The notes below the pieces were generated by a model. It searched no databases and was not told the DNA's origin. It saw only the letters and a list, made by a program, of their open reading frames with translations. DNA of 64,000 nt from the NCBI GenBank assembly GCA_039028835.1, contig JBCCHK010000008.1, positions 77,463 to 141,462 on the forward strand, read 5' to 3'. The stretch is from Pseudomonadota bacterium. GTDB lineage: Bacteria > Pseudomonadota > Alphaproteobacteria > JBCCHK01. How positions within the stretch are numbered: position 1 is the first letter of the stretch; every line of letters begins with the position of its first letter. Positions 1-64,000 of the stretch are shown one piece after another. A program made the position numbers and the translations under genes.

Positions 1-1
1 C

Positions 2-817
2 GCCCAACGCCTGGCGCAAGAGCTGGAGGATATAATCCAGTCGCTCGGTCCAGAGCGCGTCATGGCCTTTGTCGTAGAGCCGGTCGTCGGCGCGAGTCTC
101 GGCAGCCAGCCGCCGCCACCGGGTTATTTTGCCCGCGTCCGGGAAATCTGTGATGCCCACGGGGTCTTACTCATCGCCGATGAGGTCATGTGCGGCATGG
201 GGCGGACGGGTAGCCTTTATGCTCTAGAACAGGAAGCAAGCGCGCAAGGGGCAGTCTGCGCCGATATCACCACCCTGGCTAAGGGTCTGGCGGCGGGCTA
301 TCAGCCTTTGGCTGCTGTCTTGGCGCGCGAGTCAGTCGTCCAAGCCGTGGCGGAGGGCAGTGGTATCCTGCTCAACGGCCATACTTACATGGCCCATGCG
401 ATCACGACCGCCGCTGCTCTTGTGGTGCATCGGGTGATCGAGGCGGACGATTTGCTGATGAACGTGCGCGCGCGGGGCGCACAGCTGGAAGCGGGGCTAC
501 GGGATCGATTCATGGCCCATCCGCATGTGGGCGATATTCGTGGGCGTGGGCTGTTTTTCAGCGTGGAGCTGGTGGCGGATCTTCGGTCCAAAACGCCCTT
601 CCCGTCGCGCGCCGGGGTCGCCATGGCCGTGCGCGAGGCGGCCCTTGCGCTTGGCGTGTTGACCTATCCCGCGCAAGGGTGCGTCGATGGCATCAACGGC
701 GATCATGTCTTGCTCGCGCCGTCCTATACCTCGAGCACGGCACAGATTGATCGCATTGTGGACGTGCTCAAAGCCGCGCTTGATCAGGTCTTGGCAAGCA
801 AGCGTCATGCTTCATAA
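2..817 (+). CDS. Class III (omega-type) PLP aminotransferase, 5'-truncated by window edge
   Basis: Frame is open from base 2 (AQRLAQELEDII...). Motifs: AFVVEPVVG, LIADEVMCGMGRTG, DITTLAKGL (PLP Lys), GHTY, IRGRGL. Confidence 0.92.
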   Translation, partial: AQRLAQELEDIIQSLGPERVMAFVVEPVVGASLGSQPPPPGYFARVREICDAHGVLLIADEVMCGMGRTGSLYALEQEASAQGAVCADITTLAKGLAAGYQPLAAVLARESVVQAVAEGSGILLNGHTYMAHAITTAAALVVHRVIEADDLLMNVRARGAQLEAGLRDRFMAHPHVGDIRGRGLFFSVELVADLRSKTPFPSRAGVAMAVREAALALGVLTYPAQGCVDGINGDHVLLAPSYTSSTAQIDRIVDVLKAALDQVLASKRHAS

Positions 818-822
818 CGCCG

Positions 823-1704
823 ATGCCTAATAAAACCATTCTCACCGCGGCGATCACCGGTAATCTCATGATGCCAGAGATCAGCCCTCATCTGCCGGTC
901 ACCCCCGCCCAGATCGCCCAATCCGCTTTGGATGCCGCGCAAGCGGGTGCGGCAATTGTCCATCTGCATGTGCGCGATCCCGACACGGCTAAGGGCTCTA
1001 TGCGCCTTGAACTTTATGAGGACGTGGTGGCGCGTATCCGCGTCAAAAACCGCGATGTGCTGATTAATCTCACCACCGGGGAAGGGGGGCGGTTTGTCCC
1101 TTCACGCGATAATCCTGCGCTCGCCGCTGAGGGCACGAGTCTGTGCGCCCCAGACAAGCGCGTGGCGCACATCGTCGCCTTACGGCCAGAGATTTGCACG
1201 TTGGATCTTAATACCATGTGGTCCGGGCAAGCGAGCGTAATTAACGCGCCGCAAAATATAGAAATCATGGCCGAGCACATCACCCAAGCAGGGGTCAAGC
1301 CAGAGATCGAGATTTTCGATAGCGGTGATCTGCATCTCATGGAGGACCTGCTCGCCCGGGGGGTGCTCGCCCCGCCCTTGATGGTGCAGATGGTGTTGGG
1401 GGTGCGGTTTGGCGCAGTCGCGGACACTCAAACCATGGCCTATCTCGTGTCTCGCTTGCCCCCTAACACCCAGTGGGCCGCTTTTGGGATTGGTCGCGCC
1501 GCCTTTCCCATGCTGGCGCAAGCGTTGATCTTGGGGGGGCACGTGCGAATCGGCATGGAAGATACCGCCTACATCTCTCGTGGCGAGCACTGCCAATCCA
1601 ATGCCCAGCTGGTGGAAAAGGCCGTGCGTATCGTCATCGAGCTGGGCGGCGAGATTGCCAGTCCCAGCCAGGCGCGGCAGATTCTCGGGTTGCCCGCAGC
1701 CTAA
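823..1704 (+). CDS. BKACE / DUF849 beta-keto acid cleavage enzyme (3-keto-5-aminohexanoate cleavage family)
   Basis: ILTAAITG...PHLPVTP..IA, AGAAIVHLHVRD (Zn HxH), VKPEIEIFD, GGHVRIGMED, SNAQLV, A.P.QARQILGL. Confidence 0.93.
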   Translation: MPNKTILTAAITGNLMMPEISPHLPVTPAQIAQSALDAAQAGAAIVHLHVRDPDTAKGSMRLELYEDVVARIRVKNRDVLINLTTGEGGRFVPSRDNPALAAEGTSLCAPDKRVAHIVALRPEICTLDLNTMWSGQASVINAPQNIEIMAEHITQAGVKPEIEIFDSGDLHLMEDLLARGVLAPPLMVQMVLGVRFGAVADTQTMAYLVSRLPPNTQWAAFGIGRAAFPMLAQALILGGHVRIGMEDTAYISRGEHCQSNAQLVEKAVRIVIELGGEIASPSQARQILGLPAA

Positions 1705-1798
1705 CGCTCGGATAAAACCCATAGACCACAAATCAGCAGGCTTTTTTTGCTATGATGATCCCCTGCGCAATGCCCCTTAAAGACCTTATCACGATGCC

Positions 1799-2404
1799 AT
1801 GACCAAGAAAGCCAACACCCTGCTTGCCACCAACGAAGACACGGTCGGGCCTTATTACCCGATCTATTTCGCTGATGAGATGTATGAGGATATCTCACGG
1901 ATTCATCATGGTGTGAGCGTCAAACCCGAAGGCCAAGCCATCGAGTTGACCGGGCGTTTGATCGATCATGACGGCAACCTTGCCAACGGGGTCGTGATGG
2001 AGTTTTGGCAGGCCAATGCCAAGGGCGTCTATCGCACGCCCGCGACCGTCGATGATCCTCATCTTGATCCTTGGTTTGATGGCTTTGGCCGGGTGCGCAC
2101 CGCCGATGGCCATTATCGATTCCGCACGATCATGCCTGGCGCGGCGCCCGGGCGCGCGCCAAACATCACAATCACCCTGTTTTCTGATGGCATCAGCCGC
2201 ATCGTCACGCAAGTGTTTTTTGAAGGCGAGGCGGGCCACCAGTCCGATCCGTTGCTCGTTTCACTCCCTGCACCAGAGCGGGACAAACTCATTGCCCGAA
2301 AAACAACGACAACAACGGGTGCGCGTGGTTCGAGAGTCTATCAGTTCGATATCGTCATGGCGGGGAAGAACGAAACACCTTTTTTCGACGATTTTGAAAG
2401 CTAA
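1799..2404 (+). CDS. pcaG: Intradiol dioxygenase, protocatechuate 3,4-dioxygenase alpha-subunit-like (divergent)
   Basis: TVGPY, EFWQANAKGVY, FGRV.T, FRTIMPG, DPLL, YQFDIVMAGKNETPFFD. Lacks Fe ligands, as expected for an alpha subunit. Confidence 0.8.
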   Translation: MTKKANTLLATNEDTVGPYYPIYFADEMYEDISRIHHGVSVKPEGQAIELTGRLIDHDGNLANGVVMEFWQANAKGVYRTPATVDDPHLDPWFDGFGRVRTADGHYRFRTIMPGAAPGRAPNITITLFSDGISRIVTQVFFEGEAGHQSDPLLVSLPAPERDKLIARKTTTTTGARGSRVYQFDIVMAGKNETPFFDDFES

Positions 2405-2442
2405 TAAATACAAAAAATAGAAAAACATGAGGAACAAACCCC

Positions 2443-3114
2443 ATGGCTACGCAAGGCAGGACTCTCCCCATTGGTCCCACCGATAACACCTCCGAGCAGC
2501 GCACCCCGCGTGCGCGATTGCATCTGATCCCCACCGCGGCGCGGGCAAGTTTTGTGCCCTTTGTGCCTGTGCGGGGAAGCCTGCGCCAAGGGGAGACGGA
2601 CCTCACGCGCGTCACGCCTGATCGACCACGCGCCCAAGGCACGGCGATTGAGGTGAGCGGTACCGTGCGCACCGCCTCAGGCACGCCGGTACGTGGCGGG
2701 CTTTTGGAAATATGGAACGCCAACACCTTTGGCCGCTATACCCATATCGAGGATTGCGCGCCAGATGTGCCGATCGATCCGAACTTTTTAGGCATGGGAC
2801 GGGTAGAAACCGATGAGAAGGGGCAGTATTGTTTTTGGACGATCAGCCCGGGGGCGTATCTTGCACGGCCTGATATTGGTCGTTGGCGTCCCAAGCATAT
2901 TCATCTCTCTCTTGCGGGTGGCGCCTCGCGATTGATTACCCAGATGTATTTCCCCAACGAGCCGAACAACGTGACTGATCCGATGGCAATTTTGATGGGC
3001 GAGGATTTTCATCGTAACATCGGCGTTGTTTATCAGACGCCTGAACGGGATGTCGATCACGGCTATCGTTTTGATATCATCGTCGGTGGACGTAACGCGA
3101 CGTTCTTTGAATAG
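2443..3114 (+). CDS. pcaH: Intradiol dioxygenase, protocatechuate 3,4-dioxygenase beta-subunit-like (divergent)
   Basis: EIWNANTFGRYTH, DPNFLGMGR, PGAY, WRPKHIH, LITQMYF, YRFDI. Tyr/Tyr/His/His Fe ligands are present. Confidence 0.85.
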   Translation: MATQGRTLPIGPTDNTSEQRTPRARLHLIPTAARASFVPFVPVRGSLRQGETDLTRVTPDRPRAQGTAIEVSGTVRTASGTPVRGGLLEIWNANTFGRYTHIEDCAPDVPIDPNFLGMGRVETDEKGQYCFWTISPGAYLARPDIGRWRPKHIHLSLAGGASRLITQMYFPNEPNNVTDPMAILMGEDFHRNIGVVYQTPERDVDHGYRFDIIVGGRNATFFE

Positions 3115-3139
3115 CGGAAAACCACCGCTAATAGAAAAC

Positions 3140-4636
3140 TTACAGCTCTTCTTGCTTGCGATTTTGCCACAAAAACCAAACGGCACTCACAGCCGCCAGA
3201 ACCAACAAAATAAGCGCAACAGGATACTCGATGATCCGCATCCAATCACCGTTCATCAGGGCGAGAGATTGGGAGATAGAAATCTCAAACCGGGGGCCGA
3301 GAAAAAAGGCAATCAGAAAAATCACTACCGAATAACCAAAGTTAGTCATTACATATCCAAGCACCGCAAACAAAAGCATGATCGCGATGCCAAATACCCC
3401 GCCGGTTGCCATAGAAACCCCGACAAAGCATAGCAGTAGCGCAACAGAAAAGATGATCGACTCCGGGGCGGTCACCACCTTAACCCAAAACCGCAGGCCA
3501 ATCTGGCCGAGCACAAGGTTAAGAACATTGGCCATAATCATTGCGCCAAATAAACCGTAAATCAGCCGGCCTTGGCTTTCAAACAATAAGGGGCCCGGCT
3601 GGACGCCGTGAATCATCAGCGCGCTGATAATCAGAGCCGCGCTCACGCTGCCAGGAATCCCTAAGGTAAGCAGTGGGATAAGATTCGCCCCCACCACCGA
3701 TGAGTTTGCTGATTCTGCCGCGGCGATCCCATGCAGATCACCCTTACCAAAGGTCTCGGGCTTTTTCGCGCCGGCCTTGGTTGAGGCGTAGGATATAAAA
3801 GCGGCAGCGGTAGAGCCGATGCCAGGCAGCGCGCCGAGCAGCGTGCCGATCATCGCGCCGCGTAGCATGGTAAAGCGGCATCCCCAGTATTCGCGCCAAC
3901 TCACCCGTTGGTCTTCGGGGCGGCCTGTTTCTTCGATCTCAACAGCGCGGCGCATCGTGCCCTTAATTCGGCTCAAGCGGCGAAGAATCTCAGAAATCGC
4001 GAGCATGCCAATCGCCACCGAGGGTAACGGCAAGCCATCAAACAACTCAAAATGACCAAAGATCAAGCGCGGGGTGTAGTTTTCAGGGTCGCTGCCAATG
4101 CTGGCGAACAAGAGCCCCAACCCTGCGGCAACGATTCCCTTAACCAAAGAGTTACCGACCAACGCCGCCAGCACCGAAAAGGCAAAGATCATCAGCGCAA
4201 AAATCTCCACCGGTCCCATGCGCAGGGCCAAGATCGCCAGCGGGGCGGACACCGTAATCAAGATGATATCGCTGAAGGTATCGCCTGTCACGGACGAGAA
4301 AAGCGCCATTTTGGTTGCCTTGAGCGGCTTGCCTTGGCGGGCGAGAGGATGCCCGTCAAGGGCCGTGGCCGCCGCATCGGGCGTGCCAGGAGTGTTAATC
4401 AAAATCGCCGGAACTGCCCCGCCAACCAGCCCGCCCTTGTTCACACCGACCAAAAAGGCAATCGCCGGCAGGGTATCGAGCCCAAAGGTAAAGGGAATGG
4501 CAATGGCCATCGCCATGACCGGGCCGATCCCGGGCACGGCACCAACGAACTGTCCCAAGGCGACGCCAAACAGGACGAAGAACAAATTGACCAAGGTAAA
4601 GGCGTCAGCAAAGCCAGCGAGCACGGTGGCGAGCAT
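3140..4636 (-). CDS. tctA: Tripartite tricarboxylate transporter large permease
   Basis: GAVPGIG, GGAVPAILINTPGTP.AAATALDGHPLARQG, GIAAAESAN, IPLLTLGIPGS, HGVQPGP. Confidence 0.93.
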   Translation of the reverse strand: MLATVLAGFADAFTLVNLFFVLFGVALGQFVGAVPGIGPVMAMAIAIPFTFGLDTLPAIAFLVGVNKGGLVGGAVPAILINTPGTPDAAATALDGHPLARQGKPLKATKMALFSSVTGDTFSDIILITVSAPLAILALRMGPVEIFALMIFAFSVLAALVGNSLVKGIVAAGLGLLFASIGSDPENYTPRLIFGHFELFDGLPLPSVAIGMLAISEILRRLSRIKGTMRRAVEIEETGRPEDQRVSWREYWGCRFTMLRGAMIGTLLGALPGIGSTAAAFISYASTKAGAKKPETFGKGDLHGIAAAESANSSVVGANLIPLLTLGIPGSVSAALIISALMIHGVQPGPLLFESQGRLIYGLFGAMIMANVLNLVLGQIGLRFWVKVVTAPESIIFSVALLLCFVGVSMATGGVFGIAIMLLFAVLGYVMTNFGYSVVIFLIAFFLGPRFEISISQSLALMNGDWMRIIEYPVALILLVLAAVSAVWFLWQNRKQEEL

Positions 4637-4651
4637 AGAAATCCTAACCCT

Positions 4652-5092
4652 TTAGGGCAGGGGGCGCTGAAGGACGTAGACGACCACGATCCATATCACG
4701 ACCGGCGCAACGACGCAGCCAAGACCAAGCCAAGGCCAGCGTCGCTCGCCGATTAAAACCATAAGCACGAATGCGATGACCGGGGCGGTATAGACAAACC
4801 CAACCCACGACGTGGCCCACAAACCTGCCGCAAGCACACCGGCATACAATCCTGCACGGGCAAACTCTTGCCAGTGAGGCGGGACGTGGTCGGTGGGTCG
4901 CAGGGTGATAAGAATACCGCAGACCATTAAAAGGGCGGCGATGCTGTTCGGGATGGTCGTGGGCGAGAGCCAACCACCATCCCGAACCTCAGTATAGGTA
5001 GGGATGATCCAGAAGAACAAAGCCAGCGAGCACAGGACAAGAAACAGTCCTGAACAACGGTCAGCCAAGGGACTCATGGATCGTCCCGACAA
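4652..5092 (-). CDS. tctB: Tripartite tricarboxylate transporter small permease
   Basis: About 146 aa, 4 TM segments, ends LQRPLP, lies between tctC and tctA. Start may be 5077. Confidence 0.85.
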   Translation of the reverse strand: MSGRSMSPLADRCSGLFLVLCSLALFFWIIPTYTEVRDGGWLSPTTIPNSIAALLMVCGILITLRPTDHVPPHWQEFARAGLYAGVLAAGLWATSWVGFVYTAPVIAFVLMVLIGERRWPWLGLGCVVAPVVIWIVVVYVLQRPLP

Positions 5093-6043
5093 TTAGTTTT
5101 TCCCGAAGAGTACTTTGACGTTTTCGATACCGCTGACCATCATGTCTTTGGTGCCTTCGGGGCCCAGATTAAGTGTGGAGCTCACGGCAGCTTTTCTCAC
5201 CACGTCAGCCACCTGGGGACTTTGAATGGCGTTTGCAAACGCCTCACGCAAGGCGCCGATAGCATCCGCATCGGTGCCGGCGGTCGTTGCAAAGAACCAA
5301 TAGGGGTCCATGTAAACGTTATAGCCGTCTTCTGCGACAGTCCGAATATCAGGGGCGTAATCATGGCGCGTGTTGTTTGCGCTGGCGATCATCTTAAGCT
5401 CACCAGCCTCCAACAGCGGCAGGTGGGTGCCAGCAGAAAAGCCGACCATAATCTGACCACCGAGAAGCAGCTTCTGGGTTTCGGCCTCCCCTTCGGTAGA
5501 CACGAAACGGAATCCAGCGTTCGCTTTTTTATCGACAACCTCCATCAGAAACTTTTGCGGTCCCGCACCAAAACCGATGGCAATCCCATCATTGGCTTTG
5601 GCGTAAGCGATCATCTCTTGCAAATTATCAAAAGGCGCGTCTGCCCGGGCGACCAGGGCAAGCTGTGCCCGTGCGACCGTGCCGATGTAATCAAAACTAT
5701 CCAGATTAAACGCGAGCTCATCACCCCGTTGCACCAGGTTAATCATGATCGGCATATTCACGCCCAAGCCGATCACCGCACCGTCCGCAGGGCGATTGGC
5801 AATCCCCGTGAACATGGCCACGCCGCCGCCGCCGGTTTTATTCTCGGCGATGACGTTCCAGCCCGTTTGCTCTTTCATCACTTGGGCGATGACGCGCCCC
5901 ATCACGTCAGTGGAGCCACCGGCGCCAAAGCCAATCTGGACCCGCAAGGTGCCCGAGGGTGACCAGTCGGCGGTCATACCCACACTGGCGAGAGTTACGG
6001 TAACCACCGTCAGGACGGTGGTGAACATTTTTTTAATCAGCAT
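5093..6043 (-). CDS. tctC: TctC/Bug extracytoplasmic solute receptor
   Basis: Signal peptide, GFGAGGSTDVMGR, ENKTGGGG, PADG, LLGGQI. ATG at 6043 follows AAGGA. Confidence 0.92.
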   Translation of the reverse strand: MLIKKMFTTVLTVVTVTLASVGMTADWSPSGTLRVQIGFGAGGSTDVMGRVIAQVMKEQTGWNVIAENKTGGGGVAMFTGIANRPADGAVIGLGVNMPIMINLVQRGDELAFNLDSFDYIGTVARAQLALVARADAPFDNLQEMIAYAKANDGIAIGFGAGPQKFLMEVVDKKANAGFRFVSTEGEAETQKLLLGGQIMVGFSAGTHLPLLEAGELKMIASANNTRHDYAPDIRTVAEDGYNVYMDPYWFFATTAGTDADAIGALREAFANAIQSPQVADVVRKAAVSSTLNLGPEGTKDMMVSGIENVKVLFGKN

Positions 6044-6289
6044 TGAGATATCCTTCTTCGTCAAGGTAAGCAGTGAGCACAACAGATATTCAAGCAAACG
6101 CCCAAATACGCGATAACGGCGCACGTTGGTCTATTATCCGTAGGGGGCATCTTTGTTTATGCGTCTGTGTTTCCTCCCAAAAAGGGGTATCTATACAGGA
6201 ATTGCCATAGGGGTGCAAATAAAGGACTCTAGGTGATCCGGGTAAACCGCCGGATACACTATCGGTAATGCGATAAAGGAGCGTGAGGA

Positions 6290-7933
6290 TTGCCTAAGAA
6301 AATCCTTTTTATCATGTGCGATCAGCTGCGCTTTGATTACCTGGGGTGCAGTGGTCATCCGACGATTCGAACGCCGCATATCAATGGGTTGGCGGCACGG
6401 GGAGTGCGTTTTGATCGCGCCTACGTCCAGTCGACGATTTGTGGACCTAGCCGGATGAGTTTTTACACGGGTCGTTACGTGCGCAGCCACGGCTCCTTGT
6501 GGAATGGCCACCCTTTGCGGGTGGGGGAGATGACCTTGGGCGATCATCTTCGTTCGTTGGGCGTGCGTACGGTCTTATGCGGCAAAACCCATATGCAGGC
6601 GGATCTGGAAGGCATGGCGCGGCTCGGCATCGATCCGCGCGAGGGTATCGGTGCGTTGGTTGCTGAGTGTGGGTTTGAGGTATGGGATCGGCACGACGGC
6701 ATTGTCCCTGAAGGCGCGAAAAAACAACCGACGCACTATAACAAGCACCTAAGCGCCCGTGGCTATGAAGGCTTAAATCCCTGGCACACCTGGGCCAATG
6801 CCGGGCGTGATGAGCAAGGGGATATCCTCTCGGGCTGGCTCTTGAAACACACCCGCGCGCCCGCCGCCGTTGCCGAAGAAGATTCTGAGACCCCCTATAC
6901 CGCCCGGCGCGCCATCGAGTTTATGGAGCAAGCTAAGGATGAAAGCTGGTGCTTGCACGTTAGTTTCATCAAGCCCCACTGGCCCTATATTGTGCCCGCG
7001 CCCTATCATGATATGTACGGCGTGCAAGATATTCTGCCTGCCCAGCGTGACCCGGCGGAACGGGAAGACCCTCATCCGCTTTTGGCAGGGTATTATGACC
7101 ATCGCTATAGCAAGGCTTTTAGCAAGGATGAGGTTCGGGCGCAGGTCATCCCGGCCTATATGGGACTCATCAGCCAGATCGACAATGAGGTTGGGCGGAT
7201 CGTGGACTACCTTGCGGCGACAAACCAGCTGGATGAGACCATGATCGTCTTTACCTCGGATCACGGGGATTATTTGGGCGACCATTGGCTCGGGGAAAAG
7301 GAGCTGTTTCATGATACGTGTGCGCGCATTCCCCTTATCATCGTGGACCCCTCCAAGGATGCTGACCAAACCCGGGGGCAGGTCTATCAGGGTCTCACCC
7401 AAGCGATCGATCTTGTGCCAACTTTGATCTCGTTTTTCGGCGGGACGCCGCCTGGGCATATCTTAGAAGGTCAATCGCTGTCTCCGGTCTTGCATGGCAC
7501 GGGGGCGCCGGACTATCCGTTTGTCATCAGTGAGTATGATTATTCAGCGCGGCCTTATTTGCGGCACCTCTCCAGGCGCATTGCTGACTGCAAGCTGGTC
7601 ATGGTGTTCGATGGCCGCTGGAAAATGATCTGGGTCGAGGGGCATCGGCCCATGCTCTATGACTTGCAAACCGACCCGGATGAGTTTCATGATCTGGGCG
7701 GTCAGACAGCCCAGCATGCGCAGATCGAGCGTCTAAGCCAGATGATGTTCATGTGGGCGCGCCAACAGCACAACCGAGTCACCGTCTCGGATGCACAGAT
7801 CGAGGATTCCTTTTGTCGTGATGACGCCGCGGCGGGGGTGTATTTAGGTTTTTGGGACGAGGCGGAGCGGGACGCTTGGAAAAAGGCGCAAGATCAAAAA
7901 ACAAAACCCAAAAGCCCAGAGGAAAAAACCTAA
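6290..7933 (+). CDS. Cys-type (formylglycine) sulfatase, arylsulfatase/phosphonate-monoester-hydrolase clade
   Basis: ILFIMCDQLR, ICGPSRMSFYTGRY (CxPxR), GKTH, KPHWP, FTSDHGDYLGDH..GEKE, LYDL..DP.E. No signal peptide. Confidence 0.9.
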   Translation: MPKKILFIMCDQLRFDYLGCSGHPTIRTPHINGLAARGVRFDRAYVQSTICGPSRMSFYTGRYVRSHGSLWNGHPLRVGEMTLGDHLRSLGVRTVLCGKTHMQADLEGMARLGIDPREGIGALVAECGFEVWDRHDGIVPEGAKKQPTHYNKHLSARGYEGLNPWHTWANAGRDEQGDILSGWLLKHTRAPAAVAEEDSETPYTARRAIEFMEQAKDESWCLHVSFIKPHWPYIVPAPYHDMYGVQDILPAQRDPAEREDPHPLLAGYYDHRYSKAFSKDEVRAQVIPAYMGLISQIDNEVGRIVDYLAATNQLDETMIVFTSDHGDYLGDHWLGEKELFHDTCARIPLIIVDPSKDADQTRGQVYQGLTQAIDLVPTLISFFGGTPPGHILEGQSLSPVLHGTGAPDYPFVISEYDYSARPYLRHLSRRIADCKLVMVFDGRWKMIWVEGHRPMLYDLQTDPDEFHDLGGQTAQHAQIERLSQMMFMWARQQHNRVTVSDAQIEDSFCRDDAAAGVYLGFWDEAERDAWKKAQDQKTKPKSPEEKT

Positions 7934-8014
7934 GACGAGACAGTAAAAAGCAAAAAAGAGGTCGTGAAAAACTTTAGCGCGCCCCAGTGCGTGTGCTATC
8001 ATCCAGCCTCTGGC

Positions 8015-8090
8015 AGCAGTGTAGCTCAGTCGGTAGAGCAGGAGAATCATAATCTCTTGGTCGGGGGTTCGAGTCCCTCCACTGCTACCA
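8015..8090 (+). tRNA. tRNA-Met (CAT), elongator type
   Basis: Acceptor stem AGCAGTG/CACTGCT, D-arm GCTC/GAGC, anticodon arm GGAGA-ATCATAA-TCTCT, T-arm GGGGG-TTCGAGT-CCCTC, encoded ACCA end. It has a paired 1:72 and no GGG/CCC run, so it is not fMet. Confidence 0.93.
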
Positions 8091-8839
8091 CTTGGCTTTG
8101 CCCCAACGTTTTGTTGCCAATGTCTTGTCTTTTGGCTGAGCTAGGGATTTGTGAACAAGACCAATAAGTTTTACGGCGCATTATTTGCAATCACCGAGCG
8201 TGTGCAAAAAAGTGTCACCTTGCCAGGGTGAGGCAGCGTTCTTTATGTTCTTTTTATGTTCTTGTGTATGGGGCTATTGGAGGGCGGGAATTCTCACCTC
8301 GTCTGATTCTCAGCATATCCCTGGGTTGTGTTAAATCAAAAACGCGCAAGCTCCTGGAGATACGATCTTGCGTTGGGCGTAGCTCCAGGTTGATGTACGC
8401 CCAGTCAGCAACGCTGAATGAGGCCTAACATTTGTAAGGATTGAATGTGAGAATTGAAGATGTCATCACGCCTTGCTTATTCTTCTTTTTAAGGTTCTGC
8501 TTCTAAAGCATTACGGCACCAGCGTCGCAACACCGCTGTATCTTCTTGTATTTTCTGATATCGCGATATTTTCTATGTTTTTTATATCTTTATCGGTTTT
8601 CTCTTATCTGTGTTTGCACTCGCTCTTTATACTATCTCATTGCTGTTTCCTTCGTGTTGGTGATCGCCGTGGGATGCTGTAACACATTGTCATAAAAGGG
8701 AACGCTCGGAGCCGCGCACATCGCACCACCCATTCTTGACGGTTATCATGATCATGCTAGGATCAAAACCTCATGGTCACGCCCTTTGATGCGTTGGTGC
8801 GCCCTTGGCAACCCGATTTTGTTAGGAGTCTCGTTCGCG

Positions 8840-9457
8840 ATGGAAAAATTCACGAAACTCGAAGCAATCGCCGCAAGTCTGCCTTTGCTCAATGTCGATA
8901 CCGACATGATTATCCCCAAGCAGTATCTCAAGACCATCAAACGCTCGGGCCTGGCGCAGGGATTGTTTTACGAGATGCGCTATGATGAAAAGGGTAAAAA
9001 AACGCCCTTTGTGCTGGATACACCGCCCTTTGATCGTGCCCAGATCCTCATCGTCGGTGATAACTTCGGTTGTGGATCGTCGCGTGAGCATGCGCCCTGG
9101 GCTCTCAAGGACTTTGGCATTCGCTGTCTGATCGGCACCTCCTTTGCCGATATCTTTTTTAATAACTGCCGCAAGAACGGCATCCTTGCCGTGAGCTTAC
9201 CTCAATCCGAAGTGGATGCGCTCACCAAAGCCGTGGCCGCAACCAATTCCCACAAGGTCGAGGTAGACCTTACCACACGGACCATCAACACCGCCGATGG
9301 ATCCTATAAAGTCCAGTTTGAGATCGATCCCGGTTTGCGGGAAAGCCTGCTCGAAGGCTTGGATGATATCGCCGAGACCCTCACCCAGATCAAGACCATC
9401 GAGCAGTTCGAGGCGGCTTATGAAAAGCGGTTCCCCTGGACGGCTGTCTCTCCCTGA
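8840..9457 (+). CDS. leuD: 3-isopropylmalate dehydratase small subunit
   Basis: MEKFT, NVDTDMIIPKQYLK, NFGCGSSREHAPWAL, SFADIFFNN, GLDDI. AGGAG upstream. Confidence 0.96.
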   Translation: MEKFTKLEAIAASLPLLNVDTDMIIPKQYLKTIKRSGLAQGLFYEMRYDEKGKKTPFVLDTPPFDRAQILIVGDNFGCGSSREHAPWALKDFGIRCLIGTSFADIFFNNCRKNGILAVSLPQSEVDALTKAVAATNSHKVEVDLTTRTINTADGSYKVQFEIDPGLRESLLEGLDDIAETLTQIKTIEQFEAAYEKRFPWTAVSP

Positions 9458-9458
9458 C

Positions 9459-10994
9459 GTGTCGAGTTTGCTTGTTATCGATTATGGTAGTCAGTATACC
9501 CGCCTGATCGTCCGCCGCCTCCGTGATCGGCGTTTTTATGCCCACCTGTGCACGCCCGATCAGGCGCGGCAAGCCATCACCGGTCCGGGCCTTGCCGGGG
9601 TCGTCCTCTCTGGCGGGCCTGGCACTGTCGCTCAATCCTACGATCCTGGCCTGATTGACGATATCTTCGCACGTTCCTTGCCGGTGCTGGGCATTTGCCT
9701 GGGCGCGCAGATGCTGTGTCACCATTTTGACGGCACCGTTGAGTCCCGCGATGAGGCGTCCGAGTTCGGCGAGTCGATCTTGCAGGTGGACCCGGCAAAC
9801 CCGAGCCTTTTGCACGTCACCAACGATCATCGGTTGATGAGTTGGATGTCTCACAGCGATTATGTTGCTACCTTAGGCGAGTCTTGCCAAACCTTGGCCA
9901 TGACCTCGGATGGCTACTGCGCCGCCTTTCAGGTGCAAGATCGGCCGATTTTCGGCCTCATGTTTCATCCCGAGGTTTCTCACACCCAAAAGGGCACCGA
10001 GATTCTCGCCGCCTTTGCCGGGCAAGTTTGTGGCTGTAAGGCCAGCTGGCAGGCTGGTCAACAAAACCAGCGTTTGATCGATACCATTCGCACTCAGGTC
10101 GGTGAGGGCCGGGTCTTGACCGCTTTTTCTGGCGGTATCGATAGCCTGGTTGTTGGCGTCTTGGTCCATCGCGCGATTGGTGAGCGTGGCATTAACGTCT
10201 TCGTGGACACCGGTTTGTTAAGGCAAGATGATCTGGCCTTTATAGACACAATCCAAGCCGAGACGGGCCTGCAGATTGACCAGATAGATGCGCAGGATGT
10301 TTTTATCAAACGGCTGGCGGGCGTAAGCGACCCAGAAGAAAAGCGCAAGATCATTGGCCGTACCTTTATCGAGGTGTTTACGGACCACGTACGCGGTCTT
10401 GGACCTTTTAGTCACCTCGCGCAAGGGACGCTCTATACCGATATTATAGAAAGCGGCGGGGCGAGTGGAGCACACACGATCAAGAGTCACCACAACGTGG
10501 GCGGGTTGCCCCAAGAGCTCGGCTTTGAGCTTTTAGAGCCGCTCAAAGAACTCTATAAAGATGAGGTGCGGGAGCTGGGGGTGTCTTTGGGTATTGATCG
10601 GCAGTTTGTCCGGCGCCATCCGTTTCCCGGTCCCGGCTTGGCTGTGCGGGTGCTCGGCGCGTTGGATGCACAGACAATCGACATCGCGCGGCAGGTGGAT
10701 GCTTTGTTTATCGAGGCTCTGCGCTATCATGATCTCTATGATAAGGTTTGGCAGGCGTTTGCGGTGCTGACCCCGTTGCGTAGTGTTGGGGTGGTGGGCG
10801 ACCAGCGTGCGATGGGGTATGTGTGCGCGTTGCGGGCAGTAACGTCAGTAGATGGGATGACGGCGCAAGCGGCGATGTTGCCAGCAGATTTTTTGACCAA
10901 TATCACCAATAAAATCTGTAATCGTATTCCGCAAATTGGCCGCGTGGTTTATGACTACACCTCCAAGCCTCCGGGTACGATCGAGTGGGAGTAG
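9459..10994 (+). CDS. guaA: GMP synthase (glutamine-hydrolysing)
   Basis: IDYGSQY, LSGGP, GICLG, FHPEV, SGGIDS, IKSHHNVGG, HPFPGPGL, KPPGTIEWE. GTG start 2 bp after the leuD stop. Confidence 0.96.
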   Translation: MSSLLVIDYGSQYTRLIVRRLRDRRFYAHLCTPDQARQAITGPGLAGVVLSGGPGTVAQSYDPGLIDDIFARSLPVLGICLGAQMLCHHFDGTVESRDEASEFGESILQVDPANPSLLHVTNDHRLMSWMSHSDYVATLGESCQTLAMTSDGYCAAFQVQDRPIFGLMFHPEVSHTQKGTEILAAFAGQVCGCKASWQAGQQNQRLIDTIRTQVGEGRVLTAFSGGIDSLVVGVLVHRAIGERGINVFVDTGLLRQDDLAFIDTIQAETGLQIDQIDAQDVFIKRLAGVSDPEEKRKIIGRTFIEVFTDHVRGLGPFSHLAQGTLYTDIIESGGASGAHTIKSHHNVGGLPQELGFELLEPLKELYKDEVRELGVSLGIDRQFVRRHPFPGPGLAVRVLGALDAQTIDIARQVDALFIEALRYHDLYDKVWQAFAVLTPLRSVGVVGDQRAMGYVCALRAVTSVDGMTAQAAMLPADFLTNITNKICNRIPQIGRVVYDYTSKPPGTIEWE

Positions 10995-11005
10995 CTCTTC
11001 ATTGC

Positions 11006-11112
11006 TAACTTATTGATCTTAAACACTTTTTAAGTTTCACAAAAATTTCACAGGAAATTTTGACCGTTGATTTTATTGAGGTTTTCTCATACAGTTACAC
11101 AAGAGGTTACAC
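11006..11112. promoter_or_regulatory. attL-like arm region: IHF site plus paired arm-type repeats
   Basis: TAACTTATTGATC (close to YAAnnnnTTGATW) at 11006; (G/A)TTTCACA pair at 11034/11045; (A/G)GTTACAC pair at 11093/11105. Confidence 0.55.
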
Positions 11113-11155
11113 AAACGTGCGACCACTGAAAATCGTAGTAACTCAGAGAGAAAAA

Positions 11156-11815
11156 TTGGCACTCAAGAAGCAGCAGTTTTCCGAAGGCGAAATTCCGATC
11201 TTTGACGAAGCTTGTATCTACAAGCGTGGGGAATATTGGTAATTTCGGATGTGGCTAGCGAAGGAGGGCAAGTATGCCCGCAAAAGTCTTCGTACTTGCA
11301 GCCAGAGCACAGCCATTGAGCACGGAAAAGCTGCCTACCTTGAGATCTATGCCAATCTGCAGCAAGGCAAGACCTATTTTTCTATCACGACAAAAGAAGA
11401 TGTCGAGAGGTATCTGAAGTTTCGCCAACGTGATGTTGAACTTGGACACATAGTTAAAGGACGATACACAACAATAGCAACGCACTTACAGCACTTTCTA
11501 AGCTACATTGGCAAAGACATCAAGCTAAAAGAACTAGAACGCACAGACTGCGAAAACTACTTCTATCATCGCCACAAGGCCACCAACGGCAACGTCAAAC
11601 AAGTCACTGTTCAAAACGAACAAAGCACAATCAATGCGCTAATGAAATGGCTACATAAGAATGGCGAGACACACATTGATGGCTTTGACTTTAAGAAGCT
11701 GCCACGTTTAGACAAAGGCAATGATGCTATTCGTCGTGCAACACTGACTAACGACGAATATGAAGCACTGTACCGTGCAATGCGTACATATACTGCCAAA
11801 CACAACAAGCCGTAA
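11156..11815 (+). pseudogene. Tyrosine integrase pseudogene (N-terminal arm/core-binding part only)
   Basis: ORFs 11060-11242 and 11249-11815 are in one frame, split by TAA at 11240 (EYW*FRMW). Contains RKSLRT and a SAM-like core-binding region. It ends before any catalytic R-H-R-H-Y motifs. Confidence 0.72.
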
Positions 11816-12341
11816 CGTCTCTCTGTGTTGTCTGAATATTTCGATGGCCAGCTATTTCAGCAAGCACAAAAACACTCACACCCTTTTGGCTCAGCGTTGT
11901 GAGCCATGTTCTGCGGCCACTGTGTGATGATGTAGCACCGTGTAACCCAGCACGCTCGTACAAACGCTGTAAATGATGTGTAGCGGTATTTGCGCTAAAG
12001 CATGCCCGTTTTTGCGTTGAAAACAAAAAACCATGTAGCGGGTGTTCTCACAAGCTTTTGACGTATTCTTGTAAGTGCTTGTGCATTTGCCGTGGCAGAA
12101 ATACTTTACGAGCATGCTTGCCCTTAGTACGGCTTGCATCAAGTATAATTTCATCGAGTATGCTGCCGCTGTGATCGAGCACATCATCAAAGCGCGAACT
12201 TGCAATCTCGCCAACTCGAAGTCCGCACAAGTGCGAGAACAGCATCATAGTGACGTCACGCTGCGGATATCTGCTGCACCCAGCAGTCACGTCAATTAGC
12301 TGCTTAAGTTCGCTTTTTCGTAAGGTTCTTGCTTGAGCCAT
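11810..12341 (-). pseudogene. Small catalytic-domain-only tyrosine recombinase/resolvase pseudogene
   Basis: GLRVGE, TKG, HSGRR, AGHRNIQTTQR. In-frame TGA at 12048-12050. The catalytic Tyr position reads Asp (TTQRDV). Confidence 0.85.
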
Positions 12342-12345
12342 ATGC

Positions 12346-12395
12346 ACCTCAGAAAAAATGTAATGTTTTCGTACATATAGTGTATTTTCTGAGGT
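12346..12395. repeat. 11-bp perfect inverted repeat upstream of the small recombinase
   Basis: ACCTCAGAAAA (12346-12356) and TTTTCTGAGGT (12385-12395), 28-bp spacer. Confidence 0.7.
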
Positions 12396-12480
12396 ATTTT
12401 TTGGGCAACCGAAAACGGCTCTTCAAAATCCTATTTAAATTTAATGACTTAGCGGAAAATGTAAAAAAATTGTAGTTTTC

Positions 12481-13458
12481 TTACATTTTTTCAGCATGTT
12501 CATTATGCTGAGCAACAACGACAATTTCACCACTCACCAGTCTAGTAATAGGTCCATTAAAAAAATCCGAATATAGAGCGGACTTATCTACGGATTTAGG
12601 TGCAGACGCAGATTTGATCGCGAACCCATTTCGAGTGAGGGTATCGACCATCATTTTGAGAGAAAAGTTTATTGTGTGGGGCTCAAAGAGAATGCCATCC
12701 CTACTTCCATTCATTAGTCGTGTAATTTGATTGGCACCATCAGGAACTGCAATAACTAATTGACCTTGACTATTCATTATATTTTTAATCGACATCAGCA
12801 CGTTATCAACGCTTTGAGGATCGTAATGCTCTAAAACATGCGACATAAAAATCGTATCGAATTTAAGGTTAATGGAATTATCAGGAATTTCGTTCAAGAC
12901 TGTTACACCAAGCTCCCTTGTTAATATGACTTTTGAATAAGGATCCGGCTCGACGGCATACTTTGAATGTGATTGACTAAGCTTTAGTAACACCCCCACA
13001 CCTGAACCTATATCTAAAATCTTTTTTTCAGGCTTATCATCAGAAATTTCTAGTAAGAATAAAGAGCGCTTAGAAAATCTTTTGTATGCATCAGTTTTAA
13101 CAAAATAGTCGAAAAATTTGCCATCCGTTTGGACGACAGTTCTGAATGGCTGGACATCAAACTGGTAATCTTTTTGGTAATAGTCATCGAGGTTAATTTT
13201 TAGCTTTGGTATGAAACTGCCAAAACAAGTCCCACAAGTAACTAAGATGTGGCCAATAAATTTTTCAGTAGCAACTGGATACGAAGATATGAAAATCTTG
13301 TCTTTTGGGCAGTGGCATTGAAAATGATCGAATAAATGGTTTACTTCAATAAAGTTTGGAACGTGTTTTTTTAACTTAATAAGCGATCCTGCGTATTTAT
13401 CATAACGTAATTTAAACCGATCAAGCTGTTCAAGGATTTGTTCCCAATCTCTGTTCAT
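12481..13458 (-). CDS. Class I SAM-dependent methyltransferase with N-terminal Cys cluster (polysaccharide-associated)
   Basis: CHCP..CGTC, ILDIGSGVG, AVEP, FDTIFMSHVLEH, LVIAVP. Confidence 0.8.
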   Translation of the reverse strand: MNRDWEQILEQLDRFKLRYDKYAGSLIKLKKHVPNFIEVNHLFDHFQCHCPKDKIFISSYPVATEKFIGHILVTCGTCFGSFIPKLKINLDDYYQKDYQFDVQPFRTVVQTDGKFFDYFVKTDAYKRFSKRSLFLLEISDDKPEKKILDIGSGVGVLLKLSQSHSKYAVEPDPYSKVILTRELGVTVLNEIPDNSINLKFDTIFMSHVLEHYDPQSVDNVLMSIKNIMNSQGQLVIAVPDGANQITRLMNGSRDGILFEPHTINFSLKMMVDTLTRNGFAIKSASAPKSVDKSALYSDFFNGPITRLVSGEIVVVAQHNEHAEKM

Positions 13459-13472
13459 CTATGGATCCTCCT

Positions 13473-14555
13473 TCAGAAGGTGTTTTCATTGAATTGAAGA
13501 AAATCACTGTTAAATGGCGGTAACAATTGGTCTTTGGATAGCTTAATCACTTTTGTGAATCCATCTTGAAAACAATCATGACGATTAATGTTGCTGTTGT
13601 AAGTAATCAAATAACGGATATTTCTGGTCTGAAAATTTTTTTGGTTTGATAGGTCTAATTGAACATTTGGCAAACGACGCCGCATTGATCGATAGATCGA
13701 CAACCATCCAAAGCTATAGTCCAACGGGTGTGGCCTAACCAAAGTAAGAATTTCAGGATTTGTAGCCTTTATTTCAAGTGCTTTATCAACAAGTAGATTG
13801 CAATAGTCAGTAAAATCAATATTCATTGCTATTGCTGAATCGTACTTTATCTGCAAAGCTATCAAAGCTATCGGATCTGAATTAATACTTTCCATAAAGG
13901 GTCTGTTTATTCGCCTCATAAGGGAAAAGATTAAGATGTTTAAAATTCTCGTGAAAAATCGTTTTAAATAATATTTAAATCCCCGCGCCGATCGAATGTG
14001 CAAAGGCAGTGCAAGCATTCGATAGATTTTAGGATAACCAATTTTTATGGAATCTGCGGAATGAAACTTCTGATCCAAAAATATGCTTCTTAAATGATCG
14101 CCGTGATTAAGGTGTAAATCACCAAAAATTGTAACACCTCCATTTTTGTTGGAGCTTTCGAATACTACGCAATTTGAAGCATAGTCATCATTTAGTTTTA
14201 GGCAACTGCCTATGAAGGTGTGCTGATTAAAAATCCAGATTTTTTGATAATCGAATTCCTTATTAATCTCTAGCATCGAGAATAGACTTGACTGTAATCT
14301 TTTGATAGTGCTCTTAGTATACGTTCCTCGCTTTTCCTCAATAGACTCTGCATAAATTTTTGATGATCGATCCTCACGAATTTGTGAGGGGCATGTGATG
14401 TGGTTTTTTGGAATGCCGTGAAGGCGTTCTAAAATAATTTTTTCCAACTGTGAGAAAATAATGACTTTATAGGCATTAATTAATTTGTGCCGTTCAGCTA
14501 ATGAAATCAATAGCCTTGCTATCAGAAGATTCTGAGCGACTATGAGGACTTTCAT
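13473..14555 (-). CDS. KpsS/KpsC-like capsular polysaccharide biosynthesis protein (putative)
   Basis: IALQIKYDS (QxxxD) and VRPHPLD (HP) motifs plus ITYNS, as in the KpsS/KpsC-like fold. Confidence 0.55.
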   Translation of the reverse strand: MKVLIVAQNLLIARLLISLAERHKLINAYKVIIFSQLEKIILERLHGIPKNHITCPSQIREDRSSKIYAESIEEKRGTYTKSTIKRLQSSLFSMLEINKEFDYQKIWIFNQHTFIGSCLKLNDDYASNCVVFESSNKNGGVTIFGDLHLNHGDHLRSIFLDQKFHSADSIKIGYPKIYRMLALPLHIRSARGFKYYLKRFFTRILNILIFSLMRRINRPFMESINSDPIALIALQIKYDSAIAMNIDFTDYCNLLVDKALEIKATNPEILTLVRPHPLDYSFGWLSIYRSMRRRLPNVQLDLSNQKNFQTRNIRYLITYNSNINRHDCFQDGFTKVIKLSKDQLLPPFNSDFLQFNENTF

Positions 14556-15277
14556 AGCTTAATACCCGATAGTGACTCATGTTTCATTTGGTTAACGACT
14601 GTTAAGTATTCTCTTAGAGAGGAAACTGATGTATTCACCATGAAGCGCAATAATAAAAAACCTAGGATGAAATTGTTTAAATTGGTCACATGCCACCAGT
14701 CATAAAAATACGCCAAAGTGGTTATTGTCATAGAAAGTACAGCGTATGAAGAAATCATTATTTCGCGCACATCACTGAATTTTTCAAATTTATGTTCGTG
14801 TTTATGGATTTTATATTTGCTCAACAGAGCATATAAAGTAGTCAAAAAGACCATTAAAAATGTCATCACAGTACTAAATGAAAAATAGCCAATAACAAAT
14901 ATAGATGTGAGAACAGCAAGTGTAGAGACAGTAAGCTCACTAGATGCCTTGGCAAAATTAAGGACCGTTACTTTGGCTTCAGTCCTACTCACAGATAGAT
15001 ATTTTAGTGCAATCTTGTAGCGTAAAGATTGATTTAAAAACTGATAAGAGGCTTCGAGTAGTATGGCTACAACTAGAACTGCCAATAATACTATTGATGA
15101 TTTTGTCAGTGTGCCACTATCGTTTAGCTCAAAGAAAACTTTAATAGGAATTAAAAATTTTAGTAATTGAGTTATTCTAAATGCAGATAGCAATAGCAAT
15201 AATATCAGTGAATAAAAACCGCTTATCGATAAGAAGTTAAATATAGAAATATATATTTGGTAGATTTTAGAAAACAT
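14552..15277 (-). CDS. Hypothetical integral membrane protein (polysaccharide locus)
   Basis: 241-aa ORF with about 6 hydrophobic segments. ATGA-coupled to the downstream gene. Confidence 0.65.
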   Translation of the reverse strand: MFSKIYQIYISIFNFLSISGFYSLILLLLLSAFRITQLLKFLIPIKVFFELNDSGTLTKSSIVLLAVLVVAILLEASYQFLNQSLRYKIALKYLSVSRTEAKVTVLNFAKASSELTVSTLAVLTSIFVIGYFSFSTVMTFLMVFLTTLYALLSKYKIHKHEHKFEKFSDVREIMISSYAVLSMTITTLAYFYDWWHVTNLNNFILGFLLLRFMVNTSVSSLREYLTVVNQMKHESLSGIKL

Positions 15278-15282
15278 ATGCT

Positions 15283-16716
15283 TTAGAGTTTAAGTTTCGC
15301 GAAAAGCTTTGCTCTGAATGAACGTGGATCGATTATTAGCAAGCGAATTGCATTTCTAATTTTTCGAATTGCATTTCTAATTTTTGTACTTCGTTTATGG
15401 CGGTTATTAACTGGCGAATTTGTTGCATTTGAACTCACGACGATCTTTCTCGTTTTTTTTATTTCGTACAATTTGTTGTTGAATTTTTCTAAATCCGATT
15501 CGCTGCAACCAATTGATGGTAATAAGTTTGCACTTAAATGCTCTAAAAACTTCTCATATGATTTCTCCGTTTTGTCAAAGAAACCATGTTCCGTAATATC
15601 ATGGAGTAATATAGTTTTTTCGTAAGGCTCCATCTCACAGAAGAGTTCTCTAAAAAAGAAGGCGTCGTTATAATTTGGGCTTAATCCCATGAGCGTTAAA
15701 TTCAGCGCATACTGTGATACAATTCCATACCAATTATTCACACGTGATAATTGTTCATCGAGCATTCCTTCTACAAGATAAATTCTACCTAGGCGTATCT
15801 CGTCAAAAAATTTGTTTTCTAAGTAATCTTTAGTTGGGCGCGCTCCATGCTTGATGTATTCAAAAGGATGTAACTTAAGAAGGATGATATCGTTTTCTTG
15901 AAGCGCAAGCTCTACGATACGATCTAATTCATCAGATAGAACAAAATCATCCGCTATATTAGTAAGTGAATAATCATCAAACACCTGTAAGAAGACACAG
16001 CCCAGTCGTTCATCCTTTATTAAGGCAAGTATTTCATCAACATAATCTGTGTTAGGTTGAGCCTTCACATTTATATTGGATAGCAAAAGGTTAATTGGTT
16101 TTAATGGTCCAGTTTCTTTTTTTGCTCTGTCGTAAATTCTTTTAATTGTCCATGGATTGTTTTGGATTTGAGTGTACTGAGGCTCAATATATAGGTGTTT
16201 GCCGGTAAAAAAATACTCGAGCACGAATGTATTTAGATTAAATAGTTCACAAATCTTCATGCACGCTCGTTGGTAAATTTTTGATCCACCGAAAACAAAT
16301 ACCAATAGTGGCCTCTTAATAAAAAGTTTTTCACGATAATATTCAATAAAAGCCCGCGCTTCATTGAGGCTTTCCAATAGCTTTTTCAGGGCTGCCTTAT
16401 CTAAGGTGTCAAATTTTTTGTTTAATATGTCTGCCCAATTAAAGGACAAGTTTTCGCTAAGGGAGCGTGCATTTATGTATCTTCGATAATCTGCTTCGAC
16501 TATTTCGAATAGATCAACATTGTAGATGAATCGATTTGCGATTACGGTTTTTGCAAAATCTCCTCCAGGATCATTTAGATAAAAATTTAAATCTTTTGTT
16601 TTGGGTGGTTCGTCAAAAATTGCCTGTAGACCGAACTCTCGCATTACCCGATGGATCATCGGAAAGTTTCGTTGTTTAAAATTTTCATTGTCTGGAAAAA
16701 ATACAACGTTACTCAT
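15283..16716 (-). CDS. KpsS/KpsC-like capsular polysaccharide biosynthesis protein (putative)
   Basis: VFLQVFDDYS (QxxxD), LLKLHPFE (HP), FVLEYFF. 477-aa intact ORF, ATGA-coupled. Confidence 0.6.
   Translation of the reverse strand: MSNVVFFPDNENFKQRNFPMIHRVMREFGLQAIFDEPPKTKDLNFYLNDPGGDFAKTVIANRFIYNVDLFEIVEADYRRYINARSLSENLSFNWADILNKKFDTLDKAALKKLLESLNEARAFIEYYREKLFIKRPLLVFVFGGSKIYQRACMKICELFNLNTFVLEYFFTGKHLYIEPQYTQIQNNPWTIKRIYDRAKKETGPLKPINLLLSNINVKAQPNTDYVDEILALIKDERLGCVFLQVFDDYSLTNIADDFVLSDELDRIVELALQENDIILLKLHPFEYIKHGARPTKDYLENKFFDEIRLGRIYLVEGMLDEQLSRVNNWYGIVSQYALNLTLMGLSPNYNDAFFFRELFCEMEPYEKTILLHDITEHGFFDKTEKSYEKFLEHLSANLLPSIGCSESDLEKFNNKLYEIKKTRKIVVSSNATNSPVNNRHKRSTKIRNAIRKIRNAIRLLIIDPRSFRAKLFAKLKL
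15344..15385. repeat. 21-bp in-frame tandem duplication (KIRNAIR x2)
   Basis: CGAATTGCATTTCTAATTTTT occurs twice in tandem. Confidence 0.85.
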
Positions 16717-17663
16717 TTTAAAATACGCTCACAAAATTTATCTATTGCGTTTGAAACAGCAGCTTGTGAGAGTACGTTTTTAACTGCATTTTGAGTTTGT
16801 GCGTTGAGTTCTTCTCTAAATTCTTTACTTGAACGCCAGTTTGTTAATAGTGTTTGAAGTTCTTCATAGTTAGAGAAGAAACCAAGGTAGTTTTCCTCAA
16901 ATAAATCATGCGCCATTGCTATTCTTCTCGTAATGACTGGTGTTTCTGTCGATATGGCCTCGGGGAGGCTTGCTGGACCACCCTCATACCAAGAAAGAAT
17001 CAAGAGGAGATCTGCATGATTATATAATTCAAGAGATTCTAGATAAGACTTAGGCTGATTATGAATCGCCGTGAAGCCGTTGTTTCTTGCGTGGATGGCA
17101 TCAATAAGTCTGTCTTTTCCACATAACCGAAACTCGTAAGAATTAATATCCAAGTCTTTTACCAACATGCGAATGTTGCTTTCGCCTTTGACGCCACGCA
17201 TGTATCGTCTTGAGTTAATAAATAAGACAGTTTTTTTGGTCTCATTGAAATTTTGCTGGCGCGACTTTCTCAATTTTATACCCTTAAATATTTCGATAGC
17301 TTCAGTGGTGCACGCATATCCGTGAGGAATTACTTCGATCTGGGATTTCAACCCTTCTTCAAGTAATATTTTTCTTTGCAGCGTATTTAGGCAAATAATT
17401 CCACTGGTTTTTCTTATAGGGAGTAGATACTGCTTTAATGAGAACGCTGGATCGATATCCATTAAGTCATGATGGATAAATGCGAGAGAGTTTCTAGGTA
17501 TTTTTTTGCTTTTGTTTATCCTGTGATGGATACAGACATCAGCATCATCGATTGGATCAATCGAAGCGACGTGCTCATATGAACTGTATTTTGAATAAGA
17601 TTCTATAAGATCATCGAAGATTCGGCTTTTTTGCTCAGTCGCTAACACATGATTAATCAGCAT
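16713..17663 (-). CDS. GT4-type glycosyltransferase
   Basis: VIPHG, R..KG, ADLLLILSWYEGGPASLPEAI (EX7E), PVIT. GGAG upstream. Confidence 0.82.
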   Translation of the reverse strand: MLINHVLATEQKSRIFDDLIESYSKYSSYEHVASIDPIDDADVCIHHRINKSKKIPRNSLAFIHHDLMDIDPAFSLKQYLLPIRKTSGIICLNTLQRKILLEEGLKSQIEVIPHGYACTTEAIEIFKGIKLRKSRQQNFNETKKTVLFINSRRYMRGVKGESNIRMLVKDLDINSYEFRLCGKDRLIDAIHARNNGFTAIHNQPKSYLESLELYNHADLLLILSWYEGGPASLPEAISTETPVITRRIAMAHDLFEENYLGFFSNYEELQTLLTNWRSSKEFREELNAQTQNAVKNVLSQAAVSNAIDKFCERILK

Positions 17664-17934
17664 ACTCCACTCCCTAAAAGTGGCGAGAGAGATTTAATTT
17701 TTTTAATGTATTGAATATTGACCCAACAGCATTCATTACCACCGCCTTTGTCTCCGACAAGCAATGGTATGCTGCGCTTCGTAAACGAACGGCGTTAGGG
17801 ATGTGCGCAACTACGCCATCTCGCAGAACCATTGACATGGTCAGAGCCCTTTGAGAATTAAGTTAACTAGGGTGTAGGTTGTGGTCATGCCACCGAAGAC
17901 AATTGACGCAATAAATAACTTCGAACTCCACGCG

Positions 17935-18000
17935 TAACGTCTTGATTTTAAACGATTATTTGCGGGGAGGGGGTAATAGTAGTTACATGCATTAGTTACA
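17935..18000. promoter_or_regulatory. Right-end att-arm-like region: IHF site plus TAGTTACA pair
   Basis: TAACGTCTTGATT at 17935; TAGTTACA at 17980 and 17993. Confidence 0.5.
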
Positions 18001-18189
18001 GCCTAGTCCCATGTTGATATATCAGTTCGCAGAGTATACACATTGCGGGGAGAGAGGCAAGTCTCAAATTGTAAATCAATGCATAAAAAAGCATCGATTT
18101 TTCAGACACATAGCAACGAATTTACACTTGCAAGTGAACAAAAATTTTCTGGCTCTAGGCAAGCAAACACTCTGTTTCAACACAGTGTT

Positions 18190-18351
18190 TTAGCGCGAGC
18201 TTCGCATCGGAAAAGCCCCCTTACCCACGTTGTCGATATATTGGTGCGCGATCCGCAAATGTCTCTGCACAGCGAGTTGTTTTCGGCGATAGATGGTGCG
18301 CTCGTATAGGCTGCAGTGAGACTTGCCTTTTTTCGCAAAATCTTCGGTCAT
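18190..18351 (-). CDS. Possible 53-aa small protein (MTEDFAKKGKSHCSLYERTIYRRKQL...)
   Basis: ATG is preceded by GGAG at 8 nt spacing. No homology recognised. Confidence 0.25.
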   Translation of the reverse strand: MTEDFAKKGKSHCSLYERTIYRRKQLAVQRHLRIAHQYIDNVGKGAFPMRSSR

Positions 18352-18793
18352 GCCGTCCACTCCGGGCCTTCCAAGCGCCTCACCTCAACAAGCCTCTTAC
18401 GAGTGCCCCAACCCCGCAATATCTTGAGAAAACACGCGTTTTGTGTTAACCTTATGAGCTGATTCGCGGAAGGGGGGTGCGCATCAGCGCACTCGGATCA
18501 TGAACTAGGATCATCACAAGATCATCATGGGATTGTTCGATGCGTTGTCCGAGTGTTGTTTGCAAGGCACATACAGCGCGTCATAAAACAGGGATTTGTC
18601 TTTCATCACGTTAAAGGCTGCATGCCCTAAAAAGCCTGTTGTGGGTTTTTTTCAAGGGTCTGTCCGCCGTATCTCTCGATGAATAGGATTGTTCGTCATG
18701 ACCACATCCGCACAAGATATATCCGTACGGATGCTGCTTAGGGCGCGTGGGCCGATGCTCTTTGGCAGGGCGGCAGACTACCGCATGAGCTGT

Positions 18794-19930
18794 ATGAGCC
18801 GCGGGATTGTGTTGGCTTTTGCGCTCGCCTTGATCCTTCTCGCCCTCCCTGCGAGGGCCACCTTTTATGAAGGGCTCAACGCCTACAACCGGCAGGATTA
18901 CCGGGAAGCTCTGCGAGTGTGGGAACCGTTGGCCGAGCAGGGCAACCCCTATGCTCAATACAACATCGGCCTCATTTACTACGAAGGTCTTGGGGTCGAG
19001 AAAAATGACCAAGAGGCCGCAACGTGGTGGAGCCAAGCTGCCGAACAGGGCAATATCTCTGCCCAATACAACCTTGGCGTACTTTACTATGCTGGCGACG
19101 GCGTCGTTCGCGACTACGTCCGGGCGGCGCAGTGGTTTGTTCAGGCCGCCACCAATGGCCGGGCGGATGCTCAGTTTGCTTTAGGGATGATGTATTTTCA
19201 CGGTCAGGGCGTCCGCCTGGATCACGATCAGGCCGCGCACTGGTGGAGCCAAGCCGCCGAGCAAGACCACCCGCAAGCCCAACTCAGCATCGGCCTTGGC
19301 TACTACAACGGTGATATTATCGAGCAAGACTTCTCCCGCGCCCTGCGTTGGTTTACCCGTGCCGCCGAACAAGGTGAGGTCGATGCTCAGTATAGCCTTG
19401 CATCGATGTACTTTAATGGTCAGGGCACAGACCCTGACCCCATGCAAGCAGCGCGCTGGTACAAAGCCGCCGCCGAGCAAGGTGACGCGCAAGCCCAGTA
19501 TCGCCTGGGACTGCTTTATTATATGGGCGCAGAGGGGATCGATATCGACTATGACCAGGCCTACGCTTGGCAATTAGAGTCAGCCGAGCAAGGCTATCCC
19601 GAGGCGCAGTTTAATATCGGTGTCATGTACTATAACGGCGAAGGGGTCGCAAAAAATCACCGCACCGCGATGACCTGGTATGAGCGAGCCGCCGAGCAAG
19701 GTCACGCCCCGGCCATGAGCAACCTTGGCGTGATGTATGCCTTGGGTGAGGGGGCGGCTGAGGATCTGCAGCGCGCTTATATGTGGGGCCAGCTTGCCGC
19801 TCGTGGCGGTAATCAAAAGGGGAGAGACCTGCGTGATTATCTGCTCCAGCAAATGCCGCCCTCGCAAATCGAGGGGGCAGAAAACCTTGCCCGTGAGTGC
19901 CTACAGAAAAACTATCAGAACTGCTCTTAA
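18794..19930 (+). CDS. Secreted Sel1-like repeat protein
   Basis: Signal peptide (LALPARA), 8 Sel1 repeats of the form A(A)EQG..AQ..LG..Y..G.GV..D...A..W, C-terminal ARECLQKNYQNC. Confidence 0.92.
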   Translation: MSRGIVLAFALALILLALPARATFYEGLNAYNRQDYREALRVWEPLAEQGNPYAQYNIGLIYYEGLGVEKNDQEAATWWSQAAEQGNISAQYNLGVLYYAGDGVVRDYVRAAQWFVQAATNGRADAQFALGMMYFHGQGVRLDHDQAAHWWSQAAEQDHPQAQLSIGLGYYNGDIIEQDFSRALRWFTRAAEQGEVDAQYSLASMYFNGQGTDPDPMQAARWYKAAAEQGDAQAQYRLGLLYYMGAEGIDIDYDQAYAWQLESAEQGYPEAQFNIGVMYYNGEGVAKNHRTAMTWYERAAEQGHAPAMSNLGVMYALGEGAAEDLQRAYMWGQLAARGGNQKGRDLRDYLLQQMPPSQIEGAENLARECLQKNYQNCS

Positions 19931-19938
19931 ACGCTTTT

Positions 19939-20364
19939 TTATTTTTGTTGACGCGCAAGCCACGCACCCGTTGCTTCGTGGAGTTGACGAATAGGCTCGA
20001 CCTGTTGCGCTTGTTCTATATGATCGATTTTCCCATCCAGCAGATGACGCGCAATCAATGCGGTAAGGTCTGCTGCTTTGACGTGTAGCTCGTGGGATGT
20101 TACTGAGCCATGCGTTCGGTGCAGGCCCGTAAGGCCGATGATCTCCAGTGTGCGTTGGGCAAAATCTGCCGGCAAGATCTCAGCACACTGTAACCAACCA
20201 TAAAGCCGCGGCGTGGATAGACGCTGTATCCAAGAGCTCAAGGTTCGCTGAGGAATGTCTGTGCGCTGCGCGAACTCATCGATGCTGTAGGTGCGTCCGC
20301 GGCCAATATATTGGCGCAGGGATTGGGAGAGGTTTTTGCTCAGCTGTTTGCGCGTCAGGGACAA
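19939..20364 (-). CDS. Phage CII/YmfL-like HTH regulatory protein
   Basis: N-terminal HTH (SIDEFAQRTDIPQRTLSSW) and C-terminal DGKIDHIE motif. AAGGA upstream of the TTG start. Confidence 0.55.
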   Translation of the reverse strand: MSLTRKQLSKNLSQSLRQYIGRGRTYSIDEFAQRTDIPQRTLSSWIQRLSTPRLYGWLQCAEILPADFAQRTLEIIGLTGLHRTHGSVTSHELHVKAADLTALIARHLLDGKIDHIEQAQQVEPIRQLHEATGAWLARQQK

Positions 20365-20516
20365 GCGTTATATCCTTTATGCTCAGGAGCCATCACATAA
20401 GAGTTATCGCGCGAAAACGATCACACGCATCATCATACTACCGACGCGCAATAAAATTGGTTAATAGGACCGCGTCTCATCGCGCTACTCAATAACCAAA
20501 ACGATCTGCAACAACA

Positions 20517-21266
20517 ATGACGATAACCTCGCACAACACAGCTCCCACAAAAAAAACCGCGCTCGTGACGGGCGGGGGAGTGCGCATTGGCCAAGATATG
20601 GCCTTGCATCTTGCCAAAGCGGAATGGGCGGTGGTGATTCATTGTCGCCATTCCTTGGATCAGGCACAAAAGACGGTTGCGCAGATTAACAATGGCGGAG
20701 GCCACGCCGCCCTCGTCCAGGCTGACTTGGATGACCCTCATCAAGTCGATGATCTCATCTCACGTGCGCAGGAGGCCATCGGCGATCCGATCACGCTGCT
20801 GGTGAACAGTGCATCCACGTTTGAGGATGACAACGCGGAAACCTTCACGCGGGAGAGCTGGTATCGGCACATGAACTCCAACCTTTACGCCCCGGTGATG
20901 CTGAGCCGGGATATGGCGGCGGCATTGCCGGATCGGGGGCTGATTATCAACATGCTGGACCAGCGGGTCGTGCATACCAAGGTTAACTATTTTTCCTATT
21001 CGATTGCCAAATCGGCCCTGTGGACGGCCACCAAGATGCTCGCCCGCACCTATGCCCCGCGCCTTCGTGTGAACGCGATTGCCCCGGGGATGATGCTCAA
21101 GTCTGATGCGGTGCCCGAGGAGCGATTTGCTGCGTTGTTGGCGGCCACGCCAATGGCGCGGCCGTTAGAACTCTCGGATATACGCCGCGCTCTGGATTTC
21201 ATCATCCACACCGAGGGCTTAACTGGTCATATGATCCCCATCGACGGCGGGGAGCATTTGACGTAG
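20517..21266 (+). CDS. SDR oxidoreductase, FolM/pteridine reductase-like
   Basis: ALVTGGGVRIG, LVNSAS.F, INMLDQRV, YSIAK, VNAIAPG, IDGGEHL. Confidence 0.85.
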   Translation: MTITSHNTAPTKKTALVTGGGVRIGQDMALHLAKAEWAVVIHCRHSLDQAQKTVAQINNGGGHAALVQADLDDPHQVDDLISRAQEAIGDPITLLVNSASTFEDDNAETFTRESWYRHMNSNLYAPVMLSRDMAAALPDRGLIINMLDQRVVHTKVNYFSYSIAKSALWTATKMLARTYAPRLRVNAIAPGMMLKSDAVPEERFAALLAATPMARPLELSDIRRALDFIIHTEGLTGHMIPIDGGEHLT

Positions 21267-21306
21267 TCTTTGGCACAAACCTTGTGAGTGTGCCTCTTTT
21301 GGAGTT

Positions 21307-22086
21307 GTGTGCGTGCTTGTCAATCCTCAGATTCCGACCTACAAGGTCGATGGTTTTATCGGTATGCGCGCCGCAGGTCGCCTTGCCGCGCGGGCTTTGA
21401 CATTTATTGCGCCTTACATCAAGCCGGGTATCACCACGGCCGAGCTTGATCGGTTATGCGAGTCCTTTATTCGCGATCACGGCGCGATTCCTGCGCCCTT
21501 GGGGTATAAGGGCTACCCTAAGGCGACCTGTATTTCGCTCAATCATGTGGTGTGCCACGGCATCCCTGATGAGAAAAAGTTGCGGGATGGTGATATTCTT
21601 AATATCGATATCACGGTGATTTTAGAAGGTTGGTATGGGGATACCAGCAAGATGTTCACTGTCGGCGATAAAGTCTCGATTAAGGCCAAAAGGCTGATTG
21701 AGGCAACCGAGCGCGCCCTTATGATCGGCATCGAGCAGGTCAAGCCTGGTCATCACGTCGGTGATATTGGTCATGCAATTGAAACATTTATTGCCACGCA
21801 AAACTTTTCTGTTGTGCATGATTTTTGTGGCCACGGGCTTGGCCGCGTTTTTCATGGGCCACCCAATATTCCTCACTTTGGCAAGCCTGGCACAGGGCCG
21901 ATGTTCGAGCCGGGGATGTTTTTTACCATCGAGCCGATGGTCAACGCAGGCAAACCCGGCGTGAAGGTCCTGCACGATGGGTGGACGGCGGTGACGAAGG
22001 ATCATTCCCTCTCGGCACAGTGCGAGCATTCGGTAGGTGTGAGCGAGGATGGGGTAGAAATTTTTACACTCGATCCGCCCGCATAG
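21307..22086 (+). CDS. map: Methionine aminopeptidase type I
   Basis: CISLNHVVCHGIP, DILNIDIT, GDTS, CGHGLG..FH, FTIEPM, SAQCEH. Confidence 0.96.
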   Translation: MCVLVNPQIPTYKVDGFIGMRAAGRLAARALTFIAPYIKPGITTAELDRLCESFIRDHGAIPAPLGYKGYPKATCISLNHVVCHGIPDEKKLRDGDILNIDITVILEGWYGDTSKMFTVGDKVSIKAKRLIEATERALMIGIEQVKPGHHVGDIGHAIETFIATQNFSVVHDFCGHGLGRVFHGPPNIPHFGKPGTGPMFEPGMFFTIEPMVNAGKPGVKVLHDGWTAVTKDHSLSAQCEHSVGVSEDGVEIFTLDPPA

Positions 22087-22104
22087 CGCACGCTTGGATG
22101 ACGT

Positions 22105-22836
22105 GTGAGCCATGATCCAAACGCCATGAAAGTCTCACGCCTATCGCGGCGAGAGTCGGGGCAGGATCATCAGGCGGGTCATCGGCAACGGTTGCGTGAT
22201 CGCTTTTTACGGGGTGGCCAGGGCGCCTTGGCCGATTATGAAATCCTTGAATTACTCTTGTTTTCGGTCTATCCGCGCCGAGACGTCAAGCCCATGGCGA
22301 AACGTCTTTTGGTGCACTTCGGTAGCCTAGGGGCCGTTTTATCTGCGTCGCAGGAACAGCTTCGGGCGATGAAGATTAAATCCGATGCGGTGATTGTCGC
22401 GCTGAAAATTGTGCCAATTGCGGCCACCATGATGATGCACGAAAGTTGCGAAGGCAAAGACGTTGTCCGTAACTTTTCTGATCTTATGAATTATTTATCG
22501 CTCCGCCTTAAAAATCATAAGGTGGAAGAGGTTCGTCTGACCTTTCTTGATGCGGACAATCAGGTCTTGCGTGATGAACAACATCGACTTGGTGGGATCA
22601 GCGATGCGCCAGTTTATCCAGGCGAGATTGCCAAGCGTGCGCTGGAGGTCGGTGCGAGTGGCGTGATTATCATTCATAATCATCCTTCAGGCAAAGCCGA
22701 GCCGTCTGCGGCAGATAAGCGGATCACCCAAGCGATTGCCAAGGCTCTGGCGACGGTAGATATCGGTCTTTTTGATCACGTCATTATTGCAGGCAGCCAG
22801 TACTTTAGTTTTCGCCAAGCCGGATTGTTACCATGA
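22105..22836 (+). CDS. radC: RadC/JAB domain protein
   Basis: GHRQRLRDRF, DYEILELLL, HNHPSG...PS.AD, DHVII. Confidence 0.93.
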   Translation: MSHDPNAMKVSRLSRRESGQDHQAGHRQRLRDRFLRGGQGALADYEILELLLFSVYPRRDVKPMAKRLLVHFGSLGAVLSASQEQLRAMKIKSDAVIVALKIVPIAATMMMHESCEGKDVVRNFSDLMNYLSLRLKNHKVEEVRLTFLDADNQVLRDEQHRLGGISDAPVYPGEIAKRALEVGASGVIIIHNHPSGKAEPSAADKRITQAIAKALATVDIGLFDHVIIAGSQYFSFRQAGLLP

Positions 22837-23459
22837 GACGTTTTGTACGTTTTCTATGGCAAGACATTGGGACGCACGTCGATGCCGATGCGATTTTGGC
22901 AGCGGGCTTTTTCTTTACCGTGTTGGTGGCTTCGCCCACCATAGAGATCCTCCAACCAGAAGGCTTTATTGTTTTGTTTTGGCTCGGTGCGCTCTTGGCT
23001 TGTTTGTTGGCGGCGGATCGATTGTTCGCCCATGATTTTCGCAACGGTGTGGTGGATCAGGTGCTATGTTCGCGCTGGCCGATGAGTGTCTATGCGGCCC
23101 TCAAGTTGCTCGCGTGGCTTACGGTGCCAGGGATGTTGGTCGGGGTTTTGGGGTGCTTGGCTTATTTGATTGTGGTGGGGAGCGACGGGCTGGGACGGCT
23201 CGCGCTGTGCTTGGTGGTGGCGTTGCCGGGGATGATTGCGCTTGTGGGGATGATGGCGGCCCTCACGGTGGATGCTGTGCGCGGCACGGCGCTTGTGGTA
23301 CTGGCGGTGATTCCGCTGAGTTTGCCACTGGTGATTTTCGGCACAGCGAGTATGCAGGCCGATACGCCCTTTTTAATGCTTGCTGGGGTGAGTTTGATTT
23401 ATGTGAGTCTGGCGCCAGCGGTGATTAGCTTTGCATTGGCGGATGCGGCGCGACGTTAG
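22833..23459 (+). CDS. ccmB: Heme exporter protein B
   Basis: [27 protein letters not shown]. 6 TM segments. Confidence 0.85.
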
Positions 23460-23790
23460 CCAGCACGTCGCTCAACTCGCCATTTTGGAACATTTCTCGC
23501 ACGATATCACAGCCACCGACAAAATTGCCGTGTACGTAGAGTTGCGGGATGGTGGGCCAGTCGCTGTATTCCTTGATGCCTTGGCGGATGTCGGGATCAG
23601 CCAGAACGTCGATGCTTTTATAAGGTACGTTGAGATGATTGAGAATCTGCACGACGGTGGCAGAAAAGCCGCACTGGGGAAAGCTCGGGGTGCCTTTCAT
23701 AAAAAGCACAATGTCTTGGCTGTCAATTTCTTTTTTGAGAAGCTGAGCGGTATCGTTCATGGTTGGGTTGCTCGTTGGGGTATCGTTCAT
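23425..23790 (-). CDS. grxD: Monothiol glutaredoxin Grx4
   Basis: [34 protein letters not shown]. Confidence 0.95.
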
Positions 23791-23797
23791 GATGGTT

Positions 23798-24052
23798 TTA
23801 CTCAGGCGAAGATGGGCTTGCAGGCGGGGAGGTTTGTAGTGCGAGCGCGTGTAGGTCGGTGCCTGCCCGGCCCTTGAGAGCCCGATAGACGATCTGGTGC
23901 TGCTGAACGCGGCTCTTGCCGATGAAGGCCGCGCTGACGACGTGGGCGGCAAAGTGATCCCCATCACCGCGCAGATCCTCCACGTGCACCGTGCTGTCAG
24001 GCAGGGCCTGTTTAATCAGATCCGTGATTTCTTGCGCATCCATGGGCATCAT
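23798..24052 (-). CDS. bolA: BolA/IbaG family protein
   Basis: [30 protein letters not shown]. Adjacent to grxD. Confidence 0.93.
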
Positions 24053-24167
24053 CGATTCCTTGATCGGTTCTTGCGGATCAGCTTCTTGCGCCAGCATCGT
24101 CTTATGTGCGAGTCTAGCGCAAAGGGGAGGTCATCGTCCAGTCACTATCATTGGGACCATCGTTGTC

Positions 24168-24995
24168 ATGATCGCAAAGTTTTTGAAAGAAGGCTGGCCT
24201 GTGCAGGCCTGGCGCGCGGTGTGCGCGGACATACGCACGGTGCGCGATCATGACCCGGCGGCGGCCAATGTGTGGGTTATCTTTTTGACCTATCCAGGGC
24301 TGCACGCGCTGTGGTGGCATCGTCTTAACCATTGGCTGTGGGGCAAGAATTGGCGCGCCTTAGCGAGCGTTCTTGCCTTTTTGGTGCGAGTCATCACGGC
24401 GATTGAGATTCACCCGGCGGCCAAGATCGGCAAGCGTTTGTTTATCGATCATGGCGCGGGGATTGTGATCGGCAGCACCGCTGAGATCGGCGATGATGTG
24501 ACCATGTACCAGGGGGTCACGCTGGGCGGCACCAGCCTAGAACCGGTTAAGCGTCACCCGACGATTGGCGATCATGTGATTATCGGGGCGAATGCGACCA
24601 TTTTAGGGCCGGTTCATATTGAAACCTGCGCGAAGGTTGGCGCAGGGGCGGTGGTTTTGCAAAACGTCCCCCACGGTTGCACGGCGGTCGGAGTGCCCGC
24701 ACGGTTGGTGCGGTGCCCGGGCAAACCGAAGGATTTTGTCCCTTATGGCATCAATGTGGTGAGCAGTGAGGATCCGTTTCTCAAGATGCGGGAGGTCGTG
24801 GGCCATCTCACTATGCGAGTGGCAACCCTAGAGGAGCGGGCAGGGGCATCACCCCAAGCACGTAAAAAGACCGCGCCGTCGGCTGGCAAAACGACACGCA
24901 CAGACAAAAAACCGCGACCACAAAAGCCCCGACAAAAACGCAAGCGAGAACCACGTCTGGAAAAACCAGCAGTGGAAAAGTTACCCCAGCTGTAA
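24168..24995 (+). CDS. cysE: Serine O-acetyltransferase with basic C-terminal extension
   Basis: DPAA, YPGLHAL, IEIHPAA.IG, FIDHG.G.VIG, GVTLGGT, RHPTIG, VGVPAR. Confidence 0.93.
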   Translation: MIAKFLKEGWPVQAWRAVCADIRTVRDHDPAAANVWVIFLTYPGLHALWWHRLNHWLWGKNWRALASVLAFLVRVITAIEIHPAAKIGKRLFIDHGAGIVIGSTAEIGDDVTMYQGVTLGGTSLEPVKRHPTIGDHVIIGANATILGPVHIETCAKVGAGAVVLQNVPHGCTAVGVPARLVRCPGKPKDFVPYGINVVSSEDPFLKMREVVGHLTMRVATLEERAGASPQARKKTAPSAGKTTRTDKKPRPQKPRQKRKREPRLEKPAVEKLPQL

Positions 24996-25163
24996 AAAAA
25001 GAAGCGCAAAAAAAGTGTGAGGCGGTAAGGTAGAAAGTAGCCATACGTTGCCAGAAGCATGAATGATCGTTATTCGTGGGGATGAGTGCGGTATGCGATA
25101 CTGCACGTCGGCTTGTCTGCGCCACCTTGATATCGATGACTTCAAGATAGGACTACGATCAAC

Positions 25164-26456
25164 ATGATGATACGCGCCGCGATGATCGCTCTTGCAAGTA
25201 TGGGGCTGTTTATTGTTCCTGTCGCGGCATTCGCCCAAGATGTGGCACGCGATGGCGCCGCCGTGGCGGCGGACACGGCCTGGGTCATGACGGCCACCGC
25301 TCTGGTGCTCATGATGACCATGCCGGGGCTTGCATTGTTTTACGGCGGTCTAGCGCAGCGTCGCAATGTCCTTTCGATGTTGATGCAGTGCTTGGCGGTG
25401 GGCTGCGCGGCGTCCGTCTTATGGCTTATCGGGGTTTATGATCTGGCTTTTGGTGCGGGCAATGGCTGGATCGGTAGTCTGGCCGAACCGTTCTGGAGCC
25501 GCGCTCGTCAGGCGCGTGATGGTCTGCCCGAGGTCGTGTTTATGACCTTTCAGATGACTTTTGCGATGATTACCCCGGCATTGATTATCGGTGCGTTTGC
25601 CGAGCGCATGAAGTTCGGCGCGGTTGTCTTGTGGTCTTGCCTGTGGTTGGTGGCGGTCTATGCCCCGGTGGCCCACTGGATCTGGGGCGGTGGCTGGCTC
25701 GCTCAGCGCGGGGTCATCGATTTCGCGGGTGGCCTTGTTGTCCACGCAACGGCGGGGGCGTCGGGCTTGGTGATTGCGATCATGCTGGGGCCCCGGCACG
25801 AGTTTCCCAGTAAGCCCCCGCACAACCCGGCGATGACGTTTATCGGCGCGGCGATGTTGTGGGTGGGCTGGTATGGCTTTAATGGCGGCAGTGCGCTGGC
25901 CGCCGATGGCTCGGCGGGTATGGCGATTTTGGTCACTCATATCTCGGCGAGCACGGCGGCGCTGGTATGGATGGCCATTGAAAGAATCAGATTCGGCAAG
26001 TCCAGCTTGGTCGGCGGGGTCACCGGTTTGATTGCGGGCCTTGCTTGTATCACCCCGGCATCGGGCAGTGTGGGACCTTTGGGCGCGTTGATTTTAGGGT
26101 TGGTTGCCGGGGTCGTGTGCTTTATCGCGGTGGTGCTCATTAAAATTCGTTGGCGGATCGATGACTCCTTTGATGTCTTTGCCGTGCATGGGGTTGGCGG
26201 AATCATCGGCACCTTGCTTGTCGCGGTGCTCATGTCATCGGCCTTGGGCGGGGTGGGCTATGGACCAGCAGGTTTTGGCTCTCAGGTTTCTATTCAGGTG
26301 CTCGGGATCGTGGTTGTATGCGTTTATAGTGTGGTTGTGAGTTATAGTCTCGCGAAGATCACGGCGATGGTGATGGGCGGCTTGCGGGTCTCGGACACCG
26401 ACCAGCTAGAGGGGCTTGATATCACCGCGCACGGCGAGCGAATGAACGACACCTGA
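25164..26456 (+). CDS. amtB: Ammonium transporter
   Basis: PGLALFYGG, FQMTFA.ITPAL, DFAGGLVVH, LWVGWYGFNGGS, DDSFDVFAVHG, GLD...HGE. Confidence 0.96.
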   Translation: MMIRAAMIALASMGLFIVPVAAFAQDVARDGAAVAADTAWVMTATALVLMMTMPGLALFYGGLAQRRNVLSMLMQCLAVGCAASVLWLIGVYDLAFGAGNGWIGSLAEPFWSRARQARDGLPEVVFMTFQMTFAMITPALIIGAFAERMKFGAVVLWSCLWLVAVYAPVAHWIWGGGWLAQRGVIDFAGGLVVHATAGASGLVIAIMLGPRHEFPSKPPHNPAMTFIGAAMLWVGWYGFNGGSALAADGSAGMAILVTHISASTAALVWMAIERIRFGKSSLVGGVTGLIAGLACITPASGSVGPLGALILGLVAGVVCFIAVVLIKIRWRIDDSFDVFAVHGVGGIIGTLLVAVLMSSALGGVGYGPAGFGSQVSIQVLGIVVVCVYSVVVSYSLAKITAMVMGGLRVSDTDQLEGLDITAHGERMNDT

Positions 26457-26516
26457 TTTCTATAAATCTTTATTTTCTATCTTTTATTTTCTGTCTTTCT
26501 GTGCTGGGGTAAAACA

Positions 26517-27533
26517 TTAAAAGGGCAGTTGTCCTGCCAAGGTCGCTTGCACGGCCAGCACAAACGCTGGATCAATCTCAAGCTCTTCGATCGTGCCTGG
26601 CTGAATAGTCATGAGTAAGGTGCGGGTGGCTGCGCGTTCTTGGCTCGGCGCATCGATGATACGTACGCCGCGATCTTCCATCAATTTGCGCGATTCCAGT
26701 TGCCGTTGTTGTGCGAAATCCCGCGCAGGAATAATCATTTCTTCCCAGGTGGCAATCATGATCGCCTGCATTTGCGGGGTGAGAGTCTGCCAGGTGGTTT
26801 TTGAGACCATCGGCACGTACTGTAAAAAGCCCTGCAGATCGTTGTAGGCAAAACGAATGCCAGTATCCCAAAGCTGGAGCGAGCGCGCAGACTCAAAGGT
26901 TGTTTGGATACCGTCGACAATGTCATCGCGCAGGGCTTGCCGCACATCGGTGATCGCAAAGCGTGCCGGAAAGGTCTGCAAGGTCTGATAGCGTTTAATA
27001 AAGGCAAGCCCGGGTAGGGTGCGCAAGCGCAAACCTGCAAGATCTTGGTGGCGCGTGATTGGTCGGTTTCTGGTGAAAATGGCGCTGTGGCCGAGGTCCA
27101 TAAAGCGACCCAAGACTTTGACGTTGAGCCGGGTTTCTAAGTCGTCGATCAATTGGGTGCCGAGCGGTCCGTCGGTAATCTCGTAAATGTTTTCTCGTGA
27201 CTTACCGAAAAACATCGGTAGATCAAACACCAGCGCGTTGGGAGCATAGCGACCGAGCTGCCAGAGGCCAGGGACGCCCATATCCAGTCGGCCAGACTTG
27301 AGAGCGGCTGGCACTTGCGGGCCTGTATGCAGGCTACCGCCCATATGGAGGCGGATTTTCAGCTGGCCGTTGGTGCGCTCGTCAATCCGCTGGATATAAC
27401 GCTGCATGAGAATGGTGCGGGTATGGTCAAGACCTGTGGAAAGGGCGAGATCGATCTCGACCGCACGCGCACCAGCACTGCCGAGGAGCACGGCGACGCC
27501 TATCATCCACCAAAAAGAGCGTAAAATCATCAT
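26517..27533 (-). CDS. dctP: TRAP transporter substrate-binding protein DctP
   Basis: Signal peptide, ERTNGQL.I, DLPMFF, DLAGLRLR, VDG, W..L.P..Q. Confidence 0.8.
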   Translation of the reverse strand: MMILRSFWWMIGVAVLLGSAGARAVEIDLALSTGLDHTRTILMQRYIQRIDERTNGQLKIRLHMGGSLHTGPQVPAALKSGRLDMGVPGLWQLGRYAPNALVFDLPMFFGKSRENIYEITDGPLGTQLIDDLETRLNVKVLGRFMDLGHSAIFTRNRPITRHQDLAGLRLRTLPGLAFIKRYQTLQTFPARFAITDVRQALRDDIVDGIQTTFESARSLQLWDTGIRFAYNDLQGFLQYVPMVSKTTWQTLTPQMQAIMIATWEEMIIPARDFAQQRQLESRKLMEDRGVRIIDAPSQERAATRTLLMTIQPGTIEELEIDPAFVLAVQATLAGQLPF

Positions 27534-27612
27534 AACCAAGACATAGACAAGATGATGTTGATAGTAAAAGATCATCTTGTCTAAGGCGTTAACAGGGTAA
27601 CCAAGCAAAGGA

Positions 27613-28392
27613 ATGACGATGAGCAAAGCCACAACATCACCATCACACCCCTTGGCGGGCAAGCGGGCGTTGGTGACCGGTGCCGGACGCGGGATTGGTC
27701 AGTCGTGCGCGCTGGCCCTTGCGCACGAGGGGGCGCATGTCACCGGACTGGCGCGCAATAAGACAGAATTGGAGACCCTTATCAAGGACATCACGGCCCT
27801 GGGCGGCACGGCGGATATAATCCTTGCGGATGTAACGGATATCACCGCAACAGCCAGCGTGCTCGAGCCCCATCCGGCTTGGGATATTCTCGTCAATAAT
27901 GCTGGTTTGGGGTTACCTGAGCCGTTTTTAGAGGTTACCGCGGAAACCTTTGACCGGGTGATGCAGACCAATCTGCGTGGCGCCTTTTTTCTGACGCAAG
28001 CCGTGGTGCGCAAGATGGTTAGCGCAAAGGTGCAAGGGGTGGTCGTGCATATGTCATCTCAATTGGGGCGTGTGGGGCAGGAGGGGCGATCGGTGTACTG
28101 CGCCTCTAAACATGCGATTGAGGGGCTGAATCGGGCCATGGCCTTGGAGCTTGCGTCACAGGGTATTCGGGTGAACTGTGTGGCACCAACAGTGATCGAG
28201 ACCCCCTTAACAGCACCATTCTTACGCGATAAAGCCTACCGTGAGCGGGTCTTGCGGCATTTACCGATGGGCCGCTTGGGTCGCCCCGAGGAGGTTGCGG
28301 CGGCGGTGGCCTTTTTAGCCTCGCCTGCGGCATCGTTGATTACCGGAGCATCCTTGGTGGTCGATGGCGGCTGGACCGCGGGCAAAGCCTAG
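27613..28392 (+). CDS. SDR family NAD(P)-dependent oxidoreductase
   Basis: TGAGRGIG, LVNNAG, SSQ, YCASK, VNCVAPT, VDGGWTA. Confidence 0.9.
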   Translation: MTMSKATTSPSHPLAGKRALVTGAGRGIGQSCALALAHEGAHVTGLARNKTELETLIKDITALGGTADIILADVTDITATASVLEPHPAWDILVNNAGLGLPEPFLEVTAETFDRVMQTNLRGAFFLTQAVVRKMVSAKVQGVVVHMSSQLGRVGQEGRSVYCASKHAIEGLNRAMALELASQGIRVNCVAPTVIETPLTAPFLRDKAYRERVLRHLPMGRLGRPEEVAAAVAFLASPAASLITGASLVVDGGWTAGKA

Positions 28393-28402
28393 GGGCGGAA
28401 CC

Positions 28403-29761
28403 CTATATCGCTGTGCTCGCCGCCGCGCGGGGTATCTTGCGCTGGACGAGAAAGACCGCGACCGCAAGGGTGAGGAGGTCCACCGCCACGGGGCCCAGAC
28501 ACCGAGCCATCAGCAAAGACTCTAAGGTGCCATACTCGATCCGTGCGAGCTCGACCGCCGGGACGACCCCAGCAAAAATGCGCAAGTAGCCAAACAACGT
28601 AGCGATGGGCGCATAGCCTGTATTGTTATAGGTCGCGGTGGAGACATAGGCGACGCTTTCGGATAAAAAGCTGAGCGAATACCAAAAACAAAAGAAGGTG
28701 ATAACCATCATCGTGCCGCCACTCGCAGAAAAGGCAAATAAGATCGTGTCCTTTCCTATTGCGAGGATGGCCCAAACGATCAAGGTGTAGGCGATGCCGA
28801 CAAACACGCCGCTTTTGATCGAGCGCAGGACTCGATCAAAGCGTTTGCCGCCGAAGTTTTGCCCAAGCACGGGCCCGATACCGGACGAAAGAGCGAACAA
28901 ACCGCAAAAGGCAACAGGGATGATCCGGCCGATGATGGCCCAGCCTGAGATGACCTCCTCGCCAAAAGGGGCAATGCGATAGGTCATGTAAAGCAAGGTC
29001 AGTGGCGGGCCAAGGCTGGCGATAATCGCAGAAAAGGCAATTTTGGCGATGGGGGCAAGATCACCAGTACACTGGTTTGCGTTAAAGCGCGAGAGGGATT
29101 TATGGTGAAAGATGACCCAATAGCCGTGGCTGGCCATCATCGCCACTCGGGCGACCACTGAAGCATAGGCGGCACCCTCAACCCCATAGAGATAGATAAA
29201 CAAAGGATCGAGCAGCGCGTTGATGACCGCGGTGAAGGCGGCCCCGTACATGGCGCGCCGAGGATCGCCATTGGCACGGAGGATGCCGCCTAAACTCATG
29301 CCCACAGCCAGTATCGGCGTTGAGGCGGTCATGATGATTTGATACTTGAACGCCTGGCTATAGACCCGGTCTTTTGCCCCGAGCAGGTCCAAGGCACCAG
29401 GGGTGATGATGAGCATAATCACCGCCGTGACCACGCCGATGACCAGCGCAAAGACCAGGGCGTTGATCGCCAGGCGACGGGCGCATACCCAATCGCCTGC
29501 ACCAACTGCCTTAGATACGTTGGCGGTGGTAGAAATCTGCATGCCGATGCATACCGAGATCGGCAGGAACAATAAGGTGCCTGCGAATCCGACTCCTGCC
29601 ACAGAGCTGATATCGGTCATCAGCGATAGAAAAAAGATGTCGGCCAAATCGACGGAAAAGATTGCTAAAAAGCCGAGGGCACCATAAATCGAATTCACAG
29701 TGACGTGACGAAGAGGCGAGCCGGTTAAAAAGCGTGCGTCAGGGGCGGCGGGGGGCGACAT
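28403..29761 (-). CDS. MATE family efflux transporter
   Basis: VDLADIFF, AGVGFAG, LRANGD, NALLDPLFI, GVEGAAYA, GQNFG. About 12 TM segments. Confidence 0.9.
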   Translation of the reverse strand: MSPPAAPDARFLTGSPLRHVTVNSIYGALGFLAIFSVDLADIFFLSLMTDISSVAGVGFAGTLLFLPISVCIGMQISTTANVSKAVGAGDWVCARRLAINALVFALVIGVVTAVIMLIITPGALDLLGAKDRVYSQAFKYQIIMTASTPILAVGMSLGGILRANGDPRRAMYGAAFTAVINALLDPLFIYLYGVEGAAYASVVARVAMMASHGYWVIFHHKSLSRFNANQCTGDLAPIAKIAFSAIIASLGPPLTLLYMTYRIAPFGEEVISGWAIIGRIIPVAFCGLFALSSGIGPVLGQNFGGKRFDRVLRSIKSGVFVGIAYTLIVWAILAIGKDTILFAFSASGGTMMVITFFCFWYSLSFLSESVAYVSTATYNNTGYAPIATLFGYLRIFAGVVPAVELARIEYGTLESLLMARCLGPVAVDLLTLAVAVFLVQRKIPRAAASTAI

Positions 29762-29979
29762 AAAAGAACGTGAGAAAAGGTCCGGAACGTTGGAAGCGCG
29801 ATGGCTATGTTAGTATAATCAGGGCAGAAAACTCTAAGACCAAGCCCTTTTTTTATAAACCCGCGGCGAAAGCCATCCTCGATACCTCGGGTCAAGGGAT
29901 TCGATGGTGTGTCGCCTTGGGTTTGGGGGGGGCTGGGCATGTTGCCATCTTTGTCATCTGAAGTATACACACAATCACC

Positions 29980-31656
29980 ATGAAAACAGACAGACACACC
30001 GCTGGGCATGTGTTGCTGGGCATGACCCGGCGCGCCGGGTGGTACCTGCGCGACCCCTGGTGCTTGGGGCTCATGGCCCTCGCGTTGATGTTCAGTGCAC
30101 CGCTGTGGGTTGTGTTGGGCGGCGTTGCGGCGGACAGCACCCAGGTCTGGGATCATATCTGGCAAACGGTCCTGGGAGCTTACGTCAGCAACACGGCGGC
30201 CTTGATGGTGTTGGTGGCAGTTGGTTCGGGGATCATCGGATCGGTCACTGCGTGGCTGGTGTCGATGTACAGGTTCTACGGCCGGCGCGTGATGGATGTA
30301 CTGCTGGTATTGCCCTTGAGCATGCCGGCCTATGTAACCTGCTACGTTTATGTGGATCTTTTTGATCCTTTGGGGTCGGTCTATCAGGCGTGGCAGACCT
30401 TGCCGCTGCCGTCGGTCAGCCCCCTTGCGGCGGTGGCCTTGTTGATGACCTTTGCGATGTACCCTTATGTTTATTTGGCCGTGCGGGTGAGCTTGTTGAT
30501 CCAATCGCCCCATGTGGTGGAGGTGAGTCGCACCTTAGGTTGTGGCCCGTGGCAGAGTTTTTGGCGGGCGGGTTTGCCGGTCTTGCGCCCTGCGATTGCT
30601 GGCGGCATGGCCTTGGTGATGATGGAGGCGGTCGGTGATTTGGGCGCTGTGACTTTTTTGGGCTTGCCCACGGTGACGGTGGGGATTTTTCGTACGTGGC
30701 TTGGGATGGGCTCGCTTGTTGGCGCCCTTAAGTTAAGCGCTGTCGGATTGGTGATGATCTTGGCTGTCGTCATCACCGAGCGCGTCCTGCGCGGCGGGGC
30801 ACGCTATACGGCGATGGGGGCGTTAGAAGATCGTCGCTTGCCACCCAACATGACCGGCGTGCGGGGCTTGGTCATGTTGGGTGTTTGTTTTTTACCGGTC
30901 TTAGGGGGATTCTTGATTCCCCTTGGCGTGTTGATCGATCTTGCGCGCCAGGCCCCGCCGCTGCCAACCTTTTGGCAGGACACGACTCACAGTCTGATTC
31001 TCGGGTCAATGACGGCGGTGTTGGCGGTGACTATCGCGCTGGTCATGGCCTTTGGCATGCGTTTACGGCGGCACGACCGGGTGCTGGCGAGCACGCTACG
31101 GTTGGCCATTTCGGGCTATGCTGTGCCCGGGGCGATCATCGCGGCCGGGGCCATGGTTCTTGCCGGCGGCTTAATGACAAGCCCCCTCGCGCATCTGCTA
31201 GCGGCGGTGGGAATCCCTTCCCTGGTTGGATCGCTAGGGTTGTTGGTTTATGCCTACCTCGTGCGCTTCTTATCGGTGAGCTATAACATTGTCGAGGCAG
31301 CTCTTACCAAGGTCAGCGGTGATCTGGATGGGGCCGTGCGTACCCTTGGGCGCACCACCATGGATGCCCTTTGGCATGTTCATACGCCGCTGTTGCGGCG
31401 TAGCTTGATTGCCTCAGGGCTGCTCGTGTTTGTCGATGTGGTCAAGGAATTGCCCACCACCTTGATTTTACGGCCCTTTAATTTTGATACCCTGGCGGTG
31501 CGGGTCTATCAGTATGCCGGGGATGAGCGGCTTATTCCGGCATCTCATTCGGCGCTGATGATGGTTGCTTTATGTTTGTTGCCGGTGTCAATTTTGGTTA
31601 CGGTCATGGCTGAAACATCCCGCTTGGTAGATCCACGAGGCCCCCAGAACCCTTGA
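29980..31656 (+). CDS. fbpB: Fe3+ ABC transporter permease (FbpB/SfuB type)
   Basis: Two permease halves: YPYVYL, EVSRTLG, LP.LRPAI, GYAVPG, VDVVKELP.TLILRPFNFDTLA. Confidence 0.88.
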   Translation: MKTDRHTAGHVLLGMTRRAGWYLRDPWCLGLMALALMFSAPLWVVLGGVAADSTQVWDHIWQTVLGAYVSNTAALMVLVAVGSGIIGSVTAWLVSMYRFYGRRVMDVLLVLPLSMPAYVTCYVYVDLFDPLGSVYQAWQTLPLPSVSPLAAVALLMTFAMYPYVYLAVRVSLLIQSPHVVEVSRTLGCGPWQSFWRAGLPVLRPAIAGGMALVMMEAVGDLGAVTFLGLPTVTVGIFRTWLGMGSLVGALKLSAVGLVMILAVVITERVLRGGARYTAMGALEDRRLPPNMTGVRGLVMLGVCFLPVLGGFLIPLGVLIDLARQAPPLPTFWQDTTHSLILGSMTAVLAVTIALVMAFGMRLRRHDRVLASTLRLAISGYAVPGAIIAAGAMVLAGGLMTSPLAHLLAAVGIPSLVGSLGLLVYAYLVRFLSVSYNIVEAALTKVSGDLDGAVRTLGRTTMDALWHVHTPLLRRSLIASGLLVFVDVVKELPTTLILRPFNFDTLAVRVYQYAGDERLIPASHSALMMVALCLLPVSILVTVMAETSRLVDPRGPQNP

Positions 31657-31848
31657 ATGCCGTCTTCATGGGTCTTTATGTGTTTGAAGAGATACAATAA
31701 TTTTTAGCTATTTTTTTTATAAAACACGTGAAAAGAGCATTTTATTGTCACAAGACCGGGATTCTAATAGACTGGTCCCTTGTCTTTATGTCCTGGATAG
31801 GCGTATGGTTGCACAAGCTAAGGTGCTCGGAAATAGGGGGTAATCGCA

Positions 31849-32424
31849 ATGTCGAATCCAGTCGCAAGCGGCGAAGAACCGACAATTGATGAGATCGTTT
31901 CCTCGATAAAAAAAGTCATTGCCGAGGGAGGGGCTGATATCGAGGATGCGGACGACTCTCTGGCAGGTGAAGTTCCTGCTCAGACAACACCAGCAAGCGT
32001 CAGTGAAGCCGTCTTGCAACTCACCGAAGCGGACCTCAGTGCCGCACCCACGGCCACGATACCGCAACAACCCGATCCCGTAGCCCAGACAGTGAGCCCA
32101 CCACCGACAACCACGCCAGTCACGCCAGCCCCTGTAGCGACTCCGCCCAATCCGACGCCTGCCCCGACAGCCCCGCCTGTGGCCGCTCTTGCCGCCACAG
32201 GCCCTCCTGCGGTATCCTCCGCGCCAGCTACGGCCCCGCCCGCCGCGCCTACCCCGCCGTCACTCGGCTCGCCGTCCAATGCAGTGCCCGCGTCGCTGGA
32301 AGCGATGATCGCCGAGGCTCTCACGCCGGTGATTGCCAAGTGGGTGGATGCCCACCTGCGCACCCGGGTGCAGGAACTGGTGGCCGAAAGCCTTGCCGAG
32401 CATAAGGGGTCTTCTGACAGCTAA
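31849..32424 (+). CDS. popZ: Polar organizing protein PopZ (DUF2497)
   Basis: N-terminal EPTIDEIVSSIKKVI, Pro-rich linker, C-terminal SLE.MI.E.L.P.I..WVD.HL...V.ELV. Confidence 0.88.
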   Translation: MSNPVASGEEPTIDEIVSSIKKVIAEGGADIEDADDSLAGEVPAQTTPASVSEAVLQLTEADLSAAPTATIPQQPDPVAQTVSPPPTTTPVTPAPVATPPNPTPAPTAPPVAALAATGPPAVSSAPATAPPAAPTPPSLGSPSNAVPASLEAMIAEALTPVIAKWVDAHLRTRVQELVAESLAEHKGSSDS

Positions 32425-32482
32425 GTCCCGTCGATGGGGCGAGACTTATTTGATCAAGGTGTCTGGTTTTGGGAAAAGGGAA

Positions 32483-33250
32483 ATGATCGTTATGCTCACA
32501 CACCGCATCACATTAGCTGTTATGGTTTCGTCTGCCACGGCTAAGCTGGGTGGGCGGGTCAGGCGGGGCGCACCCGCACACCGTCCCATACATCGATGGT
32601 TCCACCCAAGTGTCTTGGCAGGCCCGTTGGTTGGCGTCATGGTGGCGCTCAGTGCCTTGATGATGTCAAACCTCGCGATTGCCCAGGCCGATCAGCGCAC
32701 CCAAGATCAAGCCAAAGCCTTTATTCAAGACATGCTCGATCGGGCCGAAGTATTGCTCGTCGGACAGCAAGGTTCGAACGAAACGTCAGAGAGTCTCGTG
32801 TCGAAATTGGAGGCATTTTTGCGGGAAACCTTCGATTTTAATCTGATCTCTCGGTTGGTTATCGGCCGTGCCTGGCGAGAGTTAGCCCCTGAGCAGCAAG
32901 TAAGATATCAAGAGGCCTTTGGTCGCTTGATCGTGCATCGCTACTTACGGCGGGTGACCGAACTGCGTGATATTTCCGCGACAATCACTGATGTGGTGCC
33001 CCTGGGCCGTCGGGATGTGTCGGTCGCTACGCTCGTACAGCGGGATGGCCAGCCGGATACAAAAGTCGATTGGCGGGTGCGAGTCGGTGAGCAAGGCCCC
33101 CACATTATCGATGTAACCGTAGAGGGGATCAGTATGGTGATTACCCAGCGCGATGAGTTCAGTCAGCTTATCAAAAAACGCACCTTGGATGGCTTTTTGA
33201 CCTATCTTGAGGATCAGTCGAGCGCTGTAGGGTCTTCGGGCACTTTGTGA
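32483..33250 (+). CDS. mlaC: MlaC/Ttg2D phospholipid-binding protein
   Basis: FDFNLISRLVIGRAW, VDWRV, IIDVTVEGISMVITQRDEF. Start uncertain. Confidence 0.85.
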   Translation: MIVMLTHRITLAVMVSSATAKLGGRVRRGAPAHRPIHRWFHPSVLAGPLVGVMVALSALMMSNLAIAQADQRTQDQAKAFIQDMLDRAEVLLVGQQGSNETSESLVSKLEAFLRETFDFNLISRLVIGRAWRELAPEQQVRYQEAFGRLIVHRYLRRVTELRDISATITDVVPLGRRDVSVATLVQRDGQPDTKVDWRVRVGEQGPHIIDVTVEGISMVITQRDEFSQLIKKRTLDGFLTYLEDQSSAVGSSGTL

Positions 33251-33277
33251 GTCGAGGACGGTAAGTCGAGGACGCTG

Positions 33278-33979
33278 ATGCCGCCGCCGCAGGGCAAGCC
33301 TGTAAAAATTTCCTACCGTACTGCGCGTTCTTCACAAAAACCTGGGCAAAAGCCCACGCCACTTGCGAAGGCGATTATGGCGCGGTTTGCGAAAGCACAC
33401 GCTGCACCGCGCGGTGAGCTGGATTACCACGACCCATATACCTTGCTAGTGGCGGTGGTCCTGTCCGCCCAAGCCACGGACGTTTCCGTCAATCGTGCGA
33501 CCCGCACCCTGTTTGCTGAAGCCCGCACCCCTGAGGCAATGGTAAAACTTGGTCCAGAAAACGTGCTCACACACATTCGCTCGATTGGTCTTGCGCCGAC
33601 GAAGGCACGGCATGTGATTGCCCTGTCTCGCCGTTTGCTCGATGACTTTGATGGACAGGTGCCAGCCACGCGCGAAGCTTTAGAAAGTCTGCCCGGTGTT
33701 GGGCGCAAAACCGCGAACGTGGTCCTCAACATTGCCTTTGGCCAGCCGACCTTGGCGGTGGACACCCACGTGTTTCGGGTCAGCAATCGTACTGGCTTGG
33801 CGCCAGGAAAAACCCCGCGTCAGGTGGAGGACACGCTTGTGGTCGTGATTCCCAAACGCTATCTTGACCGCGCGCATACCTGGTTGATTTTGCATGGCCG
33901 GTACGTCTGTACGGCGCGCAAACCAGACTGCGGGGGGTGCGTGATTCGTGATCTGTGTCAGTTTGAGGACAAGGCGTAA
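33278..33979 (+). CDS. nth: Endonuclease III
   Basis: LLVAVVLSAQATD, LPGVGRKTANVV, VDTHVFRV, HGRYVCTARKPDC..C...DLC (4Fe-4S). Confidence 0.96.
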   Translation: MPPPQGKPVKISYRTARSSQKPGQKPTPLAKAIMARFAKAHAAPRGELDYHDPYTLLVAVVLSAQATDVSVNRATRTLFAEARTPEAMVKLGPENVLTHIRSIGLAPTKARHVIALSRRLLDDFDGQVPATREALESLPGVGRKTANVVLNIAFGQPTLAVDTHVFRVSNRTGLAPGKTPRQVEDTLVVVIPKRYLDRAHTWLILHGRYVCTARKPDCGGCVIRDLCQFEDKA

Positions 33980-34086
33980 CCTTGGCGCTCTGCGCACGAC
34001 GACCCTTATACCTTCGCAGTAAAAAAACGATGAAAAACTATGGTTGTGGGGGTTGTTTTCCGTTACCTTGGTTCGATAACCCAACT

Positions 34087-34137
34087 CTTATCTAAGGTTT
34101 TAGCTAAGGTCTTATCTAAGGTCTCGCTTACCTTAGC
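34087..34137. repeat. 12-bp tandem repeat x3 plus an inverted partial copy upstream of sucA
   Basis: CTTATCTAAGGT-TTTAGCTAAGGT-CTTATCTAAGGT, then ACCTTAGC. Confidence 0.75.
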
Positions 34138-34155
34138 AACCATTGAGATTTTGTC

Positions 34156-37020
34156 ATGGGAGATCAAGCAAGTGATTGGGCACCAGAGAGTGCCGCGTAT
34201 ATTGCGCAACAGTATGAGCAGTTTTGTAACAATCCAGGGAGCGTAGATCCATCCTGGCAGGCCTTATTTCGTAGCCATGATAGCAGCCATGATAATGGTG
34301 CCTGGGCGCGGTGCCAGCCCAGTTGGCAAGGTCGCCCGTTTGATGCTCGGCAAGGCAACGGCCAGGCGGGGGAGATCCTTGCCAACTTAACCACGGCGGA
34401 TGCGGCTTCTGGATTGGTTCAGGCCACCCGCGATAGTTTAAGTGCCCTCATGCTTATTCGTGCCTTCCGGGTGCGGGGGCATCTTCTCGCGGATTTAGAC
34501 CCACTCAAGCTTAATCCACCATCCGAGCACCCAGAACTAGACCCCAGTTTTTACGGTTTCGCGCCGGCGGATATGGACCGGCGTATTTTCATCAATGACG
34601 TGTTGGGGATGCGCTTTGCATCCATGAAGGAGATCATCGGTGTTCTGCGAAAAACCTATTGCGGCACGGTCGGGGTGCAATTCATGCACATTCAAGAGCC
34701 CGAGCAAAAGGGTTGGCTGCAGGAGCGCATCGAGAATATCCACAACCGTACTGACTTTACCGAGCGTGGACGAATCGCGATCTATGAACGGTTGGTGGCC
34801 AGCGAGTTGTTTGAGGCTTTTTTGCATAAAAAGTTTCCAGGCACCAAACGATTTGGCTTAGATGGCGGCGAGTCTCTCGTGCCAGCCTTAGAGCAAGTCA
34901 TGAAGCGTGGTGGCCAGCTTGGCGTTGAGGAAATTGTGATCGGCATGTCCCACCGTGGGCGGCTCAATGTCCTTGCCAATGTGATGGGCAAGCCCTATGT
35001 GTCGATCTTTGCCGAGTTCCACGGCCAAGGCGATCAAGTCAACGACAGCCATGGCTCGGGCGACGTCAAGTATCACCTGGGCGCGTCCTCAGATCGGGAC
35101 TTTGACGGCAACCGGATTCACCTCTCGCTTACGGCTAACCCTTCGCACCTGGAGTGCGTTAATCCGGTGGTGGTTGGTAAAGTCCGCGCCAAACAACGGC
35201 TGCGGGGTGGTACGGCCCACAACCGGGTGATGCCCGTGTTGATGCATGGGGATGCGGCTCTCGCTGGTCAGGGGATCGTCGGTGAAACCCTTGCGATTGC
35301 TGAGCTTAAAGGCTACCGGGTTGGCGGGACGTTCCATGTCGTCATCAACAATCAGATCGGTTTTACCACCATGCCGAGTTATTCGCGTTCGGGGCCCTAT
35401 CCGACGGAAATCGGCCTGTCGGTGCAGGCGCCGATTTTCCACGTTAATGGCGATGACCCTGAAGCGGTCGTGCATGTCTCTCGGGTTGCCACCGAGTTCC
35501 GCCAACGTTTTGGCAAGGACGTGTTCGTCGATATGCTTTGTTACCGTCGTTTCGGCCATAATGAAGGCGATGAGCCACGTCTTACGCAGCCTTTGATGTA
35601 TAAAAAAATCGGCGAACATCCTACGACAGCGACCATTTATGGCCAACGCTTAGCGCAAGAAGGGGTCCTCGATGAGGCCAAGCAAGAAAAAATCCGTAGC
35701 GATTTTCTAGCCCATCTAGAAAAACAGTTTGGTGAGATCAACCGTTATAAAGCAGGTAAAACTGACTGGTTTGAGGGGGCTTGGACGGGCCTGACGATCG
35801 CCGAGAAATCCGACGTGCGTCGCAGCGGGGCGACAGCCGTAAAACAGGAAAAGCTCACCAAGCTTAGTAAGAAAATCTATACTCCACCAGAGCGTCTGAA
35901 AATCCATCCGCGCCTTAAGCGGATCATCGCTGATCGCTATAAAATGGTGATGGAAGACAAGCAGGTCGACTGGGCTATTGCCGAGGCTTTAGGATTTGCC
36001 ACCTTGCTAGATGAGGGCACGATGGTGCGGCTTTCCGGGCAAGATTCTGGACGTGGCACCTTCGCCCATCGCCATGCGGTGCTGCGCGATCAAGAAACAG
36101 AAGAAAAGTATGTTCCGCTCAATCATCTGACAAAAAAGCAGGGCTTGTTTGAGGTACACGACAGCCCCCTTTCGGAGTTTGCTGTGCTTGGGTTTGAGTA
36201 TGGCTTTACTCTTGCCGACCCGAAATCCTTGGTGCTGTGGGAAGCGCAGTTCGGTGATTTCGCCAACGGTGCTCAGATTATTTTCGATCAATTTATTTCC
36301 GCCGGTGAGAGCAAATGGTTGCGCATGTCCGGGATTGTGGTTTTGCTCCCGCACGGCTTTGAAGGGCAGGGGCCCGAACATTCCTCTGCCCGACTTGAGC
36401 GGTTCTTACAGATGAGCGGCCATGACAATTGGCAAGTCATCTATCCCACCACCCCGGCGAATTATTTTCATGCGTTGCGGCGGCAGATTCATCGTAAGTT
36501 CCGTAAGCCACTGATCATCATGTCACCGAAATCGTTGTTACGGCATAAACACTGTCGCTCGCCACTGGAGCACTTGGGTCCGGGCTGGAGTTTTCACCGC
36601 GTGCTTTATGAAGATGATGTGAAGGTTAAAAAAATCCGCCGCCTTCTGATTTGCACCGGCAAGATTTATTATGATCTGATGGCGGCCCGGGATGCGCATA
36701 AGCTGGATTCGGTCACCATCGTTCGGTTAGAACAGCTCTACCCCTTCCCCGAAGGGGCTCTGCGTGAAGAAATAGAAAAATACCCCAAGGCAAAGATCCT
36801 GTGGGTGCAAGAAGAACCAGAAAATATGGGTGCGTGGTATTTCGTTGACCGGCGGATCGAGCATATCCTGCACCAGATCAAGCACCAAGAACAACGGCCC
36901 ACTTTTGTGGGGCGCCCCGATGCGGCGTCGCCAGCCACCGGGCTGTTGTCCCGTCATATCGAAGAGCAAAACATGATTATCAGCAAAGCTCTAGATATCC
37001 CTGTTGAGAAACTCAAATAA
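34156..37020 (+). CDS. sucA: 2-oxoglutarate dehydrogenase E1
   Basis: [62 protein letters not shown]. Confidence 0.97.
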
Positions 37021-37051
37021 CGCCACCGCGTCAGAACTAACGAGGTCTGAG

Positions 37052-38305
37052 ATGATTGATATTGTTGTCCCGTCACTTGGTGAATCGATCAGCGAAGCCA
37101 CCGTGTCAAAATGGTTGGTCCAGAGTAAGGAACAAGTGCGCCTCGACCAGCCGCTGCTAGAGCTCGAGACCGATAAAATCACCGTAGAAGTCAACGCCCC
37201 CAGTGCGGGCACCTTGGCTGAAATCGCGGTCAAAGAAGGCGAAAGCGTTGAGATCGGTGCTGTGCTAGGCCGGCTAGAAAAAGGGGAGGGCCCATCCGCT
37301 GCGCCGGCGAAAGACGAGCCCAAAAAAGACACAAAAACGGACACCAAAAACCAGGCGATAGACAATGAAAAGCAAGACACCAACGCTTTTCAAAGCGCTC
37401 ATGGCGTATCAGACGTAGTGAGCGCACCCAAAGGGCAAAGGGCAATGCCTGCTGCGGCCCGCCTGGCGGCTGAAAGCGGCGTGGATCTTGCCAAGGTGAC
37501 CGGCACGGGGCGGGGCGGGCGGATTACGCGCGCCGATGTGGCCGATCATGTTGCTCGCGGGGCTGAAGAGCCTTCGGTTACGCCGAGCCCGACAAGCATC
37601 GAGGCAGGCCAGACCGAACGTAAGCCGATGAGTAAGCTACGGCAAACCATCGCCTCTCGCCTCAAGCAGGCGCAAAATACCGCCGCGATTCTTACGACCT
37701 TTAATGAGATTGATATGAGTGCGTTGATGGATCTGCGGGCGCGCTATAAGGATCGTTTTGCCGAAAAGTATCAGGTCAAACTCGGCTTCATGTCGGCGTT
37801 CGTGCGTGCCAGCGTCCTCGCACTCCACGATATTCCGGCGGTCAACGCGCGGATCGATGATAAGGACATTGTCTATCATAACTATGCCAATATCGGCGTG
37901 GCAGTGAGCACCAAGTCGGGGCTGGTGGTGCCGACCCTCTTTCATGCCCAGGACATGAGTTTCCGGCAAATCGAATTGACGATCAGCAAACTGGCGCAAA
38001 AGGCCAGCGCCGGGCAGTTAAGCCTGGATGATCTGCAGGGCGGCACGTTCACCATTTCCAATGGCGGGGTGTTTGGCTCGATGATGTCGACCCCGATTTT
38101 GAATCCGCCTCAGTCGGCAATTTTGGGGATGCATGCGATTAACCAGCGTCCTGTGGCGATCGATGGTGAGATTAAAATTCGCCCGATGATGTATGTGGCG
38201 CTCTCTTATGACCACCGGATCATCGACGGCAGTGAGGCTGTTCGATTCCTCGTGCGCATCAAAGAACTGATCGAAGACCCCGCCCGTCTGGTGCTAGAGG
38301 TCTAG
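37052..38305 (+). CDS. sucB: Dihydrolipoamide succinyltransferase E2
   Basis: Lipoyl ETDK, E3-binding [20 protein letters not shown]. Confidence 0.97.
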
Positions 38306-38339
38306 GTCGCCATCAAATAGAAATCTTATAGAAAGCCGG

Positions 38340-39032
38340 TTATTCGGTATTGGCCGGCGGATCGGAGGCTGGGCTGGCGCGGCGATTGCGCTGGCGTGGC
38401 TTTTGGTAAGCCTCTAATTGGTGTGCATCGCAATAGGTCGCTTCGGGCGATACCGTCGCGCCACAAAAATAGAAATCATCATGCCGAGGGTCACCGTAGG
38501 GCCAGCGACAGGTCACATCGGTTAAATCTTCTAATCTTATTTTGGTCGCTTCTTTTTTTTCTGGTTTGCTCTTACTTAAGCGTAATCGGTGCAATTTACC
38601 GATTACCGAATTGCGCGTCGTGTTACCCAAGGCTGTGGCAATATCCCGCGCTGACCACCCGCGCCCCCACAATTCTGCCAGCTTGCGCACCTGATCGTCG
38701 GTCCAGGGTGAGTTTTTGGATTTTTTCTCGCTTTCTTGGCTTGTGGGCTTTTCTTGGGTTGGTCTGGAGGCATGCTTTTTGACCGCTGCAAGCTTTTGCG
38801 TGGCGGTTTTCGTAACCCTATCCACGGCGGCTTTTGCGATGGTTTTCGCTGTTGTTTTGGCGGCTGCCTTTGTTGTGGCTTGTGACGTCGATTTTGGTGC
38901 CACCTTTGCCCCCCCTTTGGCGGAAGATGTCGTTGCCGTTTTCGTTGCGGGTGACTTTTTCACCGGCGTTTTGGCGACGGTTTTGGGTTTTGGTGAGGCT
39001 TTTTTAGTCGTGTGAGTCGCTTTTTCAGCCAT
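38340..39032 (-). CDS. gcrA: Cell-cycle regulator GcrA with long Lys/Ala/Thr-rich N-terminal extension
   Basis: WTDDQV..L..LW..G.SA..IA..LG.TTRNSVIGK.HRL, and C-terminal CRWP.GDP....F.FCG......YC..H...AYQ. Confidence 0.92.
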   Translation of the reverse strand: MAEKATHTTKKASPKPKTVAKTPVKKSPATKTATTSSAKGGAKVAPKSTSQATTKAAAKTTAKTIAKAAVDRVTKTATQKLAAVKKHASRPTQEKPTSQESEKKSKNSPWTDDQVRKLAELWGRGWSARDIATALGNTTRNSVIGKLHRLRLSKSKPEKKEATKIRLEDLTDVTCRWPYGDPRHDDFYFCGATVSPEATYCDAHQLEAYQKPRQRNRRASPASDPPANTE

Positions 39033-39145
39033 AGATCTAAACCAACGTGAGTACAGGAACAGGTGCCCATCATGCCACAACTGCACTGGTTTGTGTAAAG
39101 GTTTGTGTATGGATTGGGGTACGGTTTTGCTGCTAAGAAAAAAAG

Positions 39146-39163
39146 CGTATATTAACTTATACG
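39146..39163. promoter_or_regulatory. Palindrome in the gcrA/fha divergent promoter region
   Basis: CGTATA-TTAACT-TATACG, which contains a TTAAC CtrA half-site. Confidence 0.35.
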
Positions 39164-39219
39164 GGTAAAATATTTTTATAATACTCTTTTTAGACTATTT
39201 CGTCTTTCTCAGTAGGACT

Positions 39220-40770
39220 ATGGCCGTCAAACTCATCATCACCGCTGGCGATATCGATCCGGCGCAAGCCTCGCGAGAGCTTCCCAAAGGCTCGGCGGTG
39301 GTGATCGGTCGAGGGGCTGGTTGTGATTGGAAGCTACCGGATCCCGGGCGACACCTTTCCAAGCAGCATTGCCGTATCGAGGTGGATGATCAGGGTGTAC
39401 GGCTCACCGATACGAGCACAAACGGGGTTTTCCTGAATGGCCAACGCGCGCGCCTTCCCAAAGGTCAGGCAGTCACGCTCATCAACGGACAAACGATCCG
39501 CTTGGGGAGCTATGAGATGCGCATAGAGACGGCGGTGGCGGCAACGATGGATGGTTCCGCCCAGGCCGCGCTCGATCCCTTTGCAGCGCCGGTCTCCCCG
39601 GTCGCGCCAACGTCGTCGCGATTGCCCGGCATGGCGAGCGGGTCGGGCGATGCGCCTGATCCTTTTGCGGATCCGCTTGCCCCGCAGGAGGGGGACTGGA
39701 GCGATCCCTTTGCCCAAGAGTCGCTCAAGGGTGGGGTGAGTCCGCTTGATGATCCCCTGCCGAGCAGCACACCAGCGCCCCAGCCGGATCATGGGGCTTT
39801 GGCGGATCAGTATTTTGAACCCCCCAAACCAGTGATCCCCGATGACTGGGGAACAGGCGTAGGGGGGAGCGCTGGTGCGGGGGCGGCGCAAATCCCTGAG
39901 GATTGGGGGACGCCGCCGCCAGCACCCCCAATCCCTCCGCCTTCATCGTCGCCTTCATCATCGCCTGTCGATGCGACCCCCCAACCCCCCGCTGTCACGC
40001 CCGCTCAGGCACCGCCGGTCATCCCTGAGCAAACCCCAACCACCGCGGCGTCACCAACGCCAGAGGGAGACACGGCATCGCAAGACCTGCTGGTCAGCTT
40101 TCTGGGCGGGATTGGCGTGCCGGAAAAGTTTGCCAATATCGTCACCAAACAGCCCGATCATGGGGTCGCGTTCATGACCCGCGCGGGGCAGATGTTCAGC
40201 CAGCTCGTCGGCGGGCTGCATCGCATCTTGATGAGTCGGGTCACGGTCAAAGAGCAGTTTGGCGTGGAGCAAACCCTGATTCGCGCGGCGGACAACAATC
40301 CGCTCAAGTTCGCGCCCACCGAAGAGGAAGCCGTGATGGCCCTCTTAGCGGACGTGCGCAAAGGCTTTTTATCCGGCGAACAGGCGATTAACGAAGGTTT
40401 TGAGGACATCACCCGCCACCAAATGGCCACCATTGCCGCCATTCAAATCGCCCTTAATCAAGTTCTCGCGCGCCTAAGCCCGACCCAGATCAGCAAGCGC
40501 GTGGATAAAGGCGCGCGCGGCTTAAGTGGGCGCGATGCCCGCTGTTGGCGGGAATATCAGCAAGTCTATGAAGAGATCCAGCGGGTCGTCAGCGGTGATC
40601 ATCACCGTGTTTTTGCAGCGGCTTTTGCTAAGGCTTACAAACAGCAGGAAAGCCAAGTCCCAACCCACACCGAGACGCAAGTCGCCGCGCCCGCTGCTTC
40701 ACCCGGCGCCTCGTCCGCCGCCGCGCCCAACTCTGGACTTGCTCGTCACAAAAACGCCCGCAACCGTTAA
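39220..40770 (+). CDS. tagH: T6SS FHA-domain protein (Fha/TagH)
   Basis: IGR..CDW.LPDP...SKQH, DTSTNG, Pro-rich linker, QTLI....NNPLKF, HQMA, CW..Y, F..AF..AY. Confidence 0.93.
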   Translation: MAVKLIITAGDIDPAQASRELPKGSAVVIGRGAGCDWKLPDPGRHLSKQHCRIEVDDQGVRLTDTSTNGVFLNGQRARLPKGQAVTLINGQTIRLGSYEMRIETAVAATMDGSAQAALDPFAAPVSPVAPTSSRLPGMASGSGDAPDPFADPLAPQEGDWSDPFAQESLKGGVSPLDDPLPSSTPAPQPDHGALADQYFEPPKPVIPDDWGTGVGGSAGAGAAQIPEDWGTPPPAPPIPPPSSSPSSSPVDATPQPPAVTPAQAPPVIPEQTPTTAASPTPEGDTASQDLLVSFLGGIGVPEKFANIVTKQPDHGVAFMTRAGQMFSQLVGGLHRILMSRVTVKEQFGVEQTLIRAADNNPLKFAPTEEEAVMALLADVRKGFLSGEQAINEGFEDITRHQMATIAAIQIALNQVLARLSPTQISKRVDKGARGLSGRDARCWREYQQVYEEIQRVVSGDHHRVFAAAFAKAYKQQESQVPTHTETQVAAPAASPGASSAAAPNSGLARHKNARNR

Positions 40771-40781
40771 TAGAAAATTAA
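40767..40781. promoter_or_regulatory. CtrA-like box
   Basis: TTAA-TAGAAAA-TTAA (TTAA-N7-TTAA), overlapping the fha stop codon. Confidence 0.4.
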
Positions 40782-40798
40782 GATATATCAATTAAAAG

Positions 40799-40812
40799 TT
40801 GATATATATCAA
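40799..40812. promoter_or_regulatory. FNR/FixK box upstream of tssJ
   Basis: TTGAT-ATAT-ATCAA, a perfect match to TTGAT-N4-ATCAA, in intergenic DNA. Confidence 0.55.
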
Positions 40813-40939
40813 TTTTTATCTAGTGCAATATTTTTCTGTGCTTTTTCTACATGCCGGTTGTTGTCTGATGCTCAGAGTTTTCATGGTCATCCGCCCTTTG
40901 TTCTCCGCACCGGTCCCTTGCTTGTCGGTTGCGCGGTTT

Positions 40940-41437
40940 ATGGGCAGGCGGGTGGCTCCGATCACCAAGGGAGTCCTTATCGTCGCGCTTGTGGTCACAG
41001 TGGTTGCGTGTCGCAAGATCGAGTTCCCTGAACCAGAGCCGCCACCGCCGCCGACCGTTGTCATTTTAGAGCTTATGGGGGCGGCCGACCTCAATGCAGA
41101 CGCGCAGGGGCGCGGCGCCCCGCTGGCGGTGCGAATCTATCAGCTGGCCTCGGCCGAGGTCTTTTCCCGCGCCGACTTTTTCCAAGTCTATGACCAAGCG
41201 CAAGCCAGCTTAGGCGTGGACCTCATCGCGCAAGAAACCCGAGTTCTCGCCCCAGGGGGCCAGGAGCGGGTACCCCTTATGATAAAACAAGGGACACAGT
41301 TCATCGGCATCGTTGGCGCGTTTCGTGATATTAATCAATCGGTATGGCGGCTCTACGCGCCCGTTGTCCCGCAGCAGACAACGACCTACCGCCTGATCTT
41401 TGGGGATGGGGTTATCACCCCCGGGGATGCGCCATGA
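40940..41437 (+). CDS. tssJ: T6SS outer-membrane lipoprotein TssJ
   Basis: Lipobox VVAC, LNAD..G...PL.VRIYQL, F..ADFF, L.PG, IGIVGAFRDI...WR. Start inferred from the signal peptide. Confidence 0.9.
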   Translation: MGRRVAPITKGVLIVALVVTVVACRKIEFPEPEPPPPPTVVILELMGAADLNADAQGRGAPLAVRIYQLASAEVFSRADFFQVYDQAQASLGVDLIAQETRVLAPGGQERVPLMIKQGTQFIGIVGAFRDINQSVWRLYAPVVPQQTTTYRLIFGDGVITPGDAP

Positions 41438-42750
41438 GCTGGCGGAGCAAGGTTGCCTGGTCGGAAGGCCTTTTTCTGCGCCCCCAGCACTTTCAACAGC
41501 AGGATCGCTACCACGAAAAGTATGCCCGCACCCTGATCGCCCAGGCCTATAACTGGGGGTTTCGTGAGCTTGCCCTCGATCGCGATCAGCTCACCCTCGG
41601 GCGCGTTGCCTTAACTCGTTGCGCCGGGGTGTGGCAAGACGGTACGCCTTTTGATGCGCCGGACGATTGTGATTTACCCGAGGCCTTGGTCCTTGCAGAA
41701 GGCGCGACAAACGTCACGGTCTATCTGGTGATCCCCGAATCTCAAGTGGGGGTCGCGCAAAACGCAGGCAAAACCTCGCGTTACCACGAAGGCCAGTTTG
41801 AGGCCATCGACGTCATGGGCTCGGACAACGCGCAAAGCGCGGCGGTAGCCTTGGCTAGGCTGCGTCTGGGGTTGGCCAGCGAGGTCTTGCCCGGGTTTCA
41901 TTGTCTGGCTGTTGCCCAGGTGCGGGAAGTGCGTGCTGATCGCCAGGTTATCTTTGACGAACGACATATCCCACCGGTCTTAAAAACTTCAGTGAGTCAG
42001 GTCCTCACGGGATTCATCACCGAGATTCACGGTCTCCTGGAGCAGCGCTCAGAAGCCTTGGCCGGGCGTCTGACGGGCACCAGCGCGAGCGTCGCGGACG
42101 TGGCTGATTTCATGCTTTTGCAGACCTGCAACCGCTATGCCTTGCTGTTTGGCCACCTTAGCAAGGGGCCGGTCATTCATCCTCATGACCTGTTTATGCA
42201 AACCAGCATGATCGCCGGTGAGCTTGCGACCTTCACTTCAGCAAACCGCCGCCCCGTCGAGCTGCCCGCTTTTGACCAAGACCAGCTCAGGAGCACCTTT
42301 GAGCCATTAATGACTCAAGTGCGGCGTTCGCTTAGTGCTGTGCTGGAAAGTTCGGCAACACAAGTTCCCTTAGAGCTACGTAGCTATGGCGTCCGGGTCG
42401 GCCAGATTGCCGACAAGAGTCTGCTTACCGGGGCGTCGTTTATCCTGGCGGTGCGCTCGACAATCCCAGTGGAGCGGTTGCACTCGACCTTCCCCAACCA
42501 GACCAAGATTGGCCCCGTCGAACGCATTCGCGAGCTGGTCAATGTCGCTCTGCCTGGCATTAGCATGCGGGTCCTTGCGGTCGCCCCACGGCAGATACCC
42601 TATCGCGCGGGCACGGCGTACTTCGAGATGGATCGATCCTCGCCGCTGTGGGCAGAGCTGACCAAATCCGGCGGGCTGGCCCTGCATGTTGCGGGGGAGA
42701 TTCCGGGCCTTGAGTTGGAGTGCTGGGCGATACGCGAAGGAAGCAAATGA
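41434..42750 (+). CDS. tssK: T6SS baseplate-membrane connector TssK
   Basis: MSW.SKVAWSEGLFLRPQHFQQQDRY, DGTPF, KIG, LPGI, PRQIPY, LECWAIR. ATGA-coupled on both sides. Confidence 0.95.
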   Translation: MSWRSKVAWSEGLFLRPQHFQQQDRYHEKYARTLIAQAYNWGFRELALDRDQLTLGRVALTRCAGVWQDGTPFDAPDDCDLPEALVLAEGATNVTVYLVIPESQVGVAQNAGKTSRYHEGQFEAIDVMGSDNAQSAAVALARLRLGLASEVLPGFHCLAVAQVREVRADRQVIFDERHIPPVLKTSVSQVLTGFITEIHGLLEQRSEALAGRLTGTSASVADVADFMLLQTCNRYALLFGHLSKGPVIHPHDLFMQTSMIAGELATFTSANRRPVELPAFDQDQLRSTFEPLMTQVRRSLSAVLESSATQVPLELRSYGVRVGQIADKSLLTGASFILAVRSTIPVERLHSTFPNQTKIGPVERIRELVNVALPGISMRVLAVAPRQIPYRAGTAYFEMDRSSPLWAELTKSGGLALHVAGEIPGLELECWAIREGSK

Positions 42751-44042
42751 ACACCGACGATCCCTTTGCCGATTTCAGCGTCGATCAGGTCGATCAGACA
42801 GTTGTCGGCGGGGGATTAGAATCACCCACCCCACAAGATTTGCCGCAAGACGTTCATGCGCCTGTTTTGGTTGGCGTGAATCCCCTCGCGCGGTTGGCCG
42901 CTCCTTTGTTTGACCTGATCGTGCGGGTCCGCGATGTGCCCAGCTATGAGGACGTTGCGGGGTTGCGCACGCGCACCGTGCAAGAAATCCGCCGCTTTGA
43001 AAAGGCTTCGATGGATACGGGCCTTAGCCTTAATGCTTTGCGTGCCGCACGTTATGCCCTGTGCGCCACCATCGATGATGTGGTGCTCAACACCCCGTGG
43101 GGAAGTCATGGCCAGTGGGCTGCGCAAAGCATGGTGAGCCTTTTTCATAACGAGGTCAGTGGCGGTGAGCGATTTTTTATCATCCTCGCGCGGCTAGAAA
43201 AACAGCCGGCGGCCTACGTCGATGTGATCGAGCTTATGTATCTGTGTTTAAGCCTAGGGTTTGCGGGCAAATACCGGGTCGATGCGCGGGGTAGCGAGCG
43301 GCTCGTGCACATCCGGGCTCATATCTATCAGCTTTTACGGCAATGGCGCGGCGATCAAGAACAGGAACTCTCGCCGAACTGGAAGGGCGTACGTGCGGCC
43401 ACCCGGCGCGCGTTTCGGGTCCCAGGCTGGATTGTGTGGGCGGCTTGTGCGCTGGGGCTCGGGTTTATCTATATTGGCTTATCGTTCTTACTCTCATCGA
43501 TCACGATGCAGACCTCCACAGTGGCGAGCCAGATTGCTCCCGCCACGCCGATCACTTTGGTACGTAGCGCGCCGGTGCTCACGCCCGAGCCGCAATACCG
43601 CGCTTATAAACCTCAGATAGAAGCCTTTATTCCGGCCGAAGTTGCCCGCGGCCAGGTCGAGGTGCTGGAGGACGCTCAAGCGGTCACCATTCGCCTCATT
43701 AGCGCCAACCTTTTTGCCTCAGGTACAGGACAACTCACGGCGCAATACGTGCCACTCATCGGTAAGATCAGCCAGGCCCTGGATCGTTATCCTGGACAGA
43801 TTATCATAGGCGGGCATACCGATAACGTGCCCATCCGCACGGTGCGCTTTCCTTCCAATTGGGAACTTTCGCAAGCCCGCGCGCAGTCGGTTGCGCAGTT
43901 GATGAAAGCGGCCTTGCGCATGCCCGCGCGGGTAGAGGCCCGCGGGCGTGCCGATGTTGATCCCATTGCCAGCAACCAGACCCCTGAAGGCCGTGCCCGT
44001 AATCGGCGGATAGAAATTATTCTCACGAAGGTGGATTCCTAA
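42747..44042 (+). CDS. tssL: T6SS TssL (DotU) with OmpA-like peptidoglycan-binding domain
   Basis: RYALCATIDD, TPWG, GGERFF, CLSLGF.GKY, TM segment, GHTDN, NWELS..RA, NRRIEI. Confidence 0.95.
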   Translation: MNTDDPFADFSVDQVDQTVVGGGLESPTPQDLPQDVHAPVLVGVNPLARLAAPLFDLIVRVRDVPSYEDVAGLRTRTVQEIRRFEKASMDTGLSLNALRAARYALCATIDDVVLNTPWGSHGQWAAQSMVSLFHNEVSGGERFFIILARLEKQPAAYVDVIELMYLCLSLGFAGKYRVDARGSERLVHIRAHIYQLLRQWRGDQEQELSPNWKGVRAATRRAFRVPGWIVWAACALGLGFIYIGLSFLLSSITMQTSTVASQIAPATPITLVRSAPVLTPEPQYRAYKPQIEAFIPAEVARGQVEVLEDAQAVTIRLISANLFASGTGQLTAQYVPLIGKISQALDRYPGQIIIGGHTDNVPIRTVRFPSNWELSQARAQSVAQLMKAALRMPARVEARGRADVDPIASNQTPEGRARNRRIEIILTKVDS

Positions 44043-44044
44043 TC

Positions 44045-47000
44045 GTGCGCGCGATTTTTCTATCTCGCTGGGTGGTAAGTTTCATCGGCGTTGTGCTGGT
44101 CGGGATTTTGTTATGGTTGTTTGCGCCGCTGGTGGCCTTTGGCGAGAGCAGGCCTTTAGAGAGCGTAACGGCGCGTGTCTTGACGATTGTGATCCTTATT
44201 CTTGTCTGGATGGTCATCAATCTACTTCTGTCCTGGCGTGCGCACCGTATCGATCAAAAACTCAGCCAAGACATGACCGACAGCCAAGAGGATGCCGAGA
44301 ATTCGCAGGACCACGGACAGGTAGATGCAGAACTAGAGGCGCACAAACAACGCATGACCGAGGCGCTTAGGTTATTGCGTCGCTCACGATGGAAGTCTTG
44401 GCTCACCCAGCGTTATCTTTATGACATGCCGTGGTATCTGATTATCGGCCCGCCCGGGGCTGGTAAGACCACCATGCTCCTGCGCTCGGGACTCAAGTTT
44501 CCTTTAGCAGAAAAACTCGGCAACACCGGCATTCGCGGGGTTGGCGGGACGCGCGCGTGTGAGTGGTGGTTTACTGATCGCGCTGTGTTTATCGACACTG
44601 CCGGGCGTTATACGACGCAAGACGATCCGCAGCAAAAAGATGCGCAAGTGTGGCAAGGTTTTTTGGACATGCTGAAGAAGCATCGGCGTCATCAGCCGAT
44701 CAACGGTGTCATCCTGGCCATCAGCGTGATCGAACTTGCCCGTTTAGGTCCCGAAGGACGCCAGGCGCACATCGATGCCATGCGCGGCCGATTACTAGAG
44801 ATGACCAGCCGTCTGGGCACCACCCCACCGGTCTATGTGGTCTTTACCAAGGTCGACCGCATTGAGGGATTTGTGCAGTTCTTCGATGATTTGGATGCCC
44901 CAGCGCGTCGCCAAGTGTGGGGGATGACGGCGCAGATGGGCAAGCCCTTATCGATCAGTACGCTCGGCGCGGCGTTCGATGGGCTGATCGAACGGCTGAC
45001 CAGCCGGGTAACCCATCGCCTGCAACAAGAGCCAGACTTAAAGCGGCGTAGTGCGTTGTTTGGTTTCCCGGCACAGATAGCGAGCCTCAAGGAGCCTGTG
45101 CTCGATATGATAGAAAAGATTTTCGCTGCCAGCCGGCTAGAATCACCACCGATTTTTCGTGGTTTCTATCTCACCTCCGGCACCCAGGAAGGGACGCCGA
45201 TCGATCGTTTGGTCGCCTCGATGGGAGCGCTGTTTGGTATCTCTGCTCAGATGGGCACGAACTTTTCAGGTCAGGTACGGACGTTTTTTCTCGAACGTCT
45301 TTTGCGTCACGTGGTCATTGCTGAGGCGGGCGTGGCGGGCCTTGATCCTAAACTGGCGCGCAAGATGCGCCTGTGGCGGCAAGCACTATGGATAAGCGTC
45401 GCGAGTGTTTGTTTGCTCATCACCTCGCTATGGACGATCAGTACGGTGGCCAACATCGGTGAGATGAATCGCATGTTGAGCGCAATCGCCCAATGGCAGA
45501 ACATCGCCCAAGAACGAGACTTTCGCCGGGTCGCTGATACTGATCTTGCGGGGGTGGCGAGCGCGCTGGCGATTCTGCGCGATATGCCCTTTGGCTATCA
45601 CAGCCGCGAGGAGTCCGTGCCGCTCCATCGACGCTGGGGGCTTTCGCAGGATGCTACCTTGCGTGAGCAGGCGGCGTGGACCTATCGTCGCGCCTTAAAC
45701 CTGGTGTTATTGCCGCGCCTGCTCTTACGCTTGGAGGATCAGATCAACAGCAACTTAGGGCGGTCGGATTTTCTATACGAGGCCTTGCGAATCTATCTGA
45801 TGCTGGGGCGACAAGGTCCGGTCAATGCCGAACGGACGATCCAGTGGATGGAGTTTGATTGGTCTTTGCGCTATCCCGATCCGGCGGACGAACCCGTGCG
45901 GCTCAGCTTGCGCGACGGTTTGACGGCGATGCTGGAGGGCTCGCTGCTGGATATGCCGCTCGATGGCCAGTTGGTGGCCGATGCGCGTGGTTTGTTGCAA
46001 AGCATCCCGCTGGCTGAGCGCGTCTATGCGCGGATCAAGCAATCACCGCAAGCGCGTGCGATTCAGCCCTGGCGGGTGATCGATGCGGGCGGCGCGGCAA
46101 CCAATCGGGTCTTCATCCGCCGTTCAGGCAAGCCGTTGTCGGACGGCGTGCCGGGGCTTTATACTTACAACGGGTTTCATGGGATTTTTCTACCTGGCTT
46201 GGCGGATGCGGCCAAGCAAATGACCAGTGAGAGTTGGGTACTTGGTATCGGCGATGGACTCAGTGAAGAGGCCGCGGGTGAGCAGTTGGCCAACCTCGAG
46301 CGCGATGTGCTGGGGCTTTACTTAGATGACTATGCCGCCCAATGGGATGAGCTGTTGGCCGATATCTCAGTTATGCCTTTTCGCAGCTTGAGCCATGGTG
46401 CGGCGATCACCAACACCTTATCAGGGCCTAACTCACCCATGCGTAACCTACTGCGTGAGGTGCGCGTCCAGACGCGCATTGCCGAGCCGCCCGAGTTGAT
46501 TGAAGGCGGGACTGAGGCGGCCCGCTCGGTGGCGGATGTGGCGGTAGAGGAGCTACGCTCACGCCTGTCGCTGCGTGCGCTGGAGGTGGCCGATATCTTT
46601 GGCGCGACAGCATTGGAGCGTCAGCAAGCGCCTCTTCCCGGCCAGTATATCGATGAGCGTTATCAGGCGCTTAATGCCTTCATCGGTGACCCTAAGGAAG
46701 GTGCGCCACCGCTGGAGGAAACCCTAACGTCTTTGCAGGAGGTTTATCGAGAACTCAACCGTCTATCCGGCAGTGGCGGCGATGTCTCGTTGGTCTCGGC
46801 GGTGTCCCAGCGCGGCGTGGATGCCCAGCTTGAAGATATCAGCAACACCATGCCGCCGCCGCTTAACCAATGGTTATTATCTACCTCACGGTCGACGGCG
46901 ATCATCACTGTGGGCGGCGCACGCGAGCAGGTGGCGGCCGCCTGGGCGGGCAAGGTTGGCCCTGCTTGTCAGGCGGCGTTGACCAATCGCTATCCGTTCT

Positions 47001-47629
47001 ATCCGCAAAGTGGTGTGGATGTGACCTTCGATGACTTTGGCCGCCTTTTTGCTCCCAGCAGCGATATCGATCAGTTCTTTAATGAAAACCTGCGGCCCTT
47101 TGTCGATCAAACCAGCAAGCCGTGGCAGTGGCGGCCTGTGGATGGGGTGGATATCGGCATCTCCCCCAACGCGCTACGTCAATTTGAGCGGGCAGCGGAG
47201 ATTCGTGATGCGTTGTTTGCTGCCGGTTCTCGCATCCCCGAGGTGCGCTTTGAGTTGTTTCCACTTGCCCTGAGCGATCAGGCCGCCAAGGTGCTAGTCG
47301 AGATCAATGGGCAAGAGGTTGCTTATGAGCACGGTCCGCAAAATCCGATGCGCGTCATTTGGCCGGGGCCAGCGGCGACCAACCGGGTGCGGCTGGTGTT
47401 TTCACCCATCGGCGGCGGCCCACCCGTGGCCAAAAGTTTTGAAGGGCCTTGGGCATTTTACCGCTTGCTGGATGAATCGCAGCTACGGTCTACAACGCTT
47501 GCGGATCGTTTTCAGGTGACTTTGAGTGTCGGTCCTCACAGTGCCGCTTTTGAGTTACGTGCAAACAGCATCGTCAATCCCTTCACCTTGAAGGCCCTTT
47601 CCCAATTCCGTTGTCCAGGGAGTCTCTAA
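44045..47629 (+). CDS. tssM: T6SS membrane core protein TssM (IcmF)
   Basis: PWYLIIGPPGAGKTT, CEWWF, DTAGRY, PINGV, RGFYLTSGTQEG, RYPF, GPWAFYRL, FRCP. Confidence 0.96.
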   Translation: MRAIFLSRWVVSFIGVVLVGILLWLFAPLVAFGESRPLESVTARVLTIVILILVWMVINLLLSWRAHRIDQKLSQDMTDSQEDAENSQDHGQVDAELEAHKQRMTEALRLLRRSRWKSWLTQRYLYDMPWYLIIGPPGAGKTTMLLRSGLKFPLAEKLGNTGIRGVGGTRACEWWFTDRAVFIDTAGRYTTQDDPQQKDAQVWQGFLDMLKKHRRHQPINGVILAISVIELARLGPEGRQAHIDAMRGRLLEMTSRLGTTPPVYVVFTKVDRIEGFVQFFDDLDAPARRQVWGMTAQMGKPLSISTLGAAFDGLIERLTSRVTHRLQQEPDLKRRSALFGFPAQIASLKEPVLDMIEKIFAASRLESPPIFRGFYLTSGTQEGTPIDRLVASMGALFGISAQMGTNFSGQVRTFFLERLLRHVVIAEAGVAGLDPKLARKMRLWRQALWISVASVCLLITSLWTISTVANIGEMNRMLSAIAQWQNIAQERDFRRVADTDLAGVASALAILRDMPFGYHSREESVPLHRRWGLSQDATLREQAAWTYRRALNLVLLPRLLLRLEDQINSNLGRSDFLYEALRIYLMLGRQGPVNAERTIQWMEFDWSLRYPDPADEPVRLSLRDGLTAMLEGSLLDMPLDGQLVADARGLLQSIPLAERVYARIKQSPQARAIQPWRVIDAGGAATNRVFIRRSGKPLSDGVPGLYTYNGFHGIFLPGLADAAKQMTSESWVLGIGDGLSEEAAGEQLANLERDVLGLYLDDYAAQWDELLADISVMPFRSLSHGAAITNTLSGPNSPMRNLLREVRVQTRIAEPPELIEGGTEAARSVADVAVEELRSRLSLRALEVADIFGATALERQQAPLPGQYIDERYQALNAFIGDPKEGAPPLEETLTSLQEVYRELNRLSGSGGDVSLVSAVSQRGVDAQLEDISNTMPPPLNQWLLSTSRSTAIITVGGAREQVAAAWAGKVGPACQAALTNRYPFYPQSGVDVTFDDFGRLFAPSSDIDQFFNENLRPFVDQTSKPWQWRPVDGVDIGISPNALRQFERAAEIRDALFAAGSRIPEVRFELFPLALSDQAAKVLVEINGQEVAYEHGPQNPMRVIWPGPAATNRVRLVFSPIGGGPPVAKSFEGPWAFYRLLDESQLRSTTLADRFQVTLSVGPHSAAFELRANSIVNPFTLKALSQFRCPGSL

Positions 47630-47630
47630 C

Positions 47631-48275
47631 ATGATTGGTTATTTCGGCAAGATCTCCGAGCGGGGTGATTTCGTGACGTTTGGTTTGCCTGCGCCAGTGA
47701 CTGGGGCGTGGGATCGTTGGTTGAGCGGCATGTTGCAAGAGGCGGTGGATGTTTACGGGCCGGACTGGCCCTCGATCTACGAAAACGCCCCCTTGTGGCA
47801 ATTTCATCTCGCTCCCGACTGTCTAAGATCGCCATCGGGTCGCTTAAAAAGAGGATTGGCCGGGATAATGGCGCCGTCGTCCGATCAGGTCGGGCGCTCT
47901 TTTCCATTCATGGTCGGGCGGGTGGTCGGTGCCAAGGACATCCCTGGCCAAGCCTGGTTTGCCCAGCTCGCTCGATTGATGCACCTTGGGCGCACGGGAT
48001 CCTTTTCGGCGTTTCATGAGGCAATCAAAGCGGCGGGGGTAAACCCGGATGCCCCCAGTAACGCAGGCCGCCCCTCATCGTCCCTGATGTCCCCATGTTC
48101 GGGATGGCCCTACGGTCAGGGGCTACCGGCGGGGATGAGCCTATGGGCCCCGATGGGGGTTAAGCCAGGGATCCTGTTGTGTCGCCAGCACATGCCCAAA
48201 ACGGCCGATTCGGCGCTTTTCTTTGCGCAACCGGGCAAAATATGGGCAGAATCCTGTCAACTGATCGAGGGATAA
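47631..48275 (+). CDS. tagF: T6SS post-translational repressor TagF
   Basis: GYFGKI..RGDFV, WDRW, PLWQF, G...PSSDQVGR.FP. Confidence 0.9.
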   Translation: MIGYFGKISERGDFVTFGLPAPVTGAWDRWLSGMLQEAVDVYGPDWPSIYENAPLWQFHLAPDCLRSPSGRLKRGLAGIMAPSSDQVGRSFPFMVGRVVGAKDIPGQAWFAQLARLMHLGRTGSFSAFHEAIKAAGVNPDAPSNAGRPSSSLMSPCSGWPYGQGLPAGMSLWAPMGVKPGILLCRQHMPKTADSALFFAQPGKIWAESCQLIEG

Positions 48276-48435
48276 GCCCTAATTTGACATAAAATATGGT
48301 AAAATAAGACATTGTGCAGTCTTATTTGGGGCGATTATTAGGGCAATCATGGGGATCATGCCAGGTTACGCCTGGTTGGCACCTAGGTTATACCAGGATG
48401 ATGCCGGGATCGTGCCATACTCGCGCCAGTATGGC
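48276..48435. repeat. Nested inverted repeats and hairpins after tagF
   Basis: GCCCTAAT..ATTAGGGC encloses AAATAAGAC..GTCTTATTT. A separate hairpin GCCATACT-cgcgcc-AGTATGGC lies at 48414-48435. Confidence 0.6.
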
Positions 48436-48687
48436 TTCCCCTTGTTGGGCGATTCGGGATCGGATAACTGGGAATCAGATATCTGATGAGTCGGACACTT
48501 CAAGTAGGGTTTCAACAATAAAAAGAACCCCGGTTACTCTGAAGAATCCTTTAAGGACTCTTTCTTTGACTCTTTACTTTGAGGATCCTATTAAGATCCC
48601 TTCGAGAAGCCCCAAAGAAATCTCACGGGATCCATCACCTCTGTGGTCGGGCTGAATGTGGTCGGGATGAAAGAAACGTAACGATTT

Positions 48688-49203
48688 ATGGTCAAGGCAG
48701 ACGATAAAAAACGAAGGTCAAGGCGGCGGCGCGAAGAGGGCGCAATCCTTGTTCGGGGCGCGACCAAAACCAAGCGCAAAGAGCCCCGGCGGACCTTCCC
48801 GCCTATCGTGGTTTTTTCCCAGCGTAAGGAGTGCCGTGTGCTCGATTGGTCAGCCAAGGGGATCGGGATCGTTTGGCCTGAAAAGGAACTGCCGACCAAG
48901 GATTTCGGCGTGGGGTCGCTCATTTGGTTGAACGTGGTGATCCCTAATAATTCCCGCGAAGTTATGGATGTGCGGGGCCAGGTGCGAAGCATTAGCCCCG
49001 GCGAGGACGATTTTAGGCTCGGCGTTCACTTTATGGATGTCCCCCAGGGCTTTTATGACAAGATGATCTCTTGGGACGACAAAGCCTATCAGCTTTGGAT
49101 CAATGAGCTCAATAAGGCAAAAAGCGATCAAAAAACCCAAGCCGAAGGCACCCAGCAGGTTCAGATCAGCCAGACGCAAGCCAAACGTGCCAACGCGTCC
49201 TAG
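48688..49203 (+). CDS. PilZ-domain c-di-GMP receptor
   Basis: RKEPR (RxxxR), DWSAKG (DxSxxG), GQVR, LGVHF. Confidence 0.8.
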   Translation: MVKADDKKRRSRRRREEGAILVRGATKTKRKEPRRTFPPIVVFSQRKECRVLDWSAKGIGIVWPEKELPTKDFGVGSLIWLNVVIPNNSREVMDVRGQVRSISPGEDDFRLGVHFMDVPQGFYDKMISWDDKAYQLWINELNKAKSDQKTQAEGTQQVQISQTQAKRANAS

Positions 49204-49218
49204 CGCGCAAGCAACATC

Positions 49219-50304
49219 ATGTCTGATAAGATCATGTCTGGCGATTCCCATCTGCAGGCTCTGCGCAAGCGACACGAACAACTTTCGCAAGAACTTGCCC
49301 AGCCGCACGACCACCAGGCCTACGCCGAACTTTCCAGGGAGTATAAATCCTTAGAACCGGTATTCGATAAAATCACCGAGATCGATGCGATCGACGTGCG
49401 GCTAGAGGGAACCCAGGAAATCCTTGCGGACCCAGCCATGGCTGAACTCCACCAGGATGCGCACAGCGAATGCGAGGCCCTCGGCGAGCAACGCAAAATC
49501 CTGCTCACAGACATCGAGACCATGCTTGCCCAGGGCACAAAAGAATCGATACCGCGTATTTTGCTGGAGGTTCGCGCTGGTGCGGGTGGCGATGAAGCGG
49601 GCCTGTTTGCCATGGATTTGCTGGAGATGTACCAAAAAATTGCCGCCCGGCACGGCTGGAAGGTCGAAGTTCTATCGGTCCATGAAAACGAGCGCGGGGG
49701 GTGCCGGGAAGCGATCCTGCGCATCCAAGGGGATGAGGCCTATGATAGCTTACGCTTTGAAAGCGGCGTCCATCGCGTCCAGCGGGTGCCGATCACCGAA
49801 TCCCAAGGACGGATTCACACCTCGGCGGCCAGCGTGGTGGTCTTGCCTGAGCCTGATGAAATCACTTGCGAGATTCATGATAAAGACCTGCGCATCGATA
49901 CCTTTCGGGCCTCAGGGGCAGGCGGGCAGCACGTCAACAAGACCGATAGCGCGGTGCGCATTACCCATATACCCAGCGGTATCGTCGTCGCCGTGCAAGA
50001 TGAAAAATCGCAACACAAGAACAAGGATCGCGCCCTATCGATCCTGCGGACTCGCCTGATGGCGTCGCTTGAACAAGAACAGCAAGCGGCGCAAACCGCT
50101 GACCGGCGAGAGCAAATCAAGAGCGGGGATCGCTCTGATCGCATTCGAACCTATAACTTCCCGCAAAATCGGGTTACCGATCATCGTGTGAAGGTCTCGA
50201 TCCGGCGACTCGATCGCCTTATGACCGGGGAAGGGCTGGAGGCCTTTTGGGAGGAACTCGCGCGAGATGAAAAAGTACGGTTGATTCATGACGCCACAAC
50301 ATAA
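49219..50304 (+). CDS. prfA: Peptide chain release factor 1
   Basis: EVRAGAGGDEA, VHRVQRVPITE (PxT), GAGGQHVN, IRTYNFPQNRVTDHR. Confidence 0.97.
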   Translation: MSDKIMSGDSHLQALRKRHEQLSQELAQPHDHQAYAELSREYKSLEPVFDKITEIDAIDVRLEGTQEILADPAMAELHQDAHSECEALGEQRKILLTDIETMLAQGTKESIPRILLEVRAGAGGDEAGLFAMDLLEMYQKIAARHGWKVEVLSVHENERGGCREAILRIQGDEAYDSLRFESGVHRVQRVPITESQGRIHTSAASVVVLPEPDEITCEIHDKDLRIDTFRASGAGGQHVNKTDSAVRITHIPSGIVVAVQDEKSQHKNKDRALSILRTRLMASLEQEQQAAQTADRREQIKSGDRSDRIRTYNFPQNRVTDHRVKVSIRRLDRLMTGEGLEAFWEELARDEKVRLIHDATT

Positions 50305-51178
50305 CCCTTTGGCTCATTCTCCCCGTCTCCAGGATCCTCCCACGACCCTTGCCGAACTGCTTGCCTGGGGGCAGGCTCAGCTCGCGCCGCGCCCTGCGCG
50401 GGAGGCGCGCCTGCTTATAGCGCACGTCTTGGCGTGTGATCCGATCCGCTTGCTCACCGAAGACGAGATGCCAGTCACGAAGGCGCAGGCGGCGCACTAT
50501 AAAAATTTGATTGCGCGCCGCGTTTGTCATGAACCGGTCGCCCGCCTTATCCGGCGGCGTGCTTTTTGGCAACACACGTTTTTGGTAACCCGGGATGTGC
50601 TGGACCCGCGCCCGGACAGCGAAACCTTGATTGAAACTGCGCTGGAGGCTCGTTTGCCCGATCAAGCGTGGGTGTTAGACCTGGGCACGGGAAGCGGTTG
50701 TTTGTTGTTATCCTTGCTGCAGGCGCGTCCGGATCTGGTGGGGGTTGGGGTGGATGTGTGCCCGCGGGCCCTAAAGGTCGCGCGTTATAACGCTTCGCAG
50801 ATGGGGCTTACGGGACGTGCCACCTTTCATCAAGGCGATTGGCGCAATCCCCAGTGGTCATTTGCGCCGTTTCATGCCATCCTCAGCAATCCGCCTTACA
50901 TTCGCCGCGCAGCATTGCAAACGCTTGCCCCTGAGGTGCGTCTTTATGATCCTGTGAGGGCATTGGATGGCGGGAAAGACGGTCTGACCGCCTATCGCCA
51001 GATCATCCCAAGGTTTGCCGGGCTTTTGCATCGTGATGGTGCTGTCTTTATAGAGGTCGGGGCTGGCCAGAGTGAGGCTGTCACGGATATGATGCGCGCA
51101 GCTGGTCTTGACATTGCCGGGATCACCCAAGACCTGGGTGGCCATCCTCGCTGTATTCATGGGATTTTTAGGCCCTAG
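50288..51178 (+). CDS. prmC: Release factor glutamine methyltransferase
   Basis: PRPDSE, LDLGTGSG, SNPPY, ALDGGKDGL. Follows prfA. Confidence 0.95.
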   Translation: MTPQHNPLAHSPRLQDPPTTLAELLAWGQAQLAPRPAREARLLIAHVLACDPIRLLTEDEMPVTKAQAAHYKNLIARRVCHEPVARLIRRRAFWQHTFLVTRDVLDPRPDSETLIETALEARLPDQAWVLDLGTGSGCLLLSLLQARPDLVGVGVDVCPRALKVARYNASQMGLTGRATFHQGDWRNPQWSFAPFHAILSNPPYIRRAALQTLAPEVRLYDPVRALDGGKDGLTAYRQIIPRFAGLLHRDGAVFIEVGAGQSEAVTDMMRAAGLDIAGITQDLGGHPRCIHGIFRP

Positions 51179-51244
51179 CCCCATGTTCACCGCCCACCCT
51201 AACCCAAGAGCTCACCTCAGGAAAATCTAAGGAAACACGTTTTT

Positions 51245-51649
51245 ATGCGACAAAATAACAGCAACTACCGCCGCCCGCGTGGTCGTCCTGGAGGTTTTGA
51301 CCGCCGCTCGTCCTCGCGCAACCAGGTCTATGATAGCAACGGCCCCGGGGTGCGGGTACGGGGCTCCGCTACCCAAATTGCCGAACGCTACCAAACCATG
51401 GCGCGCGATGCTCTGGCGGCGGGAGATCAAATTAAGGCCGAGAACTTTCGCCAACATGCCGAACACTACCAACGCGCTCTCAATGCCACCGATCAAGTTC
51501 GTCGGCGGGACTCAAGCCGCGAGTCTGGCAATCAGGACAAACGAGAAGAAGAGGGCTCATCCTTTAACTATGACGAACAGGGGCCGCCGCCTGCGCCGCG
51601 CCGCCGTCCCGGCCCGCGGTCTCGGATGAAAGAGGATGACAACCAATAG
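51245..51649 (+). CDS. DUF4167 domain protein
   Basis: YDSNGP.VRVRG.A.QI.ERY..MARDA...GD...AENF.QHAEHY. This family typically lies downstream of prmC. Confidence 0.88.
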   Translation: MRQNNSNYRRPRGRPGGFDRRSSSRNQVYDSNGPGVRVRGSATQIAERYQTMARDALAAGDQIKAENFRQHAEHYQRALNATDQVRRRDSSRESGNQDKREEEGSSFNYDEQGPPPAPRRRPGPRSRMKEDDNQ

Positions 51650-52577
51650 CCAGGTCATCGCCCTGCAGATGGACCCGCTGGAGTCGGTCGATATTCACGC
51701 CGACACCACCTTTTGCTTGGCTTTAGAGGCGCAAAACCGTGGCTATTGCCTGTTTCATTACGACCCGAGTCGCCTGTCTTACGATCAAGGCCACTTGTGG
51801 GCTGAGGGGCACAGGGTGCGCCTGCAAGCCAAAGACGGCGATCCGGTAGCCGAAAAAGAGCCGCAATCGGTCGATCTGAGCACGGTGGCGGTCATTCTTC
51901 TGCGCCAAGACCCGCCCTTTGATATGGGCTACATCACGTCTACCTATTTGCTAGATTTGGTACGCACGCAGGTGCGAGTGGTCAACGACCCGACCGGTGT
52001 GCGCACGATTTCCGAAAAACTCGGTGCCTTGCCCCTTGTTGAGGTCATGCCGCCGACCCTGGTCACCCGGTCCCGTGCGCGGCTGGATGCCTTTCGCGCG
52101 ACCCATAAGGACATCATCGTCAAGCCGCTCTATGGCAATGGGGGGGCGGGCGTTTTTCGGGTTACGCCTGATGATGGTAATTATGAGGTGATTTTAGAGC
52201 AATTCTTTGCCCACAGTCGCGAGCCGATTATGGCGCAACAGTTCTTGGCGGCGGTCAAAGACGGTGATCGGCGGGTTTTGTTCATTGATGGGGAGGCGGT
52301 TGGGGCGATTGACCGGATCCCGGCATCAGGGCAAAGCCGGGCTAATCTGCATGTCGGTGGTAAGGCCCACGCGGCTGATCTTTCTGTGCGGGACAGGGAT
52401 ATCTGCGCTGCGGTCGCGCCAATTTTGCGCACCCATGGGTTATTTTTCGCGGGAATCGATATCATCGGCGGGTATCTGACCGAGATCAATGTGACTTCGC
52501 CTACTGGTATTCAGGAGTATAATCGTCTGAATAACGCCCATCTGGAAACGATGTTCTGGGATCGTTTGGGATTATAG
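51636..52577 (+). CDS. gshB: Glutathione synthetase
   Basis: QMDP, RQDPPFDM.YI, KPL.G.GG, GDRR, RANL.VGG, EINVTSPTG. Confidence 0.96.
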   Translation: MTTNSQVIALQMDPLESVDIHADTTFCLALEAQNRGYCLFHYDPSRLSYDQGHLWAEGHRVRLQAKDGDPVAEKEPQSVDLSTVAVILLRQDPPFDMGYITSTYLLDLVRTQVRVVNDPTGVRTISEKLGALPLVEVMPPTLVTRSRARLDAFRATHKDIIVKPLYGNGGAGVFRVTPDDGNYEVILEQFFAHSREPIMAQQFLAAVKDGDRRVLFIDGEAVGAIDRIPASGQSRANLHVGGKAHAADLSVRDRDICAAVAPILRTHGLFFAGIDIIGGYLTEINVTSPTGIQEYNRLNNAHLETMFWDRLGL

Positions 52578-53167
52578 CGCCCTCTCAGCTTTGACAAGTC
52601 AGTCCTGACGAGAAAAATATCGCATGCGCCGATTTTTTTTGCCTTTAGGGTCAAAATTGGTTAGACTGAGGGGGCTTAAAAAGCACTCTTGAAGACTTGT
52701 GATAAAGGATATCGACGCACGATCTCGCTAAGAAATCCCTAGGAGAGCCTCGCTTTTCTTGGGATTCGTTGGAGAAAATAGGGAATAGGAAATCAAGAAC
52801 AAAGGTGTTGGAAAGGTGCTAAAAAGCCTTGAAAAATCCTGAAATAGTTTCTTGAAATCCTTAAAGTTTCTCAACAACAGGAGAGGTTCAGGCGACAAGC
52901 CTATTAGCAGGTTTGTGACGTGAGCCTACGAAGCGTCCAGGGGGGAGTACTTTTTGGCACAGGAGGGGCCTTTGGCAACGTTCTTAGTAGAAGGGCTTGT
53001 AAAGGCATTGTAACAGGTAGGGGGGTGTTGATCGGTGGGGTCACGTTTTGGTTTTTGTAAGACGTTCTTGCCGGAGAACAGCAGGATAGCCGATTTCGTG
53101 GGGCGAATCGGTTGCCAGCAGGGTCAGGTATCGACGCACTCCTTGTTAAGCGCTCTGTGGGGCGGTC

Positions 53168-54562
53168 ATGAATGATCGATCCCGCAAGGCCACTCCAAAG
53201 GATGTGCCGATGGTAAGCAAGAATGCTGACAATCTCCCCACGGTCACGGCGGGTTTAGGTAAAGATTCGCCAAAAGACACCGCGCAGTTCCTCCAGCGAA
53301 TCAAGGAAATGCGGCAAGCGCGGCAGGACAGAGCCTCTTTGATGGACTCTTCCCTTGTCCTTGCCGTTGTCTCTATCGACTCACTGCGAGACTGGCGTGC
53401 CCAGTTTGGTGAAGGATTAGCCCAGGTCCTCAAAGATATCCTGGTCGATCGAATCCGTGATCGATGTGCGCAAGAGACCGCTTTCTCTCTGTTTCAAGCC
53501 GAGTCAGACATCATGTTCTGTGTCGAGATCGGCAAGCAAAATAACATCCGAGAGGTCATGTTCCACCTCAAGGAGATCATCGAGAGGCCCGTATCGTCGG
53601 GTAACCTCAAGCTGGCTGTCAAAGCGACCATGGGGATGGTTTTGGATCGCGATCCTAGCGCGCCCGCGGAAAGCCTCATCGCCAATGCCCAAACGGCTCT
53701 CGTCAGTGCCACGCGCGCGATCAGCAGCACTCGTATGCGCTTTTATACCCCACAAATGGGGCGCGCCGCCCAGCGCCGCGCCCTGATCGAAAACGACTTC
53801 CCCATGGCCTTGAGTAAGGGAGAGGTCTTCCTGCACTACCAACCGGTCTATGACATCAAGAGCGATTCGTTCGTCGGCGTAGAGGCCCTCTCTCGTTGGA
53901 ATCATACGGATTTGGGAATGGTCTCCCCCAGCGAGTTCATTCCCATCGCGGAGGAAAGCAGTTCGATCACCGACCTAACCCATCACTCTTTAGAGCAGGT
54001 GATCAAGCAAATCGAAGTCTGGGATCGGCAGGACTTTAACGTCGGCTATGTCTTTGTCAACATGTCGACCCGGGTCCTGGCAGATTCAGGATTCTTGCGT
54101 GAGTGTGCCAGCCTGTTGCGATCAACCGAACGGCATCAGGGGCGGATCGGTTTTGAAATTACCGAAGAAAGTGCCGTCGATGATGTTGCCACCGCCATTG
54201 AAAGCCTCAATACCTTACGCGATCACGGCGTGATGATTGCCCTAGATGACTTTGGGGTGGCCTATGCTTCTATGCATATGCTACACAAACTCCCCATCGA
54301 TGTGGTGAAGATCGATCAGTCCTTTATTCGTGGCATGGCTCTCGATGACCGGTCTCGCGCTCTGGTGAGTTCCACCGTGGCTATGGTGCATGGTCTTGGC
54401 ATGCAAGTGGTCGCCGAAGGGGTGGAAGACCGCTTTGAGCTCGATCTGTTGCGCGACATGGATTGTGATCGTGTCCAGGGCTATTTCCTGTCGCGGCCCC
54501 AGGCCTATGACGGGTTGGTTGGGGCGGTATCTAAGGCCCTTAGCGTCCTCAAACAGGTCTAA
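53168..54562 (+). CDS. EAL phosphodiesterase with degenerate GGDEF domain
   Basis: YQP, EALSRW, FIPIAEE, VN.S, EITE, DDFG, KID, AEGVE, QGY. The GGDEF position reads AESDI. Confidence 0.9.
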   Translation: MNDRSRKATPKDVPMVSKNADNLPTVTAGLGKDSPKDTAQFLQRIKEMRQARQDRASLMDSSLVLAVVSIDSLRDWRAQFGEGLAQVLKDILVDRIRDRCAQETAFSLFQAESDIMFCVEIGKQNNIREVMFHLKEIIERPVSSGNLKLAVKATMGMVLDRDPSAPAESLIANAQTALVSATRAISSTRMRFYTPQMGRAAQRRALIENDFPMALSKGEVFLHYQPVYDIKSDSFVGVEALSRWNHTDLGMVSPSEFIPIAEESSSITDLTHHSLEQVIKQIEVWDRQDFNVGYVFVNMSTRVLADSGFLRECASLLRSTERHQGRIGFEITEESAVDDVATAIESLNTLRDHGVMIALDDFGVAYASMHMLHKLPIDVVKIDQSFIRGMALDDRSRALVSSTVAMVHGLGMQVVAEGVEDRFELDLLRDMDCDRVQGYFLSRPQAYDGLVGAVSKALSVLKQV

Positions 54563-54567
54563 CGCGC

Positions 54568-55395
54568 TTAGCCGAGTTCGCGCGCGCGCTGGGCCCCGGC
54601 GGCCACTGCCCGCGCTAATCTCGCTGATAGTGACTCGTCTTCCTGCAGAACTTTGATCGCCGCCGCGGTCACCCCGGCACGGCTCGTCACCCGGGCGCGC
54701 AGCGCATCAGGCGGCGCGGGGTCGGCGGCCAAGAGTGCGCCGCTGCCGATCACCGTTTGGCGGGCAAGTTTGTGCGCGTCAGGCGTGCTTAGTCCCGCGC
54801 GTTCGGCGATCTCAGCTAGGGCTTCGGTCAGCAAAAATACGTAAGCCGGGCCACTGCCGGAAATGGCGCAGATCTCGTCCATCTGGGCTTCTTTGGTCAG
54901 CCAAAGGGTCTCGCCGCAGGATGCCAACAAGGCTTGGGAATCCGTGCGTACGCTTTCGTCAGCGGCGCGGTTGGCAATCAGCGGGGTCACACCCATTCCC
55001 AAAGCTGCCGGGGTGTTGGGCATGGCGCGGATTACCGGCACGTCCGCGCCCCACAGGGACTCAAAACGCGCCAACGGCCAGCCCGCGACCAGCGAGATGA
55101 CCCGTGCACCCTTTGTGATGACCGACTCATAGGCAGGCAGCACCGTCTCCATCATCTGGGGCTTGATCGCCACAATCAGCCAATCGGCTGTCCAATTTCG
55201 ACCTTTATGGGCGGCTAGTGTAGAGTGAGACTCAAAGGTGCTGACCCCTTCCGTGGCAAAATTTTGGGCGGACGGATGAATGGCGCAAACGTCCATCTCT
55301 GGGTTGTCACGTGTGATCGGGTCCGCCACAGCGCGTCCCATGTTGCCGTAGCCAATCATGAGTATGTTGGTCATATTGCCTGTCCTTGTGGTCAT
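54568..55395 (-). CDS. proC: Pyrroline-5-carboxylate reductase
   Basis: IGYGNMG, AIKPQ, RAMPNTP, SGSGPAY, LRARVTS..G.T. Confidence 0.93.
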   Translation of the reverse strand: MTTRTGNMTNILMIGYGNMGRAVADPITRDNPEMDVCAIHPSAQNFATEGVSTFESHSTLAAHKGRNWTADWLIVAIKPQMMETVLPAYESVITKGARVISLVAGWPLARFESLWGADVPVIRAMPNTPAALGMGVTPLIANRAADESVRTDSQALLASCGETLWLTKEAQMDEICAISGSGPAYVFLLTEALAEIAERAGLSTPDAHKLARQTVIGSGALLAADPAPPDALRARVTSRAGVTAAAIKVLQEDESLSARLARAVAAGAQRARELG

Positions 55396-55428
55396 CGCCC
55401 CTCTTGTTCAGTGTGAAGGGCCTGTTTT

Positions 55429-56391
55429 GTGAGGCTTTTTCTTCAGCGAAAGTGGCACAGCTTTACTCAGTGGTGCAAGACACCCTGGCAAACAATCTCG
55501 TTCGTTCGGTTTTTCGTGCTTGGTCTGGCTGTTCTCGTGGTGGTCTGGCTCGGGCTTGCTTTTGGTCTGGTGCACATCATCGACGATGACCCCGACTATA
55601 CCCCGCCTGAGATGGCAGGCCCCCGGACCGTCGCCGTGCTGGCGGGTTTGCTGGAGCGGGAAGTCAATGACCACGGTTGGACCGCCAATGACCCGTGGTT
55701 TTTGCCCGGCTGGATTTTGGATAACAAGCCATCCTATCAGCAGGGCATTTTGCGCAGTATCTCACGCATGACCATCGAGTTGCGCGACAGTCTGGCGCGG
55801 GTACGCGGATCGTCCACCGTCGATCCTAACCTAGAGCGGGCGGCGGGCTTGCTGCAATACCCGCCGGATCGTTGGTATTTTGACTTCTCGGCTTCGATTT
55901 TGCCAGTGGCGCGCGCCGAATCCCAGTATCGCCAAGCGGCGGTCCGTCTACGCGCCTATGGCGAGGCGGTGGTGGCTGATGAGGCCGTCTATGAGCGCCG
56001 AGCTGACAATCTACGCGCCGCCATTGAGCGAATCAGCGCCGATCTCGGCGCGCTCGTCGGGCAAATATACAGCCAAAAACCGACCTTTTGGCTCTGGGAC
56101 CGGGATAGTGATAATCTGTTTTACGGTGCGAAAGGGCAGGTATACGCCTATGGTTTGCTGCTGGCGGCGTTGCGCGAGGACTTTGCCGATGTCATAGACA
56201 ACCATAACCTCGGTAACCAATGGGCACGCACTGAAGAGAGTTTCCAACGAGGGAGTGCTTTGCAGGTGTGGGTTGTGATCCAAGGTGCCCCGGACTCACA
56301 GTTGATCCCCAGTCATCTGATGGGTATGGGGTTTTTTCTTTTACAAGGGCGTACGCAACTCAAGGAAATTGCAGACATTTTGCGAAATTAG
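55429..56391 (+). CDS. DUF2333 family protein
   Basis: N-terminal TM segment, GWTANDP, LDNKP.YQ.G, R..S..D.NL, RADNL, DN.FY..KG, HL..M.F.L. Confidence 0.75.
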   Translation: MRLFLQRKWHSFTQWCKTPWQTISFVRFFVLGLAVLVVVWLGLAFGLVHIIDDDPDYTPPEMAGPRTVAVLAGLLEREVNDHGWTANDPWFLPGWILDNKPSYQQGILRSISRMTIELRDSLARVRGSSTVDPNLERAAGLLQYPPDRWYFDFSASILPVARAESQYRQAAVRLRAYGEAVVADEAVYERRADNLRAAIERISADLGALVGQIYSQKPTFWLWDRDSDNLFYGAKGQVYAYGLLLAALREDFADVIDNHNLGNQWARTEESFQRGSALQVWVVIQGAPDSQLIPSHLMGMGFFLLQGRTQLKEIADILRN

Positions 56392-56392
56392 T

Positions 56393-58315
56393 ATGGCGCG
56401 ACTCTCCCCTCAGTTTTTAGATACCCTCCGCAGCCGGATCACCCTGTCCAGCCAAGTGAGCCAGCACGTCAAGCTGGCCCGTGCTGGCCGTGAGTACCGG
56501 GCCTGTTGTCCCTTTCATGCCGAGAAGACGCCAAGCTTCTATGTCAATGATGAAAAGGGCTTTTATCACTGTTTCGGCTGTGGCGCCCATGGCGATGTCA
56601 TCGGCTTTCTCATGCAGATGACCGGGCAAGACTTTATGACGGTGGTGACGGACCTTGCGACTATCGCCGGGCTGGAGCTTCCCAAGACCAGCCCTGCGGA
56701 AGGGACCTATCGACACGGCGATCTGCACACGTTGCTTGATGCTGCTGCGGGTTTTTTTCAGGATTGTCTGGGCCAGGATCAAGGTCGCCAGGCTCGCACC
56801 ATGATCCGCGAGAGGGGCATCGACGATCAAACGGCCAAAACCTTTCGCCTGGGGTATGCGCCGGCGGACGATAGCCTGATTACCTTTTTGTGTAGCAAAG
56901 GGTTTGATGAAAACCGGCAAGTCTCGGCCGGGATCGCCAAACCCTCCACCCGCAGGGCGGGGCACTATAGCTTCTTTCGCAATCGGCTGATTTTTCCAAT
57001 CTGCGATCAACGGGGGCGAGTCGTCGGTTTTGGCGGGCGCAGCCTGGACGGGCAAGAGCCTAAGTATATCAATAGCCCGGAAACGCCAATTTTTGCCAAG
57101 GGGCAGCAGCTTTTCGGCCTTAATCTCATGGATCGGTCCGTGCGCCGCCCGATCATGATCGTGGAAGGCTATATGGACGTGATCGCGAGCGTAAAGCACG
57201 GTTTTTCGCGGGTGCTCGCGCCGCTGGGTACCGCGGTCACGCCCCAGCATCTGACGATGCTGTGGCGGTATGGTCATGCTGACGAGCAAGAGCTCAATGC
57301 GCCGGTTGCTTGCTTTGATGGGGATGCTGCAGGTCAGCGCGCGGCACGACGCCTTGCGAGCACGGCCCTTGCTCAACTGGAACCTGGGCGCAGTGTGCGT
57401 TTTGCTTTTCTGCCCAAAGGTGAAGACCCCGATAGCTTGCTTAGCCAAGCCGGAGGGCGGGAAACCTTACATGCCATCATCGATCAGGCCATCGATCTGG
57501 TGGATTTTGTCTGGCTGGATGCGGTGCGTAACGGCATCCCGCGAACCCCTGAAACCCGCGCAAAGCTGCGGGTTAACTTGGCCAGCCAAGCGGACCTGAT
57601 TCCTGATCGCACGATTAAAGAACTCTACAGTGCGACCCTCATGCGGCAATTTTTCCAAGCCTGCCGCCCGAGCGGTGAGCGCCCATCGTCCATTGCCAGC
57701 CCGCAATCAAGGGAGCGCAAGCCAACGCCTTGGCCGCAAAAACGCTACGTCGTGCTGCTTTCTATGTTGCTCAATGCGCCCGAGCTGTGGCGATCGTTTG
57801 CTGATAACCTGGAGGTGATTGATTGGCACGATGCCTATTGCCGCAGCATCTTTCACTTGGCCGCACAAATGATCGATCAGGTAGCAGACGAGGAGACAAC
57901 GATCACCGCCCAAGAACTGCACGATAAAATAACTACCCTAGACCCGAGCCTTGTGCGCGCCCTGGCCCGCTTGCGTGAGGTATTCGTAAAACATAGTGGC
58001 CCGCAGGAGAGACTCGGCCAGACGTTCAAAGAGGGCCTTAAGCAAACGCAGCAAGAGCGTCTGCGTAACGATTATCGCGACACCCTCTTGCGCCTTGAGC
58101 AAGAGGACTCCGAACATGATAGAAAACGTATAAGTTTTCTCATGGCGGAAATAGAAAAGATTCTTAATGAGCAAAACTATATGGTCACCGATTATACGCG
58201 CAAGTTTGTTGAAAGCCCAGACTGGTTAGAACCCACGCAAACCTCCCGTGCCAATGTCACGCCGCTCCATCCGCAAGATCAGCCAGAATCTACGGCCGGG
58301 ATCGTCCGATCATAA
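56393..58315 (+). CDS. dnaG: DNA primase
   Basis: CCPFH.EKTPSF..HCFGC zinc finger, FGGR, KYINSPET, EGYMDV, FDGD.AG, DPD. Confidence 0.96.
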   Translation: MARLSPQFLDTLRSRITLSSQVSQHVKLARAGREYRACCPFHAEKTPSFYVNDEKGFYHCFGCGAHGDVIGFLMQMTGQDFMTVVTDLATIAGLELPKTSPAEGTYRHGDLHTLLDAAAGFFQDCLGQDQGRQARTMIRERGIDDQTAKTFRLGYAPADDSLITFLCSKGFDENRQVSAGIAKPSTRRAGHYSFFRNRLIFPICDQRGRVVGFGGRSLDGQEPKYINSPETPIFAKGQQLFGLNLMDRSVRRPIMIVEGYMDVIASVKHGFSRVLAPLGTAVTPQHLTMLWRYGHADEQELNAPVACFDGDAAGQRAARRLASTALAQLEPGRSVRFAFLPKGEDPDSLLSQAGGRETLHAIIDQAIDLVDFVWLDAVRNGIPRTPETRAKLRVNLASQADLIPDRTIKELYSATLMRQFFQACRPSGERPSSIASPQSRERKPTPWPQKRYVVLLSMLLNAPELWRSFADNLEVIDWHDAYCRSIFHLAAQMIDQVADEETTITAQELHDKITTLDPSLVRALARLREVFVKHSGPQERLGQTFKEGLKQTQQERLRNDYRDTLLRLEQEDSEHDRKRISFLMAEIEKILNEQNYMVTDYTRKFVESPDWLEPTQTSRANVTPLHPQDQPESTAGIVRS

Positions 58316-59099
58316 GGCGCGCGAGCAAGGCGACCACAAAAGCCCCCGTCCCCACCAGTACAATGGTTGCCCCGGTGGGCGTGTCATAGACAAAAGACGC
58401 GCCCACCCCAGCAAGAGCCATAGCAAGGCCTACCGTCACACTAGACAGGGCCATCATCGGTGGCGAGGAGGACCAGGTGTGGGCAATCAGCGGGGGGATA
58501 ATCAGCAGTGATGTGGCGAGCAAAACGCCTAAAATCCGGATCGCCATGGTCATATATAAAGCCAAGGCGATCATCAAAATAATCCGCAAACCTGAGGGCG
58601 AGAGCCCCTCCGCGCGGGCCAGCGGGGCGTGCAACGTCGCCGTGACGAGCCGCCGCCAACGCCATAAAATAAGCCCGCACGCCAAGGCACTACCGCACGC
58701 AATCAAAATTATCTCATCCCAAGTGGTGGAGAGAATATCCCCAATGAGGTAGGTTTCAAGATTGATATAGGGATTAAAAGGTACAAAACTCATCGCGACA
58801 ATGCCAGCAGCGAGGGCTCCATGTGCCAAAAGACCCAAGACCGCATCCCCGGTCAAACCACCGATGTGTTGCAAGAAAGGAATCGCAAGGGCGCATAGCA
58901 ATGTCACGAGAAAAATCGCCAGGGGCAAAGGAAAGGGAGATAGAAAAAATCCCAAAGCTGCCCCAAGGAGCGTCATATGCGCGAGAGAATCACCGATGTA
59001 TGCCAGCCGTCGCCAAACCACTAAGCAGCCCAAGAAGCCACCTGCACTACCGGCAATACTGCTTGCGATTAGGGCACGCAGAATAAAATCTTCAACCAT
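58290..59099 (-). CDS. znuB: Zinc ABC transporter permease
   Basis: GCLVVWRR.AY.GDSLAH, YLIGDIL, ARAEG, GVLL.TSLLIIP, TPTGATIV. Confidence 0.92.
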   Translation of the reverse strand: MVEDFILRALIASSIAGSAGGFLGCLVVWRRLAYIGDSLAHMTLLGAALGFFLSPFPLPLAIFLVTLLCALAIPFLQHIGGLTGDAVLGLLAHGALAAGIVAMSFVPFNPYINLETYLIGDILSTTWDEIILIACGSALACGLILWRWRRLVTATLHAPLARAEGLSPSGLRIILMIALALYMTMAIRILGVLLATSLLIIPPLIAHTWSSSPPMMALSSVTVGLAMALAGVGASFVYDTPTGATIVLVGTGAFVVALLARLMIGRSRP

Positions 59100-59781
59100 G
59101 ATGAGGCTGGTGGGTATAGATGGCATACCCACGCATATCTGGAAACAATTGGTCGATGTGGGGATCGTTGATAACTTGCTTGGGTGTACCACGGCAGCAC
59201 ACGCTCTGATTAAGGCAAATCACTTCGCTGGTTGCGGCATGAACCCAGTGCTGGCTATGGGACACCATGACGACGGCGCAGTTTTTTTCTGCTGTAATGC
59301 GCTCGATCAATTCATAAAGGCGGGGTGTGCGGGTCGGATCGACACCTTGTTCGATTTCATCGAGCAGCAAGACATGGGGTTGACGGGCTAGGGCGCGCGC
59401 CAACAGCACATGGCGCATCTCGCCGCCGGAAAGACTGGTGATAGGTTGGTCGTAGAGCACCTCATAATCGACCAGGGCGAGATATTCCCGCGCCTGATCG
59501 GCGTTGCCAACCAGATGAGCAGCTGTCATCGGCAGTAGACGATGGGCTTGAAAAGACTGAGGCACAAAGCCGATAATCAGATCCGTTCGCTGGGTGAGGG
59601 TTCCCGCATCTGGCTTGGTGATCCCGGCCAGCATATGCAACAGAGTCGTTTTCCCACCACCGTTTGGCCCGATGATCGTCATCATCTTGCCTGGGTGAAT
59701 GGTCAAGGACACATCGCGAATCAACCACTGTTCCTGGGCGCGTCGCCCAATCCCCTGAGCGTTAAGTATTGGCGCAGGCAT
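59092..59781 (-). CDS. znuC: Zinc ABC transporter ATPase
   Basis: GPNGGGKTT, LSGGE, LLLDE, VSH, CLN..CC.GTP, Y.H..HH. Confidence 0.92.
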   Translation of the reverse strand: MPAPILNAQGIGRRAQEQWLIRDVSLTIHPGKMMTIIGPNGGGKTTLLHMLAGITKPDAGTLTQRTDLIIGFVPQSFQAHRLLPMTAAHLVGNADQAREYLALVDYEVLYDQPITSLSGGEMRHVLLARALARQPHVLLLDEIEQGVDPTRTPRLYELIERITAEKNCAVVMVSHSQHWVHAATSEVICLNQSVCCRGTPKQVINDPHIDQLFPDMRGYAIYTHQPHHG

Positions 59782-60196
59782 GGCAGGTTCCAGCAGTTTC
59801 AATCACACTGATCTCCATCGCAAAGTTATGAGCCTTTGAGGATTTGACAATCGCCTGGTCAAGAGCATGGTGACTGACCTCAGCCACTTGGTGACATGTC
59901 TGGCAGATTAGAAAATGACTCATATGATGGTGGTTGCATAGGCATGAACAGGGCACATAGGCATTAATCGACGCCAGGCGATGGATCAAGCCGTGTTGCT
60001 GAAAATAATCTAAAACCCGATAGACACTGGTGGGCGATAGGCGGCGGCCCGCCGTTTGTGAGATCGCTTCGATCAGGTCGTACGCCCCCATGGCCTGGGG
60101 TTGGGCGCACAAGGCGGTAAGCACCTGACGCCGGAGTGCGGTCAGGGTAATCTTTTTCTCTTGTAGCTGTTTTTGGATAGCAGATGGAATCGTCAT
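59762..60196 (-). CDS. zur: Fur-family zinc uptake regulator
   Basis: LT..RRQVL, GAYDL, PTSVYRVLD, HRLAS.NAY..C, FLICQTC..V.E, E..G.C..C. Confidence 0.92.
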   Translation of the reverse strand: MTIPSAIQKQLQEKKITLTALRRQVLTALCAQPQAMGAYDLIEAISQTAGRRLSPTSVYRVLDYFQQHGLIHRLASINAYVPCSCLCNHHHMSHFLICQTCHQVAEVSHHALDQAIVKSSKAHNFAMEISVIETAGTCHACANT

Positions 60197-60240
60197 AAAA
60201 AAACCCTTGATCGCGTGTGGCATGTCCGCTAGGATACCAT

Positions 60241-60266
60241 AAATGTAACGTAATAATGTATCATTT
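60241..60266. promoter_or_regulatory. Putative Zur box
   Basis: AAATGTAACGTAATAATGTATCATTT, a quasi-palindrome with a GTWAY-N3-ATWA core, between divergent zur and znuA. Confidence 0.55.
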
Positions 60267-60437
60267 TTATACATTCCATGTGAATCCTTGTGATGTGCAT
60301 GTTTTGTAGCCTTGTCGTTTGGCCATCTACCTGGCTCGGTTATCAGGAAATGGGAACAAGGTGAAAAGATTCACAAAACAAGCCAACGGCGCGTATGCGC
60401 TCTTGTCTCTATTCGTCTTTACTAAGGAGTATACCTC

Positions 60438-61649
60438 GTGCGGATTATTCATACCTTTGCCTTATGCGCCCTGCTTGCAGGTTTATCGTTGACCGCTCAA
60501 GCTCAGACGCAGGCTCAGCCTGGAGGGCTGAATATTATGGCGAGCCATGCGCCAGTCCATATGCTTATCGCTGGAGTCACAGGCGAGGCACCCGAGGTCC
60601 TTATAGCTGGTAACATCCATCATCGTTCTCTAACGCCTTCAGCAGTGAGTAACCTAGAAAAGGCAGATGTCGTTTTCTGGTTAGGTCCGTCGTTGAATCC
60701 AGAGGTCAGTGATTTACTGGAAGATCACCCAGCAGCCATTGCGCTGGATCAGGCAAGTTTGCCGACTCTTATAGAGATTGGCGAAGGTGAGCATGGTGAT
60801 GACGATGGGCACGACGGTGATCGTAGAGCCAAGCGGAAGGGCCATGAAGGACATCACGATGATGGCCATGAAGGACATCACGATGATGGCCATGAAGGGC
60901 ATCACGATGATGACCATGAAGGACATCACGATGATGGCCATGAAGGGCATCACGATGATGACCATGAAGGACATCACGATGATGGCCATGAAGGACATCA
61001 CGATGATGACCATGAAGGACATCACGATGATGACCATGAAGGACATCACGATGATGACCATGAAGGACATCACGATGATGACCATGAAGGACATCACGAT
61101 GATGACCATGAAGGACATCACCATCATCACGAGGGTACCGACCCTCATGTTTGGCTCGATATCGATAATGTCATTACCCTTACGATTTTTATTGCCGATG
61201 AGCTTTCTCGTTTGGATCCCGCCAAGGCATCGCTCTATCAGCAAAATGCCAGTGCGTCAGTTTCCCGCCTGCGGGCTGTGGATGAAGAGATTCGGCAAGC
61301 TTTAGCTCCGGTGGCGGCTCGCCCCTACCTCAATAGCCATGGGGCCTACGCCTATTTTGCACAGCGTTACGGGCTTACGCTGCACCGAGCAATGGATGAA
61401 GGACGACAGGCTTGGTTTTCTCGCCCCGAGTCTATGAGGCGAATCCGTCGGGAAATCAAAGATGAACAGATCGCTTGCTTGGTCTCAACACCTGAAGACA
61501 ATCGTGGAAGGCGTATAGAAAAACTGGCTCAGGAAAGTGCAATTAACTTCACCGTGATCGACCAGGTGGGTGCTGAGTTCACTCAGATGGACGATTTCCT
61601 ACGGGATATGGCAACAAAATTCGTCGTTTGTTTGGGTGGGGAGACGTAA
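60438..61649 (+). CDS. znuA: Zinc ABC transporter substrate-binding protein with long His/Asp-rich loop
   Basis: Signal peptide, H...LTPS, ADVVFWLG, DPHVWL, HGAY.YF..RYGL. Confidence 0.92.
   Translation: MRIIHTFALCALLAGLSLTAQAQTQAQPGGLNIMASHAPVHMLIAGVTGEAPEVLIAGNIHHRSLTPSAVSNLEKADVVFWLGPSLNPEVSDLLEDHPAAIALDQASLPTLIEIGEGEHGDDDGHDGDRRAKRKGHEGHHDDGHEGHHDDGHEGHHDDDHEGHHDDGHEGHHDDDHEGHHDDGHEGHHDDDHEGHHDDDHEGHHDDDHEGHHDDDHEGHHDDDHEGHHHHHEGTDPHVWLDIDNVITLTIFIADELSRLDPAKASLYQQNASASVSRLRAVDEEIRQALAPVAARPYLNSHGAYAYFAQRYGLTLHRAMDEGRQAWFSRPESMRRIRREIKDEQIACLVSTPEDNRGRRIEKLAQESAINFTVIDQVGAEFTQMDDFLRDMATKFVVCLGGET
60843..61121 (+). repeat. 24-bp coding tandem repeat, 11 full copies plus a partial (HEGHHDD[G/D])
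   Basis: CATGAAGG(A/G)CATCACGATGATG(G/A)C, repeating every 24 bp from 60843. Confidence 0.97.
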
Positions 61650-61660
61650 ATAACTAAGGT

Positions 61661-63832
61661 CTAGAAATTACTTTCGCGAATCAACACACTGAGGGCATTT
61701 TTCATAATCCGCCCAGCAATGCTGCGCCGCTCCGCCTTAATCAAGACGTGCCCTGGCACGATTGAGGACGGGGCGGTCAGCCCTTCGGCGGTGAGACGTA
61801 CCTGGTAATAACTTCCATCAGGGATCATGTTGGCGGCGTCGATCTCTGGCTTGACGTTGACAGATCCGCCGTAGGGCAGGGCAAAATAGGGAATATCGAC
61901 GGTAACCATATTAAGAAAATTGATCTCACGCACGCTGAGATCGATGCTTGGGCGGTTGATATCATCGGGATAGAATGTCGCGGGGGATTCTACCCCGATG
62001 CGGTTAAGGTCATCCTCAGTAATCACAGAAATGACTTCCCCACGATCGGGGTTAATGATGCTCCCTAAGATAAAGCCGTCTTTGAGCCATTGACCGGGCT
62101 CAATATCTTTATAGATATCGCGTAAAATCCCGTTATGGGGTGCACGGAGCACCAGCAGGTCTTGAAATTCCTGGGTGTTGGCCAGATTCGTGAGCGCTGC
62201 TGTCAGGTTTTCTTGCAAGATGGGTAGTTCGCTTAAGGAATCGTCACTCACTTGTGCTCGGGCAACCTGTTCTTGGAGCGATGCGACCTCCAGGGTGGCA
62301 ATCCTCGCTCGATAGGTGGTGCTTTCGTTCGTTAAGAGCAAAAGTTCATCACCAGTGTTCACAGGTTTGCCAGCAATCAAATGGTGGCGCGCCACCTTCC
62401 CAGCAGTTTTTGTGGTAATCAGCGCGGCTTGTTGTGCTTGATGAATGGCTTGCAAGCGTACCTCGGATTGCCAGGGAAAAATCAATACCCCGGTAAACAA
62501 CGCAAGTAACAGTGTGGTGCGCACCGTTGCCTTATTCCAGCATAGACTTTTTCTTTTTTCCACCCACACCTTCATCTCGTTATAAATGGGTCGTGCAATA
62601 AACCATATGATTTCCACAGCGAAAAGAAAAATCCCGACAATTTTTAAGAAAAAAGCATAAACGATCAGAGCAATGCCTAGAAACAAAAAGAATCGATAAA
62701 TCCAAACCCCGTAGGCATAAACAATCAGCGCTTTTTGCTTGTGATAGGGAAAATTACCAGGTTTTGGATCGCCATAACCAAAAAGAAACTCACGTAAATG
62801 CCATTTAGCAAGAAGAAAGGATCGATCCTGTAGGTTCGGCTCATCAAGGGAATCGGCCAGCAGATAATAACCATCAAACCGCATAAAAGGATTGAGGTTA
62901 ATCATCAGGCTGCTTATCCACGTAATGCTTGCCAGGGCAAAGAAGGCACTCCGTAACCCCCCGTCTGGCGTTACCGCCCAGGCAAAAGTCGCAAGCAGTG
63001 CAAGGGTGAGCTCAACAATGATTCCTGCCGCGCCAATAAGCAGCCGTTGCCGAGAAGAAGTCAAGCGCCAGGCATTGGTGGTATCGGTGTATAAAATCGG
63101 CCATAGCAGCAAGAATGCGACACCCATCACTGGCACCCGACATCGATAATGCCGGGCGGTACAGGCATGGCCAAACTCGTGTAATATTTTAGCAAGGGCA
63201 AGAGCACCGGTAAATAAAGCAATCCCGGTCGGTGTGATCTGATCTGGAATATAGGAGATAAACGTATCAAACTGCCGGGCAGTCAGGATGATGCCTGCCC
63301 CGCCGAAAAAGGCTACCCACCACCAGAATGCGGTACGATAGAAGAACGCCACATAAGGTTGCACTGTTTTCAAAAAATTATCAGGGTGGAACACCGGTAT
63401 CTTAAAAAAGAGATAGGTATGTAAAATTGTCTTATACCAAGACTTGTTGAGCAAGTTATAGGTTTTCAAAAGGCGCTCTTGTTCTTGCTCCGGGTTTTCT
63501 ATAATCAGCGAGCTTTTCTGCAAGAATCCCAGAAATTGTGAAAACTGCTCTTTAGAAATCGACAATCCCCGTTTGTCCTTTAAGGTGGCAATAAGGTTGC
63601 GCGAATTACCGCAGGACCAGTAGGCAAGCATCTCAAAGCCCGTTGCCCCGATCCGGTAATAGCGGTTGGCAAGCGGATCATGGATCGTCCAGGTAGGCTC
63701 CCCGGTGCTGGAGGGGGCACCTTTGAGTAAAACCAGATCCTCACGCAGCGGTGGGAGCGGTAGGGGTTGGGTGACCGGATCGGGTGGCGGTGTTTGTTTG
63801 GCTGCCGGTTGGCCTGAAGAGATCACGGCCAT
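61661..63832 (-). CDS. M50/site-2 membrane metalloprotease fused to an HlyD-like adaptor domain
   Basis: HEFGH (HExxH), NLNPFMRFDGYY (NxxPxxxxDG), N-terminal WTIHDP...RYY region, C-terminal lipoyl/coiled-coil region (LRAPHNG). Confidence 0.85.
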   Translation of the reverse strand: MAVISSGQPAAKQTPPPDPVTQPLPLPPLREDLVLLKGAPSSTGEPTWTIHDPLANRYYRIGATGFEMLAYWSCGNSRNLIATLKDKRGLSISKEQFSQFLGFLQKSSLIIENPEQEQERLLKTYNLLNKSWYKTILHTYLFFKIPVFHPDNFLKTVQPYVAFFYRTAFWWWVAFFGGAGIILTARQFDTFISYIPDQITPTGIALFTGALALAKILHEFGHACTARHYRCRVPVMGVAFLLLWPILYTDTTNAWRLTSSRQRLLIGAAGIIVELTLALLATFAWAVTPDGGLRSAFFALASITWISSLMINLNPFMRFDGYYLLADSLDEPNLQDRSFLLAKWHLREFLFGYGDPKPGNFPYHKQKALIVYAYGVWIYRFFLFLGIALIVYAFFLKIVGIFLFAVEIIWFIARPIYNEMKVWVEKRKSLCWNKATVRTTLLLALFTGVLIFPWQSEVRLQAIHQAQQAALITTKTAGKVARHHLIAGKPVNTGDELLLLTNESTTYRARIATLEVASLQEQVARAQVSDDSLSELPILQENLTAALTNLANTQEFQDLLVLRAPHNGILRDIYKDIEPGQWLKDGFILGSIINPDRGEVISVITEDDLNRIGVESPATFYPDDINRPSIDLSVREINFLNMVTVDIPYFALPYGGSVNVKPEIDAANMIPDGSYYQVRLTAEGLTAPSSIVPGHVLIKAERRSIAGRIMKNALSVLIRESNF

Positions 63833-63834
63833 CG

Positions 63835-63999
63835 CTATAACCCCAATGTGCTGCGCAAAAATGCCAACGGGCGGCGCAACAGAAAATAACCCAGTGATGT
63901 GCGTTGCGATAAAATGCGCGCTGTGCCCCTCATGCCCAAACGGGGAAGAGCCTCTCCCTCGTGAAAACGCGCGAGCAGGTAATAGGCAAGGGTCCCTTC
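63835..63999 (-). CDS. HlyD-family periplasmic adaptor, C-terminal fragment (gene starts beyond the window)
   Basis: ...LAYYLLARF....PRLGMRGTARI....SLGYFLLRRPLAFLR..LGL*, typical of adaptors found upstream of M50 fusions. Confidence 0.75.
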   Translation of the reverse strand, partial: EGTLAYYLLARFHEGEALPRLGMRGTARILSQRTSLGYFLLRRPLAFLRSTLGL

Positions 64000-64000
64000 G

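Follow-up and report, generated by a model that had tools for sequence, protein, structure and literature searches.

Two adjacent genes in the window, the stretch of 64,000 nucleotides of contig JBCCHK010000008.1 that was analysed, encode a PcaG/PcaH-like pair of alpha and beta subunits. From its sequence the pair is predicted to be an active Fe(III) intradiol dioxygenase; within the protocatechuate 3,4-dioxygenase family it falls in a separate subfamily that is conserved. Because the residues holding the substrate carboxylate are replaced by Asp across the whole subfamily, a different, likely amine-bearing, catechol is probably opened.

The PcaG-like alpha subunit (201 aa) is encoded at positions 1799–2404 and the PcaH-like beta, or catalytic, subunit (223 aa) at positions 2443–3114, both on the plus strand. 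The two open reading frames are intact, and a GAGGA motif is located 9 nt upstream of the beta ATG. Such alpha-beta pairing is a textbook case. Both proteins matched the superfamily profile PF00775 (Dioxygenase_C), with scores of 71.6 bits for alpha and 95.3 bits for beta and a cut-off of 27.3. The beta subunit scored 165.4 bits on the PcaH equivalog TIGR02422, below the cut-off of 296.4; the canonical PcaH proteins of other genomes reached 324–380 bits. The alpha subunit obtained 131.1 bits on the PcaG equivalog TIGR02423, marginally above the cut-off of 126.25. Some databases label homologues as protocatechuate 3,4-dioxygenase, and in the NCBI annotation of two named plasmids both subunits appear as "hypothetical protein".

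The beta subunit was aligned with PDB chains by HMMER, the references being 2pcd_M (P. putida) and 1eo2_B. Tyr99, Tyr139, His152 and His154 aligned with Tyr408, Tyr447, His460 and His462 of 2pcd_M, which we take to be the iron ligands of 2PCD, and Arg457 and Gln477 were retained as Arg149 and Gln167. The segment PGAYLARPDIGRWRPKHIH was paired with PGPYPWRNGPNDWRPAHIH in the PDB alignment, and the GRY and ITQ motifs were kept. Conservation was assessed on 128 beta sequences (the window, 8 genome loci and 119 homologues from the best 120 of 432 hits), and each of these six residues was present in 128/128. An earlier note, made from the letters of the window, had listed this catalytic set and considered the enzyme intact; with the whole set present and invariant among these homologues, it indeed looks catalytically competent.

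The situation was different at the end of the pocket where the carboxylate would lie. In the canonical enzyme, beta Tyr324 and alpha Arg133 presumably hold the substrate carboxylate, and we assume that Trp449 and Ile491 line the pocket; a full-text literature search brought up no paper that describes what Arg133, Tyr324, Trp449 and Ile491 do. The query PTDNTS paired with PDYKTS of 2pcd_M (chain residues 22–27), and therefore chain Tyr24, which is Tyr324 in the PDB numbering, corresponds to Asp14 (codon GAT, 2482–2484). In the same arm, Lys was replaced by Asn15 and Ile by Glu18. In the alpha subunit ITLFSDGIS paired with LIIFARGIN of 1eo2_A, so that Arg133 corresponds to Asp130 (codon GAT, 2186–2188). 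At the position of Pro448-Trp449, Tyr139 was followed by Leu-Ala (TAT CTT GCA, 2857–2865). The canonical residues Tyr324, Arg133 and Pro448-Trp449 were thus all missing, their places being taken by Asp14, Asp130 and Leu-Ala. The earlier note had described the same substitutions by eye and had suggested an alignment with the P. putida and Acinetobacter enzymes, which places both Asp residues at the Tyr324 and Arg133 positions. The site is not uniformly acidic, since Arg20 (canonical Arg330) and Arg142 (Arg450) were kept and a Lys is present at position 151.

These replacements were found throughout a group of homologues. Among the 128 beta sequences, again counting only the best 120 of 432 hits and the loci, Asp14 and Lys151 were present in all 128, and Leu140 and Ala141 in 127 each. 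The beta Asp was also seen in 11/11 distant members of the Asp type. The alpha Asp was present in all nine genome rows (the window and 8 loci), in 5/5 metagenome loci, in 4/4 natural alpha-beta fusions (about 40% identity) and on both named plasmids (2/2). A total of 68 canonical metagenome loci served as controls, the scan having returned mostly canonical PcaH, with one search pattern common to both. Canonical sequences showed the alpha Arg in 9/9 genome rows and 55/55 readable loci, the beta Tyr in 20/20 readable cases, and Pro-Trp in the 68 loci. Only 9 of the 223 beta positions separated the close clade from the canonical enzymes (14, 109, 140, 141, 143, 144, 146, 147 and 181), and the loop from Tyr447 to Arg457 was the most altered beta segment. 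Acidic residues were gained at beta positions 14, 18 and 144 and at alpha position 130, each in 127–128 of the 128 sequences or in all loci. At the end of the canonical site that faces the para-substituent, the changes common to the clade comprise Tyr324 to Asp, Lys325 to Asn, Pro448-Trp449 to Leu-Ala, an altered 451–455 loop and Ile491 to Met in beta, and Arg133 to Asp in alpha. The Asp-type proteins formed one clade (22 rows, SH-aLRT 98). The gene order also differed, the alpha gene being first in 5/5 Asp-type metagenome loci and the beta gene in 58/58 canonical loci. The window pair carries the marks of this subfamily: the xDxxS arm and the Tyr-Leu/Ile-Ala-Arg-x-Asp-Ile loop in beta, an alpha gene preceding beta (or fused to it in other members), and a position within the single clade. 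The earlier note had asked whether homologues share the two changes; the Asp/Asp pair covaries across this distinct clade and is a hallmark of the subfamily, not a one-off or chance replacement.

In a sister subclade (loci L013, L014 and L079) the alpha subunit has Ser instead of Asp. For the majority of the open reading frames predicted in L079 Pfam gave no hit; these are probably false predictions in a GC-rich sequence. The family occurs rarely and unevenly: of 401 genomes of the class, 2 matched at E<=1e-40. In Rhizobium and Sulfitobacter the pair is carried on plasmids.

The window's genome (92.9% complete) contained no pcaB, pcaC or pcaD above cut-off, and neither pobA nor LigB was found in it. 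The three genes of the beta-ketoadipate pathway were absent from the conserved cluster as well. Three of the five other carriers possess a separate canonical PcaH (324–351 bits). Taken with the beta score far below the PcaH cut-off and with the Asp/Asp clade, this makes an ordinary protocatechuate enzyme very unlikely, as the earlier note had maintained.

The genes flanking the pair belong to a larger island. Upstream lie, on the plus strand, the 3' part of a class-III (omega-type) aminotransferase gene (2–817; PF00202, E 1.8e-51), which starts upstream of the window, and a BKACE (DUF849) gene (823–1704; PF05853, 312.6 bits). The full aminotransferase gene is likely that at L003:14940-16280; the best PDB matches of the full-length protein were class-III/omega-transaminases (top 3i4j, 301 bits). 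Among the 14 close-clade loci with 1.8 kb or more of upstream flank, 12 have an aminotransferase ahead of alpha; it was absent from two long-flank loci, L004 and L008. The BKACE fell below every NCBIfam equivalog cut-off. Its best PDB match was 9zsc (324 bits, gapless over residues 3–289), which is BsfD, an enzyme catalysing non-canonical chemistry on an anionic phosphonate according to the accessible part of its description. The BKACE was present in 7/14 loci and absent from the other 7/14. Downstream, a tripartite tricarboxylate transporter (TTT) is encoded on the minus strand by the large permease TctA (3140–4636; PF01970, 434 bits), the small permease TctB (4652–5092; PF07331) and the periplasmic binding protein TctC (5093–6124, start codon uncertain; PF03401). 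The best PDB matches of TctC were terephthalate-binding TTT proteins, at about 91 bits, and TTT genes also adjoin the cluster in L005 and L161. Next to them, a cytoplasmic SpAS1-type arylsulfatase with a CGPSR formylglycine motif is encoded on the plus strand (6290–7933; PF00884). It matched 4upi with 639 bits and 4upl with 626 bits; 4UPI is the arylsulfatase SpAS1 of Silicibacter pomeroyi, reported in the available portion of the source to be inactive on choline-O-sulfate. A choline-sulfatase identity was considered and rejected, the score being below cut-off and SpAS1 itself, in that portion, being inactive on this ester.

Of the 12 loci whose downstream flank extends for at least 3 kb, 6 had the sulfatase adjacent to the pair and the other six lacked it. 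A formylglycine-generating enzyme (FGE) and a SulP permease were found beside beta in L012, L161 and L005, and an IclR-type regulator adjoins alpha in L006, L160 and L161. A divergent operon present in 10/14 loci encodes a CoA-transferase, SMP-30-like, DHDPS-like and 2Fe-2S proteins, an NAD/FAD oxidoreductase, a DAO-type protein and an SDR. The amine genes of the island are those of the omega-transaminase and of a three-subunit flavoprotein amine/imino-acid dehydrogenase. In all, about 12 catabolic-type genes and uptake transporters accompany the pair in Rhodobacterales, Devosia, Rhizobium and the lineage of the window itself; in Rhizobium, an amino-acid ABC transporter is encoded close to the pair. 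The names of the PDB relatives of the transaminase, SMP-30-like, DHDPS-like and TctC proteins gave no substrate clue, and NCBIfam gave no equivalog for any neighbour.

An amine-bearing catechol is a plausible, unproven substrate, which we hold at about even weight; dopamine would be only one candidate among such compounds. The amine-handling neighbours fit an amine-bearing substrate. The catechol would be bound to iron via both hydroxyls and cleaved between them as in PcaGH. The substituent recognised would not be a carboxylate and may be a positively charged or strongly hydrogen-bond-donating group, most likely a side chain of the amino or amino-acid kind; DOPA, dopamine, noradrenaline and dihydroxybenzylamine are examples of such catechols. 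Judging from the gene context, the amine-bearing muconate produced could pass to the omega-transaminase, the three-subunit amine/imino-acid dehydrogenase, the DHDPS-like and SMP-30-like proteins, the BKACE and the CoA-transferase. In the marine genome of the window, the TTT transporter may import an aryl sulfate ester from which the SpAS1-type arylsulfatase would free the compound. Uptake and desulfation form the weakest step of this scheme because they are found in only about half of the loci. The sulfatase, FGE and SulP genes together with the ABC transporter make an aryl-sulfate ester and/or an amino-acid-like catechol, such as DOPA, no less likely than free catecholamines. A broad search of one literature collection found neither an intradiol enzyme acting on dopamine nor other specificity variants of protocatechuate 3,4-dioxygenase.

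Several observations run against the amine-bearing substrate: carboxylates are the usual ligands of TTT binding proteins; the nearest BKACE relative to be characterised, as far as the accessible description goes, works on an anion; alpha passes the PcaG cut-off, if marginally; the sister subclade has its alpha Ser and the site keeps Arg20, Arg142 and Lys151; and the sulfatase (6/12), the BKACE (7/14) and the aminotransferase (L004 and L008) are each missing from some loci. The substrate might instead be a neutral, polyhydroxylated or N-heteroaromatic vicinal diol, such as hydroxyquinol, a pyrogallol-type compound, a dihydroxypyridine, a dihydroxyindole or a dihydroxybenzamide, the Asp residues then acting as hydrogen-bond acceptors for OH or NH groups and not as counter-charges. 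It would be cleaved by the same catalytic set, and the changes of Trp449 to Ala and Pro448 to Leu, within the most altered loop, could enlarge the pocket for it. The Ser of the sister subclade suits hydrogen bonding better than charge, and the three basic residues remain basic. Against this stand the conservation of several independent acidic gains (beta 14, 18 and 144; alpha 130), the loss of the basic Lys325 and alpha Arg133, the amine-handling enzymes encoded nearest to the pair, and the cluster itself, in which no hydroxyquinol- or pyridine-pathway genes were seen. We regard a neutral diol as rather unlikely, if a serious competitor.

Returning to the amine-bearing substrate, a wider proposal can be offered as speculation that we think rather unlikely: the pair may be the ring-opening step of an undescribed pathway for catechol amines or amino acids in marine and rhizosphere Alphaproteobacteria, running from sulfate-ester uptake to CoA esters. 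O-sulfate esters would be imported in the sea and the catechol freed by the SpAS1-type arylsulfatase. The dioxygenase would give an amino-substituted muconate, which might cyclise to an imino acid. This could be opened by the three-subunit dehydrogenase, which is HcnABC/LhpBEF-like, together with the DHDPS-like enzyme, after which the transaminase, the BsfD-like BKACE and the CoA-transferase would pass the carbon into CoA esters.

It is also conceivable that the enzyme serves detoxification and not nutrition, removing a toxic catechol natural product (an antibiotic, a siderophore fragment or an algal defence compound), with neighbours drawn from unrelated pathways. In two Acidobacteria the genes for an HlyD-type membrane fusion protein and AcrB, an RND efflux pump, immediately precede the sister-subclade pair; this arrangement hints at detoxification and not at catabolism, and the rarity, patchiness and plasmid location of the family agree with this role. 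The catabolic-type genes and uptake transporters that travel with the pair across lineages form the pattern of a catabolic island, and we judge detoxification improbable. Least probable of all is that the pair is a protocatechuate 3,4-dioxygenase that has merely diverged and supplies a BKACE-type version of the beta-ketoadipate pathway. Although the closest solved structures are PcaGH, alpha passes TIGR02423, some databases use that name, a BKACE lies inside the pca clusters of Methylobacterium (accessible part of PMC8963497) and an IclR-type regulator is beside alpha in three loci, this reading conflicts with the low beta score, with Asp at positions that are Tyr or Arg in every canonical enzyme examined, with a genome devoid of pcaB, pcaC, pcaD and pobA and the canonical PcaH of other carriers, and with the distinct clade and gene order.

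The genes pcaH and pcaG are common markers for the turnover of lignin- and phenolic-derived carbon in marine and soil bacteria. In a SAR116 preprint, pcaGH was present in one subclade, whose PcaH was sister to that of Rhodobacterales. Were amine-bearing or sulfated catechols the substrates of the subfamily, labels of protocatechuate 3,4-dioxygenase would overstate protocatechuate use, and a sink would be identified for metabolites of the catecholamine or DOPA type made by algae, invertebrates and legumes. It would also provide a natural charge reversal in a non-heme iron enzyme that ranks among the best studied, helping to understand and engineer substrate recognition. Should the undescribed pathway exist, the much-studied "promiscuous" arylsulfatase SpAS1 family would gain a natural role.

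Among known systems, PcaGH (P. putida 2PCD/3PCA; Acinetobacter ADP1 1EO2) is the closest, with two homologous subunits of the PF00775 fold, the beta bearing the Tyr, Tyr, His, His iron site with Arg457 and Gln477 (E-values of 1e-27 to 2e-29 for beta and 7e-24 for alpha). The window pair differs from it by Asp for Tyr324, Asn for Lys325, Leu-Ala for Pro448-Trp449 and Asp for alpha Arg133, and further by PDIGR for NHxNA in the loop 451–455, Lys for Ala458 and Met for Ile491. About 10 residues are missing from its beta N-terminal arm and about 7 from one alpha loop; its alpha gene precedes beta, whereas beta precedes alpha in PcaGH, and it has no pcaBCD partners. The type II protocatechuate 3,4-dioxygenase from Hydrogenophaga intermedia S1 as well as Agrobacterium radiobacter S2 reportedly also oxidises 4-sulfocatechol. 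Compared here by description only, it is a natural PcaGH variant with a changed acceptance of the para-substituent, and so indicates that members of the family can change specificity at this part of the pocket; it accepts another anion, sulfonate, whereas the window pair is shifted towards acidic residues. The catechol, chlorocatechol and hydroxyquinol 1,2-dioxygenases share the catalytic domain and iron ligands (E-values of 1e-12 to 1e-6), but these single-subunit enzymes form homodimers, possess a helical linker domain that binds lipid and have pockets that are hydrophobic for the most part; their relationship to the window pair is much more remote than that of PcaH.

The gene context recalls the pca clusters of Methylobacterium, where, in the part of PMC8963497 available, a DUF849/BKACE gene lies between pcaG and pcaB and is proposed to replace PcaIJ/PcaF. 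As in the window, a BKACE gene is directly beside the dioxygenase genes, but those clusters, in the same text, hold canonical pcaHG with pcaB, pcaC and pcaD, of which the last three are lacking in the window, and the window BKACE is BsfD-like and not of the G4 beta-ketoadipate type. The accessible portion of the NetSyn BKACE preprint described no BKACE context with a protocatechuate-dioxygenase-like enzyme. If the substrate does bear an amine, the functional analogues would be the L-DOPA extradiol dioxygenases (plant DODA and bacterial L-DOPA 2,3-dioxygenase), which cleave the ring of a catechol bearing an amino-acid side chain (PMC12311729 and PMC11926856, in their available parts). These have unrelated folds, use Fe(II) and yield semialdehydes, whereas the window enzyme would give a muconate.

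The PcaG-like alpha gene (1799–2404, plus strand, 201 aa) and the PcaH-like catalytic beta gene (2443–3114, plus strand, 223 aa) were both intact and separated by a 38 bp gap, with a GAGGA motif ahead of beta. Both products matched Pfam PF00775, and the nearest solved structures were the alpha and beta chains of protocatechuate 3,4-dioxygenase (PCD) from Acinetobacter ADP1 and P. putida. On the NCBIfam equivalogs, alpha scored 131.1 bits for PcaG (cut-off 126.25) and beta 165.4 bits for PcaH, below the cut-off of 296.4. No second such pair was found in the window's genome (2.16 Mb, 92.9% complete).

In P. putida 3,4-PCD, we take Tyr324 and alpha Arg133 to hold the substrate carboxylate, with Trp449 and Ile491 presumably lining the pocket. 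HMMER placed PTDNTS of the window's beta over PDYKTS of 2pcd_M, with Asp14 at chain Tyr24, which is Tyr324. In the same alignment PGAYLARPDIGRWRPKHIH paired with PGPYPWRNGPNDWRPAHIH, and GRY and ITQ were conserved. In alpha, ITLFSDGIS lay over LIIFARGIN of 1eo2_A, Arg133 being replaced by Asp130. The codons read from the sequence were GAT at 2186–2188 (alpha Asp130) and 2482–2484 (beta Asp14) and TAT-CTT-GCA at 2857–2865 in beta. The replacements described in the earlier note, alpha Arg to Asp130 at codon 2186, beta Tyr to Asp14 and beta YPW to YLA, were thus borne out. The PDB also contains Acinetobacter mutants whose differences from wild type fall precisely on these residues, alpha 133 (to His) and beta 457 (to Ser), and therefore both positions have already been studied.

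Conservation was examined in beta proteins from the window, eight genome loci and 119 homologues (64–76% identity, from the best 120 listed of 432 matches). Within this set Asp14 and Lys151 were present in 128/128, and Asn15, an acidic residue at 18, Leu140-Ala141 and Asp144 each in 127/128. The iron ligands, Arg149 and Gln167 were each invariant (128/128); the catalytic set is kept in beta, as the earlier note had stated, and the intradiol iron site is intact. The alpha Asp was found in the window and the eight genome loci (9/9 rows), in 5/5 metagenome loci, in both named plasmids (2/2) and in 4/4 natural alpha-beta fusion proteins, merely about 40% identical. The Arg-to-Asp and Tyr-to-Asp pair, which the note proposed to look for in homologues, is a trait of the subfamily. 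The canonical PcaHG controls showed alpha Arg (9/9, and 55/55 readable), beta Tyr (20/20 readable) and Pro-Trp (68/68).

Only nine of the 223 beta positions (14, 109, 140, 141, 143, 144, 146, 147 and 181) carried one residue in at least 95% of the close clade and another in at least 80% of canonical enzymes. The differences thus cluster at Tyr324, the Tyr447–Arg457 loop and Ile491; this remodelling of the segments differing from PcaGH is conserved, clade-specific and net acidic. In a tree of 69 rows rooted on alpha subunits, the Asp-type proteins (Asp at the beta Tyr324 position) formed one clade of 22 rows with SH-aLRT 98, separate from the canonical Tyr/Pro-Trp clade. The Asp-type label was set by the residue itself, and the branch support is independent of it. 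Gene order also differed: alpha came first in the window and in 5/5 Asp-type metagenome loci, beta in 58/58 canonical loci. The natural single-chain Asp-type fusions (P0121, P0123, P0124 and P0129, 388–418 aa) obey the same alpha-beta order and could be handy for expression or modelling; the canonical-type fusions P0134 and P0135 are beta-alpha. A sister subclade (loci L013, L014 and L079) retained the beta Asp, with Ser at the alpha position. The subfamily is rare: of 401 genomes sampled evenly across the class Alphaproteobacteria, two match at E<=1e-40, one of them the window's own. The pair is plasmid-borne in Rhizobium leguminosarum GLR17 and Sulfitobacter sp. SK012, and on both plasmids the NCBI pipeline labels alpha and beta "hypothetical protein". 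A search for expression data yielded none.

Assignment as a protocatechuate 3,4-dioxygenase was rejected, since beta falls short of the PcaH equivalog cut-off and neither the residues at the substrate end nor the surrounding pathway genes match that role. Neither pcaB, pcaC or pcaD above cut-off nor pobA or a LigB-type enzyme was found in the window's genome, to be read at 92.9% completeness as not found rather than absent. A canonical PcaH (324–351 bits) was encoded elsewhere in three of five other genomes with the variant, which argues for a distinct function of the Asp-type pair.

The pair closes an operon of a class-III aminotransferase (2–817, plus strand, beginning upstream of the window), BKACE (823–1704, plus strand), alpha and beta. 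A divergent operon of six to seven genes, conserved with the dioxygenase, lies upstream and outside the window (L003:8182–14936 in the window's locus extended upstream; G000:C8 about 70180–76935). It encodes a family III CoA-transferase, an SMP-30/gluconolactonase-like protein, a DHDPS-family protein, a 97-aa 2Fe-2S protein, a DAO-type flavoprotein, an SDR and a pyridine-nucleotide-disulphide oxidoreductase (Pyr_redox_2) with a BFD domain. Its three redox subunits are presumably organised like those of HcnABC, D-hydroxyproline dehydrogenase or opine oxidase. None of the neighbours reached an NCBIfam equivalog cut-off. Of 17 close-clade loci, 14 extended 1.8 kb or more beyond alpha on the upstream side; 12 of these carried the aminotransferase there (L004 and L008 did not), 10 the divergent operon and seven BKACE. 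An IclR regulator adjoins alpha in three loci (L006, L160 and L161). In L004, from a Sulfitobacter MAG, aminotransferase and BKACE were missing, the DAO gene was split in two ORFs, the Pyr_redox gene was shortened and the alpha N-terminus was aberrant; this copy looks degraded, which could reflect decay or assembly error. In two Acidobacteria (L013:4905–10633 and L014:5083–10642), the genes immediately upstream of the sister-subclade pair encode an HlyD-type membrane fusion protein and an AcrB-type RND pump, which hints at detoxification.

The closest characterised relative of the window's BKACE was BsfD (PDB 9ZSC; 324 bits, gapless, versus 163 bits for the classical Kce, 2y7d). Both have a loop of about 20 residues, including its Arg, following strand 3; the catalytic Tyr of canonical BKACEs is Phe in the window's protein. 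BsfD reportedly carries out a non-canonical acetyl transfer with a phosphonate as substrate, not beta-keto acid cleavage, giving a 2,4-diketone phosphonate (bioRxiv 10.64898/2026.01.15.699783). Judging from sequence, the window's protein may not be a canonical BKACE, and with BsfD as its closest, gaplessly aligned relative the BKACE step is uncertain. BKACE adjoining pcaG is already known from Methylobacterium (PMC8963497).

TctABC (3140–6124, minus strand) and a sulfatase (6290–7933, plus strand) follow downstream. The sulfatase is closely homologous to the model "promiscuous" arylsulfatases SpAS1 (PDB 4upi, 639 bits) and SpAS2 (626 bits). A sulfatase stood beside the pair in six of the 12 loci whose downstream flank reached 3 kb or more; L012 and L161 also encode a formylglycine-generating enzyme (FGE) there, and L005 and L161 a SulP sulfate permease. 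No sulfatase accompanies the Rhizobium copy, which has an amino-acid ABC transporter nearby. In marine carriers, the presence of arylsulfatase, FGE, SulP and TTT genes suggests that the compound is imported as an aryl sulfate ester. SpAS1, from Silicibacter pomeroyi, is well characterised and does not hydrolyse choline-O-sulfate, and the available portions of the two sources name no physiological substrate for SpAS1 or SpAS2 (PMC5870055; bioRxiv 479162). The recurrence of a sulfatase gene next to a catechol dioxygenase may hint at the natural role of these two enzymes.

Elsewhere in the window, a low-GC island at about 11200–18000 (GC 0.36–0.46 versus about 0.56) holds a methyltransferase, a group-1 glycosyltransferase and several ORFs without Pfam match, between such an ORF (11249–11815) and a Sel1-repeat protein (18689–19930); these are probably horizontally acquired surface-polysaccharide genes. 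A 2-oxoglutarate dehydrogenase E1 lies at 34156–37020, and a TssM/IcmF-type gene at 44045–47629 (neighbours about 39000–56000) indicates a type VI secretion cluster.

We propose that the catechol would be chelated on Fe(III) and cleaved between its hydroxyls, with selection for a substituent that is cationic or donates hydrogen bonds strongly. Two of the co-conserved enzymes, the transaminase and the three-subunit flavoprotein dehydrogenase, would act on amines, which fits an amine-bearing ring-cleavage product. Speculatively, the amino-muconate could become an imino acid by aza-Michael cyclisation, to be reopened by the dehydrogenase and the DHDPS-like enzyme, and the carbon could pass to CoA esters via BKACE and the CoA-transferase. 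Arg20 and Arg142 are retained beside the new aspartates, so that a zwitterionic amino-acid side chain (DOPA-like) would be as good a candidate as a plain catecholamine, or a better one.

A limited literature search found no intradiol enzyme dedicated to amine-bearing catechols. The placement of the Asp-type pair in a distinct subfamily is well supported. The pair is predicted to be like PcaGH in chemistry, and the closest known case of a PCD retuned at this end of the pocket is the type II enzyme that oxidises 4-sulfocatechol.
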